64,000 nucleotides of DNA, from positions 85,451 to 149,450 of the forward strand of contig JBDTSG010000147.1 of assembly GCA_039931265.1 (NCBI GenBank), written 5' to 3'. Numbering within the stretch: the stretch's first letter is position 1; every line of letters starts with the position of its first letter. The translations under genes and the position numbers were made by a program. This stretch comes from Flavobacteriales bacterium. GTDB taxonomy: Bacteria; Bacteroidota; Bacteroidia; Flavobacteriales_F; PHOS-HE28. A model generated the notes under the pieces. The model had not been told where the DNA came from. It saw only the letters and a program-made list of their open reading frames with translations, and ran no database searches. Shown here piece by piece: positions 1 to 64,000 of the stretch.

Positions 1-623
1 TGCGTGAACCGTTCTTCAACTTGATCATGACGGCCACCAGCCACGAGCCGTTCATTGCCCCGGTCCAAAGTCCGTTCACGGGCAAACGGGAGCCCGACTT
101 GTACCGCAATACCATCCATTACACCGATCAATGGCTCGGCTGGTTCATGGAGCAGGCGAAGAGCCAGCCTTGGTATGCGAACACGTTGTTCGTGATCATG
201 CCGGACCATGGGCACTACCTGCCGAAGTACAGAGCGCAGTACGCGGCCGAGCGCCATCACATCCCGCTGCTTCTCTTGGGGCCTGCGTTGCGCGCCGATC
301 TGCATGGTACAGCGAACAACACCTTCGGTTGCCACAGCGACGTTTCCACGACCCTACTGGCACAACTCGGGCGGTTGAAAAAGCAGAACCCTTGGGGCAA
401 GAACCTGCTCGACATGTCGCGGCAACAGTTCGCTTATTGGAGCTTCGACGATGGCTTCGGTATCGCCGATAGCGATCGCACGCTTGTGTGGGACAACGTT
501 GGACAGCGCTACCTGCAACAAGTCGGCGATACCACCGCATCGACCCGCAAAGAAGAACTGCTGCTACGCGGCAAGGCGATCACGCAAGTCCTGCTCGACC
601 GTTACATCGGGTTCAACCAATAA
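1..623 (+). CDS. LTA synthase / sulfatase-family (alkaline phosphatase superfamily) protein, C-terminal part; 5' end outside window
   Basis: Frame 3 is open from the window edge to TAA at 621-623. The translated block FVIMPDHGHYLP resembles the metal-ligand DHG(H) block of sulfatase/LTA-synthase ectodomains. Confidence 0.6.
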   Translation, partial: REPFFNLIMTATSHEPFIAPVQSPFTGKREPDLYRNTIHYTDQWLGWFMEQAKSQPWYANTLFVIMPDHGHYLPKYRAQYAAERHHIPLLLLGPALRADLHGTANNTFGCHSDVSTTLLAQLGRLKKQNPWGKNLLDMSRQQFAYWSFDDGFGIADSDRTLVWDNVGQRYLQQVGDTTASTRKEELLLRGKAITQVLLDRYIGFNQ

Positions 624-637
624 GGGCCGGCCGGTCC

Positions 638-2785
638 TCACTCGATCAGGAACACGCCGTCGGGCACGCCTTTGTTCACAGCGATCTCGGTCACGGTGAA
701 GGTCATGCTCATACCCGCACTCTGCTCCACCAAATGCGGGAACTGGATGCCGCCTTCGGCACGGTAGTCCTTCAACTCGGTCGTAACGGTCTGGTTGCCT
801 TCGGCGGTTTGCTTCACCTGCACTTTGCGCAACTTGAGTCCGCTCTTCGTGCTGTAGTACTCGGTGACAAGCCCGCCGTTGTCGAGCAACAATGTCACCT
901 TGTAGCACTCCTCGCCATCGATCTCGGCAAGACCGCTCAAGATCAACCTGCCAAGGCGTTGGTAGTTCAGTTCCGGGAATGCGGGCGCTTCCATGGCCAA
1001 CTCCTCCAGTTCCATTTCGATGAGTTCCTTCTTGCCTTCAGGCCCTGTGCTGATCCCACGCACACCATCGTACACCATCTTCTGCACCGTCATCGGTCCC
1101 GCCTTCATTTCCATGGCATACTTGTCGGGGCTCTTGTTGTAGGCGGTGGCGGTGATGGTCATGCCTTGCACGCTGGCGGTCATGACCGTGCGCAGGTTGC
1201 TCACACCCATCAACTTGCTTTTACCCCCAAGGGCAACGAAGTACGCATCGAGCACTTGCTGGGCGGTCATACCAGGTGGTGGCGGTTGCACCTTCTCCTT
1301 ATAGATGTCGCCGTTGATGTCGTACACCCCCACCGACTTCTCGAAACTGTACTGCGCCAACTTGCTGGCCACCTTTTCCTTGTCGCCCACCACGAGGATG
1401 GTGCTATGGTCAGGGGTGATGAACTGCCGTGCCGCCGCCATGACACCCATGGCGCTCACCGTATCGAGCCGCTGCAGGTAGGTGTTGTAGTGATCCGGCG
1501 GCAGGTTGTACAAGTACGTGTTCAGTGCGAAACGCGCGATCGTCCGCGGATCCTCCAGCGATCGTGCGAAGCTGCCTGCGAGGTAATTCTTCGCAAGCGA
1601 AAGCTCTTCTTTGGTCACCATGTTCTCGCGCATGCGCTCCAATTCCATAACGAATTCACCGACAGCGCTATCGGTAACGGCGGTGCGCACGCTGGCACCC
1701 GCACTGAAACTCCCCGCATAACGGTCGCTCTCCAAACTGCTGTACGCTCCGTACGTGTAGCCCTTGTCCTCGCGCAGGTTCTGCATGAGGCGTGCGTTGA
1801 AGACACCGCCACCGAGGATGGTGTTGAGCACTTGAGCATCCACTTGCATCGGATCCCATGGATGCAAGTGCAGCGGGTACACGACACGGATCAGCGACTG
1901 CGCTGCGCCTGGGCGATCAACGAACGCAACGCGACGCGACGTTGGCGCGAGCGGCAATTTCTTCTGTGTACGGATGGGCCCCAAGCCTTCCACCGTTTCC
2001 ACGCCGTCGGCACCAACGTTCCGCACCCCGTCGGTGTTCGGAGCCCACATCTTGAAGTACTTCTCCCCCGCTTGGCGGGCTTCTTCCTGCGTAATGTCGC
2101 CAACGAAAACCAGGTAACTGTTCGCCGGTATGAAGAAACGACCGTAGTAAGCGGCCACCTGCTTACGCGTGATCGCAGCAACGCTCTTCTCCGTTGCCAC
2201 TTCGCCATAAGGATGCCCTTTGCTGAAAGTGAGCGCGCGACCGACTTGATCGGCAATACCATCGGGATCGTCCTTGCGGCTCTGCATGGCGCTGAGCATG
2301 CGCGTCTTCGCCTTGTCGAATTCATCAGCCGGGAAGCTCGCGCTGCTCACCACCTCGTACACCAGGTCCATGAGCGGCGAGAAGTTCTTCTTGAGCCCAC
2401 TAGCGAACAACCCGTCCGCAGTAGCGCTCAGTTGCGCGCCCAATGCGTCCACACGCTCATCGATCTGTGCCTTGGTGCTGCGGCGTGTGCCACTGGTGAG
2501 CAACTCGCCCACGAGATCAGTGTAACCGACGGCCTCACCTTGCAGGAAGGGCTCGATATCGAAACGCATCTGCACGCTGATCGTGGGCAGTTTGTGGTTC
2601 TCCACCACGATCACGCGCATACCGTTATCGAGGACGAACGACGTGTGCTCGCCTACCCGCACCTGCGGCGCGGGGCCGGGCTCTGGCGCTTTTGAACGAT
2701 CGATCTGTGCGGTGGTGATCACGGGCATGAGCAGGAGCATTGTCAGTCCGGCCGCGGTAGCGGAAAGGGGCAATGTGCGGACCAT
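638..2785 (-). CDS. M16 (pitrilysin/insulinase) family peptidase, non-catalytic-type subunit (no HxxEH seen)
   Basis: 715-aa ORF with a signal peptide (LTMLLLMPVITTAQ) and a two-domain M16-like layout. Its ATG (2783-2785) overlaps the TGA of the upstream M16 gene (ATGA coupling). Confidence 0.8.
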   Translation of the reverse strand: MVRTLPLSATAAGLTMLLLMPVITTAQIDRSKAPEPGPAPQVRVGEHTSFVLDNGMRVIVVENHKLPTISVQMRFDIEPFLQGEAVGYTDLVGELLTSGTRRSTKAQIDERVDALGAQLSATADGLFASGLKKNFSPLMDLVYEVVSSASFPADEFDKAKTRMLSAMQSRKDDPDGIADQVGRALTFSKGHPYGEVATEKSVAAITRKQVAAYYGRFFIPANSYLVFVGDITQEEARQAGEKYFKMWAPNTDGVRNVGADGVETVEGLGPIRTQKKLPLAPTSRRVAFVDRPGAAQSLIRVVYPLHLHPWDPMQVDAQVLNTILGGGVFNARLMQNLREDKGYTYGAYSSLESDRYAGSFSAGASVRTAVTDSAVGEFVMELERMRENMVTKEELSLAKNYLAGSFARSLEDPRTIARFALNTYLYNLPPDHYNTYLQRLDTVSAMGVMAAARQFITPDHSTILVVGDKEKVASKLAQYSFEKSVGVYDINGDIYKEKVQPPPPGMTAQQVLDAYFVALGGKSKLMGVSNLRTVMTASVQGMTITATAYNKSPDKYAMEMKAGPMTVQKMVYDGVRGISTGPEGKKELIEMELEELAMEAPAFPELNYQRLGRLILSGLAEIDGEECYKVTLLLDNGGLVTEYYSTKSGLKLRKVQVKQTAEGNQTVTTELKDYRAEGGIQFPHLVEQSAGMSMTFTVTEIAVNKGVPDGVFLIE

Positions 2786-4104
2786 CAGTTCTGGGAAGTA
2801 TTGGGCACGTAGTAGAGCACTACGCGGTTGCTGGGAATGAAATACTGCTTGGCCACCCGTTGGATATCGGCAGGGGTAACGGCGAGATAGCGGTCCAGTT
2901 CACTGTTCACGGTCTTCGTGTCGCCGGCGAACGTGTAAGCATTGGCCAGGTTCTCGGCTACTCCCGTAATGCGGCTGTTCCCTTGAACGAATTCGGTTTC
3001 CAGTTGCACTTTCAACTTGGCCAGCTCTGTATCGCTGATCGGTTCTTTGCCCGCCCGCTCGAACTCGGCGTTCATGCTCTTTTCCAAGCTGTCCGGCTGC
3101 ACGCCCACGGCCGCTATGGCGAAGGCGATGGCCAAGCCCGGATGTTCGAAGGGCAAACTGAAGGAACCCACTACGAGCGCCTTCTCCTCTTCATCCTTCA
3201 ATCGCTTCTGCAAACGCGATGAGTTACCGTTGCTCAGCAAACGGTTCAACATGTCCACCGCATAGAAATCGTCCGTGTTCAGCGCAGGGATACGGTATGC
3301 CTGCACGACGGCCGGCAGTTGGATATTGTCCTTCACCACATCGCGCACTTCGCCGTTCATCTCCGGCTCTTTCGCTTTCACCGTTGGCACATCGTTGCCC
3401 TTCGGGATGCCCCCGAAATACTTCTTCACCAATTCCTTGGCGGCGTCCTTCTTGATGTCGCCGGCAACCACGAGCACCGCGTTGTTCGGTATGTAGTAGG
3501 TCTTGTAGAAGGCACGATAATCCGCTTCGCTCGCCGCGTTCAGGTCTTCCATGAAGCCGATGGTGGGCCACTGGTAGGGATGCACGGTGTAAGCGCGTTT
3601 CAGCACTTCGATGAGGATGCTGCCGTAGGGTTGGTTCTCGTAGCGTTGGCGGCGCTCCTCCTTCACCACTTCGCGTTGCGTATCCACGCCTTTCTGATCC
3701 ACCTTGGCGTGCAGCATACGTTCGCTCTCCAGCCACAAGCCCAATTCCAATTGGTTGCTGGGCAGCACTTCGTAGTAGTACGTGCGGTCGCCGTTGGTAT
3801 TGGCGTTCAGCACGCCACCGGCCTTCTCCACGTATTTGCTGAATTCGCCGCGTTCGATGTTCGCGGACCCCTCGAACAACAAGTGCTCGAAGAAGTGCGC
3901 GAAGCCACGGCGGTTGGCTTCCTCGTTCTTGCTGCCCACGTGGTACATCACGCTCACGCTCACGATCGGTGTGCTGTGGTCCTCGTGCAGGATCACGTGC
4001 AACCCGTTATCGATGTCGAACTCGGTGTACTCGATGGGCTTCATCTGCGCTGAGGCTGAAACGGCCAGTGCCGCCGCCAAGGGCGCCATGCTTGCTCTGT
4101 TCAT
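2785..4104 (-). CDS. M16 family zinc peptidase, catalytic-type subunit
   Basis: HxxEH inverted zincin motif (FAHFFEHLLFEG). I chose the start at MNRASMAPLAAALAVSASAQ (ATG 4102-4104), which gives a signal peptide; the 48 upstream codons of the track ORF look non-coding. Confidence 0.85.
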   Translation of the reverse strand: MNRASMAPLAAALAVSASAQMKPIEYTEFDIDNGLHVILHEDHSTPIVSVSVMYHVGSKNEEANRRGFAHFFEHLLFEGSANIERGEFSKYVEKAGGVLNANTNGDRTYYYEVLPSNQLELGLWLESERMLHAKVDQKGVDTQREVVKEERRQRYENQPYGSILIEVLKRAYTVHPYQWPTIGFMEDLNAASEADYRAFYKTYYIPNNAVLVVAGDIKKDAAKELVKKYFGGIPKGNDVPTVKAKEPEMNGEVRDVVKDNIQLPAVVQAYRIPALNTDDFYAVDMLNRLLSNGNSSRLQKRLKDEEEKALVVGSFSLPFEHPGLAIAFAIAAVGVQPDSLEKSMNAEFERAGKEPISDTELAKLKVQLETEFVQGNSRITGVAENLANAYTFAGDTKTVNSELDRYLAVTPADIQRVAKQYFIPSNRVVLYYVPNTSQN

Positions 4105-4208
4105 ATCGTCGGTTCCTTTCAAAGGGCCGCTAATGTAGCCTTGTAGCGCCTTCCGCCACCGCCGCATCGCCGAGGTACGCGCAGCTACTTTTGGCCGGTC
4201 GCAACACC

Positions 4209-5321
4209 ATGGAAACCGCCTCGGCGAGCACCCTGCCCAATGCTGCACTGCGCAAGGCTGTCAGGTTGCGGGCATACCTGTATCTCTTCACGCTGGTGGG
4301 ACCCGTCTTCGGGTTGATCGGTTTGCTGGGCCACGGCTTTTGGTGCTGGCTCTTCCCTTTCTATGGTTTCGTGTTCGTGCCCATCGCCGATCTGATCTCC
4401 GGACCGGAGCACGGCCGCTTCAGCCGGGAGGAGGAAGCCGTTGCGTTGAACGAACCCTTGTTCGACTGGATCGTGTATGCCATCGTCCCCATGCAATGGG
4501 CGCTGCTCATCCTCTTCTTCTTCACCGTGGGTGAGCCGGGGCTTACCTATGGGGAGATAGCAGGCCGCATTGCCACCATGGGCTTGCTGTGCGGCGTGTA
4601 CGGCATCAACGTGGCGCACGAGCTGGGGCACCGCAGCAAGCGTTGGGAGCGCGACCTGTCGCGCAGCCTGCTGCTCACTTCCTTGTACATGCATTTCATC
4701 ATCGAGCACAATCGTGGGCACCACCGGCGGGTGGCCACCCGGCAGGATCCCGCCAGCGGCAGGCGCGGCGAAGCCATCTATGCCTTCTGGGTGCGCACCG
4801 TGGTGTTCAGTTGGCTCAGTGCGTCGCAGCTGGAAAAGGAACGTTTGGCAAAGGCCGGAAGGAAAGTCTGGAGCACCGACAACGAAATGCTGCGCTTCAT
4901 GTTCCTGCAAACCGTCTTGTGCGCAGTCGTGTTCTTGGCGTTCGGATGGTTCACGCTCGTGGCGTTCCTCGTCGCTGCGGCCATCGGTGTGCTGCTTTTG
5001 GAAACAGTGAACTACATCGAGCACTATGGGTTGCAGCGCGTACCCCGTGCCGATGGCACCTTCGGCCGCGTTCACCACATCCACTCTTGGAACAGCGATC
5101 ATCCGGTGGGCCGCCTCATGCTCTTCGAACTCACGCGCCACAGCGACCACCACTACAAAGCCAGTAAGAAGTACCAAACACTTGAGGGCTTGGAGGAAGG
5201 TGCGCAGCTGCCAACGGGGTATCCGGGCATGATGATCCTTAGCCTGGTGCCGCCCCTGTGGTTCGGCGTTATGCACGCGCGTTTGGATGCCTTGAAGCGT
5301 ACCAACCCCGAACTGGCTTGA
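4209..5321 (+). CDS. alkB: Integral-membrane alkane 1-monooxygenase / fatty-acid-desaturase-family di-iron hydroxylase (AlkB-like)
   Basis: Three histidine boxes typical of AlkB (HELGHR, EHNRGHH, HSDHH) and N-terminal TM helices. The track start at 4191 is TTG; the first ATG is at 4209. Confidence 0.75.
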   Translation: METASASTLPNAALRKAVRLRAYLYLFTLVGPVFGLIGLLGHGFWCWLFPFYGFVFVPIADLISGPEHGRFSREEEAVALNEPLFDWIVYAIVPMQWALLILFFFTVGEPGLTYGEIAGRIATMGLLCGVYGINVAHELGHRSKRWERDLSRSLLLTSLYMHFIIEHNRGHHRRVATRQDPASGRRGEAIYAFWVRTVVFSWLSASQLEKERLAKAGRKVWSTDNEMLRFMFLQTVLCAVVFLAFGWFTLVAFLVAAAIGVLLLETVNYIEHYGLQRVPRADGTFGRVHHIHSWNSDHPVGRLMLFELTRHSDHHYKASKKYQTLEGLEEGAQLPTGYPGMMILSLVPPLWFGVMHARLDALKRTNPELA

Positions 5322-5323
5322 AC

Positions 5324-5620
5324 ATGGCCCAAGGCTGGATCAGCACTACCGAACAGTTGCCTGCCGACGGCGAGCGCGTGCTCTGCTGGTTGCCAAAGAA
5401 CACGATCCACTTGCCCGGCTTGGCAGGCAGCGAGGAGCGCAACGCCGTGATCATGAAGTTCGCGCACGACCACTTCCTGAAGAACCCCACCAAAACCGGA
5501 TACACCGGCAGCCCGCATTTCTGGTTGGGCGAGGGTGGCAGCAACAAGTTCTTCGGCGATGTGACGCATTGGATGGCGTTACCACCTCACCCCCGGCCCC
5601 TCTCCCAAGGAAAGGGGTGA
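5324..5620 (+). CDS. DUF551-like small protein
   Basis: MAQGWISTTEQLPADGERVLCWL...VTHWMALPPHP matches the W-x-x-x-x-x-LP ... THWMPLP pattern I associate with DUF551. The ATG lies 2 nt after the alkB stop. Confidence 0.5.
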   Translation: MAQGWISTTEQLPADGERVLCWLPKNTIHLPGLAGSEERNAVIMKFAHDHFLKNPTKTGYTGSPHFWLGEGGSNKFFGDVTHWMALPPHPRPLSQGKG

Positions 5621-5623
5621 AAT

Positions 5624-5659
5624 GCAGAAAACCCCGACGCTGGCGCCGGGGTTTTCTGC
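5624..5659. terminator. Bidirectional stem-loop between convergent units
   Basis: Perfect 13-bp inverted repeat gcagaaaaccccg (5624-5636) / cggggttttctgc (5647-5659) with a 10-nt loop. It lies directly after the DUF551 stop and downstream of the minus-strand FKBP unit. Confidence 0.6.
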
Positions 5660-5675
5660 AGAATGCTCTGGACCG

Positions 5676-5804
5676 CTACTCGACTTTCACAGCTTGCTCG
5701 GTTACACGCGTGCCATCCAAGTTGAGCGCAAGCAAGTAAAGGCCCGCTGCCATACCCTCGGTGTTCCACACCATGTTGTGCTTTCGTAGACGATCCAATA
5801 CGAT
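5676..5804 (-). pseudogene. Orphan T9SS C-terminal sorting-domain-like remnant (about 42 codons)
   Basis: Minus-strand translation MIVLDRLRKHNMVWNTEGMAAGLYLLALNLDGTRVTEQAVKVE* has the D-x-x-G-R ... AG-x-Y-x-L ... K-V tail pattern seen at the C-termini of the two full T9SS cargo genes in this window. No cargo domain lies upstream. Confidence 0.35.
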
Positions 5805-6529
5805 CATTTCTTCACTATCTCCACCAGTTCCAACTCGAACAGCAGGGTGCTGTACGGTGGGATCTCAGGGCCGGGGCTTTGCGCACCGTAAGCCAGATTG
5901 CTGGGTACGTAAACCTTGTAGCGCGAGCCCACGGGCATGATCTGGAAGATCTCCATGAAACCCGGTATCCATTGCTGCACCGGCAGCTGCGTGGGCTGTC
6001 CGCGCTTGTAGCTGCTTTCGAACTCCACACCATCGATGGTGGTGCCTTTGTAGTGCGCTTTGATCTCGTCGGTGAGCAAGGGCTTCGGTCCTTCGCCTTG
6101 TTGCAGGATCTCGTACTGCAAGCCGGTGCTGGTGGTGATCACCCCGGGTCGTTTGCCGTTCTCGGCAAGAAATGCTTCACCGGCCTTGATGTTCGCCTCG
6201 CCCTTCACCTGTTCGGCGGCCATCACCTTCTTCTGCATTTCGATCATGTACGCCTGTACCATGGTGTTCACCTTCTCGCTGCTCATGATCATGGTGCTGT
6301 CCAGCGCGTCGCGCAGGCCGGCAGCCAGCGCAGCATTGTTGAGCGAGTCCATGCCACTGCGCACGAAGTTGGCTTTCAGGTTTTCGCCCACTTGCGTACC
6401 GATGCCATAACTCACGGAATCGAGTGGGGTCTTGAGAGGGGTCTTGCCTCCTTTCTGGCCGGTAACGTCGTTGGAGCAGGCGCTGAGAATGGTTGCGGCC
6501 AAAGTGGCTGCGAGAATGCGGAAAGTCAT
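5804..6529 (-). CDS. FKBP-type peptidyl-prolyl cis-trans isomerase (Mip/FklB-like lipoprotein)
   Basis: C-terminal FKBP domain (YKGTTIDGVEFESSYKRGQPTQLPV...IPGFMEI...LFELELVEI). The start at MTFRILAATLAATILSAC gives a lipoprotein signal. Confidence 0.85.
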   Translation of the reverse strand: MTFRILAATLAATILSACSNDVTGQKGGKTPLKTPLDSVSYGIGTQVGENLKANFVRSGMDSLNNAALAAGLRDALDSTMIMSSEKVNTMVQAYMIEMQKKVMAAEQVKGEANIKAGEAFLAENGKRPGVITTSTGLQYEILQQGEGPKPLLTDEIKAHYKGTTIDGVEFESSYKRGQPTQLPVQQWIPGFMEIFQIMPVGSRYKVYVPSNLAYGAQSPGPEIPPYSTLLFELELVEIVKK

Positions 6530-6610
6530 GCGTTCGGTTTTGGGACGGCGAATGTATAGCTGCTGAACTACTGCCGGATCGTTCACGTGCTTCGGTCAAT
6601 GCATGAGCCC

Positions 6611-7423
6611 TCAGGCCTCCAGTGCTTCCTTCAACTTCCTGTGGTAGTCGGCGTACCGCGCCAAGTCGCTGTGGTGGCCTTTGGGGAAGGTGACCAGCTC
6701 GCGGTGTACGTTGGTGGGCACCAGCGCGTAGAGCTTCAACGCGCTGGCATAGGGTACCACGGTATCGCGTTGCCCGTGGAAGATCAACACCGGACACGTC
6801 ACACGGGGGATCGCCCTGTCGCTGCGGAACGGATAACGCAGCAGCAAGCGGTAAGGCAAAAGTGCGCTGTAGCTGCGCGCCACATCGATGAGGTTGGCGA
6901 ACGGCGATTCCAGTACCAGCGCGCGCGGTGTGTTCGCAGCGGCGAGGGGAACGGCAAGCCCGCTGCCCAACGATCGGCCATAGATCACGATGCGTTCCTG
7001 CGGCCAATGCTGCATGAGGTGCTTGTACCACGCCAGCGCATCGGCGTGCAGTGCTGCTTCGCTGAGGCGTCCACGGCTCTTGCCATAGCCACGCGGATCG
7101 GGCATCAGCACGCTCCAGCCCAACTGCGTGAAACGCGGGGCACGCCTTCCCCACCGGCGCACGCTCCCTGCATTGCCATGGAAGTACAAGACCACTCCTT
7201 TCGGTTCCGGAGCGGCGAACAGCAGTGCGTGCAACTTGGCGCCGTCGTCGTTCGCAATGAAGCGTTCCTCGTGGGGCGGGTGCCCGCGTTTGAACCGGAA
7301 CTGGAAGCGCTGTGGCAACCGGAAGCGGATGAAGATCATGCGCTCCTGCATTACCCAATAGAACAAGCACACCAGCGCGTACACCGCCACTAGCGCTCCT
7401 ATGAGGTAACCGATGATGATCAT
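6611..7423 (-). CDS. Alpha/beta hydrolase
   Basis: GxSxG nucleophile elbow (YGRSLGSG), HGNAG oxyanion region, and an N-terminal TM anchor MIIIGYLIGALVAVYALV. The track ORF's 149 upstream codons look non-coding. Confidence 0.8.
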   Translation of the reverse strand: MIIIGYLIGALVAVYALVCLFYWVMQERMIFIRFRLPQRFQFRFKRGHPPHEERFIANDDGAKLHALLFAAPEPKGVVLYFHGNAGSVRRWGRRAPRFTQLGWSVLMPDPRGYGKSRGRLSEAALHADALAWYKHLMQHWPQERIVIYGRSLGSGLAVPLAAANTPRALVLESPFANLIDVARSYSALLPYRLLLRYPFRSDRAIPRVTCPVLIFHGQRDTVVPYASALKLYALVPTNVHRELVTFPKGHHSDLARYADYHRKLKEALEA

Positions 7424-7537
7424 GCCGGCCGCGTGTTCAACCCCTGCACATACGTGCAGCCCGGGTTGATACGATCGCACCGCGCGAAAGTACCGGCCCC
7501 TCTTGCGGAAGTCGCGGCGCGGCCATCTTTGGGCGCA

Positions 7538-8152
7538 ATGCGGCGCACCTTCCTGCTTCCGACCATGCTCACGCTGGTGATGGGATCCTGTGCACATGCG
7601 CAGGTCGTGAAGAAGAAGAACCTGCTCATCTCGCTCGGAGGCGGAGCCTCGTATGGCACCCTGGCAAGCACGCGAGCCGCCTACAGCGCAAAGGATGCTT
7701 GGGGAGGCAACATCACTTTCGGTTTCGCTTACGCCTTCAACGCGAACTGGGGGCTGGGCATCCGCTACGATCGCCTTGGGTACACTTCCTCCTACGATAC
7801 GTTGGCACAGGCGCGCGCATCGCTCGTGCACTTGCACGGCACATACCGTCCGTGGCAAACGGATGTGCACGCGCTGGAGATCGAAACGGGTATCGGCGCT
7901 TCGCTCATATCCATGCGTGGGCGCTACGAACGGATACCTGCCGAGGCCAGCGCTTACGCACTGAATGTGAGCGTGCGCTATTTGCGGACGCTACGGGGCA
8001 GCATCGTTGCGTTCTTGGCCTTGCGGGGCAGCACCGTGGGCACTGCTGCGCTGCATCGGGGCGAAGAGGAGATCACCACTGCTGAAGGAAGGGCTGCGGA
8101 GATCGGAGGGCGCGCGTGCTGGTTCAACGCCGGGCTCGCGGTGCGGTGGTAA
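7538..8152 (+). CDS. Outer-membrane beta-barrel-like protein (hypothetical)
   Basis: Signal peptide MRRTFLLPTMLTLVMGSCAHAQ, alternating aromatic/glycine beta-strand pattern, and a C-terminal aromatic residue (AVRW). Confidence 0.5.
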   Translation: MRRTFLLPTMLTLVMGSCAHAQVVKKKNLLISLGGGASYGTLASTRAAYSAKDAWGGNITFGFAYAFNANWGLGIRYDRLGYTSSYDTLAQARASLVHLHGTYRPWQTDVHALEIETGIGASLISMRGRYERIPAEASAYALNVSVRYLRTLRGSIVAFLALRGSTVGTAALHRGEEEITTAEGRAAEIGGRACWFNAGLAVRW

Positions 8153-8930
8153 CCGGCCGCTTGTCGCGGATGAAGGTCCATTCGCTTTCCGTGCTCATCT
8201 CCGCCGAGTAGCGGTAGCCATCTTGATCATACCGCTTCAGCGCTTCCGGGTCCATGATGCGATGTTGCACGATGAACCGGCTCATGCGCCCCCGCTGCTG
8301 CCTGGCGAAGAGGAAGAACACTCTGTAACCGCCGGGGCTCTTGTCCTTGAAGACGGGCGTGATCACGCGGGCTTTCAACTTCGCGAAGCGCACCGCCTTC
8401 GCGTACTCCTGAGAGGCCAGGTCGATCAGTACATTATCGCCGTTCTGTTCCATGGCGCGGCCCAACGCCTCGGTGATGGTATCGCCCCAAAAGGCATACA
8501 GGTCCTTCTTACCCGCCTTCGGGGTGAAACCACAACCCATTTCCAATCGGTACGCCTGCATCAGGTCCAACGGGCGCAATACGCCGTACAGTCCGCTGAG
8601 GATCCGCAAATGCCGCTGTGCGAATTGCATATCCCCGGCACTGAGGCTCTTGGTATCGAGGCCCCGGTACACTTCACCATTGAAGGCCAGGATTGCAGGT
8701 TTACTGTTCTGCGGTGTGAAGGGCAAGGCCCATGCTTGGTTACGCTCGTGGTTCAGCTGGGCCAGCTTCGGGCTGATGTCCATGAGTTTGGCCAGCTGTG
8801 CGGGTTTCCGTGTGCGCAGCTTCGCCATGATCACTGCGCTGTCTTCGAGCAGTTCCGGTTGCGTCGCCGACTTCGCGCCAGCACCAAGCGTCATATCGAG
8901 ATCCTTGGCCGGGCTTATGATGACAAGCAT
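8124..8930 (-). CDS. yaaA: Peroxide stress protein YaaA (UPF0246/DUF328)
   Basis: N-terminus MLVIISPAKDLD and the internal blocks MQAYRLEM and LASQEY are characteristic of YaaA. Confidence 0.85.
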   Translation of the reverse strand: MLVIISPAKDLDMTLGAGAKSATQPELLEDSAVIMAKLRTRKPAQLAKLMDISPKLAQLNHERNQAWALPFTPQNSKPAILAFNGEVYRGLDTKSLSAGDMQFAQRHLRILSGLYGVLRPLDLMQAYRLEMGCGFTPKAGKKDLYAFWGDTITEALGRAMEQNGDNVLIDLASQEYAKAVRFAKLKARVITPVFKDKSPGGYRVFFLFARQQRGRMSRFIVQHRIMDPEALKRYDQDGYRYSAEMSTESEWTFIRDKRPVTTAPRARR

Positions 8931-9068
8931 GTGCAGCGGGGTATGCGGCAAAGATGGAAGCACAACCACATCGCATGCGTTCCCCTGGATCAACACAATT
9001 TCACGTTCACCCTGTTCGCGGTTCCGCAAGCCCCCGGATACATTCGCCCTCCCTCGCCGACCGCGTTC

Positions 9069-9989
9069 ATGGATATCCGCATCTCCAACCTAAGCCGTAG
9101 CTACGGTCCGCAAAAGGCAGTGGACGACATCAGCTTCACCGTGCGTACGGGTGAAGTGCTCGGGTTCCTTGGGCCCAACGGCGCTGGAAAGACAACCACG
9201 ATGAAGATGGTGTGCGGCCTTGTGGCAGCCGATGGCGGTACGATCGAAGTAGGAGGCCGCGATGTGGTGAAGGATGCCGGCGAAGTGCGACGGAACATCG
9301 GCTACCTGCCGGAAAACAACCCGCTGTACCACGAGATGGCGGTCCTGGACCTGCTTCACTACAACGCCAAGTTGCAAGGCGTGCCGAAGGACAGGATCAT
9401 CATCCGCGTGCGGGAGATGATCGACGCATGCGGGCTGGGCCCCGAAAAGCACAAACGCATCGAAGAGTTGAGCAAAGGCTATCGACAGCGCGTGGGACTG
9501 GCGCAGGCCATGGTGCACGACCCGGCGGTGCTCATCCTGGATGAGCCGACCACCGGCTTGGACCCGAACCAGATCGTGGAGATCCGCGAACTGATCAAGG
9601 AAGTGGGCCGGGCCAAGACGGTCATTTTCAGTACGCACATCCTGCCGGAAGTCGAGGCCACCTGCGATCGCATCCTCATCATCAACAAGGGTCGCATCGT
9701 TGCCGATGGCGATCCCGTTTCGTTGCGGCGCAGCGCTCAGGGCAAGAGCATGCTGCGCGTGCGCATTCCAGCTGCCGAACCGGCGTTCATGGTAGCACGC
9801 TTGCTCGAGCTACCGCTGGTGGAAAGCGCGGAAGCGCTCGGCGATGGCCTGTTCCTGGTGGGATCCGCGAGCACGACGACAGCGGCTGATGTATTCCATC
9901 TCTGCGCACACCACGGTTGGACGCTGACGGAATTGAGCCCCATGGAAGCGCGGCTCGAGGAGGTGTTCCGCAACCTCACCCTCAACTGA
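9069..9989 (+). CDS. gldA: ABC transporter ATP-binding protein, gliding-motility GldA type
   Basis: Walker A GPNGAGKTT, signature LSKGYRQRV, Walker B LILDEPTTGLD. It is followed by the GldF/GldG-type permease. The track ORF (from 8007) is extended antisense through yaaA. Confidence 0.75.
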   Translation: MDIRISNLSRSYGPQKAVDDISFTVRTGEVLGFLGPNGAGKTTTMKMVCGLVAADGGTIEVGGRDVVKDAGEVRRNIGYLPENNPLYHEMAVLDLLHYNAKLQGVPKDRIIIRVREMIDACGLGPEKHKRIEELSKGYRQRVGLAQAMVHDPAVLILDEPTTGLDPNQIVEIRELIKEVGRAKTVIFSTHILPEVEATCDRILIINKGRIVADGDPVSLRRSAQGKSMLRVRIPAAEPAFMVARLLELPLVESAEALGDGLFLVGSASTTTAADVFHLCAHHGWTLTELSPMEARLEEVFRNLTLN

Positions 9990-9996
9990 GCCCGCG

Positions 9997-12237
9997 ATGC
10001 GCAAGACATTGACGATCGCCCGTAAGGAATTGGCGGGCTATTTCGATTCGCTCATCGCGTACGTGCTGCTGGCCTTGTTCCTCGGCTTCTGCGGTTTCCT
10101 CACATGGATGTGGCCGAGCGGGAACGTATTCGTGCAGGGCACGGCGGGCCTCGGTGCGTTCTGGTCGGCGGCCTATTGGGCCTTGTTCATTTTCGTTCCG
10201 CTCCTCACCATGCGCGCGTTGGCCGAGGAACGGCGCAGCGGCACGCTCGACCTCCTGCTCACCAAGGCGGTTTCCGACTGGCAGATCGTCTTCGGCAAGT
10301 TCATCGCATGCGTGGCACTGATCGCTGTCGCATTGGCCTGCACACTGCCTTACTGGGCTTCCATCGCCTACCTCGGCCCGGCCGACCATGGCGCCATCGC
10401 CTGTGGCTACTTGGCGTTGCTGCTCATGAGCTCGGCCTACATCGCCATCGGCATCTGGGCAAGCAGCCTCACCAACAACCAAGTGGTATCGGCACTGATC
10501 GCTTTGGTGGCCATCTTCTTCTTCCACTTCCTTTTCGGGTTCGTCGTTGACGGCGAAAGCGGATCGCTAGCGCTTGTGCTGCAGCGCCTGAGCACCGATG
10601 CGCACTTCGCGAGCATGAGCCGTGGCGTGATCGACAGCCGCGATGTGCTTTACTTCATCAGCATCGTTTTGGTGGGCCTGGCCCTGGCCGAAGCCAACCT
10701 GGCCAAGCGCAGTGCCGTGCGAAATCGTGGCCGTGTCATGCGCTTTACCTTGCTGTTGTGCCTCGTGGTGGTGCTCGTGAACGTACTGGGCGACAGCTTC
10801 AAATTCCGCACTGACCTCACCGACGACGGGCGGTACACTTTGAGCGGTGCCACGCGCACCATGCTGAAGGAACTACCGGAACCGGTCACCGTAACGGCTT
10901 ACTACAACGAAGAACTGCCTGCGGAATACGCGGCGGTGCGCGAAGAATTCCGCGACCTGTTGACCGAGTTCCACGACGCAGCCGATGGCAAACTGGTCTT
11001 CGAGTTCGTTGACCCGAGCACGGACGATGAGAAAAAGAAAGAAGCGGAGGATGCGGGCATCCGTCCCGTCCAATTGAACATCCCGCAGAAGGACAAGTTC
11101 GAGCAGATGATCGCATACATGGGGGCCACGGTGAAGATGGGCAACCGCGATGACCTCTTGCAGGTGGTGCAAGGCGGCAGCATGGAGCACACGCTCGGCA
11201 TGAGCGTGAAGAAGGTGAGCATCACCAAGAAACCCACGATCGGGTATATCCAAGGTCACGGCGAACCCAGCTTGCAGGAGCTGCCCGAAGCCTACCAGAG
11301 CCTCGATGTGCTCTACGAGATCGCAACCATCCCCCTACCCGATTCGCTGTCGTTGGCCGATCGGTTCGCCGCGTTGTTGATCGTGGATCCGGTGGACAGT
11401 TTCCCCGAACACCACTTGAAGGTCCTGGATGAAACGCTTGCCCGTGGGCGGCCGATACTGATCGCCTACAGCGGTCTCGTGAGTGACCTGAACACATCGC
11501 CAGTGGTGGCTGCCCGCCAGAGCAACCTTGTTGCGTGGCTCGCCTCGAAGGGCGTGGAAGTGCAGCCGACCGTGATCGTTGACCAGCAGTGCGGACAGGT
11601 GCAGATCATGCAGCAGCGCGGGAATTTCACCATGCAGATCCCCATTCCGTTCCCCTACTTCCCCTTGGCGCGCAGGTTCGCCGAGCATCCCATTACCAGC
11701 GGTTTGGAAGCCGTGCTGATGCAGTTCTGCAGTCCCTTGTTGAAGAGCGGACGAGCCGATGTCGCTTTCACGCCTTTGGTGTACACGAGCGACAATTGTG
11801 CGACGCTGCAACCGCCGCAGACGATCGATCCGCAGCGGCAATGGGGACCGGTTGATTTTCCGATGAAGGCACTCGTGATCGGCGCCGCTTTGGAAGGCCC
11901 GCTCGCCGGAGCAACGAAAGCGCGCATGGTCGTTTTCAGCAACGGACGCTTCGCCGTGAACGGTGCCCAAGGCCAACAGCAGCAGTTGAACCCCGACAAC
12001 GTGAACCTGCTCGTGAATTCCGTTGACTGGCTGCTCGATGATACCGGCCTGATCCAATTGCGCACCAAGCAGGTGAACTTCCGCCCGCTGGATGCCGTTA
12101 GCGACACGGTGCGCACGGGCTTGAAGTGGGCGAATCTCTTGGTACCGATCCTCGCTGCCGTTGCCTACGGCATGCTGCGCGCCGCATGGCGCAAGCGGCA
12201 ACGGCGCGCGCGCATGCAACCCGACCATGTTCAGTAA
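9997..12237 (+). CDS. Fused ABC-2 permease (GldF-like) and GldG-like auxiliary domain protein
   Basis: The N-terminal ~240 aa form a multi-TM ABC-2 permease. After a further TM segment, the GldG-like region starts (FRTDLTDDGRYTLSGATRTMLKELPEPVTVTAYY) and ends with a C-terminal TM anchor. Confidence 0.7.
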   Translation: MRKTLTIARKELAGYFDSLIAYVLLALFLGFCGFLTWMWPSGNVFVQGTAGLGAFWSAAYWALFIFVPLLTMRALAEERRSGTLDLLLTKAVSDWQIVFGKFIACVALIAVALACTLPYWASIAYLGPADHGAIACGYLALLLMSSAYIAIGIWASSLTNNQVVSALIALVAIFFFHFLFGFVVDGESGSLALVLQRLSTDAHFASMSRGVIDSRDVLYFISIVLVGLALAEANLAKRSAVRNRGRVMRFTLLLCLVVVLVNVLGDSFKFRTDLTDDGRYTLSGATRTMLKELPEPVTVTAYYNEELPAEYAAVREEFRDLLTEFHDAADGKLVFEFVDPSTDDEKKKEAEDAGIRPVQLNIPQKDKFEQMIAYMGATVKMGNRDDLLQVVQGGSMEHTLGMSVKKVSITKKPTIGYIQGHGEPSLQELPEAYQSLDVLYEIATIPLPDSLSLADRFAALLIVDPVDSFPEHHLKVLDETLARGRPILIAYSGLVSDLNTSPVVAARQSNLVAWLASKGVEVQPTVIVDQQCGQVQIMQQRGNFTMQIPIPFPYFPLARRFAEHPITSGLEAVLMQFCSPLLKSGRADVAFTPLVYTSDNCATLQPPQTIDPQRQWGPVDFPMKALVIGAALEGPLAGATKARMVVFSNGRFAVNGAQGQQQQLNPDNVNLLVNSVDWLLDDTGLIQLRTKQVNFRPLDAVSDTVRTGLKWANLLVPILAAVAYGMLRAAWRKRQRRARMQPDHVQ

Positions 12238-13180
12238 GCTGGGCACCCGCACCCTGTTGTTGCTCGTAGCTGGCCTATTGGCGGTATGGGGTATTTCCAA
12301 GTGGTGGAACAGCAGGGATGGGGGCAACACCCTTCGTAGCACCGTTGTCGAGGTCGATACCGCTGCGCTGCGCTCCTTCTCCATCCTGCCGAAACAGTTG
12401 AAACACGCGGAAATACGCTTCGACCGCGAGACCGATGGCTGGACCGTGGGCGACAGCGCCGGTGTACACGGCGCCGACCAGGCCGCTGTGCGCGATCTGC
12501 TGGCCGGCTTTGCCCACTTACGCACGCTCCGGCTGGCGGGCTCCATGGAAAAGGACGCTGTGAGGTACGCGCTCGGCGACACGGCAAATACCCGGATGAT
12601 CTTCCGCGTTGAAGGCAAAGCGCCGCTGACTTTCCGCGTGGGCTGGGTGGACCAGACCGCGAGCCAGGAGGGCGCAACCTTCGTGAACGTTGAAGGCGAG
12701 CAGGATATCCATGTCATTTCCGGCAGCCTGACGCGCATGCTCGATCGCCCCATGAGCGTATGGCGCGATCAACAGCTTATCGGTGGCGATCCCGCCACCT
12801 GGACCCGGCTCACCTTCACCGTGCCCGGGGGGCTGGGTTATTCGCTGCAACGCGAAGGGGCTGGCTGGCTGCTGGATGGAAAGCCGACAAATGCCGAGCG
12901 CGTGCAGCAGTTCTTTGAAGCACTGAGCAAGGGGCGGAACAACCGCTATGCCGACGATACCAAGGTGGACGGCCTAACGGCCCAATACCGTTTGGTGATC
13001 CAGGACAACGCCACGGAGCCTGCTATCATTGAGATGTTCGACACCGGAGGCAAATTGCTCCTGCACAACAGCCGCAAACCCCGCGAGGTCTTTTTGCTGG
13101 ACCGCACCACGGACCTTGCCCGTTTCTTCCGACCTGCTCAATACCTGTTGGAGGTGCAACCTCAAGCGCTCCCCCAGTAG
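12227..13180 (+). CDS. DUF4340-like protein (partner of GldG-type ABC systems)
   Basis: N-terminal anchor MFSKLGTRTLLLLVAGLLAVWG. The start overlaps the preceding stop by 11 nt. The position after a GldG-like gene is typical for DUF4340. Confidence 0.6.
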   Translation: MFSKLGTRTLLLLVAGLLAVWGISKWWNSRDGGNTLRSTVVEVDTAALRSFSILPKQLKHAEIRFDRETDGWTVGDSAGVHGADQAAVRDLLAGFAHLRTLRLAGSMEKDAVRYALGDTANTRMIFRVEGKAPLTFRVGWVDQTASQEGATFVNVEGEQDIHVISGSLTRMLDRPMSVWRDQQLIGGDPATWTRLTFTVPGGLGYSLQREGAGWLLDGKPTNAERVQQFFEALSKGRNNRYADDTKVDGLTAQYRLVIQDNATEPAIIEMFDTGGKLLLHNSRKPREVFLLDRTTDLARFFRPAQYLLEVQPQALPQ

Positions 13181-13209
13181 TCCCGCCTCTCAGGCTCACC
13201 GGTTCCAAC

Positions 13210-13240
13210 GAAGAAGGGCGGCCGTGGGCCGCCCTTCTTC
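13210..13240. terminator. Bidirectional stem-loop between convergent genes
   Basis: Perfect 14-bp inverted repeat gaagaagggcggcc (13210-13223) / ggccgcccttcttc (13227-13240) with a 3-nt loop. Confidence 0.65.
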
Positions 13241-13256
13241 GTTGTTCCCATGTTGC

Positions 13257-15824
13257 TCAGCGCAGCACCTCGATCTGTTTCGTTTTGCTCCAACGCTCGG
13301 TGGTGAGTTGCACAGCATAGTTGCCGCTGCTCAACCCCGCGAGGTCGATCGTGTTGTACGCGCCTCCGGTCACCGTCATCTGCTCGTTGCGCACCACGCG
13401 CCCGCTAAGATCCGCGATGATCACCTGCACGTTACCCGTCCAATGGTGGTTGAGGCCGATGCTCAAGGTACCGTGCGTGGGATTGGGATACAGCACAAAG
13501 TCGTCGGCCGTTGGTTCTTCATCCACGTTCACGGCACCGCAGCTCACCAGCCAGATGAGTTCATCATCCACCTGCCCGCCCACGCAGCTACCCGCTGCAT
13601 CGCCCAACACGCGAATGGCCAAGGCGTTGTCGGGGTTGTAAGAGTTCAATGCCACACCGGTCATGTCGCCGCCATTGTTGCCGTTGAAGGTGAGCGCGCT
13701 CAGGTCGTCGAACCCTTGGTACACGACCACTTTGTCGCCATTGAGCATTTCACCCTGCATGAACTCAACGGTGATCGGCCCCGGCACCAAGGCTTGGTAA
13801 ACGAACCATGCTTCGTCGTTGTTGCCGTAACAGTAGGTCTGGTTCTGGTTGCACGTTACGTACACGCAAGCCGAGTCGCTCTGCACCAGCGGAAGGCTGT
13901 TCTGGCGGCACAGGTTGTTGAGGCCATTGAGCACCGTTACCACCACGGCCGTGTCGTTGCCGAAGGGCCCGATCGTGTATGTGCCCAACCCGACGTTCTG
14001 AATGGTGTCCGTGGTCAAGCTGTTCACGATATCCACATCGCTGGCGTCACCCGTGCTGGTCACGTTGATCTCAACGGTGTACGTGCGGTGCGGGCAATCG
14101 GGCACCACGGTGTAGTTGGCGCCGGGCACCATGCAATCCAAGCACCCGATCTCCCAAGCCCACGAGGCGAAGCTGAAGTCGGCACAGCTTCCGGATCCAT
14201 CCGAATACATGCGCATGTACAGATCGGGGCCAGTGCTGATCACCAACAGTCCGGTGAGATCCGCGAAATTGAAATCCTGGTGGTCGAACAACACAGGCGA
14301 GAACTCGTCCGGTCCGTCGTAGATCGTCAAGTGATCATAGAAGACGCTTTCGATCTGGCCTTGGCTCCAAGACATGGCCAAAGGGCTAACTCCATCGCTG
14401 CTCACCCAATGCCATCCATGGTCATCGAAGTTGTTGTAGCAATACGTTCCCGCTTCGGGGCCGTTGCCACATACCACGGTATCGGGACAGATGATCGGGT
14501 TGGTGATCACCGGACTGTTGACGGTGCAAAGCGGGTTCAGATCGTTCACGAGGGAAACGATCACATCGGTATCCAACGGGTAAGGACCAGTAGTGTACAG
14601 ACCCGGCGCGGTAGCGACAATGGGCGGTGCCCCACCGGTGTTGGTGATATCAACGGCGAGGTCGGTGCCCAGACTGGTGAGATCCACATCGATGAAGAAC
14701 TGCATGTTGGCGCAGTCCATGACCGGGGTGAAGGTGCCAGCGGCTGGCGTGCAATCGAGGCAGGCAACGGTATAGTCCCACTGCGGGAACACGCCGAAGT
14801 CGGCGCAACTACTGAAGCCATCGGAAGTGATCTGCAGCGTGAGCGCATGATCGGGGTTGGTCGAAACCCAGAACGCGCCGGTGAGGTCACCATCAGGATC
14901 ATATCCGCTATAGATGATGGGGTCCGTGGTGTTCAACCCATCGTAAATGGTGATGAAGTCGCCGCCGAACGGGTAGATGCCTCCTGAGTTGAAGAGTATC
15001 GCTATCGGGAACGTGCTGGCCCCTTGGTAAACGAAGTAGGTGGATTCACCATTGCTGTAGCAGTAGGTATAGTTATCGGGGCCGCAGCCGATGATCGGGC
15101 ATGGCAGGTTGGTGATACCCGGCGAGAAGAAGTCGCAACCGGGGTCTTGGTTGTTCTCCAAGCTGTAGCTCACGGTTGTGTTGAGCGGGAAGGGCCCGAT
15201 GGTGTAGGTACCCAGACCAACACCGCTGATCGTGGGGGCCCCGCCCGTGTTGGTGATGTTCACATCGGAAGCACTGCCCAAACCGGTTATGGTGATATCG
15301 ATGGAGTAGCTGCCGTTGGCACAATCCAGTACAACGTTGTAGCTGCTCGATGGGGCATTCGCGCAGAAGAAGTTCACGTACCAATCGAAGCCGGAGGTCG
15401 TCCAGAAGTCATCCCATTCGATGTAATAGGTCTGGCCCGCTACAGCAGCCAGTCCGCTCACCTCGCTCGCGAAGCCGCTACCACCTTGGGTCATTGGACA
15501 GAAATCATCCGAACTACCAATGCACACCAAGCCAGCGCAAGTGCCCGAATAGACTTGAAGGCGGGTATCGGCGCCGCCGAGGCAAGAGCCCACGGTCCAT
15601 GTACCATTACCGGTCGGGGTATAGCTGTACCAGTCGGCATTGATGTTCGGGCCCAAACAAGCACCGATCGCCCCACCACCGGAGGACGGGCCATCGGCGG
15701 TGTAGCCGCCGGGGGTAACGGGCACCGCGGTGGTGCAGAAATCACCTTGGGCCAAGGCACTCACCGAGGCCATAACGGCAACAATGAGAGCGATCGAGGA
15801 AGCGCGTAATGAACGATGAAGCAT
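13257..15824 (-). CDS. Large secreted modular protein with T9SS C-terminal sorting domain
   Basis: Signal peptide, then three copies of a bipartite module, then the CTD (LYPNPTHGTLSI...LSSGNYAVQLTT...KQIEVLR). Confidence 0.8.
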   Translation of the reverse strand: MLHRSLRASSIALIVAVMASVSALAQGDFCTTAVPVTPGGYTADGPSSGGGAIGACLGPNINADWYSYTPTGNGTWTVGSCLGGADTRLQVYSGTCAGLVCIGSSDDFCPMTQGGSGFASEVSGLAAVAGQTYYIEWDDFWTTSGFDWYVNFFCANAPSSSYNVVLDCANGSYSIDITITGLGSASDVNITNTGGAPTISGVGLGTYTIGPFPLNTTVSYSLENNQDPGCDFFSPGITNLPCPIIGCGPDNYTYCYSNGESTYFVYQGASTFPIAILFNSGGIYPFGGDFITIYDGLNTTDPIIYSGYDPDGDLTGAFWVSTNPDHALTLQITSDGFSSCADFGVFPQWDYTVACLDCTPAAGTFTPVMDCANMQFFIDVDLTSLGTDLAVDITNTGGAPPIVATAPGLYTTGPYPLDTDVIVSLVNDLNPLCTVNSPVITNPIICPDTVVCGNGPEAGTYCYNNFDDHGWHWVSSDGVSPLAMSWSQGQIESVFYDHLTIYDGPDEFSPVLFDHQDFNFADLTGLLVISTGPDLYMRMYSDGSGSCADFSFASWAWEIGCLDCMVPGANYTVVPDCPHRTYTVEINVTSTGDASDVDIVNSLTTDTIQNVGLGTYTIGPFGNDTAVVVTVLNGLNNLCRQNSLPLVQSDSACVYVTCNQNQTYCYGNNDEAWFVYQALVPGPITVEFMQGEMLNGDKVVVYQGFDDLSALTFNGNNGGDMTGVALNSYNPDNALAIRVLGDAAGSCVGGQVDDELIWLVSCGAVNVDEEPTADDFVLYPNPTHGTLSIGLNHHWTGNVQVIIADLSGRVVRNEQMTVTGGAYNTIDLAGLSSGNYAVQLTTERWSKTKQIEVLR

Positions 15825-15909
15825 GCGCGGTTGGTTTATCGGTTTTGGACGGACGCGGCCGAAGGTAAGAGCGCGTATGGATCGCCGGACAACTGCCCAT
15901 CACCACCGA

Positions 15910-18102
15910 TCATCGACGGAACGTGGAAGCCTGCGGGCGCTGGCCGGTAGCACGCGGCCCGCGCCTCACCAAAACACGAACAGGGTGCCCCGGCACCACC
16001 GGGAACCAGTTGTCGCTCGGTTGGGCATCGGAGCCTGCATCGATCTTCACCGAGCTGACAGGCACGGCTGTTCTTATTTCCCAGAGGTCGCTAATGCCCG
16101 CGACTTCCGTTAGCGTTGGCCCCTGCGTGGAGGACCCGCTCGACGTACGCCCGGCGCCGGAGAACATGCGCGGCGCGGCACCCGCCCCGAAAGCGTAGAC
16201 CACGATCCCTGCCGGCCATTGGTCTTTCGGCCATTCCACCAGCCGCAACAAACCAGTGCCTTTGGGATGTTCAACCTGCGTTCGGAGCAGTTCACCCTGC
16301 ACGCTCCAGAACTCCAACAGCACGGTGTCGCCGTCAAGTTCCGTATCCGACCAGAGATCCAAGGCCACCCCGCCTGCAGTTGTCGCTTCAAAGGTGAGGA
16401 CCCGGTCCGCGTAGCTGCGTTTCACCTCGTACTGCGCTGCTTTCCATCGAAAGTCCACATCAATTGTGCTCCAACTGGGTGCTGCCCACACATCGTTGAG
16501 TTGCCAGAAGAGCGTACCCATACAATGCGGTTGCTGGGTTCGGTGCGCCCAGATCGCTTGTCGATAGGCGTCCGCTTGCACGACCTGGCTGCAATCGATG
16601 AAACGACCAAGGGTGGTCGGCCTCTCCCCGAGTTCCCGTTCGATCGCTGTCCAAATAGGCTTGTCGGTCTTGTAGCTCTTCTGGCGTTCCGCCAGAACGG
16701 GTGAGCCCAAGTACAGGAACTCCGGGTCGATGTAATGCGCAAGCGTCACGCTGTCCGGATAGCTCTGGAAACCGTATTCGCTTACGAAGCGCCCAACGTT
16801 GTTTTTGAACGAGGACAAGGCGCTGTCGCCATGCCATACACCCCAGTAGTGCAGGTCGCCGCTCTTAAGCCCGCTAGCGTTGCCCCAATTGCTCAACGGC
16901 GAGGTTGGAGTATAGTCCCGGCCTGAACCATTCGCTACCGCGGCAAGGTTTTGGACGAAGAATTCGTCGTTGGCTTGGGCGATCGCGCGCTGTGCGTCCT
17001 CGTCAAGCTTGTAGGTCGCTTGCCAGCCCCAGTTCTTCCACGCCACGTCGAGTTCGTTGTTGCCGCACCACAGGGCCACTGATCGATACTGTTGGAATGC
17101 GCTGACTTTTTCCTCCGCTTCGCTAAGCGCGTTCGCCACGAAGCGGTCGTCGCCCGGAACCATGTTCGCGAACATGAAGTCCTGCCAGACCCATATCCCT
17201 GCTGTGTCGCAAGCATTGAAGAAGACCTCCGGCGGATAGACGCCGCCAGCCCACACGCGCGCCATGTTCATATGCGCTAACTGCATTTCCTTCACCAGTC
17301 GGATCCATTGCGGGTCGTTCCCAGCGCTGAGCATGGACGCCGGTGGAACTACGTTGCACCCCTTCATGAACACTGGTTTTCCGTCCATCTCGAACCGGAA
17401 AGAGGTGCCTATTCCATCCGGTTCTCGAACCAGGCGCAAGTCCCCCCTATTGCTCCTCGCGATTTCCCTTTCGGTCGGATCCGATACAACGCGCAGTTCC
17501 ACGGGTTGCCAGATCCCGCAGGTCAACAGTCGTGGTGCGAAGTCCCATCCGAACTGGAACCCGGCCTTGCGCACATAGGGACTCACCCCGCTGGGGTCAT
17601 TGTCGTGCGGCAGTTGGATCCCATATCGGTCCCGAAGCTTCGCGCCCTCCTTGACCACACTTCTGAAGACGACCTTCAACCCGTTGGCACCCGGCCGCAA
17701 AACACCCTTTACAGGCCAGCCCCACGCTCGGAACATATTGTTCGTCGTGCCCAGCAACGAGTCGTTCAAATAAATCTCAGCGAAGGTGTCCAACCCTTTG
17801 AAAAACAGATGTATGTCTTGATACTCAAAGAGCGTGTCGCTCGCATCGATCACGCATCGATAGATCCAATCCTCATTCCCGACCCATTGCACGCTATCGA
17901 TGTTGCTGTTGCGCATCGGATCGGGGATCAACCCATTGCGCAAAAGGTCCTGCTGAACCGTACCCGGCACCTCGGCGGTATACCAACGTTCTTTCCCCGA
18001 CTGGCTGAACGTCCATCCTTGATGCAGCGGTAAATGGATCGCTTGTGCACTGGCGAACGCACCCGTCAATTGGCAGGCGCCAATCAAGAGTGCCGATCTC
18101 AT
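15910..18102 (-). CDS. Glycoside hydrolase family 2, beta-mannosidase-like
   Basis: N-terminal sugar-binding domain blocks (WYTAEVPGTVQQDLL, LFFKGLDTFAEIYLND) and catalytic region blocks (WCGNNE, SEYGFQS) fit the GH2 beta-mannosidase pattern. Confidence 0.75.
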   Translation of the reverse strand: MRSALLIGACQLTGAFASAQAIHLPLHQGWTFSQSGKERWYTAEVPGTVQQDLLRNGLIPDPMRNSNIDSVQWVGNEDWIYRCVIDASDTLFEYQDIHLFFKGLDTFAEIYLNDSLLGTTNNMFRAWGWPVKGVLRPGANGLKVVFRSVVKEGAKLRDRYGIQLPHDNDPSGVSPYVRKAGFQFGWDFAPRLLTCGIWQPVELRVVSDPTEREIARSNRGDLRLVREPDGIGTSFRFEMDGKPVFMKGCNVVPPASMLSAGNDPQWIRLVKEMQLAHMNMARVWAGGVYPPEVFFNACDTAGIWVWQDFMFANMVPGDDRFVANALSEAEEKVSAFQQYRSVALWCGNNELDVAWKNWGWQATYKLDEDAQRAIAQANDEFFVQNLAAVANGSGRDYTPTSPLSNWGNASGLKSGDLHYWGVWHGDSALSSFKNNVGRFVSEYGFQSYPDSVTLAHYIDPEFLYLGSPVLAERQKSYKTDKPIWTAIERELGERPTTLGRFIDCSQVVQADAYRQAIWAHRTQQPHCMGTLFWQLNDVWAAPSWSTIDVDFRWKAAQYEVKRSYADRVLTFEATTAGGVALDLWSDTELDGDTVLLEFWSVQGELLRTQVEHPKGTGLLRLVEWPKDQWPAGIVVYAFGAGAAPRMFSGAGRTSSGSSTQGPTLTEVAGISDLWEIRTAVPVSSVKIDAGSDAQPSDNWFPVVPGHPVRVLVRRGPRATGQRPQASTFRR

Positions 18103-18842
18103 CGGAGACCCGCTTTCACCAACGCGTTGATCACGCCCTCGATCTTGGCAACATCGGGTTCGGTGCTGAAGTTGGCCTCTCCACCACCAATGCCGAGCGC
18201 ATGGCCCTTAGCCACAACGAGCCTCGGACGTTGTGCGGAGAAATGGATCTCGCGCACACCGGTGCGTTCAACGAGTTCCACCGCGTTCCCTGGATCGATC
18301 CCACCAGCGGCCGCCACAAGCAACGAACCGTTCGCCGCCTTTACCAAAGCCGACAATACAGCGATCCCGTCCATTGCCACCGTGCCCCCGCCAGAGGTAA
18401 GGACGCGTTGGATCCCCAGATGCAGACATCGTTCGAATGCCAACAGGATATCAGGCGCGAACTCAATGGCCCGATGGAAAGTGACTTCACGATCACCAGC
18501 CCCGAGCAATGCACCGCGCACGAGTTCAGCATCAGGGAGGTCGTCGGCGTCGAGCCCACCCGTAACAATACCACAGGTCTCATCGCCCACACCGCTCATG
18601 AGCACGTCGCGTAGAAGCGTCTGTCTTTCATCCGCAGTGTAGCGAAAGCCCCCCGGAGTGGGCCTCACGAGCACACGCTTGCGCACGCGCACGCGTTCCT
18701 GCAATACGTTCAACAAGCCGAAGGTTGGTGTTATGCCTCCACATCCCAGCCAGCTGCACACCTCGATCGTATCCACGCCGCACTGCTCGGCCACAAGAGC
18801 CTCCTCCACCGAGGTCACGCAGACTTCCACCGCTACCCGCAT
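18099..18842 (-). CDS. cutC: CutC-family protein (copper homeostasis protein CutC annotation)
   Basis: MRVAVEVCVTSVEEALVAEQCGVDTIEVCS...HRAIE... are typical CutC TIM-barrel blocks. Its stop overlaps the GH2 start (ATGA at 18099-18102). Confidence 0.8.
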   Translation of the reverse strand: MRVAVEVCVTSVEEALVAEQCGVDTIEVCSWLGCGGITPTFGLLNVLQERVRVRKRVLVRPTPGGFRYTADERQTLLRDVLMSGVGDETCGIVTGGLDADDLPDAELVRGALLGAGDREVTFHRAIEFAPDILLAFERCLHLGIQRVLTSGGGTVAMDGIAVLSALVKAANGSLLVAAAGGIDPGNAVELVERTGVREIHFSAQRPRLVVAKGHALGIGGGEANFSTEPDVAKIEGVINALVKAGLR

Positions 18843-19027
18843 GTTGCGAAGATGGCTTGCCAGACACACCCGACGTGTTCACATCTTTTTCCCGACCAAT
18901 GCTTGACCGGATCGCGGACGCTTGCTTTATTGTCCGGCAAGAATATGACGGATAATCCGTCAACGGAGAAGACAAGCAAGCGAACCGCTGCGCCGAACCT
19001 AGTAGCAACCACCAAACTCATCATACC

Positions 19028-20047
19028 ATGGCCATCGAGATCAATAAGGAGAAACTGAAGGCTCTTCAACTCACGCTCGATAAGATGGAGAAGACCTTCG
19101 GTAAGGGCGCCATCATGAAACTCGGCGACAACGCCATTGAACCGATGGAAGTGATCCCCAGCGGTAGCATCGGTTTGGACTTGGCGCTGGGTGTAGGTGG
19201 CTATCCCAAGGGTCGCGTCATCGAGATCTATGGACCTGAGAGCAGCGGCAAAACCACGCTTGCCATCCACGCTATTGCCGAAGTGCAGAAGATGGGAGGC
19301 ATCGCTGCCATTGTGGATGCCGAGCACGCCTTCGATCGCACGTACGCAGAAGCTCTCGGTGTGGACACGGAGAACCTGCTGATCAGCCAGCCGGACAATG
19401 GTGAACAAGCGCTTGAGATCGCCGACAACCTTATCCGTTCCGGCGCGATCGATCTGTTGGTAGTGGACAGCGTTGCCGCTTTGACGCCGCGCGCCGAGAT
19501 CGAGGGCGAGATGGGCGATAGCTCAATGGGCCTGCAGGCCCGCCTGATGAGCAAGGCGCTGCGCAAGCTTACCGGCACCATCAGCAAAACAGGCTGCTGC
19601 TGCATGTTCATCAACCAACTGCGCGAAAAGATCGGGGTCATGTTCGGGAACCCCGAGACCACCACCGGTGGCAACGCGTTGAAGTTCTACGCCAGCATCC
19701 GCATTGACATCCGCCGCATGACGCAGATCAAGGACGGGGAGAACGCAGTGGGTAACCGCACCAAGGTTAAGATCGTGAAGAACAAGGTGGCTCCCCCGTT
19801 CCGGAAAACAGAGTTCGACATCCTCTTCGGGAAAGGCATCAGCAAAACCGGCGAGATCATCGACTTGGGCGTGGAACTGAACATCATCAAGAAAAGCGGT
19901 AGCTGGTTCGCATACATGGACAACAAACTGGGCCAAGGCCGCGATGCGGTGCGCCAGTTGTTGGAGGACAACACGGAGTTGTGCGAAGAACTGGAAGCCA
20001 AGATCAAGGAAGCGGTGAAGACCGCCGAGGTAAAGGTGGAAGCCTGA
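19028..20047 (+). CDS. recA: Recombinase RecA
   Basis: Canonical RecA sequence ([48 protein letters not shown]). Confidence 0.97.
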
Positions 20048-20067
20048 GGGCAACGCCTTCTACTTTC

Positions 20068-20097
20068 GAAGCCCCGGTTTCAAGGGTCCGGGGCTTC
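20068..20097 (+). terminator. Stem-loop after recA
   Basis: 10-bp perfect inverted repeat gaagccccgg / ccggggcttc with a 10-nt loop, 20 nt after the recA stop, followed by gccattttcc. Confidence 0.55.
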
Positions 20098-20111
20098 GCC
20101 ATTTTCCACCT

Positions 20112-21176
20112 ATGGACCACCGCTCTGTTCCCCTTTTCCTTTTCCTGGCCCCGCTCCTGCTGTTGCGCTGTTCTTCACCACCCGCAGCGACGCCTGAACA
20201 AGCGGTGGCACCCGTCGACAGCTTCGCCCTGCGGATAGCTGATGTGGATGGTCGTCTGACCATAGCTCCGGATGATGCGGCGCTCTATGCTGAACGTTCC
20301 GCGTTGCTACTCGGGCATAGGGATATGATGCCGGCGCTCAATGACATGGTTCGCGCCGTGTCCTTGGACAGCACCAATGCCGACTACCGCGTAAAACTGG
20401 GAGAGCTGTTCTGGTACAGCCGTACCGTGGATCAAGCGAAATACCAGTTCGAGAAGGCTTTGTCCTACGACCCGCGCAACACAGCAGCACTGCTGAAGCT
20501 GGGCGAGATCCAGCTTGTGCTCCGGCAATACCAAGCCGCCATGGATAAGGTGAACGAGGCCTTACGCATCGATAGCCGGCTGGCCAATGGCTACTTCCTG
20601 AAAGGATGGATCCACAAGGAAACAGGTGACACGGCCAGAGCGATCAGCAGCTACTTCACCGCAGTGGAAATGGATCCCGACTACTACGATGCTACCATGC
20701 AACTGGCCTTACTGCACGACAGGAAGCATGATCCACTGGCACTGGAATTCTACAAAAGCGCCCTCGCGTTGCGGCCAGCAAGCAGTGAGGCGCTGTACAA
20801 CTTGGGCCTCTATTGCCAAAATCATGGAAGGGACAGCCTTGCGCTCTCGTGCTATGACAAGATGATCGCCCTGGATCCCGCGAATGAAAGGGCCCATTAC
20901 AACTCGGGTTGGGTTGAACTGGAGCATCTCGATGATCCGAAAGCAGCGATCGAGCACTTCACGGCGGCCATCCAGCGGGCGCCTACGTATCACCAAGCCT
21001 ACTTCAACAGGGGGCTTGCGTATGAGCGACTTGATATACTCGACAGTGCCGCGAAGGACTTCCAACGCACCTTGGCGTTGGCCTCGGACTACGATGGCGC
21101 AGCTAACGGCCTTGAGCGGCTCGCTTCAAAAGGTCTACGGATCGAGCGCCCACGTAGTGCTAGCCCTACGCAGTAA
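20112..21176 (+). CDS. Tetratricopeptide-repeat protein
   Basis: Signal/lipoprotein-like N-terminus and repeated 34-aa TPR units (A..Y..AL..DP.N..A). Confidence 0.75.
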   Translation: MDHRSVPLFLFLAPLLLLRCSSPPAATPEQAVAPVDSFALRIADVDGRLTIAPDDAALYAERSALLLGHRDMMPALNDMVRAVSLDSTNADYRVKLGELFWYSRTVDQAKYQFEKALSYDPRNTAALLKLGEIQLVLRQYQAAMDKVNEALRIDSRLANGYFLKGWIHKETGDTARAISSYFTAVEMDPDYYDATMQLALLHDRKHDPLALEFYKSALALRPASSEALYNLGLYCQNHGRDSLALSCYDKMIALDPANERAHYNSGWVELEHLDDPKAAIEHFTAAIQRAPTYHQAYFNRGLAYERLDILDSAAKDFQRTLALASDYDGAANGLERLASKGLRIERPRSASPTQ

Positions 21177-21503
21177 GGCGAACCGACGGATGCGTATGCC
21201 CTCGAAAGTATGGGCGCGGACCGTGTACGTACCGGGCTTCATTCCCCTGACGTCCACGGAACCATTGGATATCGGCGGTTGGGGATCGAGGCGTTTCCCT
21301 TGTGCTGTAAGGAGGTCAACAGCATACGTGCCTTCGGGTATGGCGAAGCGGTAGATCCCCGCGGAATCGGAACCAACGATCGCAATGTCCTCTGTGTCCG
21401 CGGTGCGCACCGGCGCATGACGCGGCACATAAGCCACGAGTTCTTCCTGTCCTTGAGCGATCGGCCCGGCAAGGATCAGGACTAAGAGGATGGCATTGCG
21501 CAT
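21135..21503 (-). CDS. Small secreted hypothetical protein
   Basis: Signal peptide MRNAILLVLILAGPIAQGQ. The ORF overlaps the TPR gene's 3' end by 42 nt. I recognised no family. Confidence 0.4.
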   Translation of the reverse strand: MRNAILLVLILAGPIAQGQEELVAYVPRHAPVRTADTEDIAIVGSDSAGIYRFAIPEGTYAVDLLTAQGKRLDPQPPISNGSVDVRGMKPGTYTVRAHTFEGIRIRRFALLRRASTTWALDP

Positions 21504-21600
21504 GGTCGCTCGGTTGAACGCGGCCTTCTACGCCTTGCCAAGGCAAAGAGGTTCCAGATCCCTTTGCGCGGACCACGACATTCCACACCTTCTCCTTAAA

Positions 21601-21673
21601 GGGGCGATAGCTCAGATCGCCAGAGCGCTGCGTTCGCGATCGGGGTCGAGGGCTCTATTCCTTTCGATCCACG
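21601..21673 (+). pseudogene. Degenerate tRNA-Ala(CGC)-like remnant
   Basis: The 5' half, GGGGCGATAGCTCAG...AGAGCGCTGCGTTCGC, reads like a tRNA-Ala acceptor/D-arm/anticodon-loop. However, the D-loop lacks GG, the anticodon stem does not close (CTGCG vs TCGGG), the T-loop is CTCTATT, and the 3' acceptor strand has a mismatch. Confidence 0.3.
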
Positions 21674-21699
21674 AGTTGACCACAACTGCCGAAGATGAA

Positions 21700-21724
21700 T
21701 GAGAAAAGGGGGCTTGCGCCCCCT
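21700..21724 (-). terminator. Intrinsic terminator after rplT
   Basis: On the minus strand AGGGGGC-GCAA-GCCCCCT (7-bp stem, 4-nt loop) is followed by TTTTCTCATT, 58 nt after the rplT stop. Confidence 0.65.
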
Positions 21725-21782
21725 CTTCGTTCCCGTCCCTTTCCATGGCCGCAACCATGTTGAGGTGGTTGGTGATCACTTC

Positions 21783-22127
21783 CTATTTCACCTTGTCGAC
21801 AATGGCTTTGAAAGCACCCATGTCCGTGTATGCGATCTCGGCCAAGGCCTTCCTGTCCAAGGTGATGTTGTGCTTCTTGAGACTTGCCATGAACACACTG
21901 TAGCTGACACCGTTCAGGCGGGTGGCAGCGTTGATCCGCTGGATCCAAAGTGCGCGGAAGTCGCGTTTCTTCAGTTTGCGTCCGTCGTATGCGTGCGACA
22001 GACCTTTCTCGACGCTGTTCTTGGCTACGGTCCAAACGTTCTTGCGTTTGCCGAAGCTGCCCTTGGCGAGTTTGTAGACCTTCTTCTTTCGGGCCTTGCT
22101 GGCCGGGCTATTGGTTGCTCTTGGCAT
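21783..22127 (-). CDS. rplT: 50S ribosomal protein L20
   Basis: [30 protein letters not shown]... is canonical L20. Confidence 0.97.
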
Positions 22128-22214
22128 CTTGTCTTTGTTTTCGGTACTGAGCGTCCGCCTTCCGGTGGATCTTTTGTGCTACAGGCCCTGGTTAACGTTA
22201 CCTGGTATCGGGGC

Positions 22215-22406
22215 TCAGTGGAGAAGGGCCAGGATGTTCTTCTTCTCTGTCGGATGCACGGTGCCGAACTTGCGAAGGGCGCGTTTCCGCTTCTTCTCCT
22301 TCTTCGTAAGGATGTGGTTCTTGAACGCGTGCTTGCGCTTGATCTCGCCGGTGCCGGTCAGCTTGAACCGCTTTTTCGCACCGGACTTGGTCTTCATCTT
22401 GGGCAT
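22215..22406 (-). CDS. rpmI: 50S ribosomal protein L35
   Basis: [36 protein letters not shown]... is canonical L35. Confidence 0.95.
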
Positions 22407-22462
22407 GGCCTGTCGTGTTGGTCGTCTGGAATGATCTTGGGGGGCTCGGTGATCCCGCGCCC

Positions 22463-23068
22463 TTACTTCTTTTTCTTAGGGATGATGAACATCATCATGC
22501 GTTTGCCTTCCAACTTGGGCATGCTCTCCACCACACCGTTCTCCTCCAGATCCTGAGCGAACTTCAACAGCAGGATCTCACCGCGCTCCTTGAACACGAT
22601 GCTACGGCCGCGGAAGAACACGAACGCCTTCACCTTGTGCCCTTCAGCCAAGAACTTCTTGGCGTGGGCCAGTTTGAAGTTCAAGTCGTGCTCGTCGGTG
22701 TTGGGCCCGAAGCGTATCTCCTTCAATTCAACAACGCTCTGCTTGTTCTTGATCTCCTTCTGCTTCTTCTTCAGATCGTAGAGGAACTTCTTGTAATCGA
22801 CGATGCGGCAGACAGGAGGGTCGGCAGAAGCGCTGATCTCCACCAAGTCCAGAGCCAGGTCTTGGGCCATGCGCAAGGCTTCCTCGAAGGGAAAGATGCC
22901 TTGCTCCACGTTCTCACCCACCACTCTCACCTGGTTCAACCCGGTGATGCGACTGTTGATGCGATGCGGGTCTTCCTTGCGGACGCGGCCCCGGAAAGGG
23001 GTACGGCCACCTGGACGGCCGGCCGGGCGGAATGCCGGCCGTGGTTTATTGAATGGGGGTCCTGCCAC
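22463..23068 (-). CDS. infC: Translation initiation factor IF-3
   Basis: Canonical IF-3 N and C domains ([18 protein letters not shown]...; [20 protein letters not shown]). The called start is GTG at 23066-23068 and is immediately preceded by an in-frame TAA. Confidence 0.93.
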
Positions 23069-23091
23069 TTAGCGTTCGTTCGTTCCTGACT

Positions 23092-25032
23092 TCAACCTGC
23101 CAACTGCACTGCTATGCGTTGCTTCACCAGATCGGTGAAGCCCTGCGGTGTCATACTGCCCAGGTCGCCCTGCGCATGTTCCCGCACGCTTACGGTGCCG
23201 TCGCCAGCTTCTTTCTCTCCGATGATGAGCATGAACGGGGTTTTGGCGAGTTCCGCGTCGCGGATCTTCTTGCCGATCTTTTCGTTCCGCTCGTCAACGA
23301 GGGCGCGAATATCGGAATCTTTCAGGCTCGCCGAGATGGCGCGGCAATGGTCGAGATACTTGTCGCTGATGGGCAACAGGATGGCCTGTTCCGGCGCCAG
23401 CCAGAGCGGGAAATTCCCTGCAGTATGCTCTATGATCACGGCAATGAAGCGCTCCAAGCTCCCGAACGGGGCCCGGTGGATCATTACGGGGCGGTGTTTG
23501 GCGTTGTCGCTTCCCACATACTCCAGTTCGAACCGTTCGGGTAGGTTGTAATCCACTTGGATCGTACCCAACTGCCACTTACGGCCAAGTGCATCCTTGA
23601 TCATGAAATCGAGTTTCGGACCGTAGAACGCAGCCTCGCCATACTCCACCACCGTCTTCAATCCGCTATCCGCAGCAGCATCGATGATGGCCTGTTCCGC
23701 CTTCACCCAATTCTCCTCGCTGCCGATGTATTTGCTCCGATCCTCTTTGTCACGAAGGCTCACTTGGGCCTCGAAACTCTGGAAGTTCAAGGCTTTCAGC
23801 ACAAGAAGCACAAGGTCGATGACCTTCATGAACTCTTCCTTCACCTGATCCGGACGGCAGAACAGGTGGGCATCGTCCTGGGTGAAGCCTCGCACCCGCG
23901 CCAGGCCATGCAGTTCGCCGCTCTGCTCATACCGGTACACCGTACCGAACTCGGCCAAGCGCAACGGCAAGTCTTTATAGCTACGGGGCCTGCTGGCGAA
24001 GATCTCGCAGTGGTGCGGGCAGTTCATGGGCTTCAGCATGAACTCCTCGCCCTCTTGGGGGGTGCTGATCGGACGGAAACTGTCCTTGCCGTATTTCTCC
24101 CAGTGCCCGCTGGTGACATATAGCTGCTTACCACCAATGTGCGGAGTGGCCACCTGCAAGTAGCCGGCCTTCTCTTGGGCCGTCTTCATGAAGTTGATGA
24201 GTCGCTCGCGCAAGGCAGCCCCCTTCGGCAACCAAAGTGGAAGCCCTGCCCCCACTTTTTCGCTGAAGGTGAAAAGGTCCAGCTCCTTACCCAGCTTACG
24301 GTGGTCGCGCTTCTTGGCCTCTTCGAGCAAGACCAGGTACTCATCCAGTTCCTTCTGCTTGGGGTAAGAGATAGCATACAGGCGGGTCAGCTGTTTCCGT
24401 TTCTCATCGCCACGCCAATAAGCACCAGCGACGCTGAGCACCTTGACAGCCTTGATGAAGGATGTGTCCGGAATGTGCGGCCCACGGCACAGATCGGTGA
24501 AATTGCCTTGCGAGTAGAAGGTGATCTGGCCATCCTGAAGGCCATCGATCAATTCGAGCTTGTATTCGTCACCCTTTTCGGTGAAGTACTTGATCGCATC
24601 GGCCTTGCTCACCTCCTTGCGGGAGAAGGTGAGTTTCTTCGAGGCCAACTCTTTCATCTTGGCCTCAATGGCAGGGAAATCAGCATCGCTGATAGCCCGG
24701 TCGCCGGGATCGATGTCATAGTAGAAGCCGTTCTCGATGGGCGGCCCGATCCCGAACTTGGTGCCGGGGAACAGGGCCTCAATGGCCTCGGCCATCAAGT
24801 GCGCGCTGCTGTGCCAGAGCGTGCTCTTCCCTTCCACATCGTTCCAAGTGAGCAAGGCAAGTGAGCAATCGCCGGGCAACGGGCGGTTGGCATCGCGCAC
24901 CTCGCCGTTCACTTTCGCACTGAGCACATTGCGGGCAAGGCCTTCGCTGATGTTCCGGGCCACATCCATGGCCGTGGCCCCTTCTTCGAACTGCCGCACA
25001 CTTCCGTCCGGCAAGGTCACATTGATCTTCAT
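23092..25032 (-). CDS. thrS: Threonine--tRNA ligase
   Basis: TGS domain, editing domain, class II core ([24 protein letters not shown]) and anticodon-binding domain. It heads the conserved thrS-infC-rpmI-rplT order. Confidence 0.97.
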
Positions 25033-25184
25033 CGGTTCTCCTTCCCAGCCTTACGAATGGCCGCAAAGGGCGGCGAATGTAGCTGGCGGGCGCCATCCTG
25101 CGGAACGTTGGCAACGAGCTGACTTGTTCAACCACCGGCACCTTATCGGGCAACGTACTGCGCCCATCGTTCATCTTCATCCGC

Positions 25185-27068
25185 ATGATCGACCGGCTGC
25201 GCATATCCATCGTTCTTGTGCTGGCTGCCGCAACGCACCCGGTAACGGCCCAATTGCAACACAGCAAATGGCTCTTCGGCTTCGGCGCCGGACTGGACTT
25301 CGCCAGTCCGACCCCAACACCGATCCCGGGCAATACGATCAACACGGATGAAGGGGGCGCCAGCATCGCTGACACTAACGGGAACCTCCTGTTCTACACC
25401 AATGGCGAGTCGGTGCGCGACAGGAACCACAACGAAATGCCCAACGGCGCAGGGCTCTGGGGGAGTTTCAGCAGCGCGCAGAGCGCCATCATCGTACCCG
25501 TTGTTGGTGAAGATTCACTGTACTACGTGTTCACCACGCCCGCGCAAGTGAACTACTGGGGCGGCGGTTGGAACGGACTCTCGTACTCGGTGGTGGACAT
25601 GCGGTTGAACAGTGGGCTTGGCGATGTGGCCGTTAAGAACATCCAGTTGATCGGATCGGTAACCGAACGTTTGACCGCAGCGCGCCATGCCAACGGACGG
25701 GACGTGTGGGTGATCTGCCATGGGTGGGACAACAGCAGTTTCTACGCTTACCTAGTGGACTGCATCGGCATCCACGGGCCGATCATCAGCAATGCAGGTC
25801 GCTCGATCCACAACGATCCCGGCAACAGCCACATGGCTGCTATCGGCTGCATGGACGTGAGTCCGCAAGGTGATCGGCTGGCGACCACATGGGCGGATAT
25901 CAATTCCGCTTGGTCATCCGCGGCGCGCATCGACATCCACACGTTCAATAATGCGAACGGCACGGTGTCGCTTCTCGATACGGTGAGCCATACGCAAACT
26001 GGCTTGGATGCGCGCGGATACGGTGTGCATTTCTCACCTGGCGGCACCAAGCTCTACGTAAGCGAATACGGACTGAACAATGGAATGACCTTCTCCCGGG
26101 TGCTGCAATACGACATGCAAGCGGCGGATATCCCCGCGAGCGAATACACGGTTGCAGCGGGCTCACCCGAATTCGGCGGTCTGCAAGCCGGACCCGATGG
26201 GGTGATGTACGTGACACGCCTGAGTTTCCAGACATACGTGAGCCGCATCCGGTATCCGGAACTGGGCGGTGCTGCTTGCACGTTCGATGGTGCTGGTGTT
26301 TCCATTGCGCCCGGGCAGAACGCTTGGGGACTACCCAACCAATGGGACACATATCCGGTGCCTGTGCAACCGGAGTTGATGGCGCAAAGCGACACCGTGG
26401 TTTGTGGTGGTAGTGTCCTGCTGGATGCCACGGTCCTTCCCTTGTTCGATGCACCGGAATACCTCTGGAGCACGGGCGATGCGACTTCTTCGATCGTTGT
26501 CCACGCCCCTGGATCATACAGCGTGGAAGTAGTCTTGAGCTGTGATACGCTGCGTGATACCATCGTGGTAACCCTGCGCGGCATCGCAGTGGACCTCGGC
26601 ACCGACCTTCAGCCGTGCTTGGGCGAGAGCGTCGTGTTGGAGAAACCAGAAGCAGCAGGGCAAGTCCTTTGGAGCGATGGAAGCAGCGGCCCGAGCATGC
26701 AGGTCACAACAGAAGGCGAGCACTGGATCACCTTAACCGACACATCGGGCTGTGTCACCAGCGATACGCTGCACGTGAGTTATTCGGATTGTGACTGTGA
26801 TGCCTTCGTGCCGAACACCTTCACGCCTGATGGTGATGAAGTGAACGGGACTTGGGCACCCGTGATGGAATGCGCCATTGTATCCTATGATCTGTCGGTG
26901 TTCGACCGCTGGGGTGGACTGATGTGCAGCAGCACCGACCCGCGCTTTCAATGGGATGGGGCGACGGCGGACGATGGGGTCTACCAGTGGATGCTCAGCT
27001 ACACTTGGCAGGATGGAACCATCCTTCGCCATGCGAGGGTCCATGGCCACATCCTATTGCTCAGATAG
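25185..27068 (+). CDS. Secreted protein with gliding-motility-associated C-terminal domain (T9SS type B sorting domain)
   Basis: Signal peptide; the C-terminus FVPNTFTPDGDEVNGTW...SVFDRWGGLM...WDG...DGVYQWML fits the CHU_C/type-B CTD pattern. Confidence 0.8.
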   Translation: MIDRLRISIVLVLAAATHPVTAQLQHSKWLFGFGAGLDFASPTPTPIPGNTINTDEGGASIADTNGNLLFYTNGESVRDRNHNEMPNGAGLWGSFSSAQSAIIVPVVGEDSLYYVFTTPAQVNYWGGGWNGLSYSVVDMRLNSGLGDVAVKNIQLIGSVTERLTAARHANGRDVWVICHGWDNSSFYAYLVDCIGIHGPIISNAGRSIHNDPGNSHMAAIGCMDVSPQGDRLATTWADINSAWSSAARIDIHTFNNANGTVSLLDTVSHTQTGLDARGYGVHFSPGGTKLYVSEYGLNNGMTFSRVLQYDMQAADIPASEYTVAAGSPEFGGLQAGPDGVMYVTRLSFQTYVSRIRYPELGGAACTFDGAGVSIAPGQNAWGLPNQWDTYPVPVQPELMAQSDTVVCGGSVLLDATVLPLFDAPEYLWSTGDATSSIVVHAPGSYSVEVVLSCDTLRDTIVVTLRGIAVDLGTDLQPCLGESVVLEKPEAAGQVLWSDGSSGPSMQVTTEGEHWITLTDTSGCVTSDTLHVSYSDCDCDAFVPNTFTPDGDEVNGTWAPVMECAIVSYDLSVFDRWGGLMCSSTDPRFQWDGATADDGVYQWMLSYTWQDGTILRHARVHGHILLLR

Positions 27069-27080
27069 CTCTTCGACCGT

Positions 27081-27467
27081 TCAGATATCCTTCCGGTCCA
27101 AGTCCTCGAAATTCACGTCGGTGAACTTGTTCCCTGCATCGCCTGACTCAGCGTGTGGCGCAGGATCATGGGCTTCGTGGCGCTCCGGTTTGGGTGCGTC
27201 GTGCTGCATGTATTGGCCCGTGGCCTTCAACCGATCGATCTCCGCATAAACCTCCCGCAGCCCGTCTATGAATTTCTCGAAGTCCTCCTTGTAGAGGAAG
27301 ATCTTGTGCTTCTCATAGCTGGCCGACCCATCCTCATGGGTGTGCTTCTTGCTTTCCGTAATGGTGAGGTAAAGATCCCGCCCCCGTGTGCTCTTCACAT
27401 CGAAGAAGTACGTGCGCTTGCCGGCCCGCACCGGTTTGCTGTACACATCCTCGCGATCGTCCGACAT
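27081..27467 (-). CDS. PUR-alpha-like DNA/RNA-binding protein (DUF3276)
   Basis: VYSKPVRAGKRTYFFDVKSTRGRDLYLTITESKK is the hallmark DUF3276 block. The start may be MSDD (27467) or MPMSDD (27473). Confidence 0.75.
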   Translation of the reverse strand: MSDDREDVYSKPVRAGKRTYFFDVKSTRGRDLYLTITESKKHTHEDGSASYEKHKIFLYKEDFEKFIDGLREVYAEIDRLKATGQYMQHDAPKPERHEAHDPAPHAESGDAGNKFTDVNFEDLDRKDI

Positions 27468-27592
27468 GGGCATGCCCTTTGGGATCGGGCCGATCAAATA
27501 TACCCGCTGGTCTTGGAAACGCAAGTGGTTCGGGCCTTACCGTTGACCGTGGGGAAGTCCGCTGATCGACAGGGCTGCTAAGCCTACTCCCC

Positions 27593-29482
27593 TCACGCCC
27601 GACGCATCTCTTCCAGCAGTTGTTCCTGGTAAAGGGCGGCATACAACCCGCCACTTGCCAAAAGCTCGTCGTGGCGGCCCTGCTCAGCTATGCGCCCATG
27701 CTCCAGCACAATGATCTCGTCCGCATCCTGTACCGCACTGATGCGATGGCTGATGATCACGGTCGTCCTGCCCTGCATCACCACCTTTAACCCACGGAGT
27801 ATGGCTTCCTCGGTAGCGGTATCGACCGCGCTAAGGGGATCATCGAACACAAGGATCCGTGGCTCGCGTGCAATGGCGCGGGCTATGGACACCCGTTGTT
27901 TCTGCCCCCCGCTCAGGGTGATGCCGCGTTCGCCAAGCAGGGTTTCATAACCGTTCGCGAAGCCGAGGATGTTCTCGTGTACCTGCGCGTGCTCCGCTGC
28001 TTTCCGGACACGGCTCTCGTTGGTGCTTTCAGTAGGCAGCCCGAAAGCAATGTTGTTCCGGATGCTATCGCTGAAAAGGAAGACATCCTGCGGAACGAAG
28101 CCCAGTTCCTGACGCAATTGTTCCAACGGAATGTCGCGGATGGGGATCCCATCGATCAACACCTCCCCTTCGGTAGCGTCGTATTGCCTGCCGATCAGAT
28201 CCGCAACGGTCGTTTTGCCACTACCCGTGTGGCCTACGAACGCAATGGTGCCGCCCGCAGGTACGCTGAAGCTCACGCTGTCCAACGCTAGAATACCCGT
28301 GTCAGGATAACGGAAGCTGACATTCCTGAAGGTGATCCCTCCACGGATCTCAGGAGATGTGCCGGTTACGGCCTGCGTGTCATTCACCTCCGGCTGTATA
28401 GCCAAGAATTCGTTGATGCGTTCCTGGCTCACGACCGCCTGCTGTACCAACGACGTTACCCAGCCCACGCTCGCGAAGGGCCACGTGAGCATGTTCACGT
28501 AAAGGACGAAAGCGGCGATGGTACCAACGCTCACCCCCGGATCCCCGTTCACGAGTTTCATGCCTCCGATGAAGATCACGACCACGGTGCTCAGACCGAT
28601 CAACAGCCCGATGGCGGGCATGAAAAGCGCATCGACTTTGGCTTGGGCGAGACTCCGTTTCCGGTATTCGCGCGCTGCCCCGCCGAAGCGATCGATCGCC
28701 ATGCGCTCCTTCACATACGCCTTCAAAACGCGTATGCCGCTGAAGCTCTCTTGTGCCAATGTGCTGAGGCGGCTTTGCTGCTGCTGCACCGCCATGCCGC
28801 GTTTGTTCATCACGTCGCTCACGTAGTAGATCACCACGCTCATGATGGGCAAAGGAGCCAAAGAGTACAACGCGAGTTCCACGTTCTGCTGCAACATGAA
28901 ACCGATGCACAGCAGAAAGAGCACGATCAGGTTGAGCGTGTACATGATGGCCGGACCCAAGTACATGCGCACCTTGCTCACGTCTTCGCTGATCCTGTTC
29001 ATCAGGTCCCCGGTGCTATTGCGCTTGTAGAAGGCGCGATCGAGCCGCTGGTAGTGCGCGAACACCTCGTTCTTCATGTCCTGCTCTATCAAGCGGCTCA
29101 TGACGATGATCGTTTGCCGCATATAGAACATGAACAAGCCTTTCAACAATGCGAAAACGATATAGAGTACCGCCAGCAAAACGCCCACCCATGCTATCGT
29201 GGCAGCCACTCCCTCACCACGACCGGCGGCAGCCAACCTGCCCTGAAGATCAAGACCGGTCCAACCCACCCAAGCATCCAAAGTGGGCGGCACTTCGATG
29301 GTCACTTGCAACGAAGGAGCATTCCTCTTCGCAAGCCCTGCCTCCACGATATTGAACGCCTCCTCAACAACCTGAGGACTGTACACGGCGAACAGGTTGC
29401 TGAGCAGAATGAAGAACACCCCACCGATCAGGCGCCAGCGGTACTTCACGAAGTACCGGTTCAGTGTCATCAACGCTCGCAT
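27593..29482 (-). CDS. ABC transporter, fused permease/ATPase (MsbA-like exporter)
   Basis: Six-TM exporter domain followed by an NBD (GHTGSGKTT, LSGGQKQRVSIARA, ILVFDDPLSAVD). Confidence 0.9.
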   Translation of the reverse strand: MRALMTLNRYFVKYRWRLIGGVFFILLSNLFAVYSPQVVEEAFNIVEAGLAKRNAPSLQVTIEVPPTLDAWVGWTGLDLQGRLAAAGRGEGVAATIAWVGVLLAVLYIVFALLKGLFMFYMRQTIIVMSRLIEQDMKNEVFAHYQRLDRAFYKRNSTGDLMNRISEDVSKVRMYLGPAIMYTLNLIVLFLLCIGFMLQQNVELALYSLAPLPIMSVVIYYVSDVMNKRGMAVQQQQSRLSTLAQESFSGIRVLKAYVKERMAIDRFGGAAREYRKRSLAQAKVDALFMPAIGLLIGLSTVVVIFIGGMKLVNGDPGVSVGTIAAFVLYVNMLTWPFASVGWVTSLVQQAVVSQERINEFLAIQPEVNDTQAVTGTSPEIRGGITFRNVSFRYPDTGILALDSVSFSVPAGGTIAFVGHTGSGKTTVADLIGRQYDATEGEVLIDGIPIRDIPLEQLRQELGFVPQDVFLFSDSIRNNIAFGLPTESTNESRVRKAAEHAQVHENILGFANGYETLLGERGITLSGGQKQRVSIARAIAREPRILVFDDPLSAVDTATEEAILRGLKVVMQGRTTVIISHRISAVQDADEIIVLEHGRIAEQGRHDELLASGGLYAALYQEQLLEEMRRA

Positions 29483-29655
29483 GCTGGCGTACGGAACTTC
29501 CTACTTTTGGCCCCGCTTTCCGCCGGAAGCAGTGCGCCGCTCAGGTGCGCGGTGTAAGGGCGCCGAAGGTAGGACAAGGTCCGAGCGCGGACCGAGCATT
29601 GAACCACTGAACGCGATCCGCACGCGAGGCACGCAGACCGCACCATCCACACCGC

Positions 29656-30753
29656 ATGACACTCATCACCGCGAAGCCCTCCACCGACATGGCCGTGATC
29701 GGCCGCATGGTGGAACACGACCACGAGGAAGTGCTCTTCTGCTACGACAAACCCACCGGGCTTCGCGCCATCATCGCCATACACGACACCACGCTGGGTC
29801 CTTCATTGGGCGGTACCCGCATGTGGTCATACGCCAGCGAACAAGAAGCCCTGACCGATGTACTGCGCTTGAGCCGCGGCATGACGTACAAGAGCGCATT
29901 GGCCGGGCTTGACCTCGGCGGTGGAAAGGCGGTGATCATAGGAGACGCACGCACGCAGAAAAGCGAAGCGCTTTTCCGTCGCTTCGGGCAATTCGTCGAC
30001 AGTCTTAATGGGCGGTACATCACTGCGGAAGATGTCGGCATCACAACGGCCGACATCCAGAACGTGCGCAAGAGCACCAAACACGCCGCAGGACTTCCTG
30101 AAGCCGATGGCGGAAGCGGCGATCCAAGCCCGGTAACGGCCTATGGCGTTTTCATGGGCATGAAGGCCGCCGCAAAACAAGCCTATGGTTCCGACGATCT
30201 CAGCGGCCGCAAGGTGGCCGTGCAAGGTGCCGGACACGTCGGTGAGAACCTCGTCGCGTTGCTTGTTGAAGAAGGCGCGAAGGTTTTCCTCACCGATATC
30301 CATCCGGAGAAATTGGAGGCTATTGCCGCAAAGCACCCGGTCACATTGGTCGCGCCCGAGGCCATCTACGACGTCGACATGGACATTTACAGTCCATGTG
30401 CGCTGGGCGCCACGGTGAACGACGACACCTTGGGCCGATTGAAATGCTCCGTGATCGCGGGCGCCGCGAACAACCAGCTCGCCAGCGAACAAGTGCACGG
30501 CGAGGCTGTCATGAAGAAGGGCATCCTTTACGCACCCGACTTCCTGATCAATGCCGGCGGCATCATCAACTGTTTCAGCGAATTGCACGGATACGACCGA
30601 AAGAAGGCGCTGGAGCAAACACGGGGTATCTACGATACGGCATTGGCTTGTTTCAAGCGCAGCGCAGCCGAGAACATCCCCACGTACAAGGCGGCCAATG
30701 AGCAGGCCGAACAACGCATCAGTGAAGCACGCCGTGCCGGCAAACGCTTCTGA
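29656..30753 (+). CDS. Leucine (Leu/Val/Phe) dehydrogenase, Glu/Leu/Phe/Val dehydrogenase family
   Basis: AIIAIHDTTLGPSLGGTRMW, the catalytic-Lys block LGGGKAVI, and the Rossmann motif VQGAGHVG. Confidence 0.85.
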   Translation: MTLITAKPSTDMAVIGRMVEHDHEEVLFCYDKPTGLRAIIAIHDTTLGPSLGGTRMWSYASEQEALTDVLRLSRGMTYKSALAGLDLGGGKAVIIGDARTQKSEALFRRFGQFVDSLNGRYITAEDVGITTADIQNVRKSTKHAAGLPEADGGSGDPSPVTAYGVFMGMKAAAKQAYGSDDLSGRKVAVQGAGHVGENLVALLVEEGAKVFLTDIHPEKLEAIAAKHPVTLVAPEAIYDVDMDIYSPCALGATVNDDTLGRLKCSVIAGAANNQLASEQVHGEAVMKKGILYAPDFLINAGGIINCFSELHGYDRKKALEQTRGIYDTALACFKRSAAENIPTYKAANEQAEQRISEARRAGKRF

Positions 30754-30761
30754 ACCCCACC

Positions 30762-31712
30762 ATGCTCAACCGCCGCTATCTGCGCATCAAGGTCTACCAC
30801 ACGCTCTACAGCTTCCACCAGAGCGATGATGTAAGTGCGGCCAAACTGGAGAAGGAGCTTTTCCTGAGCATCGAGCGCACGTTCGATCTCTATGTTTCCC
30901 TGCTCCTGCTTTTCGGCGAACTGCGCGACCAGGCCGAAAGCCATATCGCCGAGCGCAGGCTGAAGCGTCTGCCAACAGCAGAGAACCTCAATCCGAACCG
31001 CAGGTTCGTGGACGGTGCGATCCTCACCGCCTTGGCCAGCAGCAAGCAAGTGCAGAAGGAAGCCGAGCAGCGCAAAGTGAATTGGATGGGCCAGAACGAA
31101 TGGCTCACCAAACTGTTCCGCGAAGTGGAGGCCAGCGAACTCTACCTCGCGTACATGACAGCGCCGGAAACCGGGTTCGCACAGGAGCGTGCCTTCCTGG
31201 TCGAATTGTTCTCCGAGCATATCGCCAATAGCGAGGGCCTGCACGACATGCTGGAAGGAAGGACCATCCATTGGATGGAGGACCTGGATCTGGCTTGCAC
31301 GCTTCTGCAGCGGCGTTTGGGATCGTTGCGCGAGGCCGATATCGCCAGCGATCGCGTGGGAGAGTTGGAGCGCATGGACAAGGACGAAGAGGAATTCGTC
31401 CGCACGCTGTTCCGGCGGACCATCGAGTTGGGTCCTGAACACGAGAAGCTCATCAGCGACAAGGCGAGCAATTGGGAAACCGAGCGTATCGCCGTTACGG
31501 ATATGCTGCTCATGAAAATGGCCCTTACCGAAGTGTGCGAACTGAGTGAGATACCGGTGAAGGTGACCTTGAACGAGTACATCGAGATCGCAAAAGCGTA
31601 CAGCACACCGAAGAGCAAGAATTTCATCAACGGGATCCTGGATGCGCTCTTCATCGAGATGAAGAAAGATGGACGTATCGTGAAAGTTGGCCGTGGGCTC
31701 ATCGAGAACTGA
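30762..31712 (+). CDS. nusB: Transcription antitermination factor NusB (long Bacteroidota form)
   Basis: The C-terminal NusB core (RIAVTDMLLMKMALTE...VTLNEYIEIAKAYSTPKSKNFINGILD) follows an N-terminal extension. Confidence 0.8.
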   Translation: MLNRRYLRIKVYHTLYSFHQSDDVSAAKLEKELFLSIERTFDLYVSLLLLFGELRDQAESHIAERRLKRLPTAENLNPNRRFVDGAILTALASSKQVQKEAEQRKVNWMGQNEWLTKLFREVEASELYLAYMTAPETGFAQERAFLVELFSEHIANSEGLHDMLEGRTIHWMEDLDLACTLLQRRLGSLREADIASDRVGELERMDKDEEEFVRTLFRRTIELGPEHEKLISDKASNWETERIAVTDMLLMKMALTEVCELSEIPVKVTLNEYIEIAKAYSTPKSKNFINGILDALFIEMKKDGRIVKVGRGLIEN

Positions 31713-31713
31713 A

Positions 31714-32241
31714 ATGGCAACATCAACCTACCAGCGGTCCGCTTCGGGCTCGGGCTTTCGATCGGGCGGCGTCGTTGTCGGAATGTCTTTGCTGGCACTC
31801 CTCCTTGCCCTCCCAACGGGATGCCGTATTACCGACCACAGCGACGAGGAGGGCGGTATCAACGCGAGCGATATCCATATCCCGGCCAGCGGTTACGATG
31901 GCAACGGCAACGAACAGCTGCCGCAGTTGACGTTCGATACGGACACCATTGATGCGGGGCGAATCGCCCAAGGCACCGTGATCAGCAGAACGTTCTCGTT
32001 CGCGAACAGCGGCGCCAGTGATCTCATCATAGCCGATGTGCGCAGCACTTGCGGGTGCACGGTGGGCAAGAACTGGCCCAAGCATCCGGTCAAACCCGGT
32101 GAGCGCGGCAGCATCGAGGTGAGCTTCGACAGCGAAGGCCGCAACGGCATCCAGAACAAGAGCGTCAGCATCGTTTCCAACGCCCATCCGAGCACGCACA
32201 TGCTCATCCTCCGTGCCGAAGTGATGGCACCGGGACAATAG
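31714..32241 (+). CDS. DUF1573 domain protein
   Basis: FANSGASDLIIADVRSTCGCTV is the DUF1573 signature. The ATG lies 2 nt after the nusB stop. Confidence 0.75.
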   Translation: MATSTYQRSASGSGFRSGGVVVGMSLLALLLALPTGCRITDHSDEEGGINASDIHIPASGYDGNGNEQLPQLTFDTDTIDAGRIAQGTVISRTFSFANSGASDLIIADVRSTCGCTVGKNWPKHPVKPGERGSIEVSFDSEGRNGIQNKSVSIVSNAHPSTHMLILRAEVMAPGQ

Positions 32242-32293
32242 CATTCAGCGAGACCACACTGCCCAACAACCAACAACGACCTCAGATCCTGCC

Positions 32294-32614
32294 ATGAACA
32301 TTTTCCTGCAAGCCGCGCCGGCATCCGAACCGAGCATGACCCCTACCATCATCATGATGGGCGCCTTGATGGTGGTCTTCTACTTCTTCATGATCCGTCC
32401 ACAGCAGAAGAAGAGCAAGGATGCGAAGAAGTTCCGCGAAGCCCTGCAAAAAGGCAGCCGCGTGGTGACCATCGGTGGCCTGCACGGCAAAGTGGTGGAA
32501 GTGGATGACAAGACCGTCCTGCTGGATGTGGATACCAACGTGAAGCTGCGTTTCGAGAAGAGCGCGATCGCGATGGACAACAGCATGCAGCTGACCGAAG
32601 AGAGCAAGAAGTAA
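32294..32614 (+). CDS. yajC: Preprotein translocase subunit YajC
   Basis: One TM segment followed by RPQQKKSKDAKKFREALQKGSRVVTIGGLHGKVVEV. Confidence 0.9.
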   Translation: MNIFLQAAPASEPSMTPTIIMMGALMVVFYFFMIRPQQKKSKDAKKFREALQKGSRVVTIGGLHGKVVEVDDKTVLLDVDTNVKLRFEKSAIAMDNSMQLTEESKK

Positions 32615-32671
32615 GCCTTTCAGGTTCCGTTCACCTGCTACCATGCCGCACCGATGCGATCAGGGCGACCG

Positions 32672-33262
32672 ATGAAAGTGGGCCTTACCGGTGGCATCGG
32701 CAGTGGAAAGAGTACCGTGTGCCGAGTGCTCCGGATACTCGGTGTGGAGGTTTTCGATGCCGATGAAGAAGCGCGAAAGCTGATGAACGACGATGCCGGA
32801 TCGCGCGCGGAAGTCATGGCGCGTTTCGGCCCCGGACTTTATTCCAGCGGACAACTGGACCGCAAGTCGTTGGCCGCAATGGTATTCGGTGACACTAAGT
32901 CCTTGGCCGACCTCAATGGTATTGTGCATCCTCATGTCCGATCGGCATTCGCAATTTGGGCTGACGACCGGAAGGCACACCCGTATGTCGTTATGGAGGC
33001 GGCGATACTCCTGGGTTCCCCGGGTGCAGCGCAGATGGACCGCATCGTGGCCGTCACCTGCCCTGCCGAAGAACGCCGGCGCCGCGTGATGTTGCGGGAT
33101 GGCTTGGATGCTGGCGAAGTAGCCGCGAGAATGAAGCACCAATTGAGCGATGAAGCCATGGCGCAAGGTGCCGACATGCACATCGTCAACGACGGCAACC
33201 ACTTGGTGATCCCACAGGTTCTTTCGTTGCACCAAAGTCTGCTGGAGCGATCAACGCAATGA
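32672..33262 (+). CDS. coaE: Dephospho-CoA kinase
   Basis: MKVGLTGGIGSGKST P-loop and the typical CoaE length and layout. Confidence 0.9.
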   Translation: MKVGLTGGIGSGKSTVCRVLRILGVEVFDADEEARKLMNDDAGSRAEVMARFGPGLYSSGQLDRKSLAAMVFGDTKSLADLNGIVHPHVRSAFAIWADDRKAHPYVVMEAAILLGSPGAAQMDRIVAVTCPAEERRRRVMLRDGLDAGEVAARMKHQLSDEAMAQGADMHIVNDGNHLVIPQVLSLHQSLLERSTQ

Positions 33263-33537
33263 AGGCCGAGCGGAACCTCCCCCTCTCATTGGTAACAATG
33301 ATCTTCGGGATCCTCTCCGTCCCATTGGCCTTCGCGCGGCACCTGGTTTCGTTGGCGCTGGTACTGGCACTGCTGACAATTCTTCTTGCGCTGTTCGGAA
33401 AGTGGCTTGCCGGGAAACGTGCTTACGGAGCGCTTGGGTTGAAGCGATCGCGCATCGGACTGCTTTGCGGGATGGTCGGCGCGGCGTGCTCCGTACTGAT
33501 GTGGTGGCTCTGGGCCAGCAACATCCTTTTGGAATAG
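33259..33537 (+). CDS. Small membrane protein (hypothetical)
   Basis: 92-aa ORF with three hydrophobic helices. Its start overlaps the coaE stop (ATGA). Confidence 0.5.
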   Translation: MKAERNLPLSLVTMIFGILSVPLAFARHLVSLALVLALLTILLALFGKWLAGKRAYGALGLKRSRIGLLCGMVGAACSVLMWWLWASNILLE

Positions 33538-33560
33538 CCCGGTCCTCGTCTGTTCACCGC

Positions 33561-34124
33561 TCAAGCGGTCATCCGCAGGGCCGGTGGTAAGGTTGCGGCC
33601 GCAATACGTTCCGTACCGAAACGTGCCAACAGATCAACGAACGCGGCTTTGCACGCCAAGGCATCGCCCAGCGCGCGGTGGTTGCCCTTCTGAGGCAGGC
33701 CGATATGACGGCACAGGCTATTGAGGTTGTGGAACTTGAGGTGCGGGAAAAACTGACGGCTCAATTGTTCAGTGCACAAGGTTTCGCGGTGGAACACCTG
33801 ACCACACTTTCCGAAGGCGCTGCTCAATGCCGTCAGGTCGAACCGCGCATTGTGGGCCACAACAACGGCACCGGTGGTCATGCGTTCCACAACATCGGCC
33901 ACTTGGGAGAAACGCGGAGCGGTTGAAACCATTGCCGGCGTGATGCCGGTGAGGGCGCTCACGAAGCGATCAATGGGACCTTGCGGGTGTACCAAGCTGC
34001 TCCATCGTTCCATTTCACGCTGCCCATCGGTAAGTACCACGGCCACCTCCATGATGCACGCGTGCCGGGGATCACCGAACGTGGTCTCCACGTCGACAAT
34101 GGCATATTGTGCAGCATTCCTCAT
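33561..34124 (-). CDS. DnaQ-like 3'-5' exonuclease domain protein
   Basis: Exo I block YAIVDVETT, Exo II block VVVAHNARFD, Exo III block HRALGDA. Confidence 0.8.
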   Translation of the reverse strand: MRNAAQYAIVDVETTFGDPRHACIMEVAVVLTDGQREMERWSSLVHPQGPIDRFVSALTGITPAMVSTAPRFSQVADVVERMTTGAVVVAHNARFDLTALSSAFGKCGQVFHRETLCTEQLSRQFFPHLKFHNLNSLCRHIGLPQKGNHRALGDALACKAAFVDLLARFGTERIAAATLPPALRMTA

Positions 34125-34234
34125 CCGGTCCGTCTCAACGTGCGGGTGGCGCGAAGGTTCCTCACCCCGGCATTACCTGCCCTTGCAAGAGCAATAAGGT
34201 TTTTTGGGACCGTGACCATACGCACCGGGCACGA

Positions 34235-34693
34235 ATGATGTTCCATTTGCGTGACGTTATGCACGCATACCGCCCCGGTTCGAAACCCACTTTACCCATG
34301 TTGATAGAAACCCGCCTCGCCACGATCGAAAAGGTCGGCGCTGAACTGCTGGAAGTCCGTTTCAAGCCCGATGTGCGCGTTGACCGTGCAGGTATTGACG
34401 AGATCCTGAACGAACGCAAGCGCATTTGCCCTGAAGGCCTGCGTAACATTCTTACCGTGATCCCGGGCGAACCCGACTTCGACCTCGATGTCCTGACCAC
34501 CGACCATTACGAAGGTCGGGGTTTGGAGAATTGTACGCGTGCGTTGGCTGTTGCTGCTGGCAGTTCGCTCAACGAGCACATGGCCGGGTTGTTCTTCGCG
34601 TATTTCCCGCAGGAGTTCAACGCGCGCGTATTCAACAGCGAGCAGGATGCCCGTAAGTGGCTTGATGCAGTAGGTAAGTCTTCCTTGTCCTGA
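34235..34693 (+). CDS. Hypothetical protein (possibly STAS-like fold)
   Basis: Coding-like composition. The start is uncertain (ATG at 34235, 34238, 34259 or 34298). I recognised no diagnostic motif. Confidence 0.4.
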   Translation: MMFHLRDVMHAYRPGSKPTLPMLIETRLATIEKVGAELLEVRFKPDVRVDRAGIDEILNERKRICPEGLRNILTVIPGEPDFDLDVLTTDHYEGRGLENCTRALAVAAGSSLNEHMAGLFFAYFPQEFNARVFNSEQDARKWLDAVGKSSLS

Positions 34694-34758
34694 TTCGCCG
34701 GTTGGCCCTCCCGCAGTGCCCGGCCGGATAACTTGCCGCCGCTTGCTTTGTCATTCGC

Positions 34759-35304
34759 ATGCGGCCCATCAACGCTTTCCTGCTCAAGCTGCTCGGCTGG
34801 ACCATCATCGACCTGCGGCCGGACAACCTCCGGCAGTATATCGTGGTGGTGGCACCGCATACCAGCAACTGGGATTTCTGGTTGGGCCTATTGGTGCGCA
34901 GCACGGCGCGCATGACCGATGTGAAGTACTTGGCCAAGAGGGAACTTTTCGCCTGGCCGATCGGCTGGTTCTTCCGCGCCGTGGGCGGCTATCCCGTGGA
35001 CCGCAGCAAGCACACCAACATGACCGAGGCCGTGGTTGATCTGTTCCACCGCAACCCGGACTTCAAGATCGCGATCACCCCCGAGGGCACCCGTAAATAC
35101 GTGCCTGAGTGGAAGACAGGCTTCCACCGGATCGCAGTGCAAGCGAAAGTCCCGATCATCCTTTGCTCTTTCGACTACGGCACGAGGACCGTGACCTTCT
35201 CCGGCGCCTTCCCACTGAGCGGCGATGTCGTTGCGGATATCGAAGCCATGAAAGTCTTCTTCAGGAAGGCCAAGGGACGCAACCCGGAGCATGGCGTGCG
35301 GTGA
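34759..35304 (+). CDS. Lysophospholipid (1-acyl-sn-glycerol-3-phosphate) acyltransferase family protein
   Basis: HxxxxD acyltransferase motif (HTSNWDF) and the ITPEGTR block. Confidence 0.8.
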   Translation: MRPINAFLLKLLGWTIIDLRPDNLRQYIVVVAPHTSNWDFWLGLLVRSTARMTDVKYLAKRELFAWPIGWFFRAVGGYPVDRSKHTNMTEAVVDLFHRNPDFKIAITPEGTRKYVPEWKTGFHRIAVQAKVPIILCSFDYGTRTVTFSGAFPLSGDVVADIEAMKVFFRKAKGRNPEHGVR

Positions 35305-35344
35305 ACGGCACGATGATCGAGATGAGCCCCGGTACTTTCCGACC

Positions 35345-35875
35345 ATGATCCGAACGACCTTCCTCACCATCGCCCTCGGATGCGCTGCCAGTGTGCTTCC
35401 GCAAGGCAGCTTGTTTCCAGAACTGAAAGGGGAAACCCCGAACGCAAAGCATATCAACTTGCCCAAGGATGCGAAAGGCAAGTACACCATTCTGTGCTTG
35501 GCCTACGACAAGAGCGCGAACGATCTGCTCACCGCGTGGTTTGAGCCTGCCTACCTGCGCTTCGTGATGCACCATGGGCTTTTTGCGGCCGATCACGACG
35601 TGAACATCTGGTTCGTGCCCATGTTCACGGGAATGAACAAGGCAGCTTACGGCCCTGTTATGAGAAAGGTGCAGAAGAGCGAGGCGCCAGACGTCCAAGA
35701 CCACATCTTGTTCTTCCAAGGAGACATCGACCTCTACGTCCGCGAGCTCGACATGGGCGACAAGTCGAAGCCGTACATCTTCCTCTTGGATGAAACCGGG
35801 CAGGTGATCCACCGCGAAAGCGGGGAGTTCACCGACGACAAGTTGGAAGCCCTCGAAGAAGCACTGCCTCAGTGA
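35345..35875 (+). CDS. Secreted hypothetical protein
   Basis: Signal peptide [16 protein letters not shown] and coding-like composition. No recognised motif. Confidence 0.45.
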
Positions 35876-35913
35876 AACCCGCCGGTATATTCGCCGCCCC
35901 GAACACAAGAACC

Positions 35914-36615
35914 ATGAACCTTTCACGTACAGCGCCTTTCGCAGCCCTACTTCCGCTGCTTTTCGCCACCTGCTCTTCCGCACCGGCCGGTGAAACCGCT
36001 ACGACCATTGAGCCCATGCACGCAGCCCCTTCACCACAAGAAACCCAACAACCCAAACCGACCATGACCCCAGGCGAAGGCCTTTTTGCAACGTTCACCA
36101 CCACCAAGGGCAAGATCGTGTGCCAACTCGAATTCGAGAAGACGCCAATGACCGTGGCCAACTTCGTGGGCCTTGCTGAAGGAAAAGTGACCAACACGGC
36201 AAAGGCAAGCGGCCAGCCTTACTATGATGGCATCGTGTTCCACCGTGTCATTCCAAACTTCATGATCCAATGCGGCGATCCGACCGGCACCGGTATGGGT
36301 GGCCCGGGCTACATGTTCCCCGACGAGTTCGAACCGACCCTGAAGCACACGGGTCCTGGCATCCTGAGCATGGCCAACACCGGCCAGCCCGTCTCCAATG
36401 GCAGCCAGTTCTTCATCACCCACGTCGCCACTCCTTGGCTCGATGGTAAACACAGCGTCTTCGGTCACGTTACCGAAGGGATGGACGTTGTGAACGCGAT
36501 CGTACAAGGCGATAAGATCGAGACCTTGCGGATCACGCGTGTTGGTAAGGCAGCTGAGGCGTTCGACGCCGTCAAGGTGCTCGCCAACTACAAAGACAAG
36601 TTCAAACAGCGCTAG
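35914..36615 (+). CDS. Cyclophilin-type peptidyl-prolyl isomerase (lipoprotein)
   Basis: [24 protein letters not shown]...[18 protein letters not shown]...LDGKHSVFG is the canonical cyclophilin core. The N-terminus is lipoprotein-like ([11 protein letters not shown]). Confidence 0.9.
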
Positions 36616-37877
36616 TTCCGGTGACGGCCACCACCGCCTGAGCGCCCTCCACCGCTTCTACGAGGCCCTCCACTGTGGGGGCCTCGTCCGTTCTGGCCTG
36701 TGCTCTCGCGCCTGCTATCGGGCCGATAGTCGGGCCCGCGAGAGAATCCTTCAGGCAGTGGCAGCTTCGCTACCTCGTATCCGATCAGTTTCTCGATGCG
36801 CCCGAATTCACGCATCTCCTTCTCATTGATGAACGTGACGGCCTGCCCTTTCCGGGCAGCGCGTGCAGTGCGGCCTACGCGGTGCACGTAATCCTCTGGA
36901 TCGCGAGGCACGTCGTAGTTCACCACGAGGTCGATGTCATCAATGTCGATCCCACGGCTCACCACGTTGGTGGCAACCAGTATCCGCAACTTCCGGTTCC
37001 GGAAAGCAAGCATCACTTCCTCCCGTTCGTTCTGTTCCAGATCGCTGTGCATGCCTTGCGCGTTGAATCCTCTCCGCGCCAAGTGGCGCGCCAAATTCCG
37101 CACCTCGACCTTCTTACCGGCGAAAACGATGATGCTTGTGGCCTCATTGGTCCGCAGGATGTGCTCCAGGATATCGGCCTTCTGCGCATCGTAGATCACG
37201 TACGCCTCCTGCTTCACTCCTTCGGCAGGTTTGCTCAACGCAATGGAGATCTCCACCGGTTCGTGGAGCACCACACGGGCCAACTCGCGGATCTCGGGGG
37301 CCATGGTGGCGCTGAACATGAGCGTTTGCCGCTCCTTGGGCAGGAACCCGATGATCCGTTTGATGTCATCGATGAAACCCATGTCGAACATCCGGTCGGC
37401 CTCATCCAGCACCAAAAATTCCAAACCTTGGGTGGGCACGTATCCAAGGTTGAGGTGGCTGAGCAGTTTTCCGGGCGTAGCAACGATCACCTCAGTACCG
37501 CTGGTGAGCGCGAGCTTCTGTTGGTCGAACGAAGCCCCATCGCTCCCCCCGTAGACCGGCACGGAAGTGATGGGCATGAAGTAGGCGATGGCCTGCAATT
37601 GCTGGTCGATCTGCAAAGCCAGTTCCCGTGTGGGCACCACGATCAGCGCGCGTATGCTCTTGGGGTCGCGGGGGGCGTAGGCCGTGATCACATCGATGAT
37701 CGGCAACAGGAAAGCAGCGGTCTTACCCGTGCCTGTTTGAGCGCAAGCGATCAGATCGCGGCCGTCGATCACTGCGGGAATGGCTTGTTGCTGGATGGGC
37801 GTGGGTTTACGGATGCCCATGGCCGTTATGCCCTCGATCAGATCGTGGTGCAGGCCGAGTGTGCTGAAATCGTCCAA
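36612..37877 (-). CDS. DEAD-box ATP-dependent RNA helicase (RhlE-like) with Arg/Gly-rich tail
   Basis: Q motif, [24 protein letters not shown]; C-terminal tail [15 protein letters not shown]. Confidence 0.93.
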
Positions 37878-37942
37878 TCTGTTGATGCTCTTGAAAAACG
37901 CGGCCGAAGATAGGCGGGCGGAACAAGGCCCCCGGCCGGGTC

Positions 37943-39862
37943 TCAGGAAGCAGCGCGCAATGCCTGCTGTGCTTCGTTGCGGAAGGTCAGCACCATGGTG
38001 GTTTCCTCACCGCGCATCAACTGGATGTTGCCGCCCATTTGGTTGGACAGGATCCGGACCAATTCCAACCCGAAGGAGGTGCCGTTGAAGAAGTGATCAC
38101 TGGCCGGGCCGGGACCATTGTCGTTGTAACGCATTTCGTACTTGCCGTCCACTTCGCGAAGAGCAATGGTAATGACACCCGGCACCCTGCCCGGGAAAGC
38201 GTGCTTCACCGAGTTCGTTATCAGCTCATTCACCACGAGTCCCAACGGCGTGAGCGTATCAATGGGGAACCGGTCGGAAGGCACACGCAGATTCAAGGAA
38301 AGGCGGTCCTTCACACCGTAGCTCTCGAAGATCCCATCGGCGATCGCCTTCAACTGTTCGGATACGTTGACGTTGCGCACATCACCGGTGCGGTAAAGCA
38401 GTTCGTGCACGCTGGCGATGGAGCGGATGCGGCCTTGGCACTCGGCCAGCAGCTGTTCCACCTTCGGATCGCCCATGTGGACGCCCTGCACCCGCAGCAG
38501 CGCGTTCACGATCTGCAGGTTGTTCTTCACACGGTGGTGTATCTCGCGCAGCATCATGTCCTTTTCCTCTTCACTGACGAGTGTTTCCGCAAGTCGGAGG
38601 TTCTGTTGCTGGAGGTCCAGGTTCTGCTTGGTGATCTCCTGCGCCTGTTCATGGATCAGAATGTTGCGCAAACGTGCCCTGTGTGCAACACGGCGGTTCC
38701 GCTTCAATTGAAGGGCCAATATGACCAGGACCGCAAGCAGCACGATCGACATGATGAGCAACCAAGTACTGCGCGCCTCTGCGGCGCGGATCGTGATCTC
38801 ATTCGCCTGGTTCCTATCGTTCAGCAATGCGTTCTCCGCGTCCTTGGCGCGCAAGTCGTAGAGCCCGCTGAGGCCGGCCATACGATCGGCGATACGTTCG
38901 TTCATCAGCGAATCCTTCAATGCGGCGTGCTGTCGTTGGTATTCCAGGGCACCGCGCAGATCACCAAGACCTTCCAGGACCTTGCTACGCAGCGACAGGA
39001 TCTGCGGCGTGCGCGAAACCACGGCCCCGCTGCTGTACAGATGCACGGCATTGTCCAAGTGGGCCTGCGCTTCCAGAAAACGACCGAGCCCACAATAAGC
39101 TTCGGACAGAACGGTTTCCACCCGCGCGAGATCGGAAGCCGGAACCCGTCCAGCGATAACGCGCATGGCGTGATGCAGGAGCGGCAGGGCATCAGCGAAA
39201 CGGCCTTGTGCTACCAGTGCTTCGGCGCTGCGCACTTGCACATTGCACCTGCCAACAGTATCATCCTTGCTTTCGAAGTAGTTCAGCGCCTCCTCGCCAT
39301 GGCGGATCACTTCGTCGAAGCGACCAGCCTTCACCAATGCGTTCATTACTTCCAGAATAGCCTTGCTGATCGCACTGCTGTCGCCCGTGGTCTTCAACAG
39401 CACTAGCGCACGCTTGCTCATGTCCACTGCACTGTTGAACTCGCCCATACGATCGTATGCCAAGGACAACCAGTTCAGATCGGCCGCAATGGCCCGGGCG
39501 TCGCCCATGTGCTGACCGACCTCCGATGCCTTCATGGCCGTGTGCAATAGATCATCGTAAGCGGCCAATCGGAAGTAAATGCTGCATTGCTCGGCATAAA
39601 CCGCGTGCAGCAACGGGAGATCCTTCGCTTGTTCCGCGAACACCAAGGCCGACCGCGTATGCACCAGGCTTTCGGTGGGGCGGTCCGCTCGGAACCGCGC
39701 TGCCAGTTGCAACAATGCCCGTGCGCGCTCCGCCGATCCAGCGCTTCCTTGCAAGACCATGTGCAGACTGTCCTCACCGCGCGATGCTTGCACGCCCGTG
39801 CCGCACAGCGTGCTGAAAACGAGCGCCGGCAGTATGGAGAAAAGGAGGGCCTTTGGGGACAT
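37943..39862 (-). CDS. Sensor histidine kinase with TPR-like repeats, one TM segment and a HisKA_2/HATPase core
   Basis: Signal peptide MSPKALLFSILPALVFS, repeated TPR-like helices, a TM segment (WLLIMSIVLLAVLVILAL), the H-box EIHHRVKNNLQ, and the ATPase blocks NELITNSVKHAF and DNGPG. The track ORF's first 157 codons are antisense to rarA. Confidence 0.8.
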   Translation of the reverse strand: MSPKALLFSILPALVFSTLCGTGVQASRGEDSLHMVLQGSAGSAERARALLQLAARFRADRPTESLVHTRSALVFAEQAKDLPLLHAVYAEQCSIYFRLAAYDDLLHTAMKASEVGQHMGDARAIAADLNWLSLAYDRMGEFNSAVDMSKRALVLLKTTGDSSAISKAILEVMNALVKAGRFDEVIRHGEEALNYFESKDDTVGRCNVQVRSAEALVAQGRFADALPLLHHAMRVIAGRVPASDLARVETVLSEAYCGLGRFLEAQAHLDNAVHLYSSGAVVSRTPQILSLRSKVLEGLGDLRGALEYQRQHAALKDSLMNERIADRMAGLSGLYDLRAKDAENALLNDRNQANEITIRAAEARSTWLLIMSIVLLAVLVILALQLKRNRRVAHRARLRNILIHEQAQEITKQNLDLQQQNLRLAETLVSEEEKDMMLREIHHRVKNNLQIVNALLRVQGVHMGDPKVEQLLAECQGRIRSIASVHELLYRTGDVRNVNVSEQLKAIADGIFESYGVKDRLSLNLRVPSDRFPIDTLTPLGLVVNELITNSVKHAFPGRVPGVITIALREVDGKYEMRYNDNGPGPASDHFFNGTSFGLELVRILSNQMGGNIQLMRGEETTMVLTFRNEAQQALRAAS

Positions 39863-39941
39863 TGGCGCCTTGCTACGCACCAACGTGCCCCACAGTTGCA
39901 CGGCCACCAGCACTGGCCCGAGCGTACGTTCCTTTGCGCTC

Positions 39942-41213
39942 ATGGAGAACACCCCGCTCGCGGAACGGATGCGACCACGAACCTTGGATGAGGTTGTAGG
40001 ACAGGAGCATCTGGTCGGCGGGGGTGGCATCCTGCGCAAAGCGTTGGCCAGCGGCATGTTGCCCAGCATGATCCTTTGGGGACCACCAGGGGTGGGCAAG
40101 ACCACCTTGGCGCGCCTCATCGCCGAGCGTCTGGGAAGACCCTTCCATACGTTGAGCGCGATAAGCAGCGGCGTGAAGGATGTACGCGAGGTGATCGAGA
40201 AGGCCGGAGGGGCAGGCCTCTTCTCGCGCAGCGCGGTGCTCTTCATCGACGAGATCCACCGCTTCAGCAAGGCGCAGCAGGACAGCTTGTTGGGCGCTGT
40301 GGAGAAAGGAACGATCACGCTGATCGGGGCCACTACCGAGAACCCCAGCTTCGAAGTGATCGGCGCACTGCTCTCCCGTTGCCAGGTCTACACCCTGCGC
40401 CCCTTGGCAGAGGAACATTTGATCGAGCTCCTCCAACGGGCAATGACAGAGGATGCGGAAGTCAAAGAGAAACGCATCGCATTGAAAGAGACAACGGCAC
40501 TCATGCGCGCCAGCGGAGGCGATGCGCGACGCTTGCTGAACATCTTCGAACTATGCGTGAAGGCCGTTGCCGGGGATACTGTGGAGATCACCGATGGGTT
40601 GGTGCAGGAGGTGGTGCAGAGCAACGCGGCGCGCTACGACAAGCAAGGCGAGCAGCACTACGACATCATCAGTGCCTTCATCAAAAGCATGCGTGGCAGC
40701 GACCCCAATGCCGCGGTTTATTGGTTGGCGCGCATGGTGGAGGGCGGTGAAGATCCATTGTTCATTGCGCGCCGCATGGTGATCCTCGCCAGCGAGGACA
40801 TCGGGAATGCCAACCCCAACGCACTGTTAATGGCCACCACGACCATGCAGGCCGCGCAAATGATCGGCTGGCCGGAAAGCAGGATCATCCTCAGCCAGTG
40901 TGCCATCTACTTGGCCTGTTCGCCGAAGAGCAACAGTGCCTATGCGGCCATTGGCGCTGCGCAGGCCGAAGTGGCGAAAAGCGGCGACCTGCCCGTGCCG
41001 TTGCACTTGCGGAATGCGCCAACCAAATTGATGAAGGGCCTTGGCTACGGTAGCAACTACAAGTACAGCCATGACCAAAGTGGGGTGGCGGCCGATCAGG
41101 ACTTCTTGCCCGATGCGATCAGCGGCACCGCGCTGTACCAGCCCGGCCAAAACTCACGCGAACAGGAATACGCTGCTCTGATCGAGCGTATATGGAAAGG
41201 GAAGTATCGGTAG
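39942..41213 (+). CDS. rarA: Replication-associated recombination protein A (AAA+ ATPase)
   Basis: MENTPLAERMRPRTLDEVVGQEHL, Walker A GPPGVGKTT, Walker B IDEIHRF, and the MgsA C-terminal domain. Confidence 0.92.
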   Translation: MENTPLAERMRPRTLDEVVGQEHLVGGGGILRKALASGMLPSMILWGPPGVGKTTLARLIAERLGRPFHTLSAISSGVKDVREVIEKAGGAGLFSRSAVLFIDEIHRFSKAQQDSLLGAVEKGTITLIGATTENPSFEVIGALLSRCQVYTLRPLAEEHLIELLQRAMTEDAEVKEKRIALKETTALMRASGGDARRLLNIFELCVKAVAGDTVEITDGLVQEVVQSNAARYDKQGEQHYDIISAFIKSMRGSDPNAAVYWLARMVEGGEDPLFIARRMVILASEDIGNANPNALLMATTTMQAAQMIGWPESRIILSQCAIYLACSPKSNSAYAAIGAAQAEVAKSGDLPVPLHLRNAPTKLMKGLGYGSNYKYSHDQSGVAADQDFLPDAISGTALYQPGQNSREQEYAALIERIWKGKYR

Positions 41214-41255
41214 GGCAGGTCAACTCGAAGCCTGATCCGCACTGGTCCACGTGGA

Positions 41256-41702
41256 TCATTTACCGCCTTCCATCTCGAGATGGGTCTTGTGCAGATCGTA
41301 GATGATACCGAAGCTTACGCACAAGCCTCCGAGGCCTTGCTCGAACATCTGCCACAAGACATCAACCACCACATGCACCACAGTGTGCTTGGCGAAGCTC
41401 ATGCCCAGAATGAACACCATGAGATAAACGACGAAGCCCGCCAATGCCCCAAGCCCCATCGCCTTCAGCGGAAAACCGCTCTGCAGGCTGATCACTTTGT
41501 GAACGATGGCCTTGTCAACGCCGACGGCCAGTGCCATACCGATCACCAAGTAGACAACGGCTGCAAGTATGAGGTACAGCGTAAGCGGGATGCGCAGTTC
41601 GGCCAGATCGCGCAACGCGATCCCATGCCACACATAGCTAAGGACGAACATAACCGCAGCGCTGGGCAGCCAACTGGCAAGGAAGCGGCGTCTGTGAAGC
41701 AT
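41256..41702 (-). CDS. Membrane protein (hypothetical)
   Basis: Four predicted TM helices. I chose the start at MLHRRRFLAS. Confidence 0.5.
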   Translation of the reverse strand: MLHRRRFLASWLPSAAVMFVLSYVWHGIALRDLAELRIPLTLYLILAAVVYLVIGMALAVGVDKAIVHKVISLQSGFPLKAMGLGALAGFVVYLMVFILGMSFAKHTVVHVVVDVLWQMFEQGLGGLCVSFGIIYDLHKTHLEMEGGK

Positions 41703-41798
41703 GGTCTCCTTCCCTTCGTTCACCACGGTACGAATGTACCGGGCATTGTCGCCGGATCATACACAACCGCCGCCAGCTACCTTGCACGCATCAGTTCC

Positions 41799-43403
41799 AT
41801 GAACGACAAGCGTCTGCACTGGGTTGCCTGCATGTTTTCAACTGCCGTGCTTCTAATAGGCTGCCGAAAGGACCGCCCCGCTCCGCGTTGGGATGTGGAA
41901 GTCACGGCCCCATTGGTCACCACTTCGCTTTCTGTCGCCGATGCCCTCGGCGATAGCCTGATCTCGGTCGGCGACGATGGGGTGATCTCAGTACTCTTCA
42001 CCGAACAGCTGTTCGCGTTGAGCCTCGATACCGTGCTGGACATCCCCGATACCGTCTTCTCCTACGGCGAACCATTCCCCTTCCTATCCCTATCGGTTCC
42101 ACCCGGCTATCTCTTGGCCAGCGACAACGAGGTCACCCGTTTCGATCTGGAAGATGTGCTATTGAGCCGGTTGGACATCCGCGAAGGCATCGCGCAGGTC
42201 TCGGTAGTAAGCTCGGTTGAAGCGCCGTTGATCATGACTTTCGGGCTCCCGGGCGCAACGCGCAACGGCGTTCCCTTCGAGGTCGTGAGCAACGTTCCGG
42301 CAGCTACGCCCGGAAGTACGGCTTCCGTGAACGTACCCGCTGATATCGCTGGCTATCGCTTCGACCTTCGCGGACCCTCTTTCGACGACGTGAACACCTT
42401 GGCCACGGAATTCGGTGGCTTGGTCGACCCTACGTATCCGACCAACGTAACGGTAACCAACCAGGACAGTGTGGTTGCCTTGGTGTCCTACTCCGGAATG
42501 GTGCCGCAATACGCGCGGGGCTACTTCGGGCAGCGAACGGTGCACCTCGGGCCCGAAGTCAACGACATCTCAAGTGATCTGGCCATAACGGCCAATTGGC
42601 TCGACATCGATCGGATCGCAGTACGCTTGAAACTGACGAACGGGATCGGGGTGGATGGGCAGGTGCAGCTGAACTACCTCACCAGTCAGAACAGCAACAC
42701 CGGACAGAACGTGGATCTCAACCATGCGATCACCACTGGCACGGTACAATTGAACCGCGCCATTGATCTCGGATACGGCCACATCCCTTCCATTAGCGTG
42801 TACACACTGGATGAGACCAACAGCAATGTGGATCTCTTCGTGGAGAACCTGCCCGATGTTATCGGCTTCGAGGCCGACCTCACCTTGAACCCTCTCGGCA
42901 ACATCAGCAACGGCAACGATTTCCTCTACTACGACAGCAAGCTCAGCGCCGACTTGGAGGTGGAGATACCGCTGTGCCTCGCGGTGAACGGCCTGCAACT
43001 ACAAAGCATCGCCGTGCCCGACCTGCCCGGGACATCGGAGAACCATGGCCTACGTGAAGGCGAACTGATGCTCTTCGCTATGAACGGGTTCCCGTTCGAT
43101 GCGTCCATGCAGTTGGAGATCATCGACGCCGATTGGAATGTGCTGAGCAATGTGCCGGTGGCAGGCACAATAGCCAGTGGCTTGCTCGGGACCGATGGCT
43201 TCGTGGAAACACCTGTTGAAAGCAAACTGACCGCGCCCATCAGCGAGGCCCAAGTGGATATGCTTTACAATGGCGGCCGCCTACGCATCACCTCTCTGTA
43301 CAACACGGCCAACCAACCGCAACAAGTGAAGATCCTCGATCGCTACCGGCTGGACCTTCAGGTGACGGTGCGCGGCACATACACCGTGAACGGGGATGAG
43401 TGA
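41799..43403 (+). CDS. Hypothetical lipoprotein (about 534 aa)
   Basis: MNDKRLHWVACMFSTAVLLIGC is a lipobox-type signal. The track ORF's first 173 codons are antisense to the membrane protein gene. Confidence 0.55.
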   Translation: MNDKRLHWVACMFSTAVLLIGCRKDRPAPRWDVEVTAPLVTTSLSVADALGDSLISVGDDGVISVLFTEQLFALSLDTVLDIPDTVFSYGEPFPFLSLSVPPGYLLASDNEVTRFDLEDVLLSRLDIREGIAQVSVVSSVEAPLIMTFGLPGATRNGVPFEVVSNVPAATPGSTASVNVPADIAGYRFDLRGPSFDDVNTLATEFGGLVDPTYPTNVTVTNQDSVVALVSYSGMVPQYARGYFGQRTVHLGPEVNDISSDLAITANWLDIDRIAVRLKLTNGIGVDGQVQLNYLTSQNSNTGQNVDLNHAITTGTVQLNRAIDLGYGHIPSISVYTLDETNSNVDLFVENLPDVIGFEADLTLNPLGNISNGNDFLYYDSKLSADLEVEIPLCLAVNGLQLQSIAVPDLPGTSENHGLREGELMLFAMNGFPFDASMQLEIIDADWNVLSNVPVAGTIASGLLGTDGFVETPVESKLTAPISEAQVDMLYNGGRLRITSLYNTANQPQQVKILDRYRLDLQVTVRGTYTVNGDE

Positions 43404-44748
43404 GAAAGTGAGGAGCGGGATCCGGGGCAGTTGGCAAGCGGGTGTCCTCATCGTTCCGCTCGTTTTCCGGTCGCTGATCGGAGGGGCACAGGTGAGCGAG
43501 GCGACCATTGATACGTTGCCGAGGATCGCTTCACAGGAAGAGGTGGTGGTCCCGCACGTTTACAGAAGCGCACCCGGTCATGCGGAGAAGAACCGGCTCC
43601 AGGTCGAGGCTTCGGGGTTGTACGATTCCAATGCGTTGCGCAACGACCTTGTCTCAGGCATGCGACGGGGCGATGTGTTGAGCGAAGATCTGCGCCGTAC
43701 CACGCAGGACGAATTGAAGGGGAACAACCGCGCCGGTTACGCGCTCGACTTCCGCGTTTCCTATGCATGGGGTGATTCCCTTTTCGGTGATGGGAGCATA
43801 CGTCCGACGGTGAGCATTGGGCACCACGACGCAATGGGCGTGCGGTTCGCCGACGATCTCTACGACCTCACTTTCTTCGGCAACACGCAATTCGAGAACA
43901 AGACGGCAAGCCTCGGCGGAACGGCATTCACGCAGATAACCTACCAGACCTTCGGCTTCGGCTTCCAAGGCACAACGACGAACAGTTTCCTGCGGTTGGA
44001 ACTGGTGAACGGCCAGCGCATGAACAGCGCCACGTTGCGCAAGGCGGACCTGTTCACCGCCACCGATGGCCGCTTCCTCCAGCTCGATCTCGACGGCAGT
44101 TACGCGCGCAGCGATACGGCCAGTTCGTCATTCGGCACGAGCAGCGGCTTAGGGCTAGCGTTGAGTGCAGCAGTTGAGAAACCGATCATGCTTTTCGGAA
44201 CGAAAGGCAGCTTCCGGATCAGCGTTACCGATCTTGGCTTCGTGGCATGGAACGGCAATGCCCAGCGCATCGTCAACAACTCTACCATCCGCTATGAGGG
44301 CATCGAGGTCGACAACATCTTCGACTTGGATGGTGTGGTCTTGAACCAAGCTGAGCTTCAGGACACCATTGGCCTGTCCTATTCAACCGGTGCTTTCAGC
44401 CAGCTCCTGCCAACGAAACTCGAGGCCCGCATCCGCACCAACAGACGCACTTCCGGGGCGTACGTCTACCCGAACACATACATCTGGGAACTTGTGATCG
44501 ACCAGCGGAACCTTCCCGGTTACGCACCGCTGATCATGCTGACGCGTTCGTTCTGGAGCGAGCGTCAATTGAAAGCTGAAGTGAGCCTTTCCCACGGTGG
44601 TTTCGGTGGCACCCGCGTCGGTATCGGTGCGATGTGGCTCGCCTCGCCGTCGTTCATAGTCGGGTTGCGCATACCCAACATCATCGGCCCGCTTTCGGGC
44701 TCCGGCCACGGGGCCGCGGTCCTCTTGGGGATCGATGTTGCTCTTTGA
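43396..44748 (+). CDS. Hypothetical outer-membrane-like protein (about 450 aa)
   Basis: The start overlaps the previous stop by 8 nt. It has an N-terminal hydrophobic segment and an alternating beta-strand-like pattern rich in G/S/T/aromatics. Confidence 0.5.
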   Translation: MSEKVRSGIRGSWQAGVLIVPLVFRSLIGGAQVSEATIDTLPRIASQEEVVVPHVYRSAPGHAEKNRLQVEASGLYDSNALRNDLVSGMRRGDVLSEDLRRTTQDELKGNNRAGYALDFRVSYAWGDSLFGDGSIRPTVSIGHHDAMGVRFADDLYDLTFFGNTQFENKTASLGGTAFTQITYQTFGFGFQGTTTNSFLRLELVNGQRMNSATLRKADLFTATDGRFLQLDLDGSYARSDTASSSFGTSSGLGLALSAAVEKPIMLFGTKGSFRISVTDLGFVAWNGNAQRIVNNSTIRYEGIEVDNIFDLDGVVLNQAELQDTIGLSYSTGAFSQLLPTKLEARIRTNRRTSGAYVYPNTYIWELVIDQRNLPGYAPLIMLTRSFWSERQLKAEVSLSHGGFGGTRVGIGAMWLASPSFIVGLRIPNIIGPLSGSGHGAAVLLGIDVAL

Positions 44749-44768
44749 GCAACCTGCTTCCCTATCGG

Positions 44769-46157
44769 TCAGTCCTTCACGAAAACCGAACGTTCGCAGC
44801 GCTCGCAGCTCCGGATCTCAAGCACGTATTGCCCGGTCGCGAAACCGGTCAAGGACAATTCGAGCGGAGCGCCGCCGCCGTCGCCAACAGCTTGCTCACG
44901 GACCAACCGGCCCATGTGGTCCGTGATACGGAGTGTTGCGCCGTTGCCGCACAACGGTCCGGTAACAACGTGAAGCACATCACCGGCCGGCTGCGGGAAC
45001 AAGGTCATCGTTGAGGACGTCGCACCGCTCACGCCCAAGCTGATGCCGGAGAAAGCCAAGTCATCCAGGTAAAGCACCGAACCCGGATCGTTGCCGGCGT
45101 AAACCTGAAGGATCAACGTATCGGGTGAGTTGAACAAAGTGATCGGGGCACCGGCGAAAGTCCAGTTCGATGTTGTGGCTGTGAAGTACAAGTAGGCCTG
45201 CGCCACGATCAACCCATTGCTGACGAACAGCGCGCCGATCCCGGCCGTATCGGCCCCCACCGGAGCGTATTGGTAGAACGCGGTCATAAGCGATGGGGTA
45301 TCGGTGTAGGGAATGCCCGCGAACAACCCACCAGCGAAGATGTTCCCGTTCGTCAGGATGCCTGGCAGTGTATCGCCGCCCAGATCGAGCGTTTCCATGC
45401 GCACGGAGAAGTTGCCGGTATGCGCCATAGTGCTCTTCGTGATCGGTGTGAGGCCCAACTGTAAGAGCAGCGGGTTGAACGTGAACCAATTGTCCGGCTC
45501 CTCCGAACCAACATCCGTCCAATCCTCCATGCCGTTGTTGGGCACCTCGTCGGGGTTGAGCACGTTCGCACTGGTTAGCCGGAGACCGTCCACCTCGATC
45601 CATGATCCAGCCGCCATGCCGGTCAGCGAGAAAGGGTTGCTGCTCGTCACGGCCACTATCACGCTGTCCACCGGGGTCGCAACACCACCGTTCACCGGGA
45701 AATTGAACGCGGTCCATTGCGGTTGCGAACCACCAACAAGTTCCAGCAGCGTATCCGTGATAGATCCATTCTTCCAGATCAACAGGTAGATCATCGCCGA
45801 ATCGCTCGGCATCAGGTCATAGCGATACCATCCTTGCATCGCATCAACATCCGTGGTGAAGGGCACTCCCCGGGTGGCAATGCCGTTCACGAAATCGCCG
45901 TGCAGGATGAAACCGAAAGTGGTGTCCGTACCAACACCGACCGTTTCCAGATGCGCGGCGTACTGGCCCACTTGTCCGGTGACTTTCGTTGTGGTGACGA
46001 CACCCGGGATCTGGTAGTTGCCGTTGTTCCACTCATCGATGTTCTCGTAGACGGTGACGCTCGACCAACCTTCGAAAGTGCCGTTCGCGATCTGCTGAGC
46101 GTGTATGGCGCAAGCAGAAAAACAGAGGACGGTAACGATTTGGGAACGGGCGGTCAT
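44769..46157 (-). CDS. Secreted protein with T9SS C-terminal sorting domain
   Basis: Signal peptide MTARSQIVTVLCFSACAIHAQ; C-terminus LFPQPAGDVLHV...ITDHMGRLV...GQYVLEI...VFVKD. Confidence 0.75.
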   Translation of the reverse strand: MTARSQIVTVLCFSACAIHAQQIANGTFEGWSSVTVYENIDEWNNGNYQIPGVVTTTKVTGQVGQYAAHLETVGVGTDTTFGFILHGDFVNGIATRGVPFTTDVDAMQGWYRYDLMPSDSAMIYLLIWKNGSITDTLLELVGGSQPQWTAFNFPVNGGVATPVDSVIVAVTSSNPFSLTGMAAGSWIEVDGLRLTSANVLNPDEVPNNGMEDWTDVGSEEPDNWFTFNPLLLQLGLTPITKSTMAHTGNFSVRMETLDLGGDTLPGILTNGNIFAGGLFAGIPYTDTPSLMTAFYQYAPVGADTAGIGALFVSNGLIVAQAYLYFTATTSNWTFAGAPITLFNSPDTLILQVYAGNDPGSVLYLDDLAFSGISLGVSGATSSTMTLFPQPAGDVLHVVTGPLCGNGATLRITDHMGRLVREQAVGDGGGAPLELSLTGFATGQYVLEIRSCERCERSVFVKD

Positions 46158-46215
46158 GGCGTGGGATTGGCATGGCGAATCTATCCGACCGCTTGCTCCC
46201 TGTACAGCCGCTCCC

Positions 46216-46647
46216 TTACTCCCCGATGTCCTCGTTCCAAAGAGCAGGTTCCGCTGCGATGAACTCTTCCATCATCGCCACGCACTCCGGCAGGTCAAGG
46301 TCGATCACTTCCACACCGTGACTTTCCATGAAGGCGCGGGCTCCCGCGAACGTCCGGCTCTCGCCCACGACCACCTTCTTGATCTTGAACTGAACGATGG
46401 TGCCCGCGCACATGTAACACGGCATCAGCGTAGAGTAGATCGTGGTGCCCTTGTAACTGCCGATACGGCCCGCGTTGTTGAGGCAATCCATTTCGCCATG
46501 CAGGATCGGGTTCTTCTCCTGCACGCGCTTGTTGTGGCCACGTGCGATCATCTTCCCATCGCGCACCAACACGGAGCCGATAGGGATGCCGCCTTGCGAC
46601 CGGCCCAAGCGAGCTTCGGCAATCGCCGCTTGCATGTGCTCGTCCAT
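46216..46647 (-). CDS. CDA-fold nucleoside/nucleobase deaminase, yeast FCY1-type cytosine deaminase-like
   Basis: Zinc motifs HGEMDC and PCYMCAG. The sequence is colinear, from memory, with yeast Fcy1 (GGIPIG..., RGHN..., TLHGE..., TLSPCDMCTG..., C-terminal WFEDIGE versus LWNEDIGE here). Confidence 0.75.
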   Translation of the reverse strand: MDEHMQAAIAEARLGRSQGGIPIGSVLVRDGKMIARGHNKRVQEKNPILHGEMDCLNNAGRIGSYKGTTIYSTLMPCYMCAGTIVQFKIKKVVVGESRTFAGARAFMESHGVEVIDLDLPECVAMMEEFIAAEPALWNEDIGE

Positions 46648-46651
46648 AGGT

Positions 46652-47824
46652 CTAGTTGAGCTTCTTGAGGATCCCCGCGGGCACGCCCTTCTTGTTCACC
46701 ATGAAGCCGGTGGTTTTGTACCGGACAAAGTTCTTGCTCATGCACAGGTAGCCTTCGAAATCATTCTCGGTGCCCCAGCTGTTCTTTACGATATACCAGT
46801 CCTTGCCGGACTCGTCCGCAGCGATACCGGTGATCTGCATGCCGTGGTCATCGGTGGTGGTATAATCGTCATACGCTTCCTGCCGCATTTGCTCTGTGAT
46901 CTCACGCTCTGGCTGGGGGCCGTCGAACAAGTGTTCCTTCTCCTCCTTGCTCATGTCCGCGATCTCTTTCACGGGAACGTAAGCCACCCCGTTCTTCCAA
47001 CTGAAGGTCTTCTCGCTCACGTCGCCACCCCAGGAGATGGTATAGCCCGCCCGCAGCGCATTGTCGATGATCGTGATGATATCCTCCATCGGGATGTTCC
47101 AGTCTGACTGGAAGGCCCAATTGTCCGGGACCATCATCATCGTCTTCGTATAGTATGGGGCGTTGTTCACTGAGACGAATTCGATGTAATCGGCCGGGTC
47201 CACCTTCACTATGTCCTTGGCGAACGACTTCGGGTCGTACGTCTTGCCGTCGTAGGTGAACTGTGCCGGGGCGGGGCCCAGATAGGCATCGAGCACGCTG
47301 GTGAAGGCCTTCTTCCAAACCGGTGTCAGCTTGCCGCCGTTCGGCGCGGTGATCAAGGCATCCAGCATTCCTTTCAACATCGCCTGCATCTCCCCGAAAG
47401 CGTTCCCCTTGGTGCCGTAGTTCAGGCCCAGATAGCTCTCCTCCGGGATCGCACCATACTTCGCATACATGTTCATCACATCGTGCGGCTCGCCACCATC
47501 ACCCCAACTCACCGCGCCGTGCATGCGCACGAAGTTCACGGCCTTCTCCTCGTAGACCCAGCGCGCACTGTACATCTTGCTCAAGTGGATCGGCGGCCCG
47601 CCCTTCTTCACCATTTCGCTTTCCAGGAACGAGTTCGCCGAATAGCTCCAGCAAGTGCCCGAGTTGCCCTGATCCTGCACGGGTGTGGCTTCCGTGCTCA
47701 CCACCGTGGTGAAGCGGAATTTGGAGCTATCGCTTTTGTTCCCGCTGATCTTACTGATCAGTTCGGGCTGGGCGGCGGCAAGGCTACCGATGACCGTAGC
47801 AACGGCGAATGTTGTAAGGCGCAT
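46652..47824 (-). CDS. C1-family cysteine peptidase (aminopeptidase C / bleomycin hydrolase-like) with signal peptide
   Basis: Catalytic Cys block QGNSGTCWSYSANSF and the C-terminal blocks DHGMQITG and WYIVKNSWG. The stop lies 4 nt before the deaminase ATG. Confidence 0.8.
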   Translation of the reverse strand: MRLTTFAVATVIGSLAAAQPELISKISGNKSDSSKFRFTTVVSTEATPVQDQGNSGTCWSYSANSFLESEMVKKGGPPIHLSKMYSARWVYEEKAVNFVRMHGAVSWGDGGEPHDVMNMYAKYGAIPEESYLGLNYGTKGNAFGEMQAMLKGMLDALITAPNGGKLTPVWKKAFTSVLDAYLGPAPAQFTYDGKTYDPKSFAKDIVKVDPADYIEFVSVNNAPYYTKTMMMVPDNWAFQSDWNIPMEDIITIIDNALRAGYTISWGGDVSEKTFSWKNGVAYVPVKEIADMSKEEKEHLFDGPQPEREITEQMRQEAYDDYTTTDDHGMQITGIAADESGKDWYIVKNSWGTENDFEGYLCMSKNFVRYKTTGFMVNKKGVPAGILKKLN

Positions 47825-47905
47825 GACAAGGGGTTGGGCGCGCGAAACTATCCACATCGCCGATGCGCGATGATTCGGTACGCAAACGGTGGAATGAGGG
47901 ACGGA

Positions 47906-49255
47906 TCAGCCCTTGTAATGCCTCGGCTTCTTCTTCACCAAAGCCTCCGCAGGTTCCGGCACCCAATGGTGCAAGCCGCCCGCGAGCGGATCATCGAAGG
48001 TCTTCGGGATGTTACCGGCGGCCGTGCGCTCGCCCCAGGTGAGGTGTTGCTTGCCATCGTCGCGGCGCTCCATGGTGATGCAGCCTTCCACCGGGCAAAC
48101 GAGTGAGCAGAGGTTGCAGCCCACACAGTTCTCCTCAATGATGCTCGGGATGCGGATGGCGGGATCGCTGGACAAGGCGATGGCTTGGTGCGCGCCGTCC
48201 TCACAGGCGGTGTAGCAGAGCTGGCAGCCGATGCACTTGTCGGGGTTGATGTCCGCGACGACCTTGTACTTGAGATTGAGGTCCTCCCAGTGCATGATGT
48301 TCGGCAGTGCCTTGCCGCGCATCTGCTCGATGGTCTTGAAGCCCTTCGAATCCATATAGCTCTCCAGGCCGGGCAGCAGCTCGCGGATAATGCCGAAGCC
48401 GTAATGCATCACGGCGGTACATACTTGCACGGTCGTGGCGCCCAGCAGGATGAACTCCACAGCATCGCGCCAGTTCTCCACGCCGCCGATGCCGCTGATC
48501 GGCAGTTGCACGTTGGGACTTTGTGCGCAGTTCTTCACCATGTTCAGCGCGATCGGCTTCACGGCCGGGCCGCAGTAGCCTCCGTTCGTGCTCTTGCCAT
48601 CCACAACAGGGTATGGAACGAAGTTGTCGATGTCCACGCCTACGATGCTCTGGATCGTATTGATCAACGAGATCGCATCGCCACCTCCTTCTTTCGCCGC
48701 GGTCGCAGGTCGCGTGATGTCCGAGATGTTCGGCGTGAGCTTGACGATCACGGGGATCTTCGCGACTTCCTTCACCCAGCCCACGATCATCTTCAGGATC
48801 TTCGGCTCCTGCCCCACCGCGCTGCCCATGCCGCGTTCGCACATGCCGTGCGGACAACCGAAGTTCAACTCGATGCCATCGGCGCCTGCGTTCTCCACGT
48901 CACGCACGATCTGGTGCCATTCCTCCTTCGTCTCCACCATCAACGAGGCGATCACCGCGTTGTCCGGGAAGCGCTTCTTCACCTCGCTGATCTCGCGCAG
49001 GTTGTCCTTCAGCGGGCGGTCGGTGATAAGCTCGATGTTGTTGAAGCCGATCATGCGGCTGTTGCGATAGTTCACGCTGCCATAGCGGCTGCTCACGTTC
49101 ACCACGGGTACGCCGAGGGTCTTCCACACGGCTCCGCCCCAACCCGCGTCGAAGGCTTTCATGATCTGGTAGCCGCTGTTCGTTGGCGGGGCTGAAGCCA
49201 GCCAGAAAGGGTTCGGGGATTTGATCCCTGCGAGGTTCGTTCTCAGATCTGCCAT
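47906..49255 (-). CDS. preA: NAD-dependent dihydropyrimidine dehydrogenase subunit PreA
   Basis: Dihydroorotate-dehydrogenase-like TIM barrel (NFGCPHGM, ISGIGGV) plus two C-terminal 4Fe-4S motifs (CIGCQLCYTACEDG, CVGCNLCSLVCPVEGC). Confidence 0.88.
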   Translation of the reverse strand: MADLRTNLAGIKSPNPFWLASAPPTNSGYQIMKAFDAGWGGAVWKTLGVPVVNVSSRYGSVNYRNSRMIGFNNIELITDRPLKDNLREISEVKKRFPDNAVIASLMVETKEEWHQIVRDVENAGADGIELNFGCPHGMCERGMGSAVGQEPKILKMIVGWVKEVAKIPVIVKLTPNISDITRPATAAKEGGGDAISLINTIQSIVGVDIDNFVPYPVVDGKSTNGGYCGPAVKPIALNMVKNCAQSPNVQLPISGIGGVENWRDAVEFILLGATTVQVCTAVMHYGFGIIRELLPGLESYMDSKGFKTIEQMRGKALPNIMHWEDLNLKYKVVADINPDKCIGCQLCYTACEDGAHQAIALSSDPAIRIPSIIEENCVGCNLCSLVCPVEGCITMERRDDGKQHLTWGERTAAGNIPKTFDDPLAGGLHHWVPEPAEALVKKKPRHYKG

Positions 49256-49265
49256 GTCAATGGGT

Positions 49266-49296
49266 CAATTAGCGAATTAGCCAAGTAGCGAATGGG
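49266..49296. repeat. AATTAGCGAAT-unit inverted-repeat arm (distal arm of the hairpin enclosing the four-helix-bundle gene)
   Basis: caattagcgaattagccaagtagcgaatggg. Its inner 11 nt (tagcgaatggg) are the exact reverse complement of 49747-49757, and the outer units pair with 49758-49770 after a 6-nt bulge. Confidence 0.8.
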
Positions 49297-49298
49297 CG

Positions 49299-49751
49299 CT
49301 AGCCCAAGCGCTTCTTGGCTGTGCTGATGGTCTTGTTCAGGATGCGTAGGATGTTCTGGAGGCGGTCGATCAGCCCCGGATCGTTGCCTTTGTCGTTCGA
49401 TGCGGCAAGCAGATGGTACCAGTACTCGGTCTCATCGGCTTCCTTCAAAGCGGCCTTCATCTTGTGAATGAAGTCTTTGAGGCTTTCGGCGTTCTGTGCC
49501 TCCTTGACGTTCGCTCCGATCGAGCAGCCGGAACGTTGGATCTGATTGAGTAACCAACGGCGTTCGTTGCCCAGTCGATCCGAGTACTTCAGAACGGCAA
49601 CCGCGAATTCGAACGACTGTCGAAGGATAACGTTCTCACGATACAACGGACTGCTGGAGTAAGCTGCCGCAGGCTCGTTCACAACATGCTCATCAGCAGA
49701 AGTCGCCTCTTCGCACAACGCACTCCATTCCGATGTCACCACGGTCCCCAT
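49299..49751 (-). CDS. Four-helix-bundle protein (23S rRNA intervening-sequence protein family)
   Basis: FEFAVAVLKY...QIQRSGCSIGANVKEAQNAES.KDFIHKMKAALKEADETEYWYHLL is the signature of the TIGR02436-type family. It is inserted between preT and preA. Confidence 0.85.
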   Translation of the reverse strand: MGTVVTSEWSALCEEATSADEHVVNEPAAAYSSSPLYRENVILRQSFEFAVAVLKYSDRLGNERRWLLNQIQRSGCSIGANVKEAQNAESLKDFIHKMKAALKEADETEYWYHLLAASNDKGNDPGLIDRLQNILRILNKTISTAKKRLG

Positions 49752-49786
49752 TCGCTAATTCGCTAATTGCCTCATTCGCTAATTAT
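49747..49786. repeat. AATTAGCGAAT-unit inverted-repeat arm (proximal arm); contains the preT stop and the four-helix-bundle ATG
   Basis: The minus strand reads TAATTAGCGAATGAGGCAATTAGCGAATTAGCGAATGGG. The leading TAA is the preT stop (49783-49785) and the last ATG is the four-helix-bundle start (49749-49751). Confidence 0.8.
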
Positions 49787-51126
49787 CTCTTCAGCCACTG
49801 GTCGATCCCATGCGCCGCCTTCTTCGCTTCCGCCGCCGCGTTCACCACTTCCACACCACCGTTCACCGCATCACCTGCGGCGAAATACTTCGGGTTGTTG
49901 GTCTGGAACAGTTCGTTCACCACAATGCGGCCGCGGTTGTCGAGAATGCGGCCTTTCACGTCAAGCTTCACGCCGCTGATCTGCTCCAACAATTCCACCT
50001 GCTTGCTCTGGCCCGTGCCGAGGATCAGCATGTCACACGGCTCCACGAAGTCGCTGCCAGGAATGTTCTCCATCTTCCCATAGGCTGATCGCGTGCGGAT
50101 GAACTTCACCCCTTCCACCTTGCCGTTGCCTATGACTTCCACCGGCACCACGTTGAACAGCGCCTTCGCGCCGCTCTTCTTCGCCAAGTCGAACTCGAAG
50201 CTGTACGCGCCCATCTCTTCCGGTCCGCGACGGTAGGCGATCGTCACGCTCTCCGCGCCCATGCGGCAACTCTCGCTCGCGGCGTCCATGGCCGTGTTGC
50301 CGCCGCCGAGCACGATCACCTTGTTGCCAACTGGTGTGGTGAGATGCTTCGCGCGCAGCTGCTCCACGAACTCCACTGCACCGATCACGCCTGCCTTGTC
50401 CTCGCCCGTGATCCCGAGCCGCGATGTGCCGCCGAGTCCGATGCCGATGAAGATCGCATCGTAGTCCTTTTCCAGCTTGTCCAGCGCCGTGCGATCGCTG
50501 ATCGGCTTGTTGTAGTGTGTGCTGAAACCGAACTGATCCTGCAGGTAGGCGATCTCGTCCACCGCCTGTTCGTTGGTGAGCTTGTAGGGAGCCACGCCGT
50601 AGACACAAAGACCGCTCGGCTTGGCCTTGGCTTCGTACACGTCCACCGTGTAGCCGAGCATCAGCAGTTCGCACGCGCACGAGATCCCCGCCGGTCCCGC
50701 ACCGATCACAGCCACCTTCTTCCCGTTCGGCTTGCCGGTTATGAAGAGCTTCTTCTTCTCGCGGATCGCTTTGCCCGTGGCGTGTGCCTGCAAACGACCG
50801 ATCTCGATCGGCTTCACATCGCTGTGGTTGTAGACACAAGCGCCTTCGCACAACTCCTCGGTCGGACACACCTGCCCGCACGCATGGCCCATCCAGTTGC
50901 TGTCGTAGATCGTCTTCGCAGCGCCAGTGTCATTCCCCGAATTGATCTGGCGGATGAAGAGCGGGATGTCGATGCCAGTGGGGCACGCGTTGATGCACGG
51001 GGCATCGTAGCAGTATAGACAGCGCGAGCTCTCGTAGTACGCCTCCGTCTGGGTCATCAGGGGCTTCTTCGGGTGGAAGTTCTTTTCGAACTCGGCCTCG
51101 GTGGTAGGTCTCTTGTACTCTGCCAT
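49783..51126 (-). CDS. preT: NAD-dependent dihydropyrimidine dehydrogenase subunit PreT (GltD-like)
   Basis: N-terminal Fe-S cysteines (CLYCYDAPCINACPTGIDIP) and two dinucleotide folds (VIGAGPAG, VLGGGNTAMD). Confidence 0.88.
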   Translation of the reverse strand: MAEYKRPTTEAEFEKNFHPKKPLMTQTEAYYESSRCLYCYDAPCINACPTGIDIPLFIRQINSGNDTGAAKTIYDSNWMGHACGQVCPTEELCEGACVYNHSDVKPIEIGRLQAHATGKAIREKKKLFITGKPNGKKVAVIGAGPAGISCACELLMLGYTVDVYEAKAKPSGLCVYGVAPYKLTNEQAVDEIAYLQDQFGFSTHYNKPISDRTALDKLEKDYDAIFIGIGLGGTSRLGITGEDKAGVIGAVEFVEQLRAKHLTTPVGNKVIVLGGGNTAMDAASESCRMGAESVTIAYRRGPEEMGAYSFEFDLAKKSGAKALFNVVPVEVIGNGKVEGVKFIRTRSAYGKMENIPGSDFVEPCDMLILGTGQSKQVELLEQISGVKLDVKGRILDNRGRIVVNELFQTNNPKYFAAGDAVNGGVEVVNAAAEAKKAAHGIDQWLKR

Positions 51127-51150
51127 GTTGTGCGATCAAATACTGGCCTT

Positions 51151-51232
51151 GAGCTGCGAGCCGCGAGCCACGAGCTTGATCCGGTTCTAAAACCCGGTCA
51201 AGCTCGTGGCTCGAAGCTCATGGCTCGCAGCT
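51151..51232. repeat. Long imperfect palindrome (CGAGCC/GAGCT-unit hairpin) between the beta-ureidopropionase and preT genes
   Basis: The arm agctgcgagcc...gagccacgagcttga (51152-51179) pairs with tcaagctcgtggctc...ggctcgcagct (51198-51232) around ccggttctaaaacccgg. By hand this gives about 30 paired positions with one ~8-nt bulge. Confidence 0.7.
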
Positions 51233-51243
51233 ATCCAAGTTGA

Positions 51244-52110
51244 TTAGAGTTCAACGATCTTCCCATACGTCTCCGGCCTGCGATCCCGGAAGAACTGCCA
51301 CGTGCTGCGCACCTCTTCGATCATGTCCAAGTCGAACTCGGCGACAAGCAGTTCATCATCATCGCGCGATGCTTGCTTGAAGATCTGCCCACGCGGGTCG
51401 ACGAAGTAGGACTGCCCGTAGAACTTGCCGAGGTTCCATGGCTTCTCTTCACCAACACGGTTGATACAGCCCATGAAGTAGCCGTTCGCCGCGGCGTGTG
51501 CCGGTTGCTCCAGCTTCCACAGGTATTCGCTCAGTCCGGCAACGGTGGCGCTGGGGTTGTAGACTATCTCCGCGCCGTTCAGTCCGAGGCAGCGTGCGCC
51601 ATCGGGGAAGTGGCGATCGTAGCAGATGTACACGCCCACCTTGGCATACTTGGTCTGGAAGACCGGATAGCCGAGGTTGCCGGGTTTGAAGAAGAACTTC
51701 TCCCAGAAGCCGCTCGTGTGCGGGATGTGGTTCTTGCGGTACTTCCCCAGATAGGTGCCGTCCGCATCGATCACAGCCGCGGTGTTGTACAGCACGCCCG
51801 CTTGTTCCTTCTCGTAGATCGGAACGACGATGACCATGTTGTACTTCTTCGCGTACTGCGCCATCAGCTCTGTCGTGGGACCGGGCACGCTCTCCGCGCT
51901 CTCGTACCACTTCCGGTCCTGGCCCGGACAGAAGTAGGGCGTGTTGAAGATCTCTTGCAAGCAGAGGATCTGCACACCTTGCTGGCCGGCTTTTTCAATG
52001 TACGGGATGTGCTTCTGAACCATCGCGTCGATGATCTCTTGGATCGTGCCTTCACCCTCCGTCTTCGGAAGGCTCATCTGTATGAGGCCGCTCTTGACTT
52101 TCCTTGGCAT
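51244..52110 (-). CDS. Beta-ureidopropionase (N-carbamoyl-beta-alanine amidohydrolase), CN-hydrolase family
   Basis: Nitrilase-superfamily blocks (LCLQEIF, YRKNHIP, VYICYDRHFPD with the catalytic Cys). I chose the start at MPRKVKSGLIQMS (ATG 52108-52110). Confidence 0.8.
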   Translation of the reverse strand: MPRKVKSGLIQMSLPKTEGEGTIQEIIDAMVQKHIPYIEKAGQQGVQILCLQEIFNTPYFCPGQDRKWYESAESVPGPTTELMAQYAKKYNMVIVVPIYEKEQAGVLYNTAAVIDADGTYLGKYRKNHIPHTSGFWEKFFFKPGNLGYPVFQTKYAKVGVYICYDRHFPDGARCLGLNGAEIVYNPSATVAGLSEYLWKLEQPAHAAANGYFMGCINRVGEEKPWNLGKFYGQSYFVDPRGQIFKQASRDDDELLVAEFDLDMIEEVRSTWQFFRDRRPETYGKIVEL

Positions 52111-52223
52111 GGGTAAGTGCGTTTCGGGTTGACGTTCGCCAATGTAGCCACCTGTTCGCTCGCTTCGGCGCGCGGCACCGAAGACCTGTGCCAAGCTATA
52201 CTTGCTTCGCCCCACCAGCCCCC

Positions 52224-52913
52224 ATGAGCCACCAGACCGAGGACTTCCGTGATGAAGTGAAGAAGGAGTTCCAACTGGAACGCATGATCCTGTTCAGCGA
52301 TGCGGTCTTCGCCATCGTGATCACGCTGATGGCCATCGAGATCAAGCTTCCGGAAGGTGCACACCTGGGCACCACCATGAGCAACGCCCATGCCCTCCAC
52401 CTGCTGGTCCCGGCGATCACGGCATACGTCATCAGCTTCTTCGTTATCGGGGCCATCTGGTACAGGCACCTGCGCCTGTTCAGCATCCTGAAGGACTATG
52501 ACAAGGGTTTGGTGATCCACAACCTTGCCTTGCTCTTCTTCATCGGACTTTTTCCCTTCACTGCGTCGCTGTTCACGCATGCACAAGGTTCGGTGCTTGC
52601 ATACACGCTGTACCTCGGGATGATCTACTGCTGCTTGGTCGCCCAGCTCCTATTGCAACGCTATATCCTCGTGCGACGACCGGGACTGTGCGTCAACACG
52701 GATCTCTCGGAGCACAAGCGATTGTACCAACGCACCCAGGTGCTCACCATCTCCTTCGGGATCAGCATCGCGTTGATCTTTCTCACCCGGCAGTTGATCA
52801 CCGACCCCGAAATGAAGACCATGGCAACGTGGTGGATCTTCCTGGTGCCGCTCTCCGTGCGGATCTTCGCGAAGAAGAAACCCAAGGCGGCGGCGGTGGC
52901 AGCAAAAGACTGA
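52224..52913 (+). CDS. TMEM175-family (DUF1211) potassium-channel-like membrane protein
   Basis: RMILFSDAVFAIVITLMAIEIK matches the FSDGVFAIAITLL signature helix; six TM segments. Confidence 0.75.
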   Translation: MSHQTEDFRDEVKKEFQLERMILFSDAVFAIVITLMAIEIKLPEGAHLGTTMSNAHALHLLVPAITAYVISFFVIGAIWYRHLRLFSILKDYDKGLVIHNLALLFFIGLFPFTASLFTHAQGSVLAYTLYLGMIYCCLVAQLLLQRYILVRRPGLCVNTDLSEHKRLYQRTQVLTISFGISIALIFLTRQLITDPEMKTMATWWIFLVPLSVRIFAKKKPKAAAVAAKD

Positions 52914-52968
52914 GCGGTTTCTTTCGTTCGGGCGTGCCGGCTCGAATACTCGCCTTCGTTACTGGCTA

Positions 52969-53433
52969 CTATGGATACCTTAACGGTTGGAGGTTGAACC
53001 TCACGCCTTCTTTGTGATCAGGAGGAAAGACAGGACTCTTTATGCCGAAAGGTCCTGATCCATTTCTCTGGTAGTAGTAAGCCTTAGACTCTGAAGAAAA
53101 TCGTCCGGAGCAGAGCAGTCTGAGAACCGTGCGATCATCAACGACCGATTCAACTGAAACATCGATCCAAACAGGTACTTTCTCATTGCGACACAAAAGA
53201 TCGACGACCTCTTGGTCTTTGATCAACAAGTGGCGAACACCTGCATCTTCAGGATAAACGTCGAACTGCTCTAGTTCAGGACTATCGTTCGAGATGTTGA
53301 GAAAGACGTTGTATCGAAACTCGGTAGTCAGCCTATCACTGACCATCTCTTCAGCGAACTTGAAGGCAGCATAGCTTGCCCCGAGAAGTAGGAAGCGGAA
53401 ATCAGTCTTGTTCATTACAGTTGTATCACTCAC
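52969..53433 (-). CDS. Hypothetical protein in an AT-richer segment
   Basis: The track start is GTG (53431-53433), overlapping the dihydropyrimidinase TGA (GTGA). An alternative ATG lies at 53413-53415 (MNKTDF...). No recognised family. The composition is visibly AT-richer than its neighbours. Confidence 0.5.
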   Translation of the reverse strand: MSDTTVMNKTDFRFLLLGASYAAFKFAEEMVSDRLTTEFRYNVFLNISNDSPELEQFDVYPEDAGVRHLLIKDQEVVDLLCRNEKVPVWIDVSVESVVDDRTVLRLLCSGRFSSESKAYYYQRNGSGPFGIKSPVFPPDHKEGVRFNLQPLRYP

Positions 53434-54809
53434 AGCATCCCACTCACCTTGTTCCGCTTCACGAACTGCCCGTAGCCCTTCTTGATCTTCGTCTCCCCCT
53501 TCTCAATCGCCACTTGGCCGCGCAGGATCACGGTCTTCACCTTGCCCGTGAGTTGCATGCCTTCGTAGGCGCTGTAGTCCACGTTCATGTGGTGCGTTTT
53601 CGCGCTGAGGGTGTGGCGCTCGTTGGGGTCGAGCAGGATGATGTCCGCGTCGCTGCCGATGCCGATGGTGCCTTTGCGCGGGAACATGCCGAAGATCTTC
53701 GCGGGGTTGGTGGCCGTGACCTCCACGAACTTGTTCACGGTGATGCGCTTCTTGTTCACGCCTTCGCTGAAGAGCAGTTCCATGCGATGCTCGATGGCAG
53801 GATGACCGTTGGGGATCTTCGAAAAATCGTCCTTGCCGAGCAGCTTCTTCTCCCAAGTGAAGGGGCAGTGGTCCGTGGCCACTACTTGTATGCTGCCCTG
53901 GTCGATGCCGGCCCATAGTTGGGCTTGGTCCTTCTTCTCGCGCAGGGGCGGGCTCATCACCCACTTCGCGCCATCGGCCTGTTCGTAAAGCGAGGCGTCG
54001 AGCAACAGGTATTGGATGCACGTTTCAGCGAGCACACGCTGGCCGCGCCGCGCCGCATCGCGCACGTGGTTGAGCGCGCCTTCGCAGGTCATGTGGACGA
54101 TGTACGCGGGTACGCCCGTGTGCCAAGCCATATCAGCGAAGCGGCCACTGGCCTCGGCCTCGGTGATCTCCGGCTGGCTGAGGTAGTGGTACAGCGGTGA
54201 GAGCTTGCCTTCCGCGCGGTGCTTCTGGACGAGGAAGTCGATCATGTCGCCGTTGGTGGCGTGTACCGTGACCAGTCCGCCACACTTCTTCACCTCTTGC
54301 ATCAGGCCGACCATCTGGCGGTCGTCGATCATCAGCGCGCCCTTGTACGCCATGAAGGTCTTGAAGCTGGTGATGCCTTCCTGCTCGATCATCTCCTTCA
54401 CTTCCTTCTTCGTGTCGTCGTTGAAGTCGGTGACGGCCATGTGCCAGCTGAGGTCGCCATAAAGGTTGCCCTTCATTCGGCCCTGCCATTGCTCCAACGC
54501 GTGGTGCAGGCTCTTGCCCTGTGTTTGCAGGATGAAGTCGATGACGGTGGTGGTGCCACCGTGCAACGCTGCGCGCGTGCCGGTCTCGTAGTTGTCGCTG
54601 CTGTATGTGCCCATGAAAGGCATGTCGAGATGCACGTGCGGGTCGATACCGCCGGGCAGCACAAAGAGGCCTTTCGCGTCGATCACCTGCGCGCCGTCGG
54701 CTTTCAGATCGTGTCCGATGGCCTTGACGTGTTCGCCTTCGATGAGCACGTCGGCGCGGTGGAAGTCGGCGGCGGTGACGACGGTGCCGTTCTTGATGAG
54801 GAGGCTCAT
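53430..54809 (-). CDS. hydA: Dihydropyrimidinase (D-hydantoinase-type cyclic amidohydrolase)
   Basis: GGIDPHVHLDMPF metal-binding HxH block, FKTFMAYKG (carboxylated-Lys region), VHAT/ETC blocks and ATDHCPF. Confidence 0.9.
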   Translation of the reverse strand: MSLLIKNGTVVTAADFHRADVLIEGEHVKAIGHDLKADGAQVIDAKGLFVLPGGIDPHVHLDMPFMGTYSSDNYETGTRAALHGGTTTVIDFILQTQGKSLHHALEQWQGRMKGNLYGDLSWHMAVTDFNDDTKKEVKEMIEQEGITSFKTFMAYKGALMIDDRQMVGLMQEVKKCGGLVTVHATNGDMIDFLVQKHRAEGKLSPLYHYLSQPEITEAEASGRFADMAWHTGVPAYIVHMTCEGALNHVRDAARRGQRVLAETCIQYLLLDASLYEQADGAKWVMSPPLREKKDQAQLWAGIDQGSIQVVATDHCPFTWEKKLLGKDDFSKIPNGHPAIEHRMELLFSEGVNKKRITVNKFVEVTATNPAKIFGMFPRKGTIGIGSDADIILLDPNERHTLSAKTHHMNVDYSAYEGMQLTGKVKTVILRGQVAIEKGETKIKKGYGQFVKRNKVSGML

Positions 54810-54847
54810 GGTTGCTTGGTAATGTTGGTCGGTTTGCTGTTACGGAT

Positions 54848-54875
54848 CAATTGTGCAGCAGCTTGCTGCACAATT
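54848..54875. repeat. CAATTGTGCAGC-N-GCTGCACAATT palindrome, copy A
   Basis: caattgtgcagca-gct-tgctgcacaatt, 12-bp perfect arms. It directly abuts the TGA of the DUF1016 gene (54876-54878) and is preceded by gat. Confidence 0.85.
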
Positions 54876-55985
54876 TCATTTCCGCTTCCGGGGCTTGGGT
54901 TTCTTCAGCTCCTTCTCGATGTCAGAGGTGGATGGTAACAAGCGTTGCAGCTTCTTGGGCAGTTCCGCCACGAGCTTGGTGCGCCAGTCGGAAACACCGA
55001 TGGGCTTATTGGTGGCGCGCAGTGCATAATCCACCTTGAGCTTCTTGCTGTCCTGGCATAACAGCACACCGATGGTAGGCTGATCGTCGGGGTGGCGGAG
55101 CTGTTCATCCACCGCGCTCAGATAGAAACCCATCTTGCCGACATACTCCGGCTTGAAAGCGCCCATCTTCAGTTCAATGACCACGTAACTCCGCAGGCGA
55201 ACATGATAGAACAACAGGTCGATGTAGTAGTCGTCGCCTTCCACCTCCAGGTGGAACTGTTTTCCGAGGAAAGCGAAGCCCACACCCAGTTCGATGAGGA
55301 ACTTCTGGATGTGCTCCACCAACCCTTGCTCCAATTCACGCTCGCGCGCATCCAATCCCAGCGAAAGGAAATCGAATGTGTATGGATCCTTGAGCGTTTG
55401 ATGCGCCAGGTCCGAGCGGTCAGGCGGCAACGTGCGCTTGAAGTTGGTGATCGCTCTACCATGCCGCTTATGCGCCTTGGCCGCGATCTGCATGGCCAGC
55501 ACGGAGCGGCTCCAACCGTGCTGTAGTGCTGCTGCCGCGTACCAGCGGCGATCCTCGGCCTTCTTGAGCTTGTCGAGCAGCACCAAGTTGTGTGCCCATG
55601 GCAATTGTGCAGCAGCCTGCTGCACAATTGCGATCTCGGGATACGCTTCGGCGAAAGCCCGCATGTAAAGCAGGTTGCGCGGCGAGAGGCCGCCCATCTG
55701 CGGGAACTCGGCCAGCAGGTCGGCCCCCAAGCGTTCCACCACTTTGCTGCCCCAGCCTTCCTTCCCCTGCCGATCAAGGATCTCGTGCCCGATCCGCCAA
55801 TAGAGCGCGATCAGTTCCGTATTCACCGATAGCGCCGCCTTCACTTGTGCCTTGCGGATGCGGTCTTTCAAGCCCGTCAGGAACTGTTCATAGCCAACGG
55901 GCAGTGCCGCATCGGTGGATCGCTTCGCAACTTTCCTGGACATGTCGCCAATGTAGAACAGGCTTTCCGCCGAGTGATGGACCAT
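54876..55985 (-). CDS. DUF1016 / YhcG-type PD-(D/E)XK nuclease domain protein
   Basis: N-terminal DUF1016-type helical region (LYWRIGHEILDRQ..., IVQQAAAQLPWAHN) and a C-terminal nuclease core (YYIDLLFYH...YVVIELKMG, i.e. D...ELK). Confidence 0.85.
   Translation of the reverse strand: MVHHSAESLFYIGDMSRKVAKRSTDAALPVGYEQFLTGLKDRIRKAQVKAALSVNTELIALYWRIGHEILDRQGKEGWGSKVVERLGADLLAEFPQMGGLSPRNLLYMRAFAEAYPEIAIVQQAAAQLPWAHNLVLLDKLKKAEDRRWYAAAALQHGWSRSVLAMQIAAKAHKRHGRAITNFKRTLPPDRSDLAHQTLKDPYTFDFLSLGLDARERELEQGLVEHIQKFLIELGVGFAFLGKQFHLEVEGDDYYIDLLFYHVRLRSYVVIELKMGAFKPEYVGKMGFYLSAVDEQLRHPDDQPTIGVLLCQDSKKLKVDYALRATNKPIGVSDWRTKLVAELPKKLQRLLPSTSDIEKELKKPKPRKRK
55602..55630. repeat. Same palindrome, copy B (inside the DUF1016 coding sequence)
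   Basis: caattgtgcagcagcctgctgcacaattg. On the minus strand it encodes AIVQQAAAQLP. Confidence 0.85.
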
Positions 55986-55993
55986 GGGGCGAT

Positions 55994-56022
55994 CAATTGT
56001 GCAGCAGGTTGCTGCACAATTG
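55994..56022. repeat. Same palindrome, copy C (just upstream of the DUF1016 ATG)
   Basis: caattgtgcagcaggttgctgcacaattg, preceded by gat. Including its flank gccacg, it matches the reverse complement of copy B (gccatg) with 2 mismatches over about 35 nt. Confidence 0.85.
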
Positions 56023-56106
56023 CCACGATCCGCTCCCGCTCGATCATCAGAGTTGGACGGTGATATGCCGAAACCCCTACATGACCGGCTCCAGACCGTT
56101 CAAGAT

Positions 56107-56133
56107 CAATTGTGCAGCGATCGCTGCACAATT
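56107..56133. repeat. Same palindrome, copy D (overlaps the NCS1 permease stop codon)
   Basis: caattgtgcagc-gat-cgctgcacaatt, preceded by gat. The permease TAA (56132-56134) overlaps its last 2 nt. Confidence 0.85.
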
Positions 56134-57574
56134 AGCGCCGACCCTTCATCAACAACGAATATGCAGCGCCGGACACCACGAAGCCCACGAACCACGCATA
56201 GTGGTAGAGGCCGTTGATCCATGCGGGCATCGCTTCGGGTGACACGACCCCGATCTGGGCCAAGAAGCCCGGGACATTCGGAAGAATGCCGACCAACAAA
56301 GCGATGATCGCGGCGCTATTGAATCCGCCGCCGTACGCGTAACGGCCTTTCGTGCTGTAGAGATCGTTCACGTCCAACTGCTGGCGTCTGATGAAGAAGT
56401 AGTCGACGATCATGATCCCGCCGATGGGGCCGAGCAAGCTGCTGTACGCGATGAGCCAGGTGAAGATGTAGCCGCTGGGATCCGCGATCAACTTCCACGG
56501 GAAGATGAGGATGCCGATGATGCCCGTGATGTAGCCGCCGCGCTTGAAGTCGATGCGCTTGGGCGCGAGGTTGGCAAAGTCGTTGGCGGGGCTGACGATG
56601 TTGGCCGCGATATTGGTGGCGAGCGTGCTGATGGCCACGCAGATCATGGCGATGCTCACGAGCAACTTGCTGTCGAAGCGCTCGGCTATCGCCAGCGGAT
56701 CCCAAAGGGTGGTGCCGTAGATGATGGTGGTGGCGGAAGTCACGACCACGCCGATAAAGGCGAACATCGTCATGCTCGGTGCAAGGCCGATGGCCTGCCC
56801 GCTGATCTGCGCGCGCTGGCTCTTGGCGTAACGTGTGAAGTCGGGGATGTTGAGCGATAGCGTGGCCCAGAAGCCGACCATGCCCGTGAGCGCCGGGAAG
56901 AAGAAGTTCCAGAACTCGGCGCTGGTCGCGAACTTGGAGGGTTGTGCGAGGATCGGCCCGAAACCATGCGCGGCACTGAGCGCCCACCACAGCAAGGCCA
57001 GCGCAGCGAGCGGCAGGAAGATCGCCTTCACCACGAGCAGGCGGCGGATGATCTCCACGCCGTAGTATACCACCACCATGTTCAACAACCAAAAGAGCAG
57101 GAAGGCGATCGCCGGACCCGTACCAAGACCTACCCACGACGGCAGGAATTGCGGCAGGTGGATCGCATCGCCGAACCAGACTTTCACCATTAAGTAGATC
57201 GAGTGCCCCCCGATCCACGTCTGGATCCCGAACCAACCACACGCCACGATCGCCCGCAGCATCGCCGGGATGTTCGCGCCGCGCACACCGAAGCTGGCAC
57301 GCGCGAGCACGGGGAACGGGATGCCATACTTGGCACCGGCATGGCCGTTCAGGATCATCGGCACCAGCACGATGGCGTTGCCGAGGAACACTGTTAGGAT
57401 GGCCTGCCACCAGTTCATGCCGCCCTCGATCAACGAACTGGCGAGCATGTACGTGGGAATGCACAAGCTCATGCTGATCCACAGCGCGGCGTAGTTCCAC
57501 GTGCCCCACGTGCGTTTGGCGGGCGGAACCGGCGCGAGGTCTTCGCTGTAGAGGGAGGGGTCTTCCAAAAGCAA
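56132..57574 (-). CDS. NCS1-family nucleobase:cation symporter (cytosine/uracil/hydantoin-type permease)
   Basis: 12-TM NCS1 layout with the N-terminal DLAPVPPAKRTW block. The called start is TTG (57572-57574), and no in-frame ATG lies nearby. Confidence 0.88.
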   Translation of the reverse strand: MLLEDPSLYSEDLAPVPPAKRTWGTWNYAALWISMSLCIPTYMLASSLIEGGMNWWQAILTVFLGNAIVLVPMILNGHAGAKYGIPFPVLARASFGVRGANIPAMLRAIVACGWFGIQTWIGGHSIYLMVKVWFGDAIHLPQFLPSWVGLGTGPAIAFLLFWLLNMVVVYYGVEIIRRLLVVKAIFLPLAALALLWWALSAAHGFGPILAQPSKFATSAEFWNFFFPALTGMVGFWATLSLNIPDFTRYAKSQRAQISGQAIGLAPSMTMFAFIGVVVTSATTIIYGTTLWDPLAIAERFDSKLLVSIAMICVAISTLATNIAANIVSPANDFANLAPKRIDFKRGGYITGIIGILIFPWKLIADPSGYIFTWLIAYSSLLGPIGGIMIVDYFFIRRQQLDVNDLYSTKGRYAYGGGFNSAAIIALLVGILPNVPGFLAQIGVVSPEAMPAWINGLYHYAWFVGFVVSGAAYSLLMKGRR

Positions 57575-57579
57575 TGTGG

Positions 57580-57659
57580 CAATTAGCGAATGTGCGAATT
57601 AGCGAATGCTCCGACAAGGAGCCACTCGCTAATTCGCTAATTGGTCATTCGCTAATTAA
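57580..57659. repeat. ORF-less copy of the AATTAGCGAAT-unit hairpin
   Basis: The minus strand reads TAATTAGCGAATGACCAATTAGCGAATTAGCGAGTGG - gctccttgtcggagc - ATTCGCTAATTCGCACATTCGCTAATTG. The first arm is almost identical to the arm at 49747-49785. Confidence 0.85.
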
Positions 57660-57757
57660 CCACACCCCTCATCCGCAATGGTCACCGCCTTGCTGATGAT
57701 CTCCATCCCCTCATCCACACCAGCCTCATCGATGCACAGCGGCGGGGCAACCAAGAG
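57656..57757 (-). pseudogene. Duplicated, diverged 3' fragment of the class-III aminotransferase gene
   Basis: The minus strand encodes VAPPLCIDEAGVDEGMEIISKAVTIADEGCG*; the functional gene ends VAPPLCIDEAGVDEGMEIISKAIGIADEACV*. By hand alignment, 77 of 87 nt are identical between 57669-57755 and 58414-58500. Confidence 0.8.
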
Positions 57758-57825
57758 CGCGACACAGGGCTTTGCGCGGGGCGTACCCCTTCGATCTTGC
57801 GTTGACCAGAAGATCAGTCCCGCAA

Positions 57826-58356
57826 TTACACTGTCCTTCCCTGGAACTTCCCGTCCTGGATAGAGTACTTCGCCCGAAATGCACCAGCGCCATCTCCCCC
57901 ATCGATGGCAAGCACAAAAGAGTCCGGTCCGATGCTATCCATCCGGAAGTACGAATCATGGCAAGATGCTGACATGTCATACATATCAGTGATCTTCTCT
58001 CGTGGGATATCGATAAGACATTCGCCGAACATGACGATCAGAGAATCGACTCCGTTGACGGGCATGCTTCCATCCGTACCCAAGACATCCAGGTAATCGA
58101 TTTTGTCCACGCCAAATTCACTCTGCTCAATTCGGTGAGCAGCAGTATCGAACTGGCTTACCACCATTCTTATCCTTAGCGTTCCATCGGCATTCATGGC
58201 CATGATGCGTCCGCCTTCCTTGCAGTGCAAAATGAACGGGGCATGTATGCTACAAGCGGCGGAATGCGGTAACACGTCCCCTTCATCTTGTTCCGTGAAA
58301 GGAGGTGCATGCTCCTGTTTCGCCGGTGCACATGCGAACATGAGATAAGCGAGCAT
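57826..58356 (-). CDS. Hypothetical lipoprotein-like protein in an AT-richer segment
   Basis: I chose the start at MLAYLMFACAPAKQ (lipobox-like). The track ORF start at 58410 overlaps the aminotransferase 3' end. No recognised family. Confidence 0.5.
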   Translation of the reverse strand: MLAYLMFACAPAKQEHAPPFTEQDEGDVLPHSAACSIHAPFILHCKEGGRIMAMNADGTLRIRMVVSQFDTAAHRIEQSEFGVDKIDYLDVLGTDGSMPVNGVDSLIVMFGECLIDIPREKITDMYDMSASCHDSYFRMDSIGPDSFVLAIDGGDGAGAFRAKYSIQDGKFQGRTV

Positions 58357-58400
58357 GGATATGGCCAGTTCAGGCGGGATCCTCAATGCGCGTTCGCTGA

Positions 58401-59753
58401 TCACACGCACGCTTCATCCGCAATGCCTATCGCCTTGCTGATGATCTCCATCCCCTCATCCACGCCCGCCTCATCGATGCACAACGGCGGCGCCACGAAG
58501 ATCCAGTTCCAGCGGACGAAGGTGAACATGCCCAGCTCGTTGATCTTGGCAGCCACCTTGTTCATCACGGCCATCTCCTCGGGCTTCGCGTTCCAGGGCG
58601 CCATCGGTTCCTTGGTCTCTCGGTTCTTCACCAGTTCGATGCAACCCAGCAGGCCGGTGTTGCGGAAGTCGCCGATGCTCGGGTGCTTCTGTGCGAGTTC
58701 GGCCACGCGCTTCTCCACATACTTGCCCATGCGCGCGGCGTTCTCGACCAGGTTCTCCTCTTCGTAGATATCGATCACGGCATTCGCAGCAGCGCAAGCC
58801 ACGGCATGCGCGCTGTACGTGAGGCCGATCGGAAGCGGCTTGTCCTCGAAATGCTTGATGATCTCCTCGCGTACGATCAATCCGCCGAGCGGGATGTAGC
58901 CTGCGGTGATGCCCTTGGCCATGCACATCATGTCCGGCACCACGCCGTGGTGATCGATGCCGAACCACTTGCCCGTGCGACCGAAGCCGCTCATCACCTC
59001 ATCGGCAATGGTGAGGATGCCGTAGCGATCGGCGATGGCCTTCACGCCTTTCCAGTAGCCCGGCGGGTATTTGATGCAGCCGCTGGATCCGCTCTCCCCT
59101 TCCAGCATGATCGCCGCGATGTACTGCGGGCCCTCATACTTAACGACGCGTTCCAAGTGCGCGAGCGCGTTCTCCGTACACTCTTCTGGTGTCTTGCTGT
59201 TCCACGGACAGCGGTAGAAGTACGGGTTCTCCACGTGGATGATGTTCGGCACGCCCTGGCTGTCGTGCGGCAAACCGCGTGGATCGCCGCCCGCGCTGAG
59301 CGCGCCATACGTGGCGCCGTGGTAGCTCTGGTACAGCGTGATGATCTTGTGTCGACTGGTGTAAAGGCGAGCAAGCTTCATCGCGTGCTCAACCGCTTCG
59401 GTGCCACCGTTGGTGAAGAAGGTGCGGCTGAGCGAACCCGGCGTGATCTCCGCGAGCTTCTTTCCCAGCTTACCACGCGCCTCGGTGATCATGCCCGGAT
59501 GCACGTAGCTCACCTCGGCCATCTGCTTCGCCACCGCCTCCGCGACTTTCGGATGCCCGTGTCCGATATTCACGTTCATCAGCTGCGAACTGAAATCGAT
59601 GAAGCGCTTGCCGGACCGCTCGTAGAGGTAGATGCCCTTGGCACGCTCGATGTTCAACGGGTTCAAGCCGCTCTGCTTGCTCCACGAGAAAATGGTGTGC
59701 TCGAGGTTGTCCTTCAGGATCTCGGCGGGGTTGGTTTTGGTTGTCGTGCTCAC
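58401..59753 (-). CDS. Class-III PLP aminotransferase (omega-amino acid / beta-alanine--pyruvate type)
   Basis: FFTNGGTEAVE and DEVMSGFGRTGKWF blocks. The probable GTG start is at 59751-59753, since no in-frame ATG occurs before residue ~85 and the track extension to 59828 runs through the intergenic palindrome. Confidence 0.85.
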   Translation of the reverse strand: MSTTTKTNPAEILKDNLEHTIFSWSKQSGLNPLNIERAKGIYLYERSGKRFIDFSSQLMNVNIGHGHPKVAEAVAKQMAEVSYVHPGMITEARGKLGKKLAEITPGSLSRTFFTNGGTEAVEHAMKLARLYTSRHKIITLYQSYHGATYGALSAGGDPRGLPHDSQGVPNIIHVENPYFYRCPWNSKTPEECTENALAHLERVVKYEGPQYIAAIMLEGESGSSGCIKYPPGYWKGVKAIADRYGILTIADEVMSGFGRTGKWFGIDHHGVVPDMMCMAKGITAGYIPLGGLIVREEIIKHFEDKPLPIGLTYSAHAVACAAANAVIDIYEEENLVENAARMGKYVEKRVAELAQKHPSIGDFRNTGLLGCIELVKNRETKEPMAPWNAKPEEMAVMNKVAAKINELGMFTFVRWNWIFVAPPLCIDEAGVDEGMEIISKAIGIADEACV

Positions 59754-59771
59754 GTGGATGTCATTACGGTT

Positions 59772-59859
59772 GAATATCGAACACCGAACATCGAATGGTG
59801 AATGTCGAAGTGAATGCGCGCATTCCACTTCGGTGTTCGGCGTTCATCATGCGATATTC
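59772..59859. repeat. Long imperfect palindrome (CGAAC/CGAAT-unit hairpin) between the mmsA and aminotransferase genes
   Basis: The outer segments gaatatcg / cgatattc form a perfect 8 bp. The inner segments cgaagtgaatg-cgcg-cattccacttcg pair with a 1-nt bulge. Middle ccgaaca / tgttcgg segments also pair. The element starts 3 nt after the mmsA TGA. Confidence 0.7.
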
Positions 59860-59862
59860 CTA

Positions 59863-61335
59863 TCAGCTCATCCAATTCGTCTTCCCTTCCGGATTCCACT
59901 TCGTCGTGGTTTTCTTCAGCTGCGTCCAGAACTCGATGCTGCTCTTCCCGGTGATATCGCAGGTGCCGAACTTGCTATCGTTCCAGCCGCCGAAGCTGAA
60001 GGGCTCGCGCGGCACGGGCACGCCGATGTTCACGCCGATCATGCCGGCGCTGGCGCGTTCCATGACCTGGCGCGCGTTGCCACCGCTTTGTGTGAAGACC
60101 GCAGCGGCATTGCCGTAAGGGTTCGCGTTCTCGATAGCGATACCCGCATCCAGGTCCTTCGCGCGGATGATGCTGATCACCGGACCGAAGACCTCTTCCT
60201 GGGAGATGCGCATGTCCTGCGTCACGTGGTCGATGATCGTGGGGCCGAGGTAGTAGCCGTTCATCTTGTCGCCATCCACGGTCGGGTTGCGGCCGTCGAG
60301 CAACACTTTGGCACCGGCCTTCTCTGCTTCCGCGATGAAACCGAGGATGCGCTCGTACGAGGTCTTGCTGATCACGGGACCGAGGTTCTTGCCAGGGATG
60401 AGCTTCTTGGCTTCCACGATCATCTGCTGGATGATCGGTTCCACCGCACCGATGCCGACCATCTGCGCGGCGGCCATGCAGCGTTGACCAGCGCAACCGC
60501 TCATGCTGGCGACGACGTTGCTGGCGGTCATTTCCAAGTGCGCATCGGGCAGCACGAGGAGGTGGTTCTTCGCACCGCCGAGGCAGAGCGCGCGCTTCAG
60601 CGTGCTTGTGGCACGGATGTAAACGATCTTGGCAACCTTAGTGGAACCCACGAAGCTCACGGCTTTGATGCCGGGATGATCGCAGATGGCTTCCACGATC
60701 GCGCGGTCGCCGTTCACCACGTTGAAGACGCCATCGGGCAGGCCCGCTTCCTTCAACAGTTCCGCGATGCGGATGGCGCTGATGGGCACCACCTCGCTCG
60801 GTTTCAGGATCATGGTGTTTCCCAGCATCAGCGCGTTGGGGATGGTCCAGTGCGGCACCATGTTCGGGAAGTTGAACGGTGCGATGCTGGCAATTACGCC
60901 CAGCGGCTTGCGCTCAATGCGGCACTCCACACCCTTGCTCACTTCCAGTACTTCACCCTGGATCAGTTGCGGCAAACTGCAGGCGAATTCCGTCAGCTCC
61001 ATGCTCTTGTCCACCTCGGCGTACGACTCGTCCATCGTCTTGCCGTTCTCGGTGTGTACCAGTGTGGCAAGTTCCTCGCGGTTCTTCAACAGCAACTCGC
61101 GATAGCGGAAGAAGATCTGCGAACGCTCCTTGATCGGCGTGCCACTCCAACCGGGGAAAGCGGCTTCGGCAGCCTTCACCGCTTTGTCGAGGTCGCTCGC
61201 GGTGCTGAGAGGAACAGTGCTGATCAACGTGCCATCCAACGGTGAATGGACGTCCATCCGCTGCTGTCCGTCCGCATCCGGTTTGCCGGCGACATAGTTC
61301 TTGACTTCGGGATACTTGAGGGCGAGGGTTGGCAT
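59863..61335 (-). CDS. mmsA: CoA-acylating methylmalonate/malonate-semialdehyde dehydrogenase
   Basis: Aldehyde dehydrogenase fold with FVGSTKVAKIVY, the catalytic Cys block CAGQRCMA and the C-terminal tail GKSSIEFWTQLKKTTTKW, which is typical of MmsA. Confidence 0.92.
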   Translation of the reverse strand: MPTLALKYPEVKNYVAGKPDADGQQRMDVHSPLDGTLISTVPLSTASDLDKAVKAAEAAFPGWSGTPIKERSQIFFRYRELLLKNREELATLVHTENGKTMDESYAEVDKSMELTEFACSLPQLIQGEVLEVSKGVECRIERKPLGVIASIAPFNFPNMVPHWTIPNALMLGNTMILKPSEVVPISAIRIAELLKEAGLPDGVFNVVNGDRAIVEAICDHPGIKAVSFVGSTKVAKIVYIRATSTLKRALCLGGAKNHLLVLPDAHLEMTASNVVASMSGCAGQRCMAAAQMVGIGAVEPIIQQMIVEAKKLIPGKNLGPVISKTSYERILGFIAEAEKAGAKVLLDGRNPTVDGDKMNGYYLGPTIIDHVTQDMRISQEEVFGPVISIIRAKDLDAGIAIENANPYGNAAAVFTQSGGNARQVMERASAGMIGVNIGVPVPREPFSFGGWNDSKFGTCDITGKSSIEFWTQLKKTTTKWNPEGKTNWMS

Positions 61336-61375
61336 GGGCTGGCAATAGGCACCTAAACTACACTGACCGGAAATG

Positions 61376-61401
61376 GAAACGCCCCGTTGCCGGGGCGTTT
61401 C
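61376..61401 (-). terminator. Stem-loop after the SnoaL-like gene, upstream of mmsA
   Basis: Perfect 11-bp inverted repeat gaaacgccccg / cggggcgtttc with a 4-nt loop, 20 nt after the stop at 61422. It probably separates the mmsA unit from the upstream gene. Confidence 0.6.
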
Positions 61402-61421
61402 CGATCAACGTTTCGACAGGG

Positions 61422-62090
61422 TCAGCTCTTCTTCTCCTCCATTTTGCCTTCCATCTCCTTCATACCGGGGCAATCGGGCGCGCAAACGTGGCCCTTCTCA
61501 CCGTGCATGATGTTGTGTTTGTCGGGCTTGCAACCGGGGTTGCACACGTGTTCTTTCTCCATGGCCATCTCGCCACCGCCGCCGCCCATGTCCATACCCA
61601 GGTCGCTCATCATCTTCATCACATCGAAGCCGCTCCACATCTCCACGGCCTTGCCGTTCTCGAAGCGGACAACGTCGATACCCGAAGCTTCCCAAGCCTT
61701 GTTCGTCGCGGGCATGCCCTCACCCATTGCGCCGGTGTTGGTACCCTTGACCATGGCCACACCAGCCACCCAATCGCCGTCCACGAGCATCACCTTGCCA
61801 TCGCCCTTCATATCGGGGCTGCTGGCCAAGTACATCTTCATGGCATCGATGTACTGCTGCTTACCGGTACCCTTCACCGACATGTCGGGGTTGTGGTTCA
61901 CGAAATTGTCGGCGATGAGATCGCCCAACATTTTCTCGTCACCGGTGTTCCAAGCTTTTCCGATGTTCTCGAACGCCGTTTTGTTCACAGCTTCCTTGTC
62001 CATCATGGCCTTCTGTTCCGCCGAGGGTCCGGAATTGCACGCGCCAAGCAGGGCGATGGCCGCGATCATTGGTAGGGTTCTCTTCTTCAT
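61422..62090 (-). CDS. SnoaL-like (ester cyclase-type) lipoprotein with a Met/His/Cys-rich C-terminal tail
   Basis: Lipobox MKKRTLPMIAAIALLGAC, an NTF2/SnoaL-like core (AWNTGD...FVNHNP...VDGDWV...RFENGKAVEMW), and the tail MDMGGGGGEMAMEKEHVCNPGCKPDKHNIMHGEKGHVCAPDCPGMKEMEGKM. Confidence 0.65.
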   Translation of the reverse strand: MKKRTLPMIAAIALLGACNSGPSAEQKAMMDKEAVNKTAFENIGKAWNTGDEKMLGDLIADNFVNHNPDMSVKGTGKQQYIDAMKMYLASSPDMKGDGKVMLVDGDWVAGVAMVKGTNTGAMGEGMPATNKAWEASGIDVVRFENGKAVEMWSGFDVMKMMSDLGMDMGGGGGEMAMEKEHVCNPGCKPDKHNIMHGEKGHVCAPDCPGMKEMEGKMEEKKS

Positions 62091-62260
62091 TGCGATGGTG
62101 TTTTGGGGCACCGAAAATAGCAACACGATCCACCCCGCAACGGCCTTCTACTTTCGCGGCCTGCTTTCGCCGACCCCCGACTTGTCCAGCCGAGGCCCGA
62201 TCGCCCGCTTTGCAGCACTCACCCGCCTTCACCCCCGACACTTCGCGCTTGAACGCGGTG

Positions 62261-63706
62261 ATGGAACAGCCCTTGTTCCAAGCCGTGCAAGCAGAAGCTG
62301 AAGAGCGTGCCATACCGGCCTATGCGATCGGCGGTTACGTCCGCGACCTGATCTTGGGGCGCGCATGCAAGGACATCGACTTCGTTGTGGAGGGGGATGG
62401 CATTTCAGTGGCTGCGGCGGTGGCGAAAAGGCTTGGTGCAGGGCAGGTGCATGTGTTCAAGAACTTCGGTACGGCGATGTTCATGCTTGGCGAATTGCAG
62501 GTTGAATTCGTTGGCGCGCGGAAGGAGAGCTACAGCCGCGACAGCCGGAAACCGGCAGTGGTACCCGGAACGATCAAGGATGATCAGGAGCGCCGGGATT
62601 TCACCGTGAACGCCTTGGCGATCTCCCTCAACCCAGGCAGCGCGGGTGCTTTGGTGGATCCGTTCGGTGGCATCCTCGACCTGGAACGCGGCATCCTCCG
62701 CACTCCGCTCGATCCGGACATCACCTTCAGCGATGACCCTTTGCGCATGCTGCGCGCCGTGCGCTTCGCTGCGCAATTGGGGTTCACCATCGAACCGGGA
62801 AGCTTCGATGCTATCCGGAGGAACGCCGCGCGTCTCGACATCATCAGCGCGGAACGTATCCACGGCGAACTGAACAAGATCATCATGACGCAGGTGCCAA
62901 GCGAAGGGTTCCTGCTGCTGCGTGACAGTGGCCTGCTCGTCCGCTTCTTCCCTGAGTTCCTTGAGTTGCAAGGTGCCGAGGAGAAGTTCGGGATCGGGCA
63001 CAAGGACAATTTCTACCACACACTGCAAGTGTTGGACAACGTGTGCGCGAAAAGCAATGATCTGTGGTTGCGCTGGGCCGCCATCCTTCACGATATCGCC
63101 AAGCCCAAGACCAAGCGCTTCGACCCGGAGATCGGCTGGACTTTCCATGGGCACGAGGACAAGGGCGCGCGGATGGTACCGACCATCTTCCGCCGGATGA
63201 AGTTGCCGCTGGACGACCAGATGCGTTTCGTGCAGAAGCTGGTCGCATTGCACTTACGGCCGATCGCCCTGACCAAAGAGATCGTTACCGATAGCGCGGT
63301 CCGCCGGTTGCTCTTCGATGCCGGTGACGACATCGATGCGCTGATGATCCTGTGCCAAGCGGATATCACCAGCAAGAACGAGAAGAAGAAGGAACGCTAC
63401 CTGCGCAATTACGCGTTGGTGCTGCGCAAGCTGGCGGAAGTGGAAGAGAAAGACCGGGTGCGCAATTTCCAACCTCCGATCACCGGACAGGATGTGATGG
63501 CCGCGTTCGGCATTTCACCCAGCAAGTACATCGGCGACATAAAGACGGTGATCAAGGATGCGATCCTGGACGGGAAGATCCACAACGATCGTGCGCAGGC
63601 GTGGGCGCTGATGCTGGAAACCGGGAGGAGCCTCGGCTTGGAACCGTTGGCCGGTATGGAGGTCCCGGTTGCGGACAACGGGCAGACGAAGGACGAGGGG
63701 CAATGA
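62261..63706 (+). CDS. tRNA nucleotidyltransferase (CCA-adding) / poly(A) polymerase family protein with HD domain
   Basis: Head domain GGYVRDLILGR...DIDFVV, RDFTVNA, PLRMLRAVRFAAQLGF, and the HD region HDIAKP. I chose the start at MEQPLFQAV (ATG 62261). Confidence 0.85.
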   Translation: MEQPLFQAVQAEAEERAIPAYAIGGYVRDLILGRACKDIDFVVEGDGISVAAAVAKRLGAGQVHVFKNFGTAMFMLGELQVEFVGARKESYSRDSRKPAVVPGTIKDDQERRDFTVNALAISLNPGSAGALVDPFGGILDLERGILRTPLDPDITFSDDPLRMLRAVRFAAQLGFTIEPGSFDAIRRNAARLDIISAERIHGELNKIIMTQVPSEGFLLLRDSGLLVRFFPEFLELQGAEEKFGIGHKDNFYHTLQVLDNVCAKSNDLWLRWAAILHDIAKPKTKRFDPEIGWTFHGHEDKGARMVPTIFRRMKLPLDDQMRFVQKLVALHLRPIALTKEIVTDSAVRRLLFDAGDDIDALMILCQADITSKNEKKKERYLRNYALVLRKLAEVEEKDRVRNFQPPITGQDVMAAFGISPSKYIGDIKTVIKDAILDGKIHNDRAQAWALMLETGRSLGLEPLAGMEVPVADNGQTKDEGQ

Positions 63707-63802
63707 TCTGTGGGCCACCACGGAACCGGATCGCGTTTTAGTTTCGCGGTGTCTCCCGAACCCTGCGGTATCGCTCAGGCGCCCGCCCCTGCCAACAGAC
63801 CC

Positions 63803-64000
63803 ATGCGCATCTACCGCTTCCGTGTGCTGATCGACGACAAGAGCGAGGCGTTCCGCGACATCGAGATCCGGAACGAGCAGACGTTCTTCGACCTGCACGT
63901 GGCTATCAAGAAGGCCTTCGGTTTCACCGGCGAAGAGATGGCCAGTTTTTATGTGAGCGACGATGCGTGGGAGAAAGGCACGGAGATCCCGCTTGCCGAT
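63803..64000 (+). CDS. pRiA4b ORF-3-like family protein, N-terminal part; 3' end outside window
   Basis: MRIYRFRVLIDDKSEAFRDIEIRNEQTFFDLHVAIKKAFGFTGEEMASFYVSDD resembles the PRiA4_ORF3 domain start. The frame is open to the window edge. Confidence 0.55.
   Translation, partial: MRIYRFRVLIDDKSEAFRDIEIRNEQTFFDLHVAIKKAFGFTGEEMASFYVSDDAWEKGTEIPLAD

Follow-up and report, generated by a model that had tools for sequence, protein, structure and literature searches.

Why a small four-helix-bundle (4HB) gene should sit between the two subunit genes of one enzyme, enclosed by a pair of complementary repeat arrays, is a question that touches an older one, as for both the rRNA intervening sequences (IVSs) and the PF05635 proteins, a very large family, purpose and origin have been in question since the early 1990s. 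The locus lies in a 64-kb window, which is the analysed part of this genome, and comprises the following features:

49783-51126, minus strand: preT-like gene (dihydropyrimidine dehydrogenase small subunit; Pfam Fer4_20 and Pyr_redox_2)
49745-49785, minus strand: left (5') arm, about 4.4 period-8 units AATTAGCG / AATGAGGC (sequence, Tandem Repeats Finder)
49299-49751, minus strand: 150-aa 4HB ORF (PF05635, TIGR02436)
49259-49298, minus strand: right (3') arm, the complement of the left arm plus an extra degenerate unit (GACCCATT)
47906-49255, minus strand: preA (NAD-dependent dihydropyrimidine dehydrogenase subunit PreA; NF006183 equivalog, 672 bits)

The cassette made up of the arms and the ORF fills the preT-preA intercistronic spacer exactly. 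A reading of this DNA made earlier from its letters (the sequence-only reading) had placed the preT stop at the opening of the first arm and the start of the 150-aa ORF at the last ATG of that arm, and both placements, like the other sequence statements of that reading, are confirmed: the TAA of the preT-like gene (49785-49783, minus strand) is the first triplet of TAATTAGCGAATGAGGCAATTAGCGAATTAGCGAATGGG and of the left arm, and the 4HB ATG (49751-49749) lies inside the arm. The ORF ends with a TAG at 49301-49299, CCCATTCGCTACTTGGCTAATTCGCTAATTG begins 2 nt later, and 4 nt separate the end of the right arm from the preA ATG (49255). The 5' arm contains stop codons in all frames.

The encoded protein exceeds the curated cut-offs of both PF05635 (63.1 bits; cut-off 33.8) and TIGR02436 (75.1 bits; cut-off 24), and matches by sequence the four-helix-bundle pentamer PDB 2RLD (5 chains) with E = 3.5e-18. 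The family originally came to light in rRNA IVSs, and among the relatives of the protein is Avd, the pentameric accessory protein of diversity-generating retroelements (DGRs). A look-up of the exact 150-aa protein returned no record, P0001 being a 147-aa call from another start, and PADLOC gave no defence-model match for it. An extension of the protein is conserved in alignment A2, and dN/dS values of 0.05-0.20 among the orthologues indicate strong purifying selection.

A second copy of the element, lacking the ORF, lies 8 kb away in the same operon:

57656-57754, minus strand: 32-aa remnant duplicating the aminotransferase C-terminus, whose TAA opens the left arm of the twin
57575-57660, minus strand: ORF-less twin, cassette-type arms round a 15-nt mini-hairpin GCTCCTTGTCGGAGC (dG -53.5, z -9.5)
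56132-57574, minus strand: NCS1 nucleobase:cation symporter gene, directly 3' of the twin (Pfam Transp_cyt_pur, TIGR00800)

The twin spans the distance from the remnant's TAA to just ahead of the NCS1 permease start. It is a true ORF-less homologue of the cassette arms, as the earlier reading had held for this site between the aminotransferase remnant and the permease: joined, the cassette arms align with it colinearly with 83% of columns identical, a match that takes in the irregular unit as well as the trailing CTAATTGnCnCATTG. The 64 kb hold these two copies of the element.

Both the repetition and the pairing of the arms exceed chance, the opposite of which would have spoken against the sequence-only reading. 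The arm unit recurs at the twin: with at most one mismatch, AATTAGCGAAT occurs 10 times in the 64 kb, always in the cassette or the twin, where 0.47 occurrences would be expected, and Tandem Repeats Finder places period-8 arrays at exactly the four arms. The arms of both copies also beat shuffled controls on folding, with -195.2 kcal/mol for the 535-nt cassette (shuffles -169.1 +/- 6.0, z -4.4), -53.5 for the twin (shuffles -22.9 +/- 3.2) and -39.7 for the cassette's arm duplex (shuffles -16.8 +/- 3.5). In the partition function of a 546-nt RNA, 19 long-range pairs reach P >= 0.9 and join 49776-49757 with 49259-49278. The repeats permit two pairing registers, the favoured one being shifted and reaching to 4 nt short of the preA ATG; the arms are thus complementary as had been claimed, but the 11 bp with a bulge described for them are not the thermodynamically favoured register.

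Intergenic hairpins are common in bacteria, and the arms might therefore be an ordinary hairpin, an intrinsic terminator or a chance inverted repeat beside an unremarkable small gene. This explanation is refuted, and we give it practically no probability, by the motif count and fold scores (z -4.4 to -9.5), by the recurrence of the design across the family (see below) and by the absence of an Rfam match: no rRNA or other Rfam family was found in the window at gathering or permissive thresholds. As for a terminator, the stems of cassette and twin are long, A+T-rich and lack a T-tract, no T-run follows them, and a terminator scan gave neither a site at the arms nor an overall excess.

Among known systems, 23S rRNA intervening sequences of the kind found in Coxiella and Leptospira come closest. 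IVSs with an S23p/4HB ORF are described for helix 45 of Coxiella burnetii and for Leptospira (PMC4990558; Ralph & McClelland 1993, as cited there); in Coxiella, the IVS arm carries GACAGAT three to four times, RNase III cuts at the first repeat, and the S23p ORF is decaying and apparently untranslated (PMC4990558). The cassette shares with these IVSs the PF05635 ORF in the loop, which reads in the same direction as the host transcript, a long enclosing stem made by inverted repeats at the two ends (the 19 pairs with P >= 0.9, with compensatory changes in orthologues), short tandem repeats in the 5' arm before the ATG (AATTAGCG three to four times here), ORF-less versions, and a sporadic distribution with evidence of horizontal transfer. 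The IVS-like character that the sequence-only reading had ascribed to the element is borne out by its terminal arms, 5'-arm tandem repeats and sense ORF. Unlike the rRNA IVSs, the cassette is hosted not by a 23S or 16S rRNA helix but by the spacer of a protein-coding operon, flanked by the preT-like gene and preA, its arms abut stop and start codons with stops in all frames on the 5' side, and its units measure 8 nt rather than 7. As its protein is under strong purifying selection whereas the Coxiella S23p ORF is decaying, the two systems may work differently.

Orthologous junctions reveal how the cassette behaves in evolution. A cassette is found between preT and preA in the window and in L001/L206, L003, L207, L208 and L126, whereas L211/L212 have a tight junction of 3 nt without it and L213/L214 carry a HicAB pair; presence and absence thus vary among relatives, and the cassette-bearing loci carry the ORF together with co-varying repeats, which answers the comparison of orthologous junctions suggested earlier. 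The closest relative by PreA (L210, 97%) has an unrelated 144-nt spacer; that this might be a decayed cassette was a visual impression, but its best blastn-short match is only 11 nt. The cassettes of L003 and L208 are 96-97% identical between flanks of about 80%, and those of L001 and L207 are 27-69% identical between flanks of 80-93%; since the history of the cassette is discordant with that of its flanks, it has been exchanged horizontally. Most 4HB pairs of 70-80% identity reside in different operons, as do 2 of the 18 pairs with at least 80%, and in one 4HB pair (L132/L157, 86%) the homology runs on into the arms. The arms change in concert: the unit GCGAAT/ATTCGC of the window and L001 is replaced by GCTGAT/ATCAGC in L003, L207 and L126, arms that share one of the two unit types are highly complementary, those of different types only little so, RNAalifold on five orthologues finds compensatory double changes in 6 of 26 pairs, and pairing persists at orthologue dS values from 0.7 to more than 2. 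These comparisons show that arms and ORF are one evolutionary unit, which comes and goes at one and the same junction and is also replaced and horizontally exchanged there. A phase switch by inversion between the arms was also considered and set aside, as it does not fit L190, where the whole cassette with its arms stands reversed between the same neighbours as in L171.

The same layout is common to most of the Bacteroidota relatives sampled. In an unbiased sample of 80 metagenome loci, picked by protein motif only, a flank-complementarity score of at least 28 is reached by 54 of 74 4HB ORFs and by 20 of the 335 ORFs that served as controls, the medians being 35.5 and 15 (Mann-Whitney p = 5e-28), and among the genome loci 9 of 10 4HB ORFs rank within the top 1.4% of 1407 ORFs. 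The alignment score was used for this ranking in place of RNAduplex flank energy, which is uninformative because G+C-rich loci dominate it. Autocorrelation at lag 8 comes to 0.43-0.46, with controls giving 0.32. The arm units vary widely between loci and genomes, with R-A-T-T-W-G-A-N as their consensus and a skeleton RAT(T/G)(T/A)G-N-N common to many loci, and irregular units are mirrored between the two arms of a cassette. In the median geometry the arm starts at -3 nt from the upstream stop and ends 9.5 nt before the 4HB ATG; on the 3' side the right arm begins 6 nt after the 4HB stop, and the next ATG follows its end by 6 nt. ORF-less hairpins likewise run exactly from stop to start. The 4HB gene rides on the host operon transcript and is nearly always co-oriented with its neighbours (upstream 60/64, downstream 61/68), which are often adjacent subunit or pathway genes (scoA|scoB, sufB|sufC, preT|preA, hmgA|hppD). 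Other guest families, namely PDDEXK_3 and DUF1016, have arms too. Searches of the literature on the repeat sequences and family names found no description of this arm design.

The arrays also occur apart from 4HB genes. In Flavobacterium selenitireducens D33, AATTAGCG arrays of variable make-up occupy at least 10 loci. A scan of the genome collection (596 Gb) for ATTAGCGRATTAGCGA gave at least 119 loci where about 500 chance matches are expected by arithmetic, and many of the matches are lone two-unit ones inside genes, so that the informative ones are the multi-unit or inverted arrays and the loci that abut a 4HB gene; among the matches listed, many of them lone chance matches, a 4HB ORF (by its own subfamily HMM) abuts 6 of 119. 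In 6 of 54 loci the same arm has a second array no more than 3 kb away, compared with 3 of 270 for unrelated loci.

We therefore read the locus, with about even confidence, as a resident cassette of the intervening-sequence type, a PF05635 gene with 8-nt-repeat arms that belongs to a class widespread in Bacteroidota operons. A stem of 20 bp or more is predicted for the arms of the transcribed RNA, and its base brings the preT stop beside the preA start. RNase III would cut this long duplex as it does the homologous rRNA IVSs of Coxiella and Leptospira; the cut would free the 4HB message with its ATG unmasked and divide the preT and preA RNAs at a defined site, while the all-frame stops of the 5' arm and the abutment of the arms on both cistrons would render the insertion harmless to the host operon. 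Excision by RNase III has been shown for the rRNA IVSs and is carried over to the cassette by analogy; such processing is plausible because the Coxiella and Leptospira IVSs share the protein family, the tandem repeats and the RNase III-cut stem. By the same analogy, cleavage may uncouple preT from preA. Against cleavage it can be said that splitting the mRNAs of one enzyme's two subunits has no obvious benefit for the host, and that the geometry, with a stop in the arm and an ATG about 6 nt past it, fits cistron coupling at least as well as uncoupling.

The latter point opens an alternative, which we consider doubtful, in which the stem is a translational device that sets the upstream stop beside the downstream ATG and keeps the cistrons coupled without being cleaved. 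A ribosome terminating on preT would melt the outer pairs and unmask the initiation region of preA, or it would reinitiate across the stem base in a shunt-like manner; either route would keep PreT:PreA coupling despite the 530-nt insert and gate 4HB translation. The generality of the stop-to-arm and arm-to-ATG distances, the many hosts that are adjacent subunit or pathway genes and the exact stop-to-start extent of the ORF-less hairpins all fit, as does the favoured register, in which 49776-49770 pair with 49259-49264: a ribosome stopped at 49785-49783 would cover 49776-49770, whose partners lie just 5' of the preA ATG. It fits as well that Shine-Dalgarno pairing is largely missing from Bacteroidota, which require initiation regions free of structure. 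However, the stem is dispensable for coupling as such, since tight hairpin-free junctions such as the 3 nt of L211 work in relatives, and the mismatch spectrum of the arms speaks against any selection at the RNA level, so that it counts against the RNase III mechanism preferred here as well. A sense-strand RNA helix under selection is normally enriched in G.U mismatches. That signature is absent here, as isolated mismatches in 65 stems comprise 18 of the G.U type and 22 of the A.C type; when all mismatches are counted, the A.C type even exceeds the G.U type (111 and 67).

Mismatches that are strand-symmetric and without G.U excess mean that a DNA-level process could maintain the complementarity of the arms. 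On this view the arms would either terminate a non-autonomous mobile element (MITE- or REPIN-like) or serve as homology tracts through which the ORF is copied between hairpins by recombination or template switching; correction at the DNA level would preserve their complementarity, and the hairpin in the RNA would be a by-product. We hold this for a real possibility, though not the expected outcome. Besides the mismatch parity, it is favoured by the horizontal exchange and replacement of the cassette at one site and its presence or absence among relatives, by unrelated guests that fill the same junction, each with its own arms, by the ORF-less homologue 8 kb away, by the second same-arm arrays within 3 kb and by the arrays of F. 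selenitireducens D33. The 86-nt twin indeed has the terminal inverted repeats and the short non-coding form of a MITE, which only the twin can have because the filled copy carries an ORF. Yet the 'MITE-like' label given earlier fails on target-site duplication: no direct repeat is present in the flanks AGAGA / ACCCA of the cassette or GTGGT / CCACA of the twin. Moreover, no transposase or RAYT (REP-associated tyrosine transposase) was seen in the 64-kb window, there is no single recognition sequence because arm units differ so widely between loci and genomes, orthologous cassettes stay put across saturated dS, and the start at a stop codon, the end at the next ATG and the 94% co-orientation are left unexplained.

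Elements of such kinds are known from other bacteria. The Correia repeat enclosed elements (CREE/NEMIS) of Neisseria and similar MITEs in operons are co-transcribed inverted-repeat spacer elements whose hairpins are bound or cleaved by RNase III and alter the expression of adjacent genes (PMC2649163), and the 86-nt twin resembles these short intergenic elements in size and position; CREE end in defined 26-bp repeats, duplicate a TA target and are present in hundreds of near-identical copies, whereas the cassette arms are variable arrays of 8-nt units without target duplication, and a conserved ORF is present in many copies. REP/BIME and REPIN elements are likewise intergenic hairpins, often intra-operonic and just past stops (PMC3116915, PMC3479197), and are multi-copy in some genomes, comparable to the arrays in F. 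selenitireducens D33. A REP unit is an imperfect palindrome of 20-40 nt whose conserved GTAG head is recognised by RAYT, whereas each cassette arm is a non-palindromic tandem direct array and ORF-bearing forms exist. The TAACTGA heptamer arrays of Cyanobacteria, Beggiatoaceae and some Bacteroidetes, for which a post-transcriptional role has been proposed (PMC4679880), are similar 7-8 nt intergenic tandem arrays, often a few nt 5' of starts, but are direct and have neither a complementary partner arm nor an enclosed ORF. With Avd, finally, the 4HB protein shares a homologous fold and family (PMC10053308); unlike DGR Avd, it is set in a catabolic operon, in which no reverse transcriptase or template/variable repeat pair was found, the neighbours at 44-62 kb being nearly all of catabolic or guest families, with a few unassigned and no reverse transcriptase.

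Two further explanations give the protein itself a part. The period-8 arrays may be binding sites, on RNA, ssDNA or dsDNA, of an oligomeric protein, for which the pentameric 4HB product is a candidate, so that the arms would be complementary because both are arrays of one motif. The strict 8-nt periodicity with a unit skeleton shared by many loci and the association of arrays with 4HB ORFs would agree with this, as would the nature of Avd, whose pentamer is positively charged and binds both nucleic acid and reverse transcriptase. It is nevertheless quite improbable, as the arms are true mirror copies down to their irregular units, which goes beyond arrays of one motif, as PDDEXK_3 and DUF1016 guests have arms too, and as arrays without a nearby 4HB gene far outnumber the ORF-bearing ones in the scanned loci, even if many of the listed matches behind the 6 of 119 are lone chance ones. 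Also unlikely, in our estimate, is a broader reading, according to which 4HB cassettes are widespread mobile intervening sequences of highly used transcripts (mRNA operons, SRP RNA, rRNA), the arms a portable operon-safe bypass module and the stem the site on which the protein acts. The all-frame stop would guard the entry, the stem would set the upstream stop beside a landing ATG about 6 nt past it, and shunt-like reinitiation or RNase III excision would follow; by analogy with Avd, the pentameric protein on the stem might aid RNA- or ssDNA-mediated copy-in, a step that would account for the sense orientation (94%) as well as for horizontal replacement at fixed sites.

If the design is common in Bacteroidota operons, the old question about IVSs and PF05635 becomes testable in tractable Bacteroides and Flavobacterium, in an operon setting where the protein is evidently under selection and where the flanking genes offer subunit stoichiometry, RNA ends and rnc mutants as read-outs. 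The IVS-type reading, if true, would supply a rule by which guest genes of small size (4HB, PDDEXK_3, DUF1016, toxin-antitoxin pairs) lodge in tight operons and leave them intact, would explain part of the abundant period-8 intergenic repeats in Bacteroidota genomes, and would matter both for annotation and for operon engineering in Bacteroidota from the gut and the environment.

The operon has two further hairpin or guest-gene sites, which, like the family-wide design and the strong purifying selection, were absent from the sequence-only reading:

51151-51232, minus strand: third ORF-less hairpin, with period-7 units (GAGCCGC / GAGCCAC), at the junction of the CN-hydrolase gene and preT
54848-56133, minus strand: second guest-gene region, with a DUF1016/YhcG PD-(D/E)xK gene (54876-55985)

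In relatives, the CN-hydrolase/preT junction is occupied by a PDDEXK_3 gene or by a second 4HB gene. In the second region, copies of a 28-nt palindrome, CAATTGTGCAGCAGnnTGCTGCACAATTG, bracket the DUF1016/YhcG gene, with one more inside its ORF, and the gene matches PADLOC PDC-S02 with E = 7e-149.

Read on the minus strand, the window from 44 to 62 kb is a reductive pyrimidine-degradation operon, which comprises the following features:

59863-61335, minus strand, aldehyde dehydrogenase gene
58401-59828, minus strand, class-III aminotransferase gene
57575-57660, minus strand, ORF-less twin, i.e. the cassette arms enclosing GCTCCTTGTCGGAGC
56132-57574, minus strand, NCS1 permease gene
53430-54809, minus strand, dihydropyrimidinase-type amidohydrolase gene
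51244-52215, minus strand, CN-hydrolase gene
49783-51126, minus strand, preT-like gene
47906-49255, minus strand, PreA gene (NF006183 equivalog, 672 bits)
46216-46647, minus strand, dCMP-deaminase-like gene

Between the preT-like gene and preA lies a cassette, a four-helix-bundle (4HB) gene between two arms that are complementary arrays of 8-nt units. The preT stop TAA (49785-49783) is the opening triplet of the left arm TAATTAGCGAATGAGGCAATTAGCGAATTAGCGAATGGG, the 150-aa 4HB ORF begins at the ATG at 49751 (minus strand), and the right-arm sequence CCCATTCGCTACTTGGCTAATTCGCTAATTG stands 2 nt past its stop, with the preA start following at 49255. With PF05635 the ORF reaches 63.1 bits, the cut-off being 33.8, and with TIGR02436 75.1 bits; its match to the pentameric Bacteroides protein 2RLD has E = 3.5e-18. 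The sequence-only reading had described a hairpin-enclosed 4HB gene with an ORF-less twin, and arms, ORF and twin were all confirmed as described.

The recurrence of the arm motif at both sites was likewise confirmed, as the 11-mer AATTAGCGAAT (at most one mismatch) has 10 copies in the 64 kb, where 0.47 would be expected, all of them at the cassette and the twin, and each of the four arms is called as a period-8 array by Tandem Repeats Finder. Pairing of the arms was borne out by folding: the 535-nt cassette RNA (-195.2 kcal/mol vs -169.1 +/- 6.0 for shuffles), the twin (-53.5 vs -22.9 +/- 3.2) and the arms on their own (-39.7 vs -16.8 +/- 3.5) are all more stable than shuffled controls. In the ensemble of a 546-nt RNA, 19 long-range pairs with P of at least 0.9 join 49776-49757 with 49259-49278, so that the favoured register covers the sequence to 4 nt short of the preA ATG; since the arms are repeats, the originally proposed register GCGAATGGG/CCCATTCGC is an alternative. 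The motif enrichment, a survey of flank complementarity around 4HB genes and a terminator scan together rule out an ordinary terminator and a chance repeat.

When the two cassette arms are joined, the twin matches them colinearly at 83%, the irregular unit and the trailing CTAATTGnCnCATTG included, and is therefore a homologue of the arms rather than a look-alike. It is missing in the relatives that could be checked, namely L207 (5-nt aminotransferase-NCS1 junction) and L206 (no aminotransferase gene there). Next to it lies a second copy of the final ~95 nt of the aminotransferase gene (58401-58500 vs 57656-57754, minus strand, about 88% identity), with similarity extending weakly into the first arm unit of the twin. 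The two 3'-end copies enclose an ORF of at most 194 aa (57826-58410) with a G+C of 0.48-0.52, lower than its surroundings, which matches no family and contains a lipoprotein-like LMFAC motif; in the region 57656-58545 a gene seems to have been inserted, moving the original aminotransferase 3' end and the hairpin away.

The nearest proteins belong to high-G+C 'Flavobacteriales bacterium' metagenome-assembled genomes, and an armed 4HB gene also separates preT from preA in L001/L206 (GCA_016788205), L003 (GCA_902826215), L207 (GCA_016715995), L208 and L126 (L numbers denote loci from relatives' genomes or metagenomes). The arm unit has changed jointly in both arms: L001 and the window have TTAGCGAATG/CATTCGCTAA, and L003, L207, L208 and L126 have TTAGCTGATG/CATCAGCTAA; left-right pairing scores are 31-50 within a unit type and 13-31 across types. 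RNAalifold on five orthologues yields 26 pairs, with compensatory double changes in 6. The 4HB protein shows a dN/dS of 0.05-0.20 and is thus functional and under selection, and the amino-acid sequence of its N-terminal extension, which begins within the arm, is conserved. Because dS ranges from 0.7 to >2, the arms were kept complementary while neutral sites were largely replaced; arm complementarity persists over long times.

A metagenome scan seeded by protein motifs alone ([KR]EAQNAES and [AK]DF[IV]HK[LMI]K) extended the comparison to the 4HB subfamily, the sample being the 80 closest of 534 confirmed relatives (42-56% identity). Flanks were scored by local alignment of [start-80, start+20] with the reverse complement of [stop-25, stop+80], with 335 ORFs of the same loci as controls, unannotated frames included. 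In this sample of 80, 54 of 74 4HB ORFs reached a flank score of at least 28 vs 20 of 335 controls, several of the high-scoring controls being mere neighbours of a cassette, and the medians were 35.5 and 15 (Mann-Whitney p = 5e-28). Lag-8 identity in the flanks was 0.43-0.46 (controls, 0.32), and stops in all three frames were present in the 5' flank of 62/74 4HB ORFs (controls, 122/335) and in the 3' flank of 23/74 (controls, 132/335). At independent genome loci, 9 of 10 4HB ORFs ranked within the top 1.4% of 1407 ORFs by flank score; the units of L041, one of these ORFs, are unrelated, and its selection did not depend on its arms. The arm design is a trait of this 4HB subfamily.

Among the same 80 relatives the consensus unit is R-A-T-T-W-G-A-N, most frequently AATTTGAA, and the partner arm mirrors irregular units (L196, L136). 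Median spacings are -3 nt from upstream stop to arm start, 9.5 nt from arm end to 4HB ATG, 6 nt from 4HB stop to right arm and 6 nt from the end of that arm to the next in-frame ATG, neighbour start codons being assigned mechanically. The 4HB ORFs of these 80 share their strand with 60/64 upstream and 61/68 downstream neighbours; the cassette depends on host transcription. Recurrent hosts in the sample are adjacent subunit or pathway genes, such as scoA/scoB, hmgA/hppD and sufB/sufC, as well as enoyl-CoA hydratase/3-hydroxyacyl-CoA dehydrogenase and arsC/acr3 or arsM. At two loci (L142 2835-3369; L187 573-1104) the 4HB gene lies ~40 nt downstream of a co-oriented Bacteroidales small SRP RNA gene (Rfam RF04183, 99-111 bits), so that rRNA is not the only abundant non-coding RNA on whose transcript the cassette travels. 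What the analysis chiefly adds is that the locus exemplifies a general guest-gene design in Bacteroidota operons, one that is apparently undescribed.

What occupies a given junction differs between relatives:

preT-preA junction, 4HB cassette: window, L001/L206, L003, L207, L208, L126
preT-preA junction, tight 3-nt spacer: L211/L212 (PreA 88% to the window)
preT-preA junction, HicB-like and HicA pair: L213 9562-9966, L214 362-766 (PreA 90%)
preT-preA junction, unrelated 144-nt spacer: L210, the closest relative by PreA (97%)
CN-hydrolase-preT junction, nothing, 10-nt spacer: L208
CN-hydrolase-preT junction, ORF-less hairpin of 7-nt units: window 51151-51232, L206 8530-8605
CN-hydrolase-preT junction, PDDEXK_3 gene within 36-nt arms: L003 4082-4636
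CN-hydrolase-preT junction, second 4HB gene with its own arms: L207 8070-8616

The presence/absence variation that was looked for at the preT-preA junction is thus seen, the cassette occurring in some relatives and not in L210, L211/L212 or L213/L214, and the differing contents of the CN-hydrolase-preT junction mean that a single junction is used repeatedly by different guests. Judged by sequence identity, the histories of cassette and flanks are discordant. L003 (4647-7931) and L208 (399-3698) are ~80% identical in the flanks vs 96-97% in the 3' two-thirds of the cassette; L001 and L207 are 80-93% identical in the flanks and just 27-69% in the cassettes. Among the best 80 of 534 relatives, most 4HB pairs with 70-80% protein identity reside in different operons, as do 2 of 18 pairs with at least 80%, and in one pair (L132/L157, 86%) the homology extends into the arms. 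The cassette is a discrete unit that has been exchanged horizontally. The L003/L208 tract of high identity runs from mid-ORF to ~60 nt into preA, hence the end-points of that exchange are not at the arms. A second array of the cassette's own arm occurs within 3 kb at 6/54 loci vs 3/270 unrelated pairings (again the best 80 of 534).

In two further contigs (L171 1571-1930, L190 2956-3342), shared neighbours, a release-factor-2-like gene and cluster 14, flank a 4HB cassette that is sense in one and antisense in the other, arms included, which points to separate insertion events at the same junction and not to an inversion between arms. The relatives' operon also hosts toxin-antitoxin-type pairs: the HicB-like and HicA pair of L213/L214, exactly between preT and preA, is without complementary arms, and an NTP_transf_2 and HEPN pair lies directly past preA in L210 (2629-3344).

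Arms are not confined to 4HB genes. In L003, an ORF-less hairpin of the units that form the 36-nt inverted arms of the PDDEXK_3 gene stands at the operon end, and L104 has another PDDEXK_3-like (GxxExxY-motif) gene inside a stem. A DUF1016/YhcG PD-(D/E)xK gene of the window (54876-55985, minus strand; PADLOC candidate PDC-S02, E = 7e-149) is bracketed by copies of the 28-nt palindrome CAATTGTGCAGCAGnnTGCTGCACAATTG (region 54848-56133):

56107-56133, minus strand, copy starting within the NCS1 stop codon
55994-56025, minus strand, copy
55599-55630, fourth copy, inside the DUF1016/YhcG ORF, encoding IVQQAAAQLPW
54848-54875, minus strand, copy

Given the fourth copy, the flanking hairpins imitate a piece of coding sequence from within the nuclease gene, and the palindrome might serve as a site for recognition or recombination.

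The closest parallel in architecture, except for the host molecule, is provided by rRNA intervening sequences (IVS). The Coxiella 23S rRNA IVS has complementary termini and an S23p ORF of the 4HB family, whose ATG is directly preceded by 3-4 tandem heptamers (GACAGAT), and Leptospira intervening sequences, too, are cut by RNase III, with horizontal transfer evident (PMC4990558). The proposal of an IVS-like cassette with an empty twin is supported in architecture and evolutionary behaviour. Full-text literature searches, in which absence is not proof of novelty, returned no description of repeat-array arms around operon PF05635 genes. Intergenic inverted-repeat elements in mRNAs, the Correia elements, can be RNase III substrates (PMC2649163). 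By analogy with the rRNA elements, RNase III would cut the arm duplex of at least 20 bp; this is our preferred reading, held tentatively and at somewhat less than an even chance. A cut of this kind could, as first proposed, uncouple preT and preA. The mismatch spectra count against RNase III cleavage, since isolated stem mismatches (18 G.U-type vs 22 A.C-type) and all stem mismatches (67 G.U-type vs 111 A.C-type, the latter commoner) give no sign of selection specific to sense RNA. The likeness of the arms may be maintained at the DNA level, through arm-to-arm correction or template switching. The stop/stem/ATG geometry, in which the base of the predicted stem brings the flanking stop and start codons together, is equally consistent with translational coupling or a shunt-like role. 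RNase III cleavage and these two readings are not mutually exclusive.

Arrays of a related kind are abundant in Flavobacterium selenitireducens D33, where AATTAGCG arrays occur at at least 10 loci (L011, L028, L051, L054, L056, L058, L070, L073, L077, L079), several of them long hairpins with 40-110-nt loops that extend from one stop codon up to the following ATG, and one a composite of 450 nt (L056 2819-3269); they are a genome-wide expansion of the window's unit. Within the window, the gap between the dihydropyrimidinase and CN-hydrolase genes (52074-53433, minus strand) has a low G+C of 0.46-0.53 and holds two ORFs of 154 and 170 aa, neither with a Pfam or PADLOC match, which are likely to be guest genes as well; at this site relatives have other small ORFs or a DUF4238 gene.

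Follow-up and report, generated by a model that had tools for sequence, protein, structure and literature searches.

Why should a nuclease gene stand between copies of a palindrome that is also embedded, in frame, in its own coding sequence? The question is posed by a locus in the window, by which we mean the whole stretch of Flavobacteriales DNA analyzed here (64,000 nt), where a DUF1016/YhcG gene lies between the genes for an NCS1 permease and a dihydropyrimidinase. The first-pass annotation of this DNA had considered that the palindrome is the recombination or target site of a selfish, homing-like nuclease cassette, that the extragenic copies derive from the gene-internal sequence, or that the hairpins are RNA processing or stability signals insulating a guest gene.

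Four palindrome copies at the nuclease locus

A pattern search of the 64-kb window detected four perfect copies of AATTGTGCAGC-N4/5-GCTGCACAATT, all inside 1.3 kb, and none outside this locus. With the looser pattern CAATTGTGCAGC-N3-5-GCTGCACAATT, the matches were located at 54848-54875 (copy A), 55602-55630 (copy B), 55994-56022 (copy C), and 56107-56133 (copy D). None of 100 shuffles contained any match to the pattern, and the 12-mer half-site with up to one mismatch was absent from the rest of the window, except for one unrelated single half-site at 62768. The four perfect-armed copies of the first-pass annotation were borne out by this search and its shuffle control. The arms flanking a 3-nt loop were perfect over 12 nt in copy A and 13 nt in copy C; those of copy B extended to 18 nt with 94% complementarity, including a perfect 14-bp stem, and copy D was a fully palindromic 26-mer with the center GATC. 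The GATC found beside the copies has no meaning, as this motif is 2.7-fold over-represented window-wide and its local density is average. All four copies were predicted to fold as RNA with minimum free energies of -20 to -27 kcal/mol (-23.3 kcal/mol for copy A) and z-scores of -3.3 to -5.1.

The nuclease gene occupies 54876-55943 on the reverse strand and encodes 355 amino acids from the ATG at 55943, a start that is used by public gene calls and agrees with the homologues (P0001, also of 355 aa, is 100% identical), whereas the longest open reading frame extends to 55985 (369 aa). Copy A begins immediately beyond the nuclease stop codon TGA (54876-54878), reads TGA-AATTGTGCAGCAAGCTGCTGCACAATTGATC on the gene strand, and ends about 35 nt from the dihydropyrimidinase ATG. 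Copy B lies in frame within the coding sequence, on the same strand, and encodes IVQQAAAQL in the PF17761 part, just ahead of a conserved PW motif. Copy D overlaps the stop codon TAA (56132-56134) of the NCS1 permease gene (56132-57574, reverse strand). The coordinates agree with the earlier placement of A, B, and D. Copy C, which lies in the nuclease gene's 5' leader, repeats B in inverted orientation; the two have the 4-nt flank GCCA in common, and C is identical to the reverse complement of B over CAATTGTGCAGCAGG-Y-TGCTGCACAATTGCCA save for a loop base, so that the earlier count of two mismatches in about 35 nt was about right. The claim that C ends a few nucleotides before the nuclease ATG holds for the first in-frame ATG (55985), which is 8 nt away, but not for the start supported by public calls and homologues, from which C is about 50 nt upstream.

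The nuclease and its predicted fold

The window protein belongs, by its profile matches, to the DUF1016/YhcG family (COG4804). It matched the Pfam profiles PF17761 (E = 5e-42; 143.7 bits against a gathering cut-off of 32.8) and PF06250 (E = 9e-64; 214.5 bits against 32.5), and its translation contains the nuclease motif E...D...E-(I/L/V)-K, with catalytic-type residues at E218 (ELGVGF), D242 (IDLLFY), and E257-L258-K259 (VVIELK). E218, D242, L258, and K259 were invariant in both alignments inspected (A1 and A3). The motif was described by Kosinski et al. 2005 (PMC1189080), who placed YhcG beside DUF91/NucS and archaeal Holliday-junction resolvases. The PADLOC profile of PDC-S02 was also matched over residues 13-349 (6e-149), which makes the nuclease a phage-defence candidate, PDC being a candidate class only.

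An AlphaFold2 model of moderate quality (pLDDT 64) places the hairpin-encoded peptide in a short helix between helices 88-100 and 116-125. In Foldseek comparisons with this model, the nuclease domain weakly matched EndoMS/NucS, MGME1, and Cas4 by fold, and the N-terminal domain gave no significant fold match and no recognizable nucleic-acid-binding fold; a profile search of PDB sequences with the nuclease returned nothing relevant. Members of the family occur in E. coli K-12, phages, plasmids, restriction-modification loci, and defence islands.

Base pairing at the internal hairpin throughout the family

A sample of 144 unique DUF1016 homologues was gathered with peptide patterns of the C-terminal nuclease domain, which are blind to the palindrome. 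At the position of copy B, at least 10 of 12 Watson-Crick pairs were formed in 127 of the 144 genes, and 49 were perfect; a control zone in the same 144 genes reached the threshold in 17 cases and was never perfect. When 113 sequences were aligned without gaps, 92.8% of the cells were paired against 67.6% in shuffles, and 256 double-sided changes were observed where 56 were expected. The covariation extended to all 12 stem pairs, and slid registers were only about 33% paired. G-U pairs made up about 2% of the alignment cells and unpaired positions 7%. Nearly all genes retained the hairpin, even where protein identity was as low as about 30%, and comparable hairpins were rare elsewhere within the same genes.

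The peptide, on the other hand, varied with the stem (for example, IVQQLVGQI, IVVSLIRQL, ICQTLSGKL, and ILPQVVEE), and in variants with a 4-nt loop the DNA palindrome was kept while the peptide was altered (NCAAAAAQL, IVQQVLHNL). Synonymous codon resampling yielded 5.7 of 12 pairs compared with the 10.9 observed, and predicted 0.02 perfect hairpins where 45 were present. The resampling and the 4-nt-loop variants together exclude an explanation at the level of the peptide. It is base pairing, and not the peptide, that is conserved at a fixed codon position before the PW motif in the helical N-terminal domain.

The palindrome is a hairpin-forming nucleic-acid element, its stem about 12 bp long and its loop 3 nt, and an old, integral part of DUF1016/YhcG genes, of which copy B is the instance in the window. 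The question whether the palindromic codon choice is peculiar to this copy is answered in the negative by the covarying hairpin throughout the family. Some DUF1016 genes carried in-frame arrays of 2-6 hairpins, and co-resident paralogues at one locus bore different hairpin variants. The yhcG gene of E. coli K-12 contains three such hairpins, and a perfect copy lies 16 nt beyond its stop codon.

A wobble test of the sense strand gave no support for an RNA structure, since inner-stem mismatches of the A·C type exceeded those of the G·T type (17 versus 3, or about 12 versus 3 independent events); the corresponding wobble reading of the antisense strand (about 12 versus 3 independent events) is confounded by codon constraints. 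Rfam covariance models applied to 54700-56300 at E values up to 10 produced only two matches, both to snoRNAs and both at chance level (E = 4.5 and 9.5). The literature searched on DUF1016, YhcG, PF06250, COG4804, PDC-S02, and coding palindromes yielded no account of the palindrome, and the one literature sequence match was an unrelated mutagenesis primer. The DUF1016 hairpin appears to be undescribed in Rfam and in the literature searched.

Distribution of the exact palindrome

The exact palindrome occurred 125 times in 119 stretches from genomes of many phyla, with no genome record repeated among the 119 stretches listed. Eighty-two copies were positioned within a DUF1016 gene at the canonical site, and all in-gene copies were in such genes (82/82); 13 more adjoined a DUF1016 gene. 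About 27-30 copies were orphans, with a DUF1016 gene absent from the 8-kb stretch around them, and these were mostly intergenic, often close behind the end of a gene or between two convergent ones. Both loop orientations were common among otherwise identical palindromes (AGGCT/AGCCT, AGCTT/AAGCT, and AGGTT/AACCT). Many DUF1016 gene fragments stopped at the palindrome, and many PADLOC PDC-S02 models spanned only up to about residue 110-130.

Explanations of the palindrome as a REP-like high-copy repeat, as a chance occurrence, or as a side effect of peptide conservation are very improbable. Although it is short, palindromic, and partly extragenic like REPs, the window holds no further copies, the shuffles gave no match, and the 119 listed stretches belong to different genome records, so a generic high-copy repeat is ruled out. 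The association with DUF1016 genes in many phyla is overwhelming, contrary to the repeat unlinked to these genes that the first-pass annotation had named as its own refutation. As for the peptide, its block is indeed conserved in PF17761, but synonymous resampling almost never gives the hairpin and the peptides differ wherever the stem differs.

Flanking copies of a gene's own hairpin variant were found at only 2 of the 144 independently sampled loci, which was not above a permutation control. At L240, the distinct variant of the gene recurs downstream of it. Such flanks are accordingly not a family-wide rule, and an explanation based on bracketing cannot cover the whole family because they are so rare.

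An old cassette upstream of the dihydropyrimidinase gene

The dihydropyrimidinase gene (53430-54809, reverse strand) is the conserved right-hand neighbor in all related loci. In relatives with an 89-90% identical dihydropyrimidinase, the permease gene is followed by the dihydropyrimidinase gene with nothing between, which confirms that the nuclease gene interrupts this junction in the window. Relatives with dihydropyrimidinases 89-92% identical differ in whether they have the cassette. The two independent empty junctions contained no palindrome, where a single one had been anticipated, and a pre-existing target site is thereby excluded. Directly upstream of the dihydropyrimidinase gene, the cassette was found in four lineages with 66-82% protein identity between carriers; its stay at one place in lineages so diverged indicates that it is old and argues against a recent homing event.

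The extragenic copies were kept at fixed places against stop codons in L280-285, L111, L079, and L289, although the surrounding DNA has diverged. L280, L111, L079, and L289 each have a palindrome at the position of copy A, unchanged amid flanks that have diverged, and the overlap of copy D with the permease stop codon recurred in L280 and L111, whose permeases are only about 45% identical to that of the window; copy C is an extra one, missing from both. In L289, all three extragenic copies carried a compensated GTCC/GGAC variant and the internal hairpin had decayed. A search with hmmsearch --max of 16 loci, including the window, detected no coding remnant around the flanking copies, which excludes that they are remnants of decayed DUF1016 genes.

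In summary, copies A, C, and D are lineage-specific duplicates of the internal hairpin, conserved and changing in concert, and the hairpin-gene-hairpin cassette is an old insertion that a Flavobacteriales lineage carries in an operon for pyrimidine catabolism, directly upstream of the dihydropyrimidinase gene. Of the possibilities raised at the outset, the origin of the extragenic copies from gene-internal sequence is supported, as the internal hairpin is ancestral and family-wide, the flanks are rare (2/144), and C and B have GCCA in common. The selfish cassette stands as far as a unit present or absent in close relatives is concerned, but its target site and its recent homing do not.

Comparison with known systems

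The locus resembles a REPtron, in which a RAYT gene is accompanied by REPs, in that a nuclease-type gene is flanked by matching hairpin palindromes (D and C upstream, A downstream) whose variants differ between related elements, and in that the arrangement is conserved in relatives. However, RAYT is an HUH/Y1 enzyme and the window gene encodes a PD-(D/E)XK protein, REPs are dispersed in tens to hundreds whereas the palindrome occurs only at the gene within 64 kb, and RAYT genes have no REP in their own coding sequence. Identity with REPtrons is excluded by the lack of a Y1 HUH transposase and by the palindrome not being dispersed, in the 64 kb or among the 119 listed stretches.

Perfect or near-perfect inverted repeats that are translated in frame, with concerted arms and a tolerated peptide, are known from Rickettsia (Ogata et al. 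2000 and 2002, as cited in PMC4316617) and from the mitochondria of Nematomorpha (PMC6649704). They are lineage-specific and inhabit many unrelated genes, unlike the DUF1016 hairpin, which is single, short, and ancestral to one family, at one position, in many phyla and with extragenic copies. A mobile palindrome of the Rickettsia type is ruled out by the confinement of coding copies to DUF1016 genes (82/82).

A gene unit bounded by hairpins, with structure conserved above sequence, is also a feature of IS200/IS605 ends and of integron attC sites, but the window has the same palindrome at both ends, and there was no evidence of a second insertion site. No TnpA, TnpB, or IntI was seen among the immediate neighbors, which are catabolic genes. 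IS200/IS605 is excluded because the sole gene between the hairpins is DUF1016 and the ends are identical rather than different LE and RE hairpins, and an attC cassette because the palindrome has no GTTRRRY core and the neighbors scanned are catabolic.

In type III toxin-antitoxin systems (ToxIN) and in Cas6 with CRISPR repeats, a nuclease is likewise genetically coupled to structured repeats of its own specificity, arrays included; their repeats lie outside the gene as non-coding RNA, and their enzymes are endoribonucleases of other folds, whereas the DUF1016 unit lies inside the coding sequence. Coding-region palindromic sites that cooperate with outside sites are further exemplified by lac O2 in lacZ and gal OI in galE. 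These operators differ in having a separate repressor, a fixed spacing, and no family-wide compensating changes, while the window locus mixes 4-nt and 5-nt centers. The half-site AATTGTGCAGC resembles AATTGTGAGC, the half-site of the symmetric lac operator.

Possible role of the hairpin

With a probability of about 0.4, as judged from the linkage between hairpin and gene, we propose that the hairpin is a cognate stem-loop or cruciform read by its own nuclease, serving as a restraint in cis whose dose is set by extra copies. It would be the recognition element of its own gene product, which is akin to Holliday-junction resolvases and NucS. This nuclease would read a stem-loop or extruded cruciform rather than a double-stranded operator of fixed spacing, in keeping with the coexistence of 4-nt and 5-nt centers within one locus. 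In cis, the hairpin would restrain a potentially toxic, defence-associated nuclease by autoregulation or sequestration, and leader or trailer copies and in-gene tandem arrays would provide a higher dose of the element. Against this stand the rarity of own-variant flanks in the family, the N-terminal domain with its lack of a recognizable nucleic-acid-binding fold, the orphan exact copies, which indicate that the hairpin can exist, and perhaps work, without the protein nearby, and the ability of template switching to keep palindromes perfect without selection. Quite unlikely, in our estimation, are DUF1016/YhcG genes as one-gene, self-contained modules in which the hairpin, as RNA in the gene's transcript or as a cruciform extruded from its DNA, binds and silences the nuclease or marks self, like a built-in antitoxin, and sets the nuclease free when phage infection makes transcription or DNA topology collapse; the co-diversification of hairpin and protein specificity in such modules would explain the covarying stems, the paralogue variants, the in-gene arrays, and the leader and trailer copies.

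Possible, yet on the whole doubtful, is a nuclease-independent element of the operon transcript, that is, generic mRNA stabilizers, processing sites, or pause sites for the ribosome or RNA polymerase, with the flanks insulating the guest gene, thereby preserving expression of the permease and the dihydropyrimidinase despite the insertion, and the internal copy limiting translation of the nuclease domain. The stable RNA folding of all four copies favors it, as do the flanking copies, which in all related lineages abut the stop codons of both the nuclease gene and the gene upstream of it, the post-stop copy of E. coli, and the orphan copies just past gene ends or between convergent genes. A generic stabilizer, however, needs neither one identical sequence per locus nor concerted compensated change, the sense strand does not favor G-U wobble, and perfect Watson-Crick triloop stems are more typical of DNA palindromes. 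Intrinsic terminators are excluded, the terminator scan having reported none of the four copies, none of which is followed by a T-run (gene-strand tails, GATCCGTAAC for A and GATCTTGAAC for D). The RNA signals suggested in the first-pass annotation are retained as a rival, with no copy resembling a terminator and no tolerance of G-U among the sense-strand mismatches of the stem.

That the hairpins are the ends or crossover sites of a selfish nuclease cassette, through excision and insertion, homing-like spread after cleavage, or a B-C inversion switch, is unlikely. The presence or absence of the cassette among close relatives would fit, its boundaries coincide with hairpins that the empty sites lack, and the permease of the window has been replaced with its stop codon still overlapping a hairpin. 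Fragments and PDC-S02 models that end near the palindrome would fit as well, and in a few gene pairs, namely L143/L149 and L127/L181 only, identity drops from 80-95% to 40-50% at residues of about 100-110. DUF1016 genes are moreover enriched beside genes targeted by programmed inversions (PMC9881135). On the other side, this lineage has a single insertion site in which the cassette is old, the empty sites offer no target, and they do not look like deletions produced by recombination between the flanks, from which a single hairpin should remain. In most of the family, the internal hairpin is the only one and has no partner site, and a systematic two-segment test put the best breakpoints mainly at residues 130-160 and 270-300 rather than at the hairpin (106-114). 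The identities of the N- and C-terminal parts correlate at 0.78. A hydrolytic PD-(D/E)XK nuclease is not known to perform strand transfer on its own.

A functionless, self-perpetuating palindrome, by which a quasi-palindrome that arose in a permissive inter-helix segment of the ancestral gene is kept perfect by intrastrand template switching, with changes in either arm transferred to the other so as to mimic covariation, is improbable. Arm-to-arm switching would yield the two loop orientations that are both common, the hairpin segment tolerates large in-frame insertions, and perfect palindromes persist in gene fragments and at orphan sites, although those in fragments were found by an exact-match search and are biased evidence for this model. 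Coding palindromes with concerted arms, reported from Nematomorpha mitochondria (PMC6649704), point the same way. Neutrality is opposed by the near-universal retention of the hairpin (127/144 versus 17/144 in the control zone) down to about 30% protein identity and by the rarity of comparable hairpins elsewhere in the same genes, and it leaves unexplained the fixed stop-adjacent extra copies and the common compensated variant of a locus.

Implications for the DUF1016 family

The DUF1016/YhcG nucleases are very widespread. Pairing that is conserved by compensating changes across many bacterial phyla and viral contigs, and that dictates the amino acids in part of the protein, is a rare constraint; this nucleic-acid pairing largely accounts for the peptide block by which PF17761 is in part defined, and palindromes at the internal site may explain many fragmentary DUF1016 gene calls. 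The hairpin provides the first concrete handle on the DUF1016 target, a defined 27-nt stem-loop or cruciform, and it is readily testable in E. coli K-12, where yhcG has both internal and post-stop copies. If the hairpin is the cognate site of the protein, it would represent a new way to couple a nuclease with its regulator or substrate; if template switching alone maintains it, bacteria would offer a striking example of a coding palindrome that perpetuates itself.

Palindrome copies at the window locus

The palindrome AATTGTGCAGC-N4/5-GCTGCACAATT occurred four times in the window and in none of 100 dinucleotide-preserving shuffles of it, which bears out the four copies reported in the first-pass annotation; no further copy was found in the 64-kb window with one mismatch allowed per half-site. 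Their positions relative to a DUF1016/YhcG nuclease gene (54876-55943 or 55985, minus strand), located between an NCS1 permease gene (56132-57574, minus strand) and a dihydropyrimidinase gene (53430-54809, minus strand), also agreed with that annotation: copy A (54848-54875) begins immediately 3' of the nuclease TGA, copy B (55602-55630) is in frame in the nuclease gene and codes for IVQQAAAQL, copy C (55994-56022) lies within the nuclease leader, and copy D (56107-56133) overlaps the permease TAA. RNA folding energies of the four copies were -20 to -27 kcal/mol, none was followed by a terminator-like T-run, and an Rfam search of the palindrome region gave no match. The GATC beside all four copies is not special, because GATC is over-represented 2.7 times window-wide (638 occurrences, where base composition predicts 234). 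Apart from the palindrome, the window's strongest inverted repeat is an unrelated perfect hairpin with 18-nt arms, CAACGAAGAAGGGCGGCC-N3-GGCCGCCCTTCTTCGTTG (13206-13244).

The nuclease matched both Pfam PF17761 and PF06250 and, in PADLOC, the phage-defence candidate PDC-S02, many models of which span only the N-terminal part to about residue 110-130; no NCBIfam model was found for it. Membership of the DUF1016/YhcG family and of the PDC-S02 candidate class describes the gene, not the hairpin. In an AlphaFold2 model of moderate confidence (pLDDT 64), the hairpin-encoded peptide forms a short helix that lies between two others in an all-helical N-terminal domain. A weak resemblance of the nuclease domain to EndoMS/NucS, MGME1 and Cas4 agrees with the placement of YhcG beside DUF91/NucS and archaeal Holliday-junction resolvases (Kosinski et al. 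2005; PMC1189080). DUF1016 genes are also reported as neighbours of restriction-modification loci with programmed inversions (odds ratio 17; PMC9881135). No mention of the palindrome was found in the searched literature, including these two papers.

The exact palindrome in other genomes

A scan of one genome per species (596 Gb) retrieved at least 119 stretches containing the exact palindrome. The matches listed came from Acidobacteriota, Bacteroidota, Actinomycetota, Pseudomonadota, Cyanobacteria, Chlamydiota, Verrucomicrobiota, Planctomycetota, Bacillota and others. In this sample, chosen by exact sequence, 82 of 125 palindromes among the matches listed lay inside a DUF1016 gene at the position of copy B and 13 of 125 adjoined one, confirming the co-occurrence that the first-pass annotation had proposed to check; for about 27-30 of the 125, the surrounding 8-kb stretch contained no DUF1016 gene. 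The encoded proteins were 30-60% identical to the window nuclease, with identical palindrome arms and freely differing flanking codons. The DNA palindrome was kept and the peptide altered in 4-nt-loop variants (NCAAAAAQLPW in a chlamydial genome, IVQQVLHNLPW in an alphaproteobacterial genome), which indicates a nucleic-acid constraint.

Orphan exact copies were mostly intergenic, often between convergent genes or shortly past gene ends; they carry no weight in the interpretation, since a few chance matches are expected, hairpins with 11-bp stems being common in genomes. Three of them, in stretches without a DUF1016 gene (comparison loci L025 2663, L076 587 and L083 654), have common conserved intergenic flanks in different metagenome-assembled genomes. 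A conserved double hairpin of Acidobacteriaceae, ATTGTCGTGAC-gct-GTCACGACAATTG plus the exact window palindrome (L001 ~6940-6994, L013 ~1815-1869, L088 ~275-330), follows DUF1016 genes at a distance of about 70-100 nt, and in L013 no such gene is nearby; the ATTGTCGTGAC-gct-GTCACGACAATTG stem also occurs within a distant viral DUF1016 gene (L266).

A covarying hairpin within DUF1016 genes

An independent sample of 80 metagenomic and 80 viral-contig loci was drawn by peptide patterns of the C-terminal nuclease domain (ELGxGF[AS][FY][VLI]G and [KR]DPYx[FL][DE]F[LV]), independently of the palindrome, and the DNA at the motif position, just before the conserved PW motif, was extracted under a protein alignment. 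Nearly all of these genes carried their own perfect or near-perfect hairpin there, with stem and peptide differing correspondingly (AATTGTCCAAC..GTTGGACAAAT with IVQQLVGQI, AATTGTCGTATCACTGATACGACAATT with IVVSLIRQL, CAATTTGCCAGACACTGTCTGGCAAATTG with ICQTLSGKL, AATTCTTCCACAAGTTGTGGAAGAAT with ILPQVVEE); the window's exact variant was present in only 1 of the 160 loci. Among 144 unique genes, the best hairpin of the canonical zone had at least 10 of 12 Watson-Crick pairs in 127 and was perfect in 49, compared with 17 and 0, respectively, in a control zone of the same genes, pairing being somewhat inflated by the search of a 340-nt zone. A 3-nt loop was found in 132 of the 144.

In a gapless alignment of 39 columns and 113 distinct sequences, whose pairing is somewhat inflated by the same search, 92.8% of cells were paired vs 67.6% after shuffling, and double-sided (compensatory) changes numbered 256 vs 56. 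All 12 stem pairs covaried, and registers slid by 1-3 columns fell to about 33% paired. That the signal is real and tied to position follows from the control zones and from the alignment-anchored extraction. When the same peptides were synonymously resampled with the codon usage of each gene itself, the mean fell from 10.9 observed Watson-Crick pairs of 12 to 5.7, and perfect hairpins from 45 to 0.02; therefore, protein-level constraint cannot explain the palindrome and was ruled out as its cause. To a large extent, pairing dictates the peptide block that helps to define PF17761. Palindromic codon choice, raised in the first-pass annotation as a possible peculiarity of the window copy, is a family rule.

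Some genes contained in-frame arrays of 2-6 hairpin units (L005, L134, L158, L130). The second DUF1016 gene of L079 and L280, a paralogue about 3 kb from the cassette formed by the nuclease gene and its hairpins (L079 3290-3560; also L280 8775-8875), carries an in-frame array of four different units of the form AATTC-xxxx-ACGC-loop-GCGT-xxxx-GAATT, and variants differ between co-resident paralogues. In E. coli K-12 (L286), yhcG contains three hairpins of the CAGAC/GTCTG type, and a fourth, perfect copy follows its stop by 16 nt, ahead of convergent nanQ. The ncRNA G0-10703 is listed as divergent from yhcG, with a 128-bp antisense overlap with its 5' UTR (PMC7967276); this ncRNA does not reach the yhcG hairpins.

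In one group of viral-contig DUF1016 genes (L265, L273-L277), a second strong hairpin, TCGAGGCGGCGCG-N4-CGCGCCGCCTCGA, lies between positions +1 and +110 of the gene, at or close to the 5' edge of the part that aligns with the window protein. Many DUF1016 gene calls or fragments end at or near the hairpin (L014, L024, L062, L070, L106, L112, L113), which could reflect palindrome breakage or recombination, or problems of assembly and gene calling caused by the palindrome.

Extragenic copies in related loci

The window's Flavobacteriales lineage is known from metagenome-assembled genomes. The nuclease gene lies directly upstream of the dihydropyrimidinase gene in orthologous loci L280-285, L111 and L079. 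Identity to the window is 80% for the nuclease and 89% for the dihydropyrimidinase of L280-285, and the nuclease is 78% identical in L111 and 83% in L079. All of these loci have palindromes at the same three sites: across the permease stop, within the gene and immediately 3' of the nuclease stop. Aligned four ways, the 3' junction shows ATGAAATTGT[G/C]CAGC...GCTG[C/G]ACAATTG as an invariant island, around which the coding and intergenic DNA has diverged. A fourth lineage (L289/L290; nuclease 66%, dihydropyrimidinase 91% identical) has two upstream copies and one after the stop, all of the compensated variant GTCC/GGAC, indicating that copies within one locus evolve in concert; its internal hairpin has decayed (peptide PIEQFVMQLPW), so extragenic copies can outlast internal loss.

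In two further lineages (L291/292 and L293/294; dihydropyrimidinase 89-90% identical), the permease is followed directly by dihydropyrimidinase, and neither junction holds a palindrome, although a single one had been expected at an empty site. The hairpins are thus part of the cassette and not its target site, so that of the earlier proposal of a selfish cassette with a palindromic target, the association with the cassette stands and the target does not. The flanking copies were also considered as DUF1016 gene remnants, and this was rejected. Among the 144 loci, flanking copies of a gene's own variant were found only in L120 and L240, not above the permutation control; L121 and L191 have other upstream hairpins of variant type, and exact-palindrome flanking copies stand beside genes whose internal hairpin is a variant or has decayed in L001, L093, L097 and L105.

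The window permease (480 aa) is about 45% identical to permeases at the same position (L280, L287, L291, L293), which are 551-565 aa long and share 71-77% identity among themselves. The neighbouring aminotransferase and dihydropyrimidinase are 93% and 89% identical, indicating that the window permease gene was replaced; its TAA nonetheless overlaps a hairpin copy. In related Flavobacteriales, small PDDEXK_3 (PF13366) genes are inserted between genes of the same pyrimidine-catabolism operon (L287 4926-5312 and 6255-6668; L293 4895-5326), which apparently has received small nuclease genes repeatedly. L287, a relative that lacks the DUF1016 gene, has a small unannotated ORF between permease and dihydropyrimidinase and, in the same intergenic region, a hairpin with a 32-bp perfect stem and 4-nt loop (3297-3364).

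Possible role of the hairpin

Across the family, the hairpin occupies a fixed place in the coding sequence and is conserved by compensating changes; its genetic linkage to the gene is tight, and extra copies are conserved at gene boundaries, change in concert and are absent from empty sites. We tentatively propose, at a probability of about 0.4, that the resolvase/NucS-like nuclease encoded by the gene would recognise the hairpin as its cognate element, reading it as a stem-loop or cruciform in DNA or RNA, and that in cis the hairpin may restrain or regulate the nuclease. Recognition of the stem is preferred because one locus can have both 4-nt and 5-nt centres, covariation extends to every stem position, and nucleases of this class work on DNA that is branched or distorted.

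An RNA stabiliser or insulator that works without the protein appears rather unlikely. The stem does not tolerate G-U pairs on the sense strand, a mild argument against RNA structure of that strand; among stem mismatches, from few independent events, A·C was commoner than G·T. Use of the hairpin as a recombination or mobility site is improbable, and slightly more so is a palindrome of no function that template switching keeps perfect. Such a palindrome fits poorly with a hairpin retained almost universally, even at 30% protein identity, and with where the extragenic copies sit and how they change in concert.

Several known systems are similar to this arrangement, yet for each one open to comparison a defining feature is missing here. 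Enzyme class and copy number differ from REP/RAYT; no TnpA, TnpB, IntI or core sites of IS200/IS605 elements and integron cassettes were seen; unlike Rickettsia-type mobile coding palindromes, the hairpin was found in a single family and is ancestral; intrinsic terminators would have the T-run that the window hairpins lack; and Rfam families do not match the window hairpin region. Neither Rfam nor the searched literature describes a covarying coding hairpin shared by a whole nuclease family in which some members are bracketed by cognate copies. The first-pass annotation was right in its observation and partly supported in its interpretation, and the finding is larger than it had supposed, because the palindromic codon choice is a property of the family and not of the window gene.
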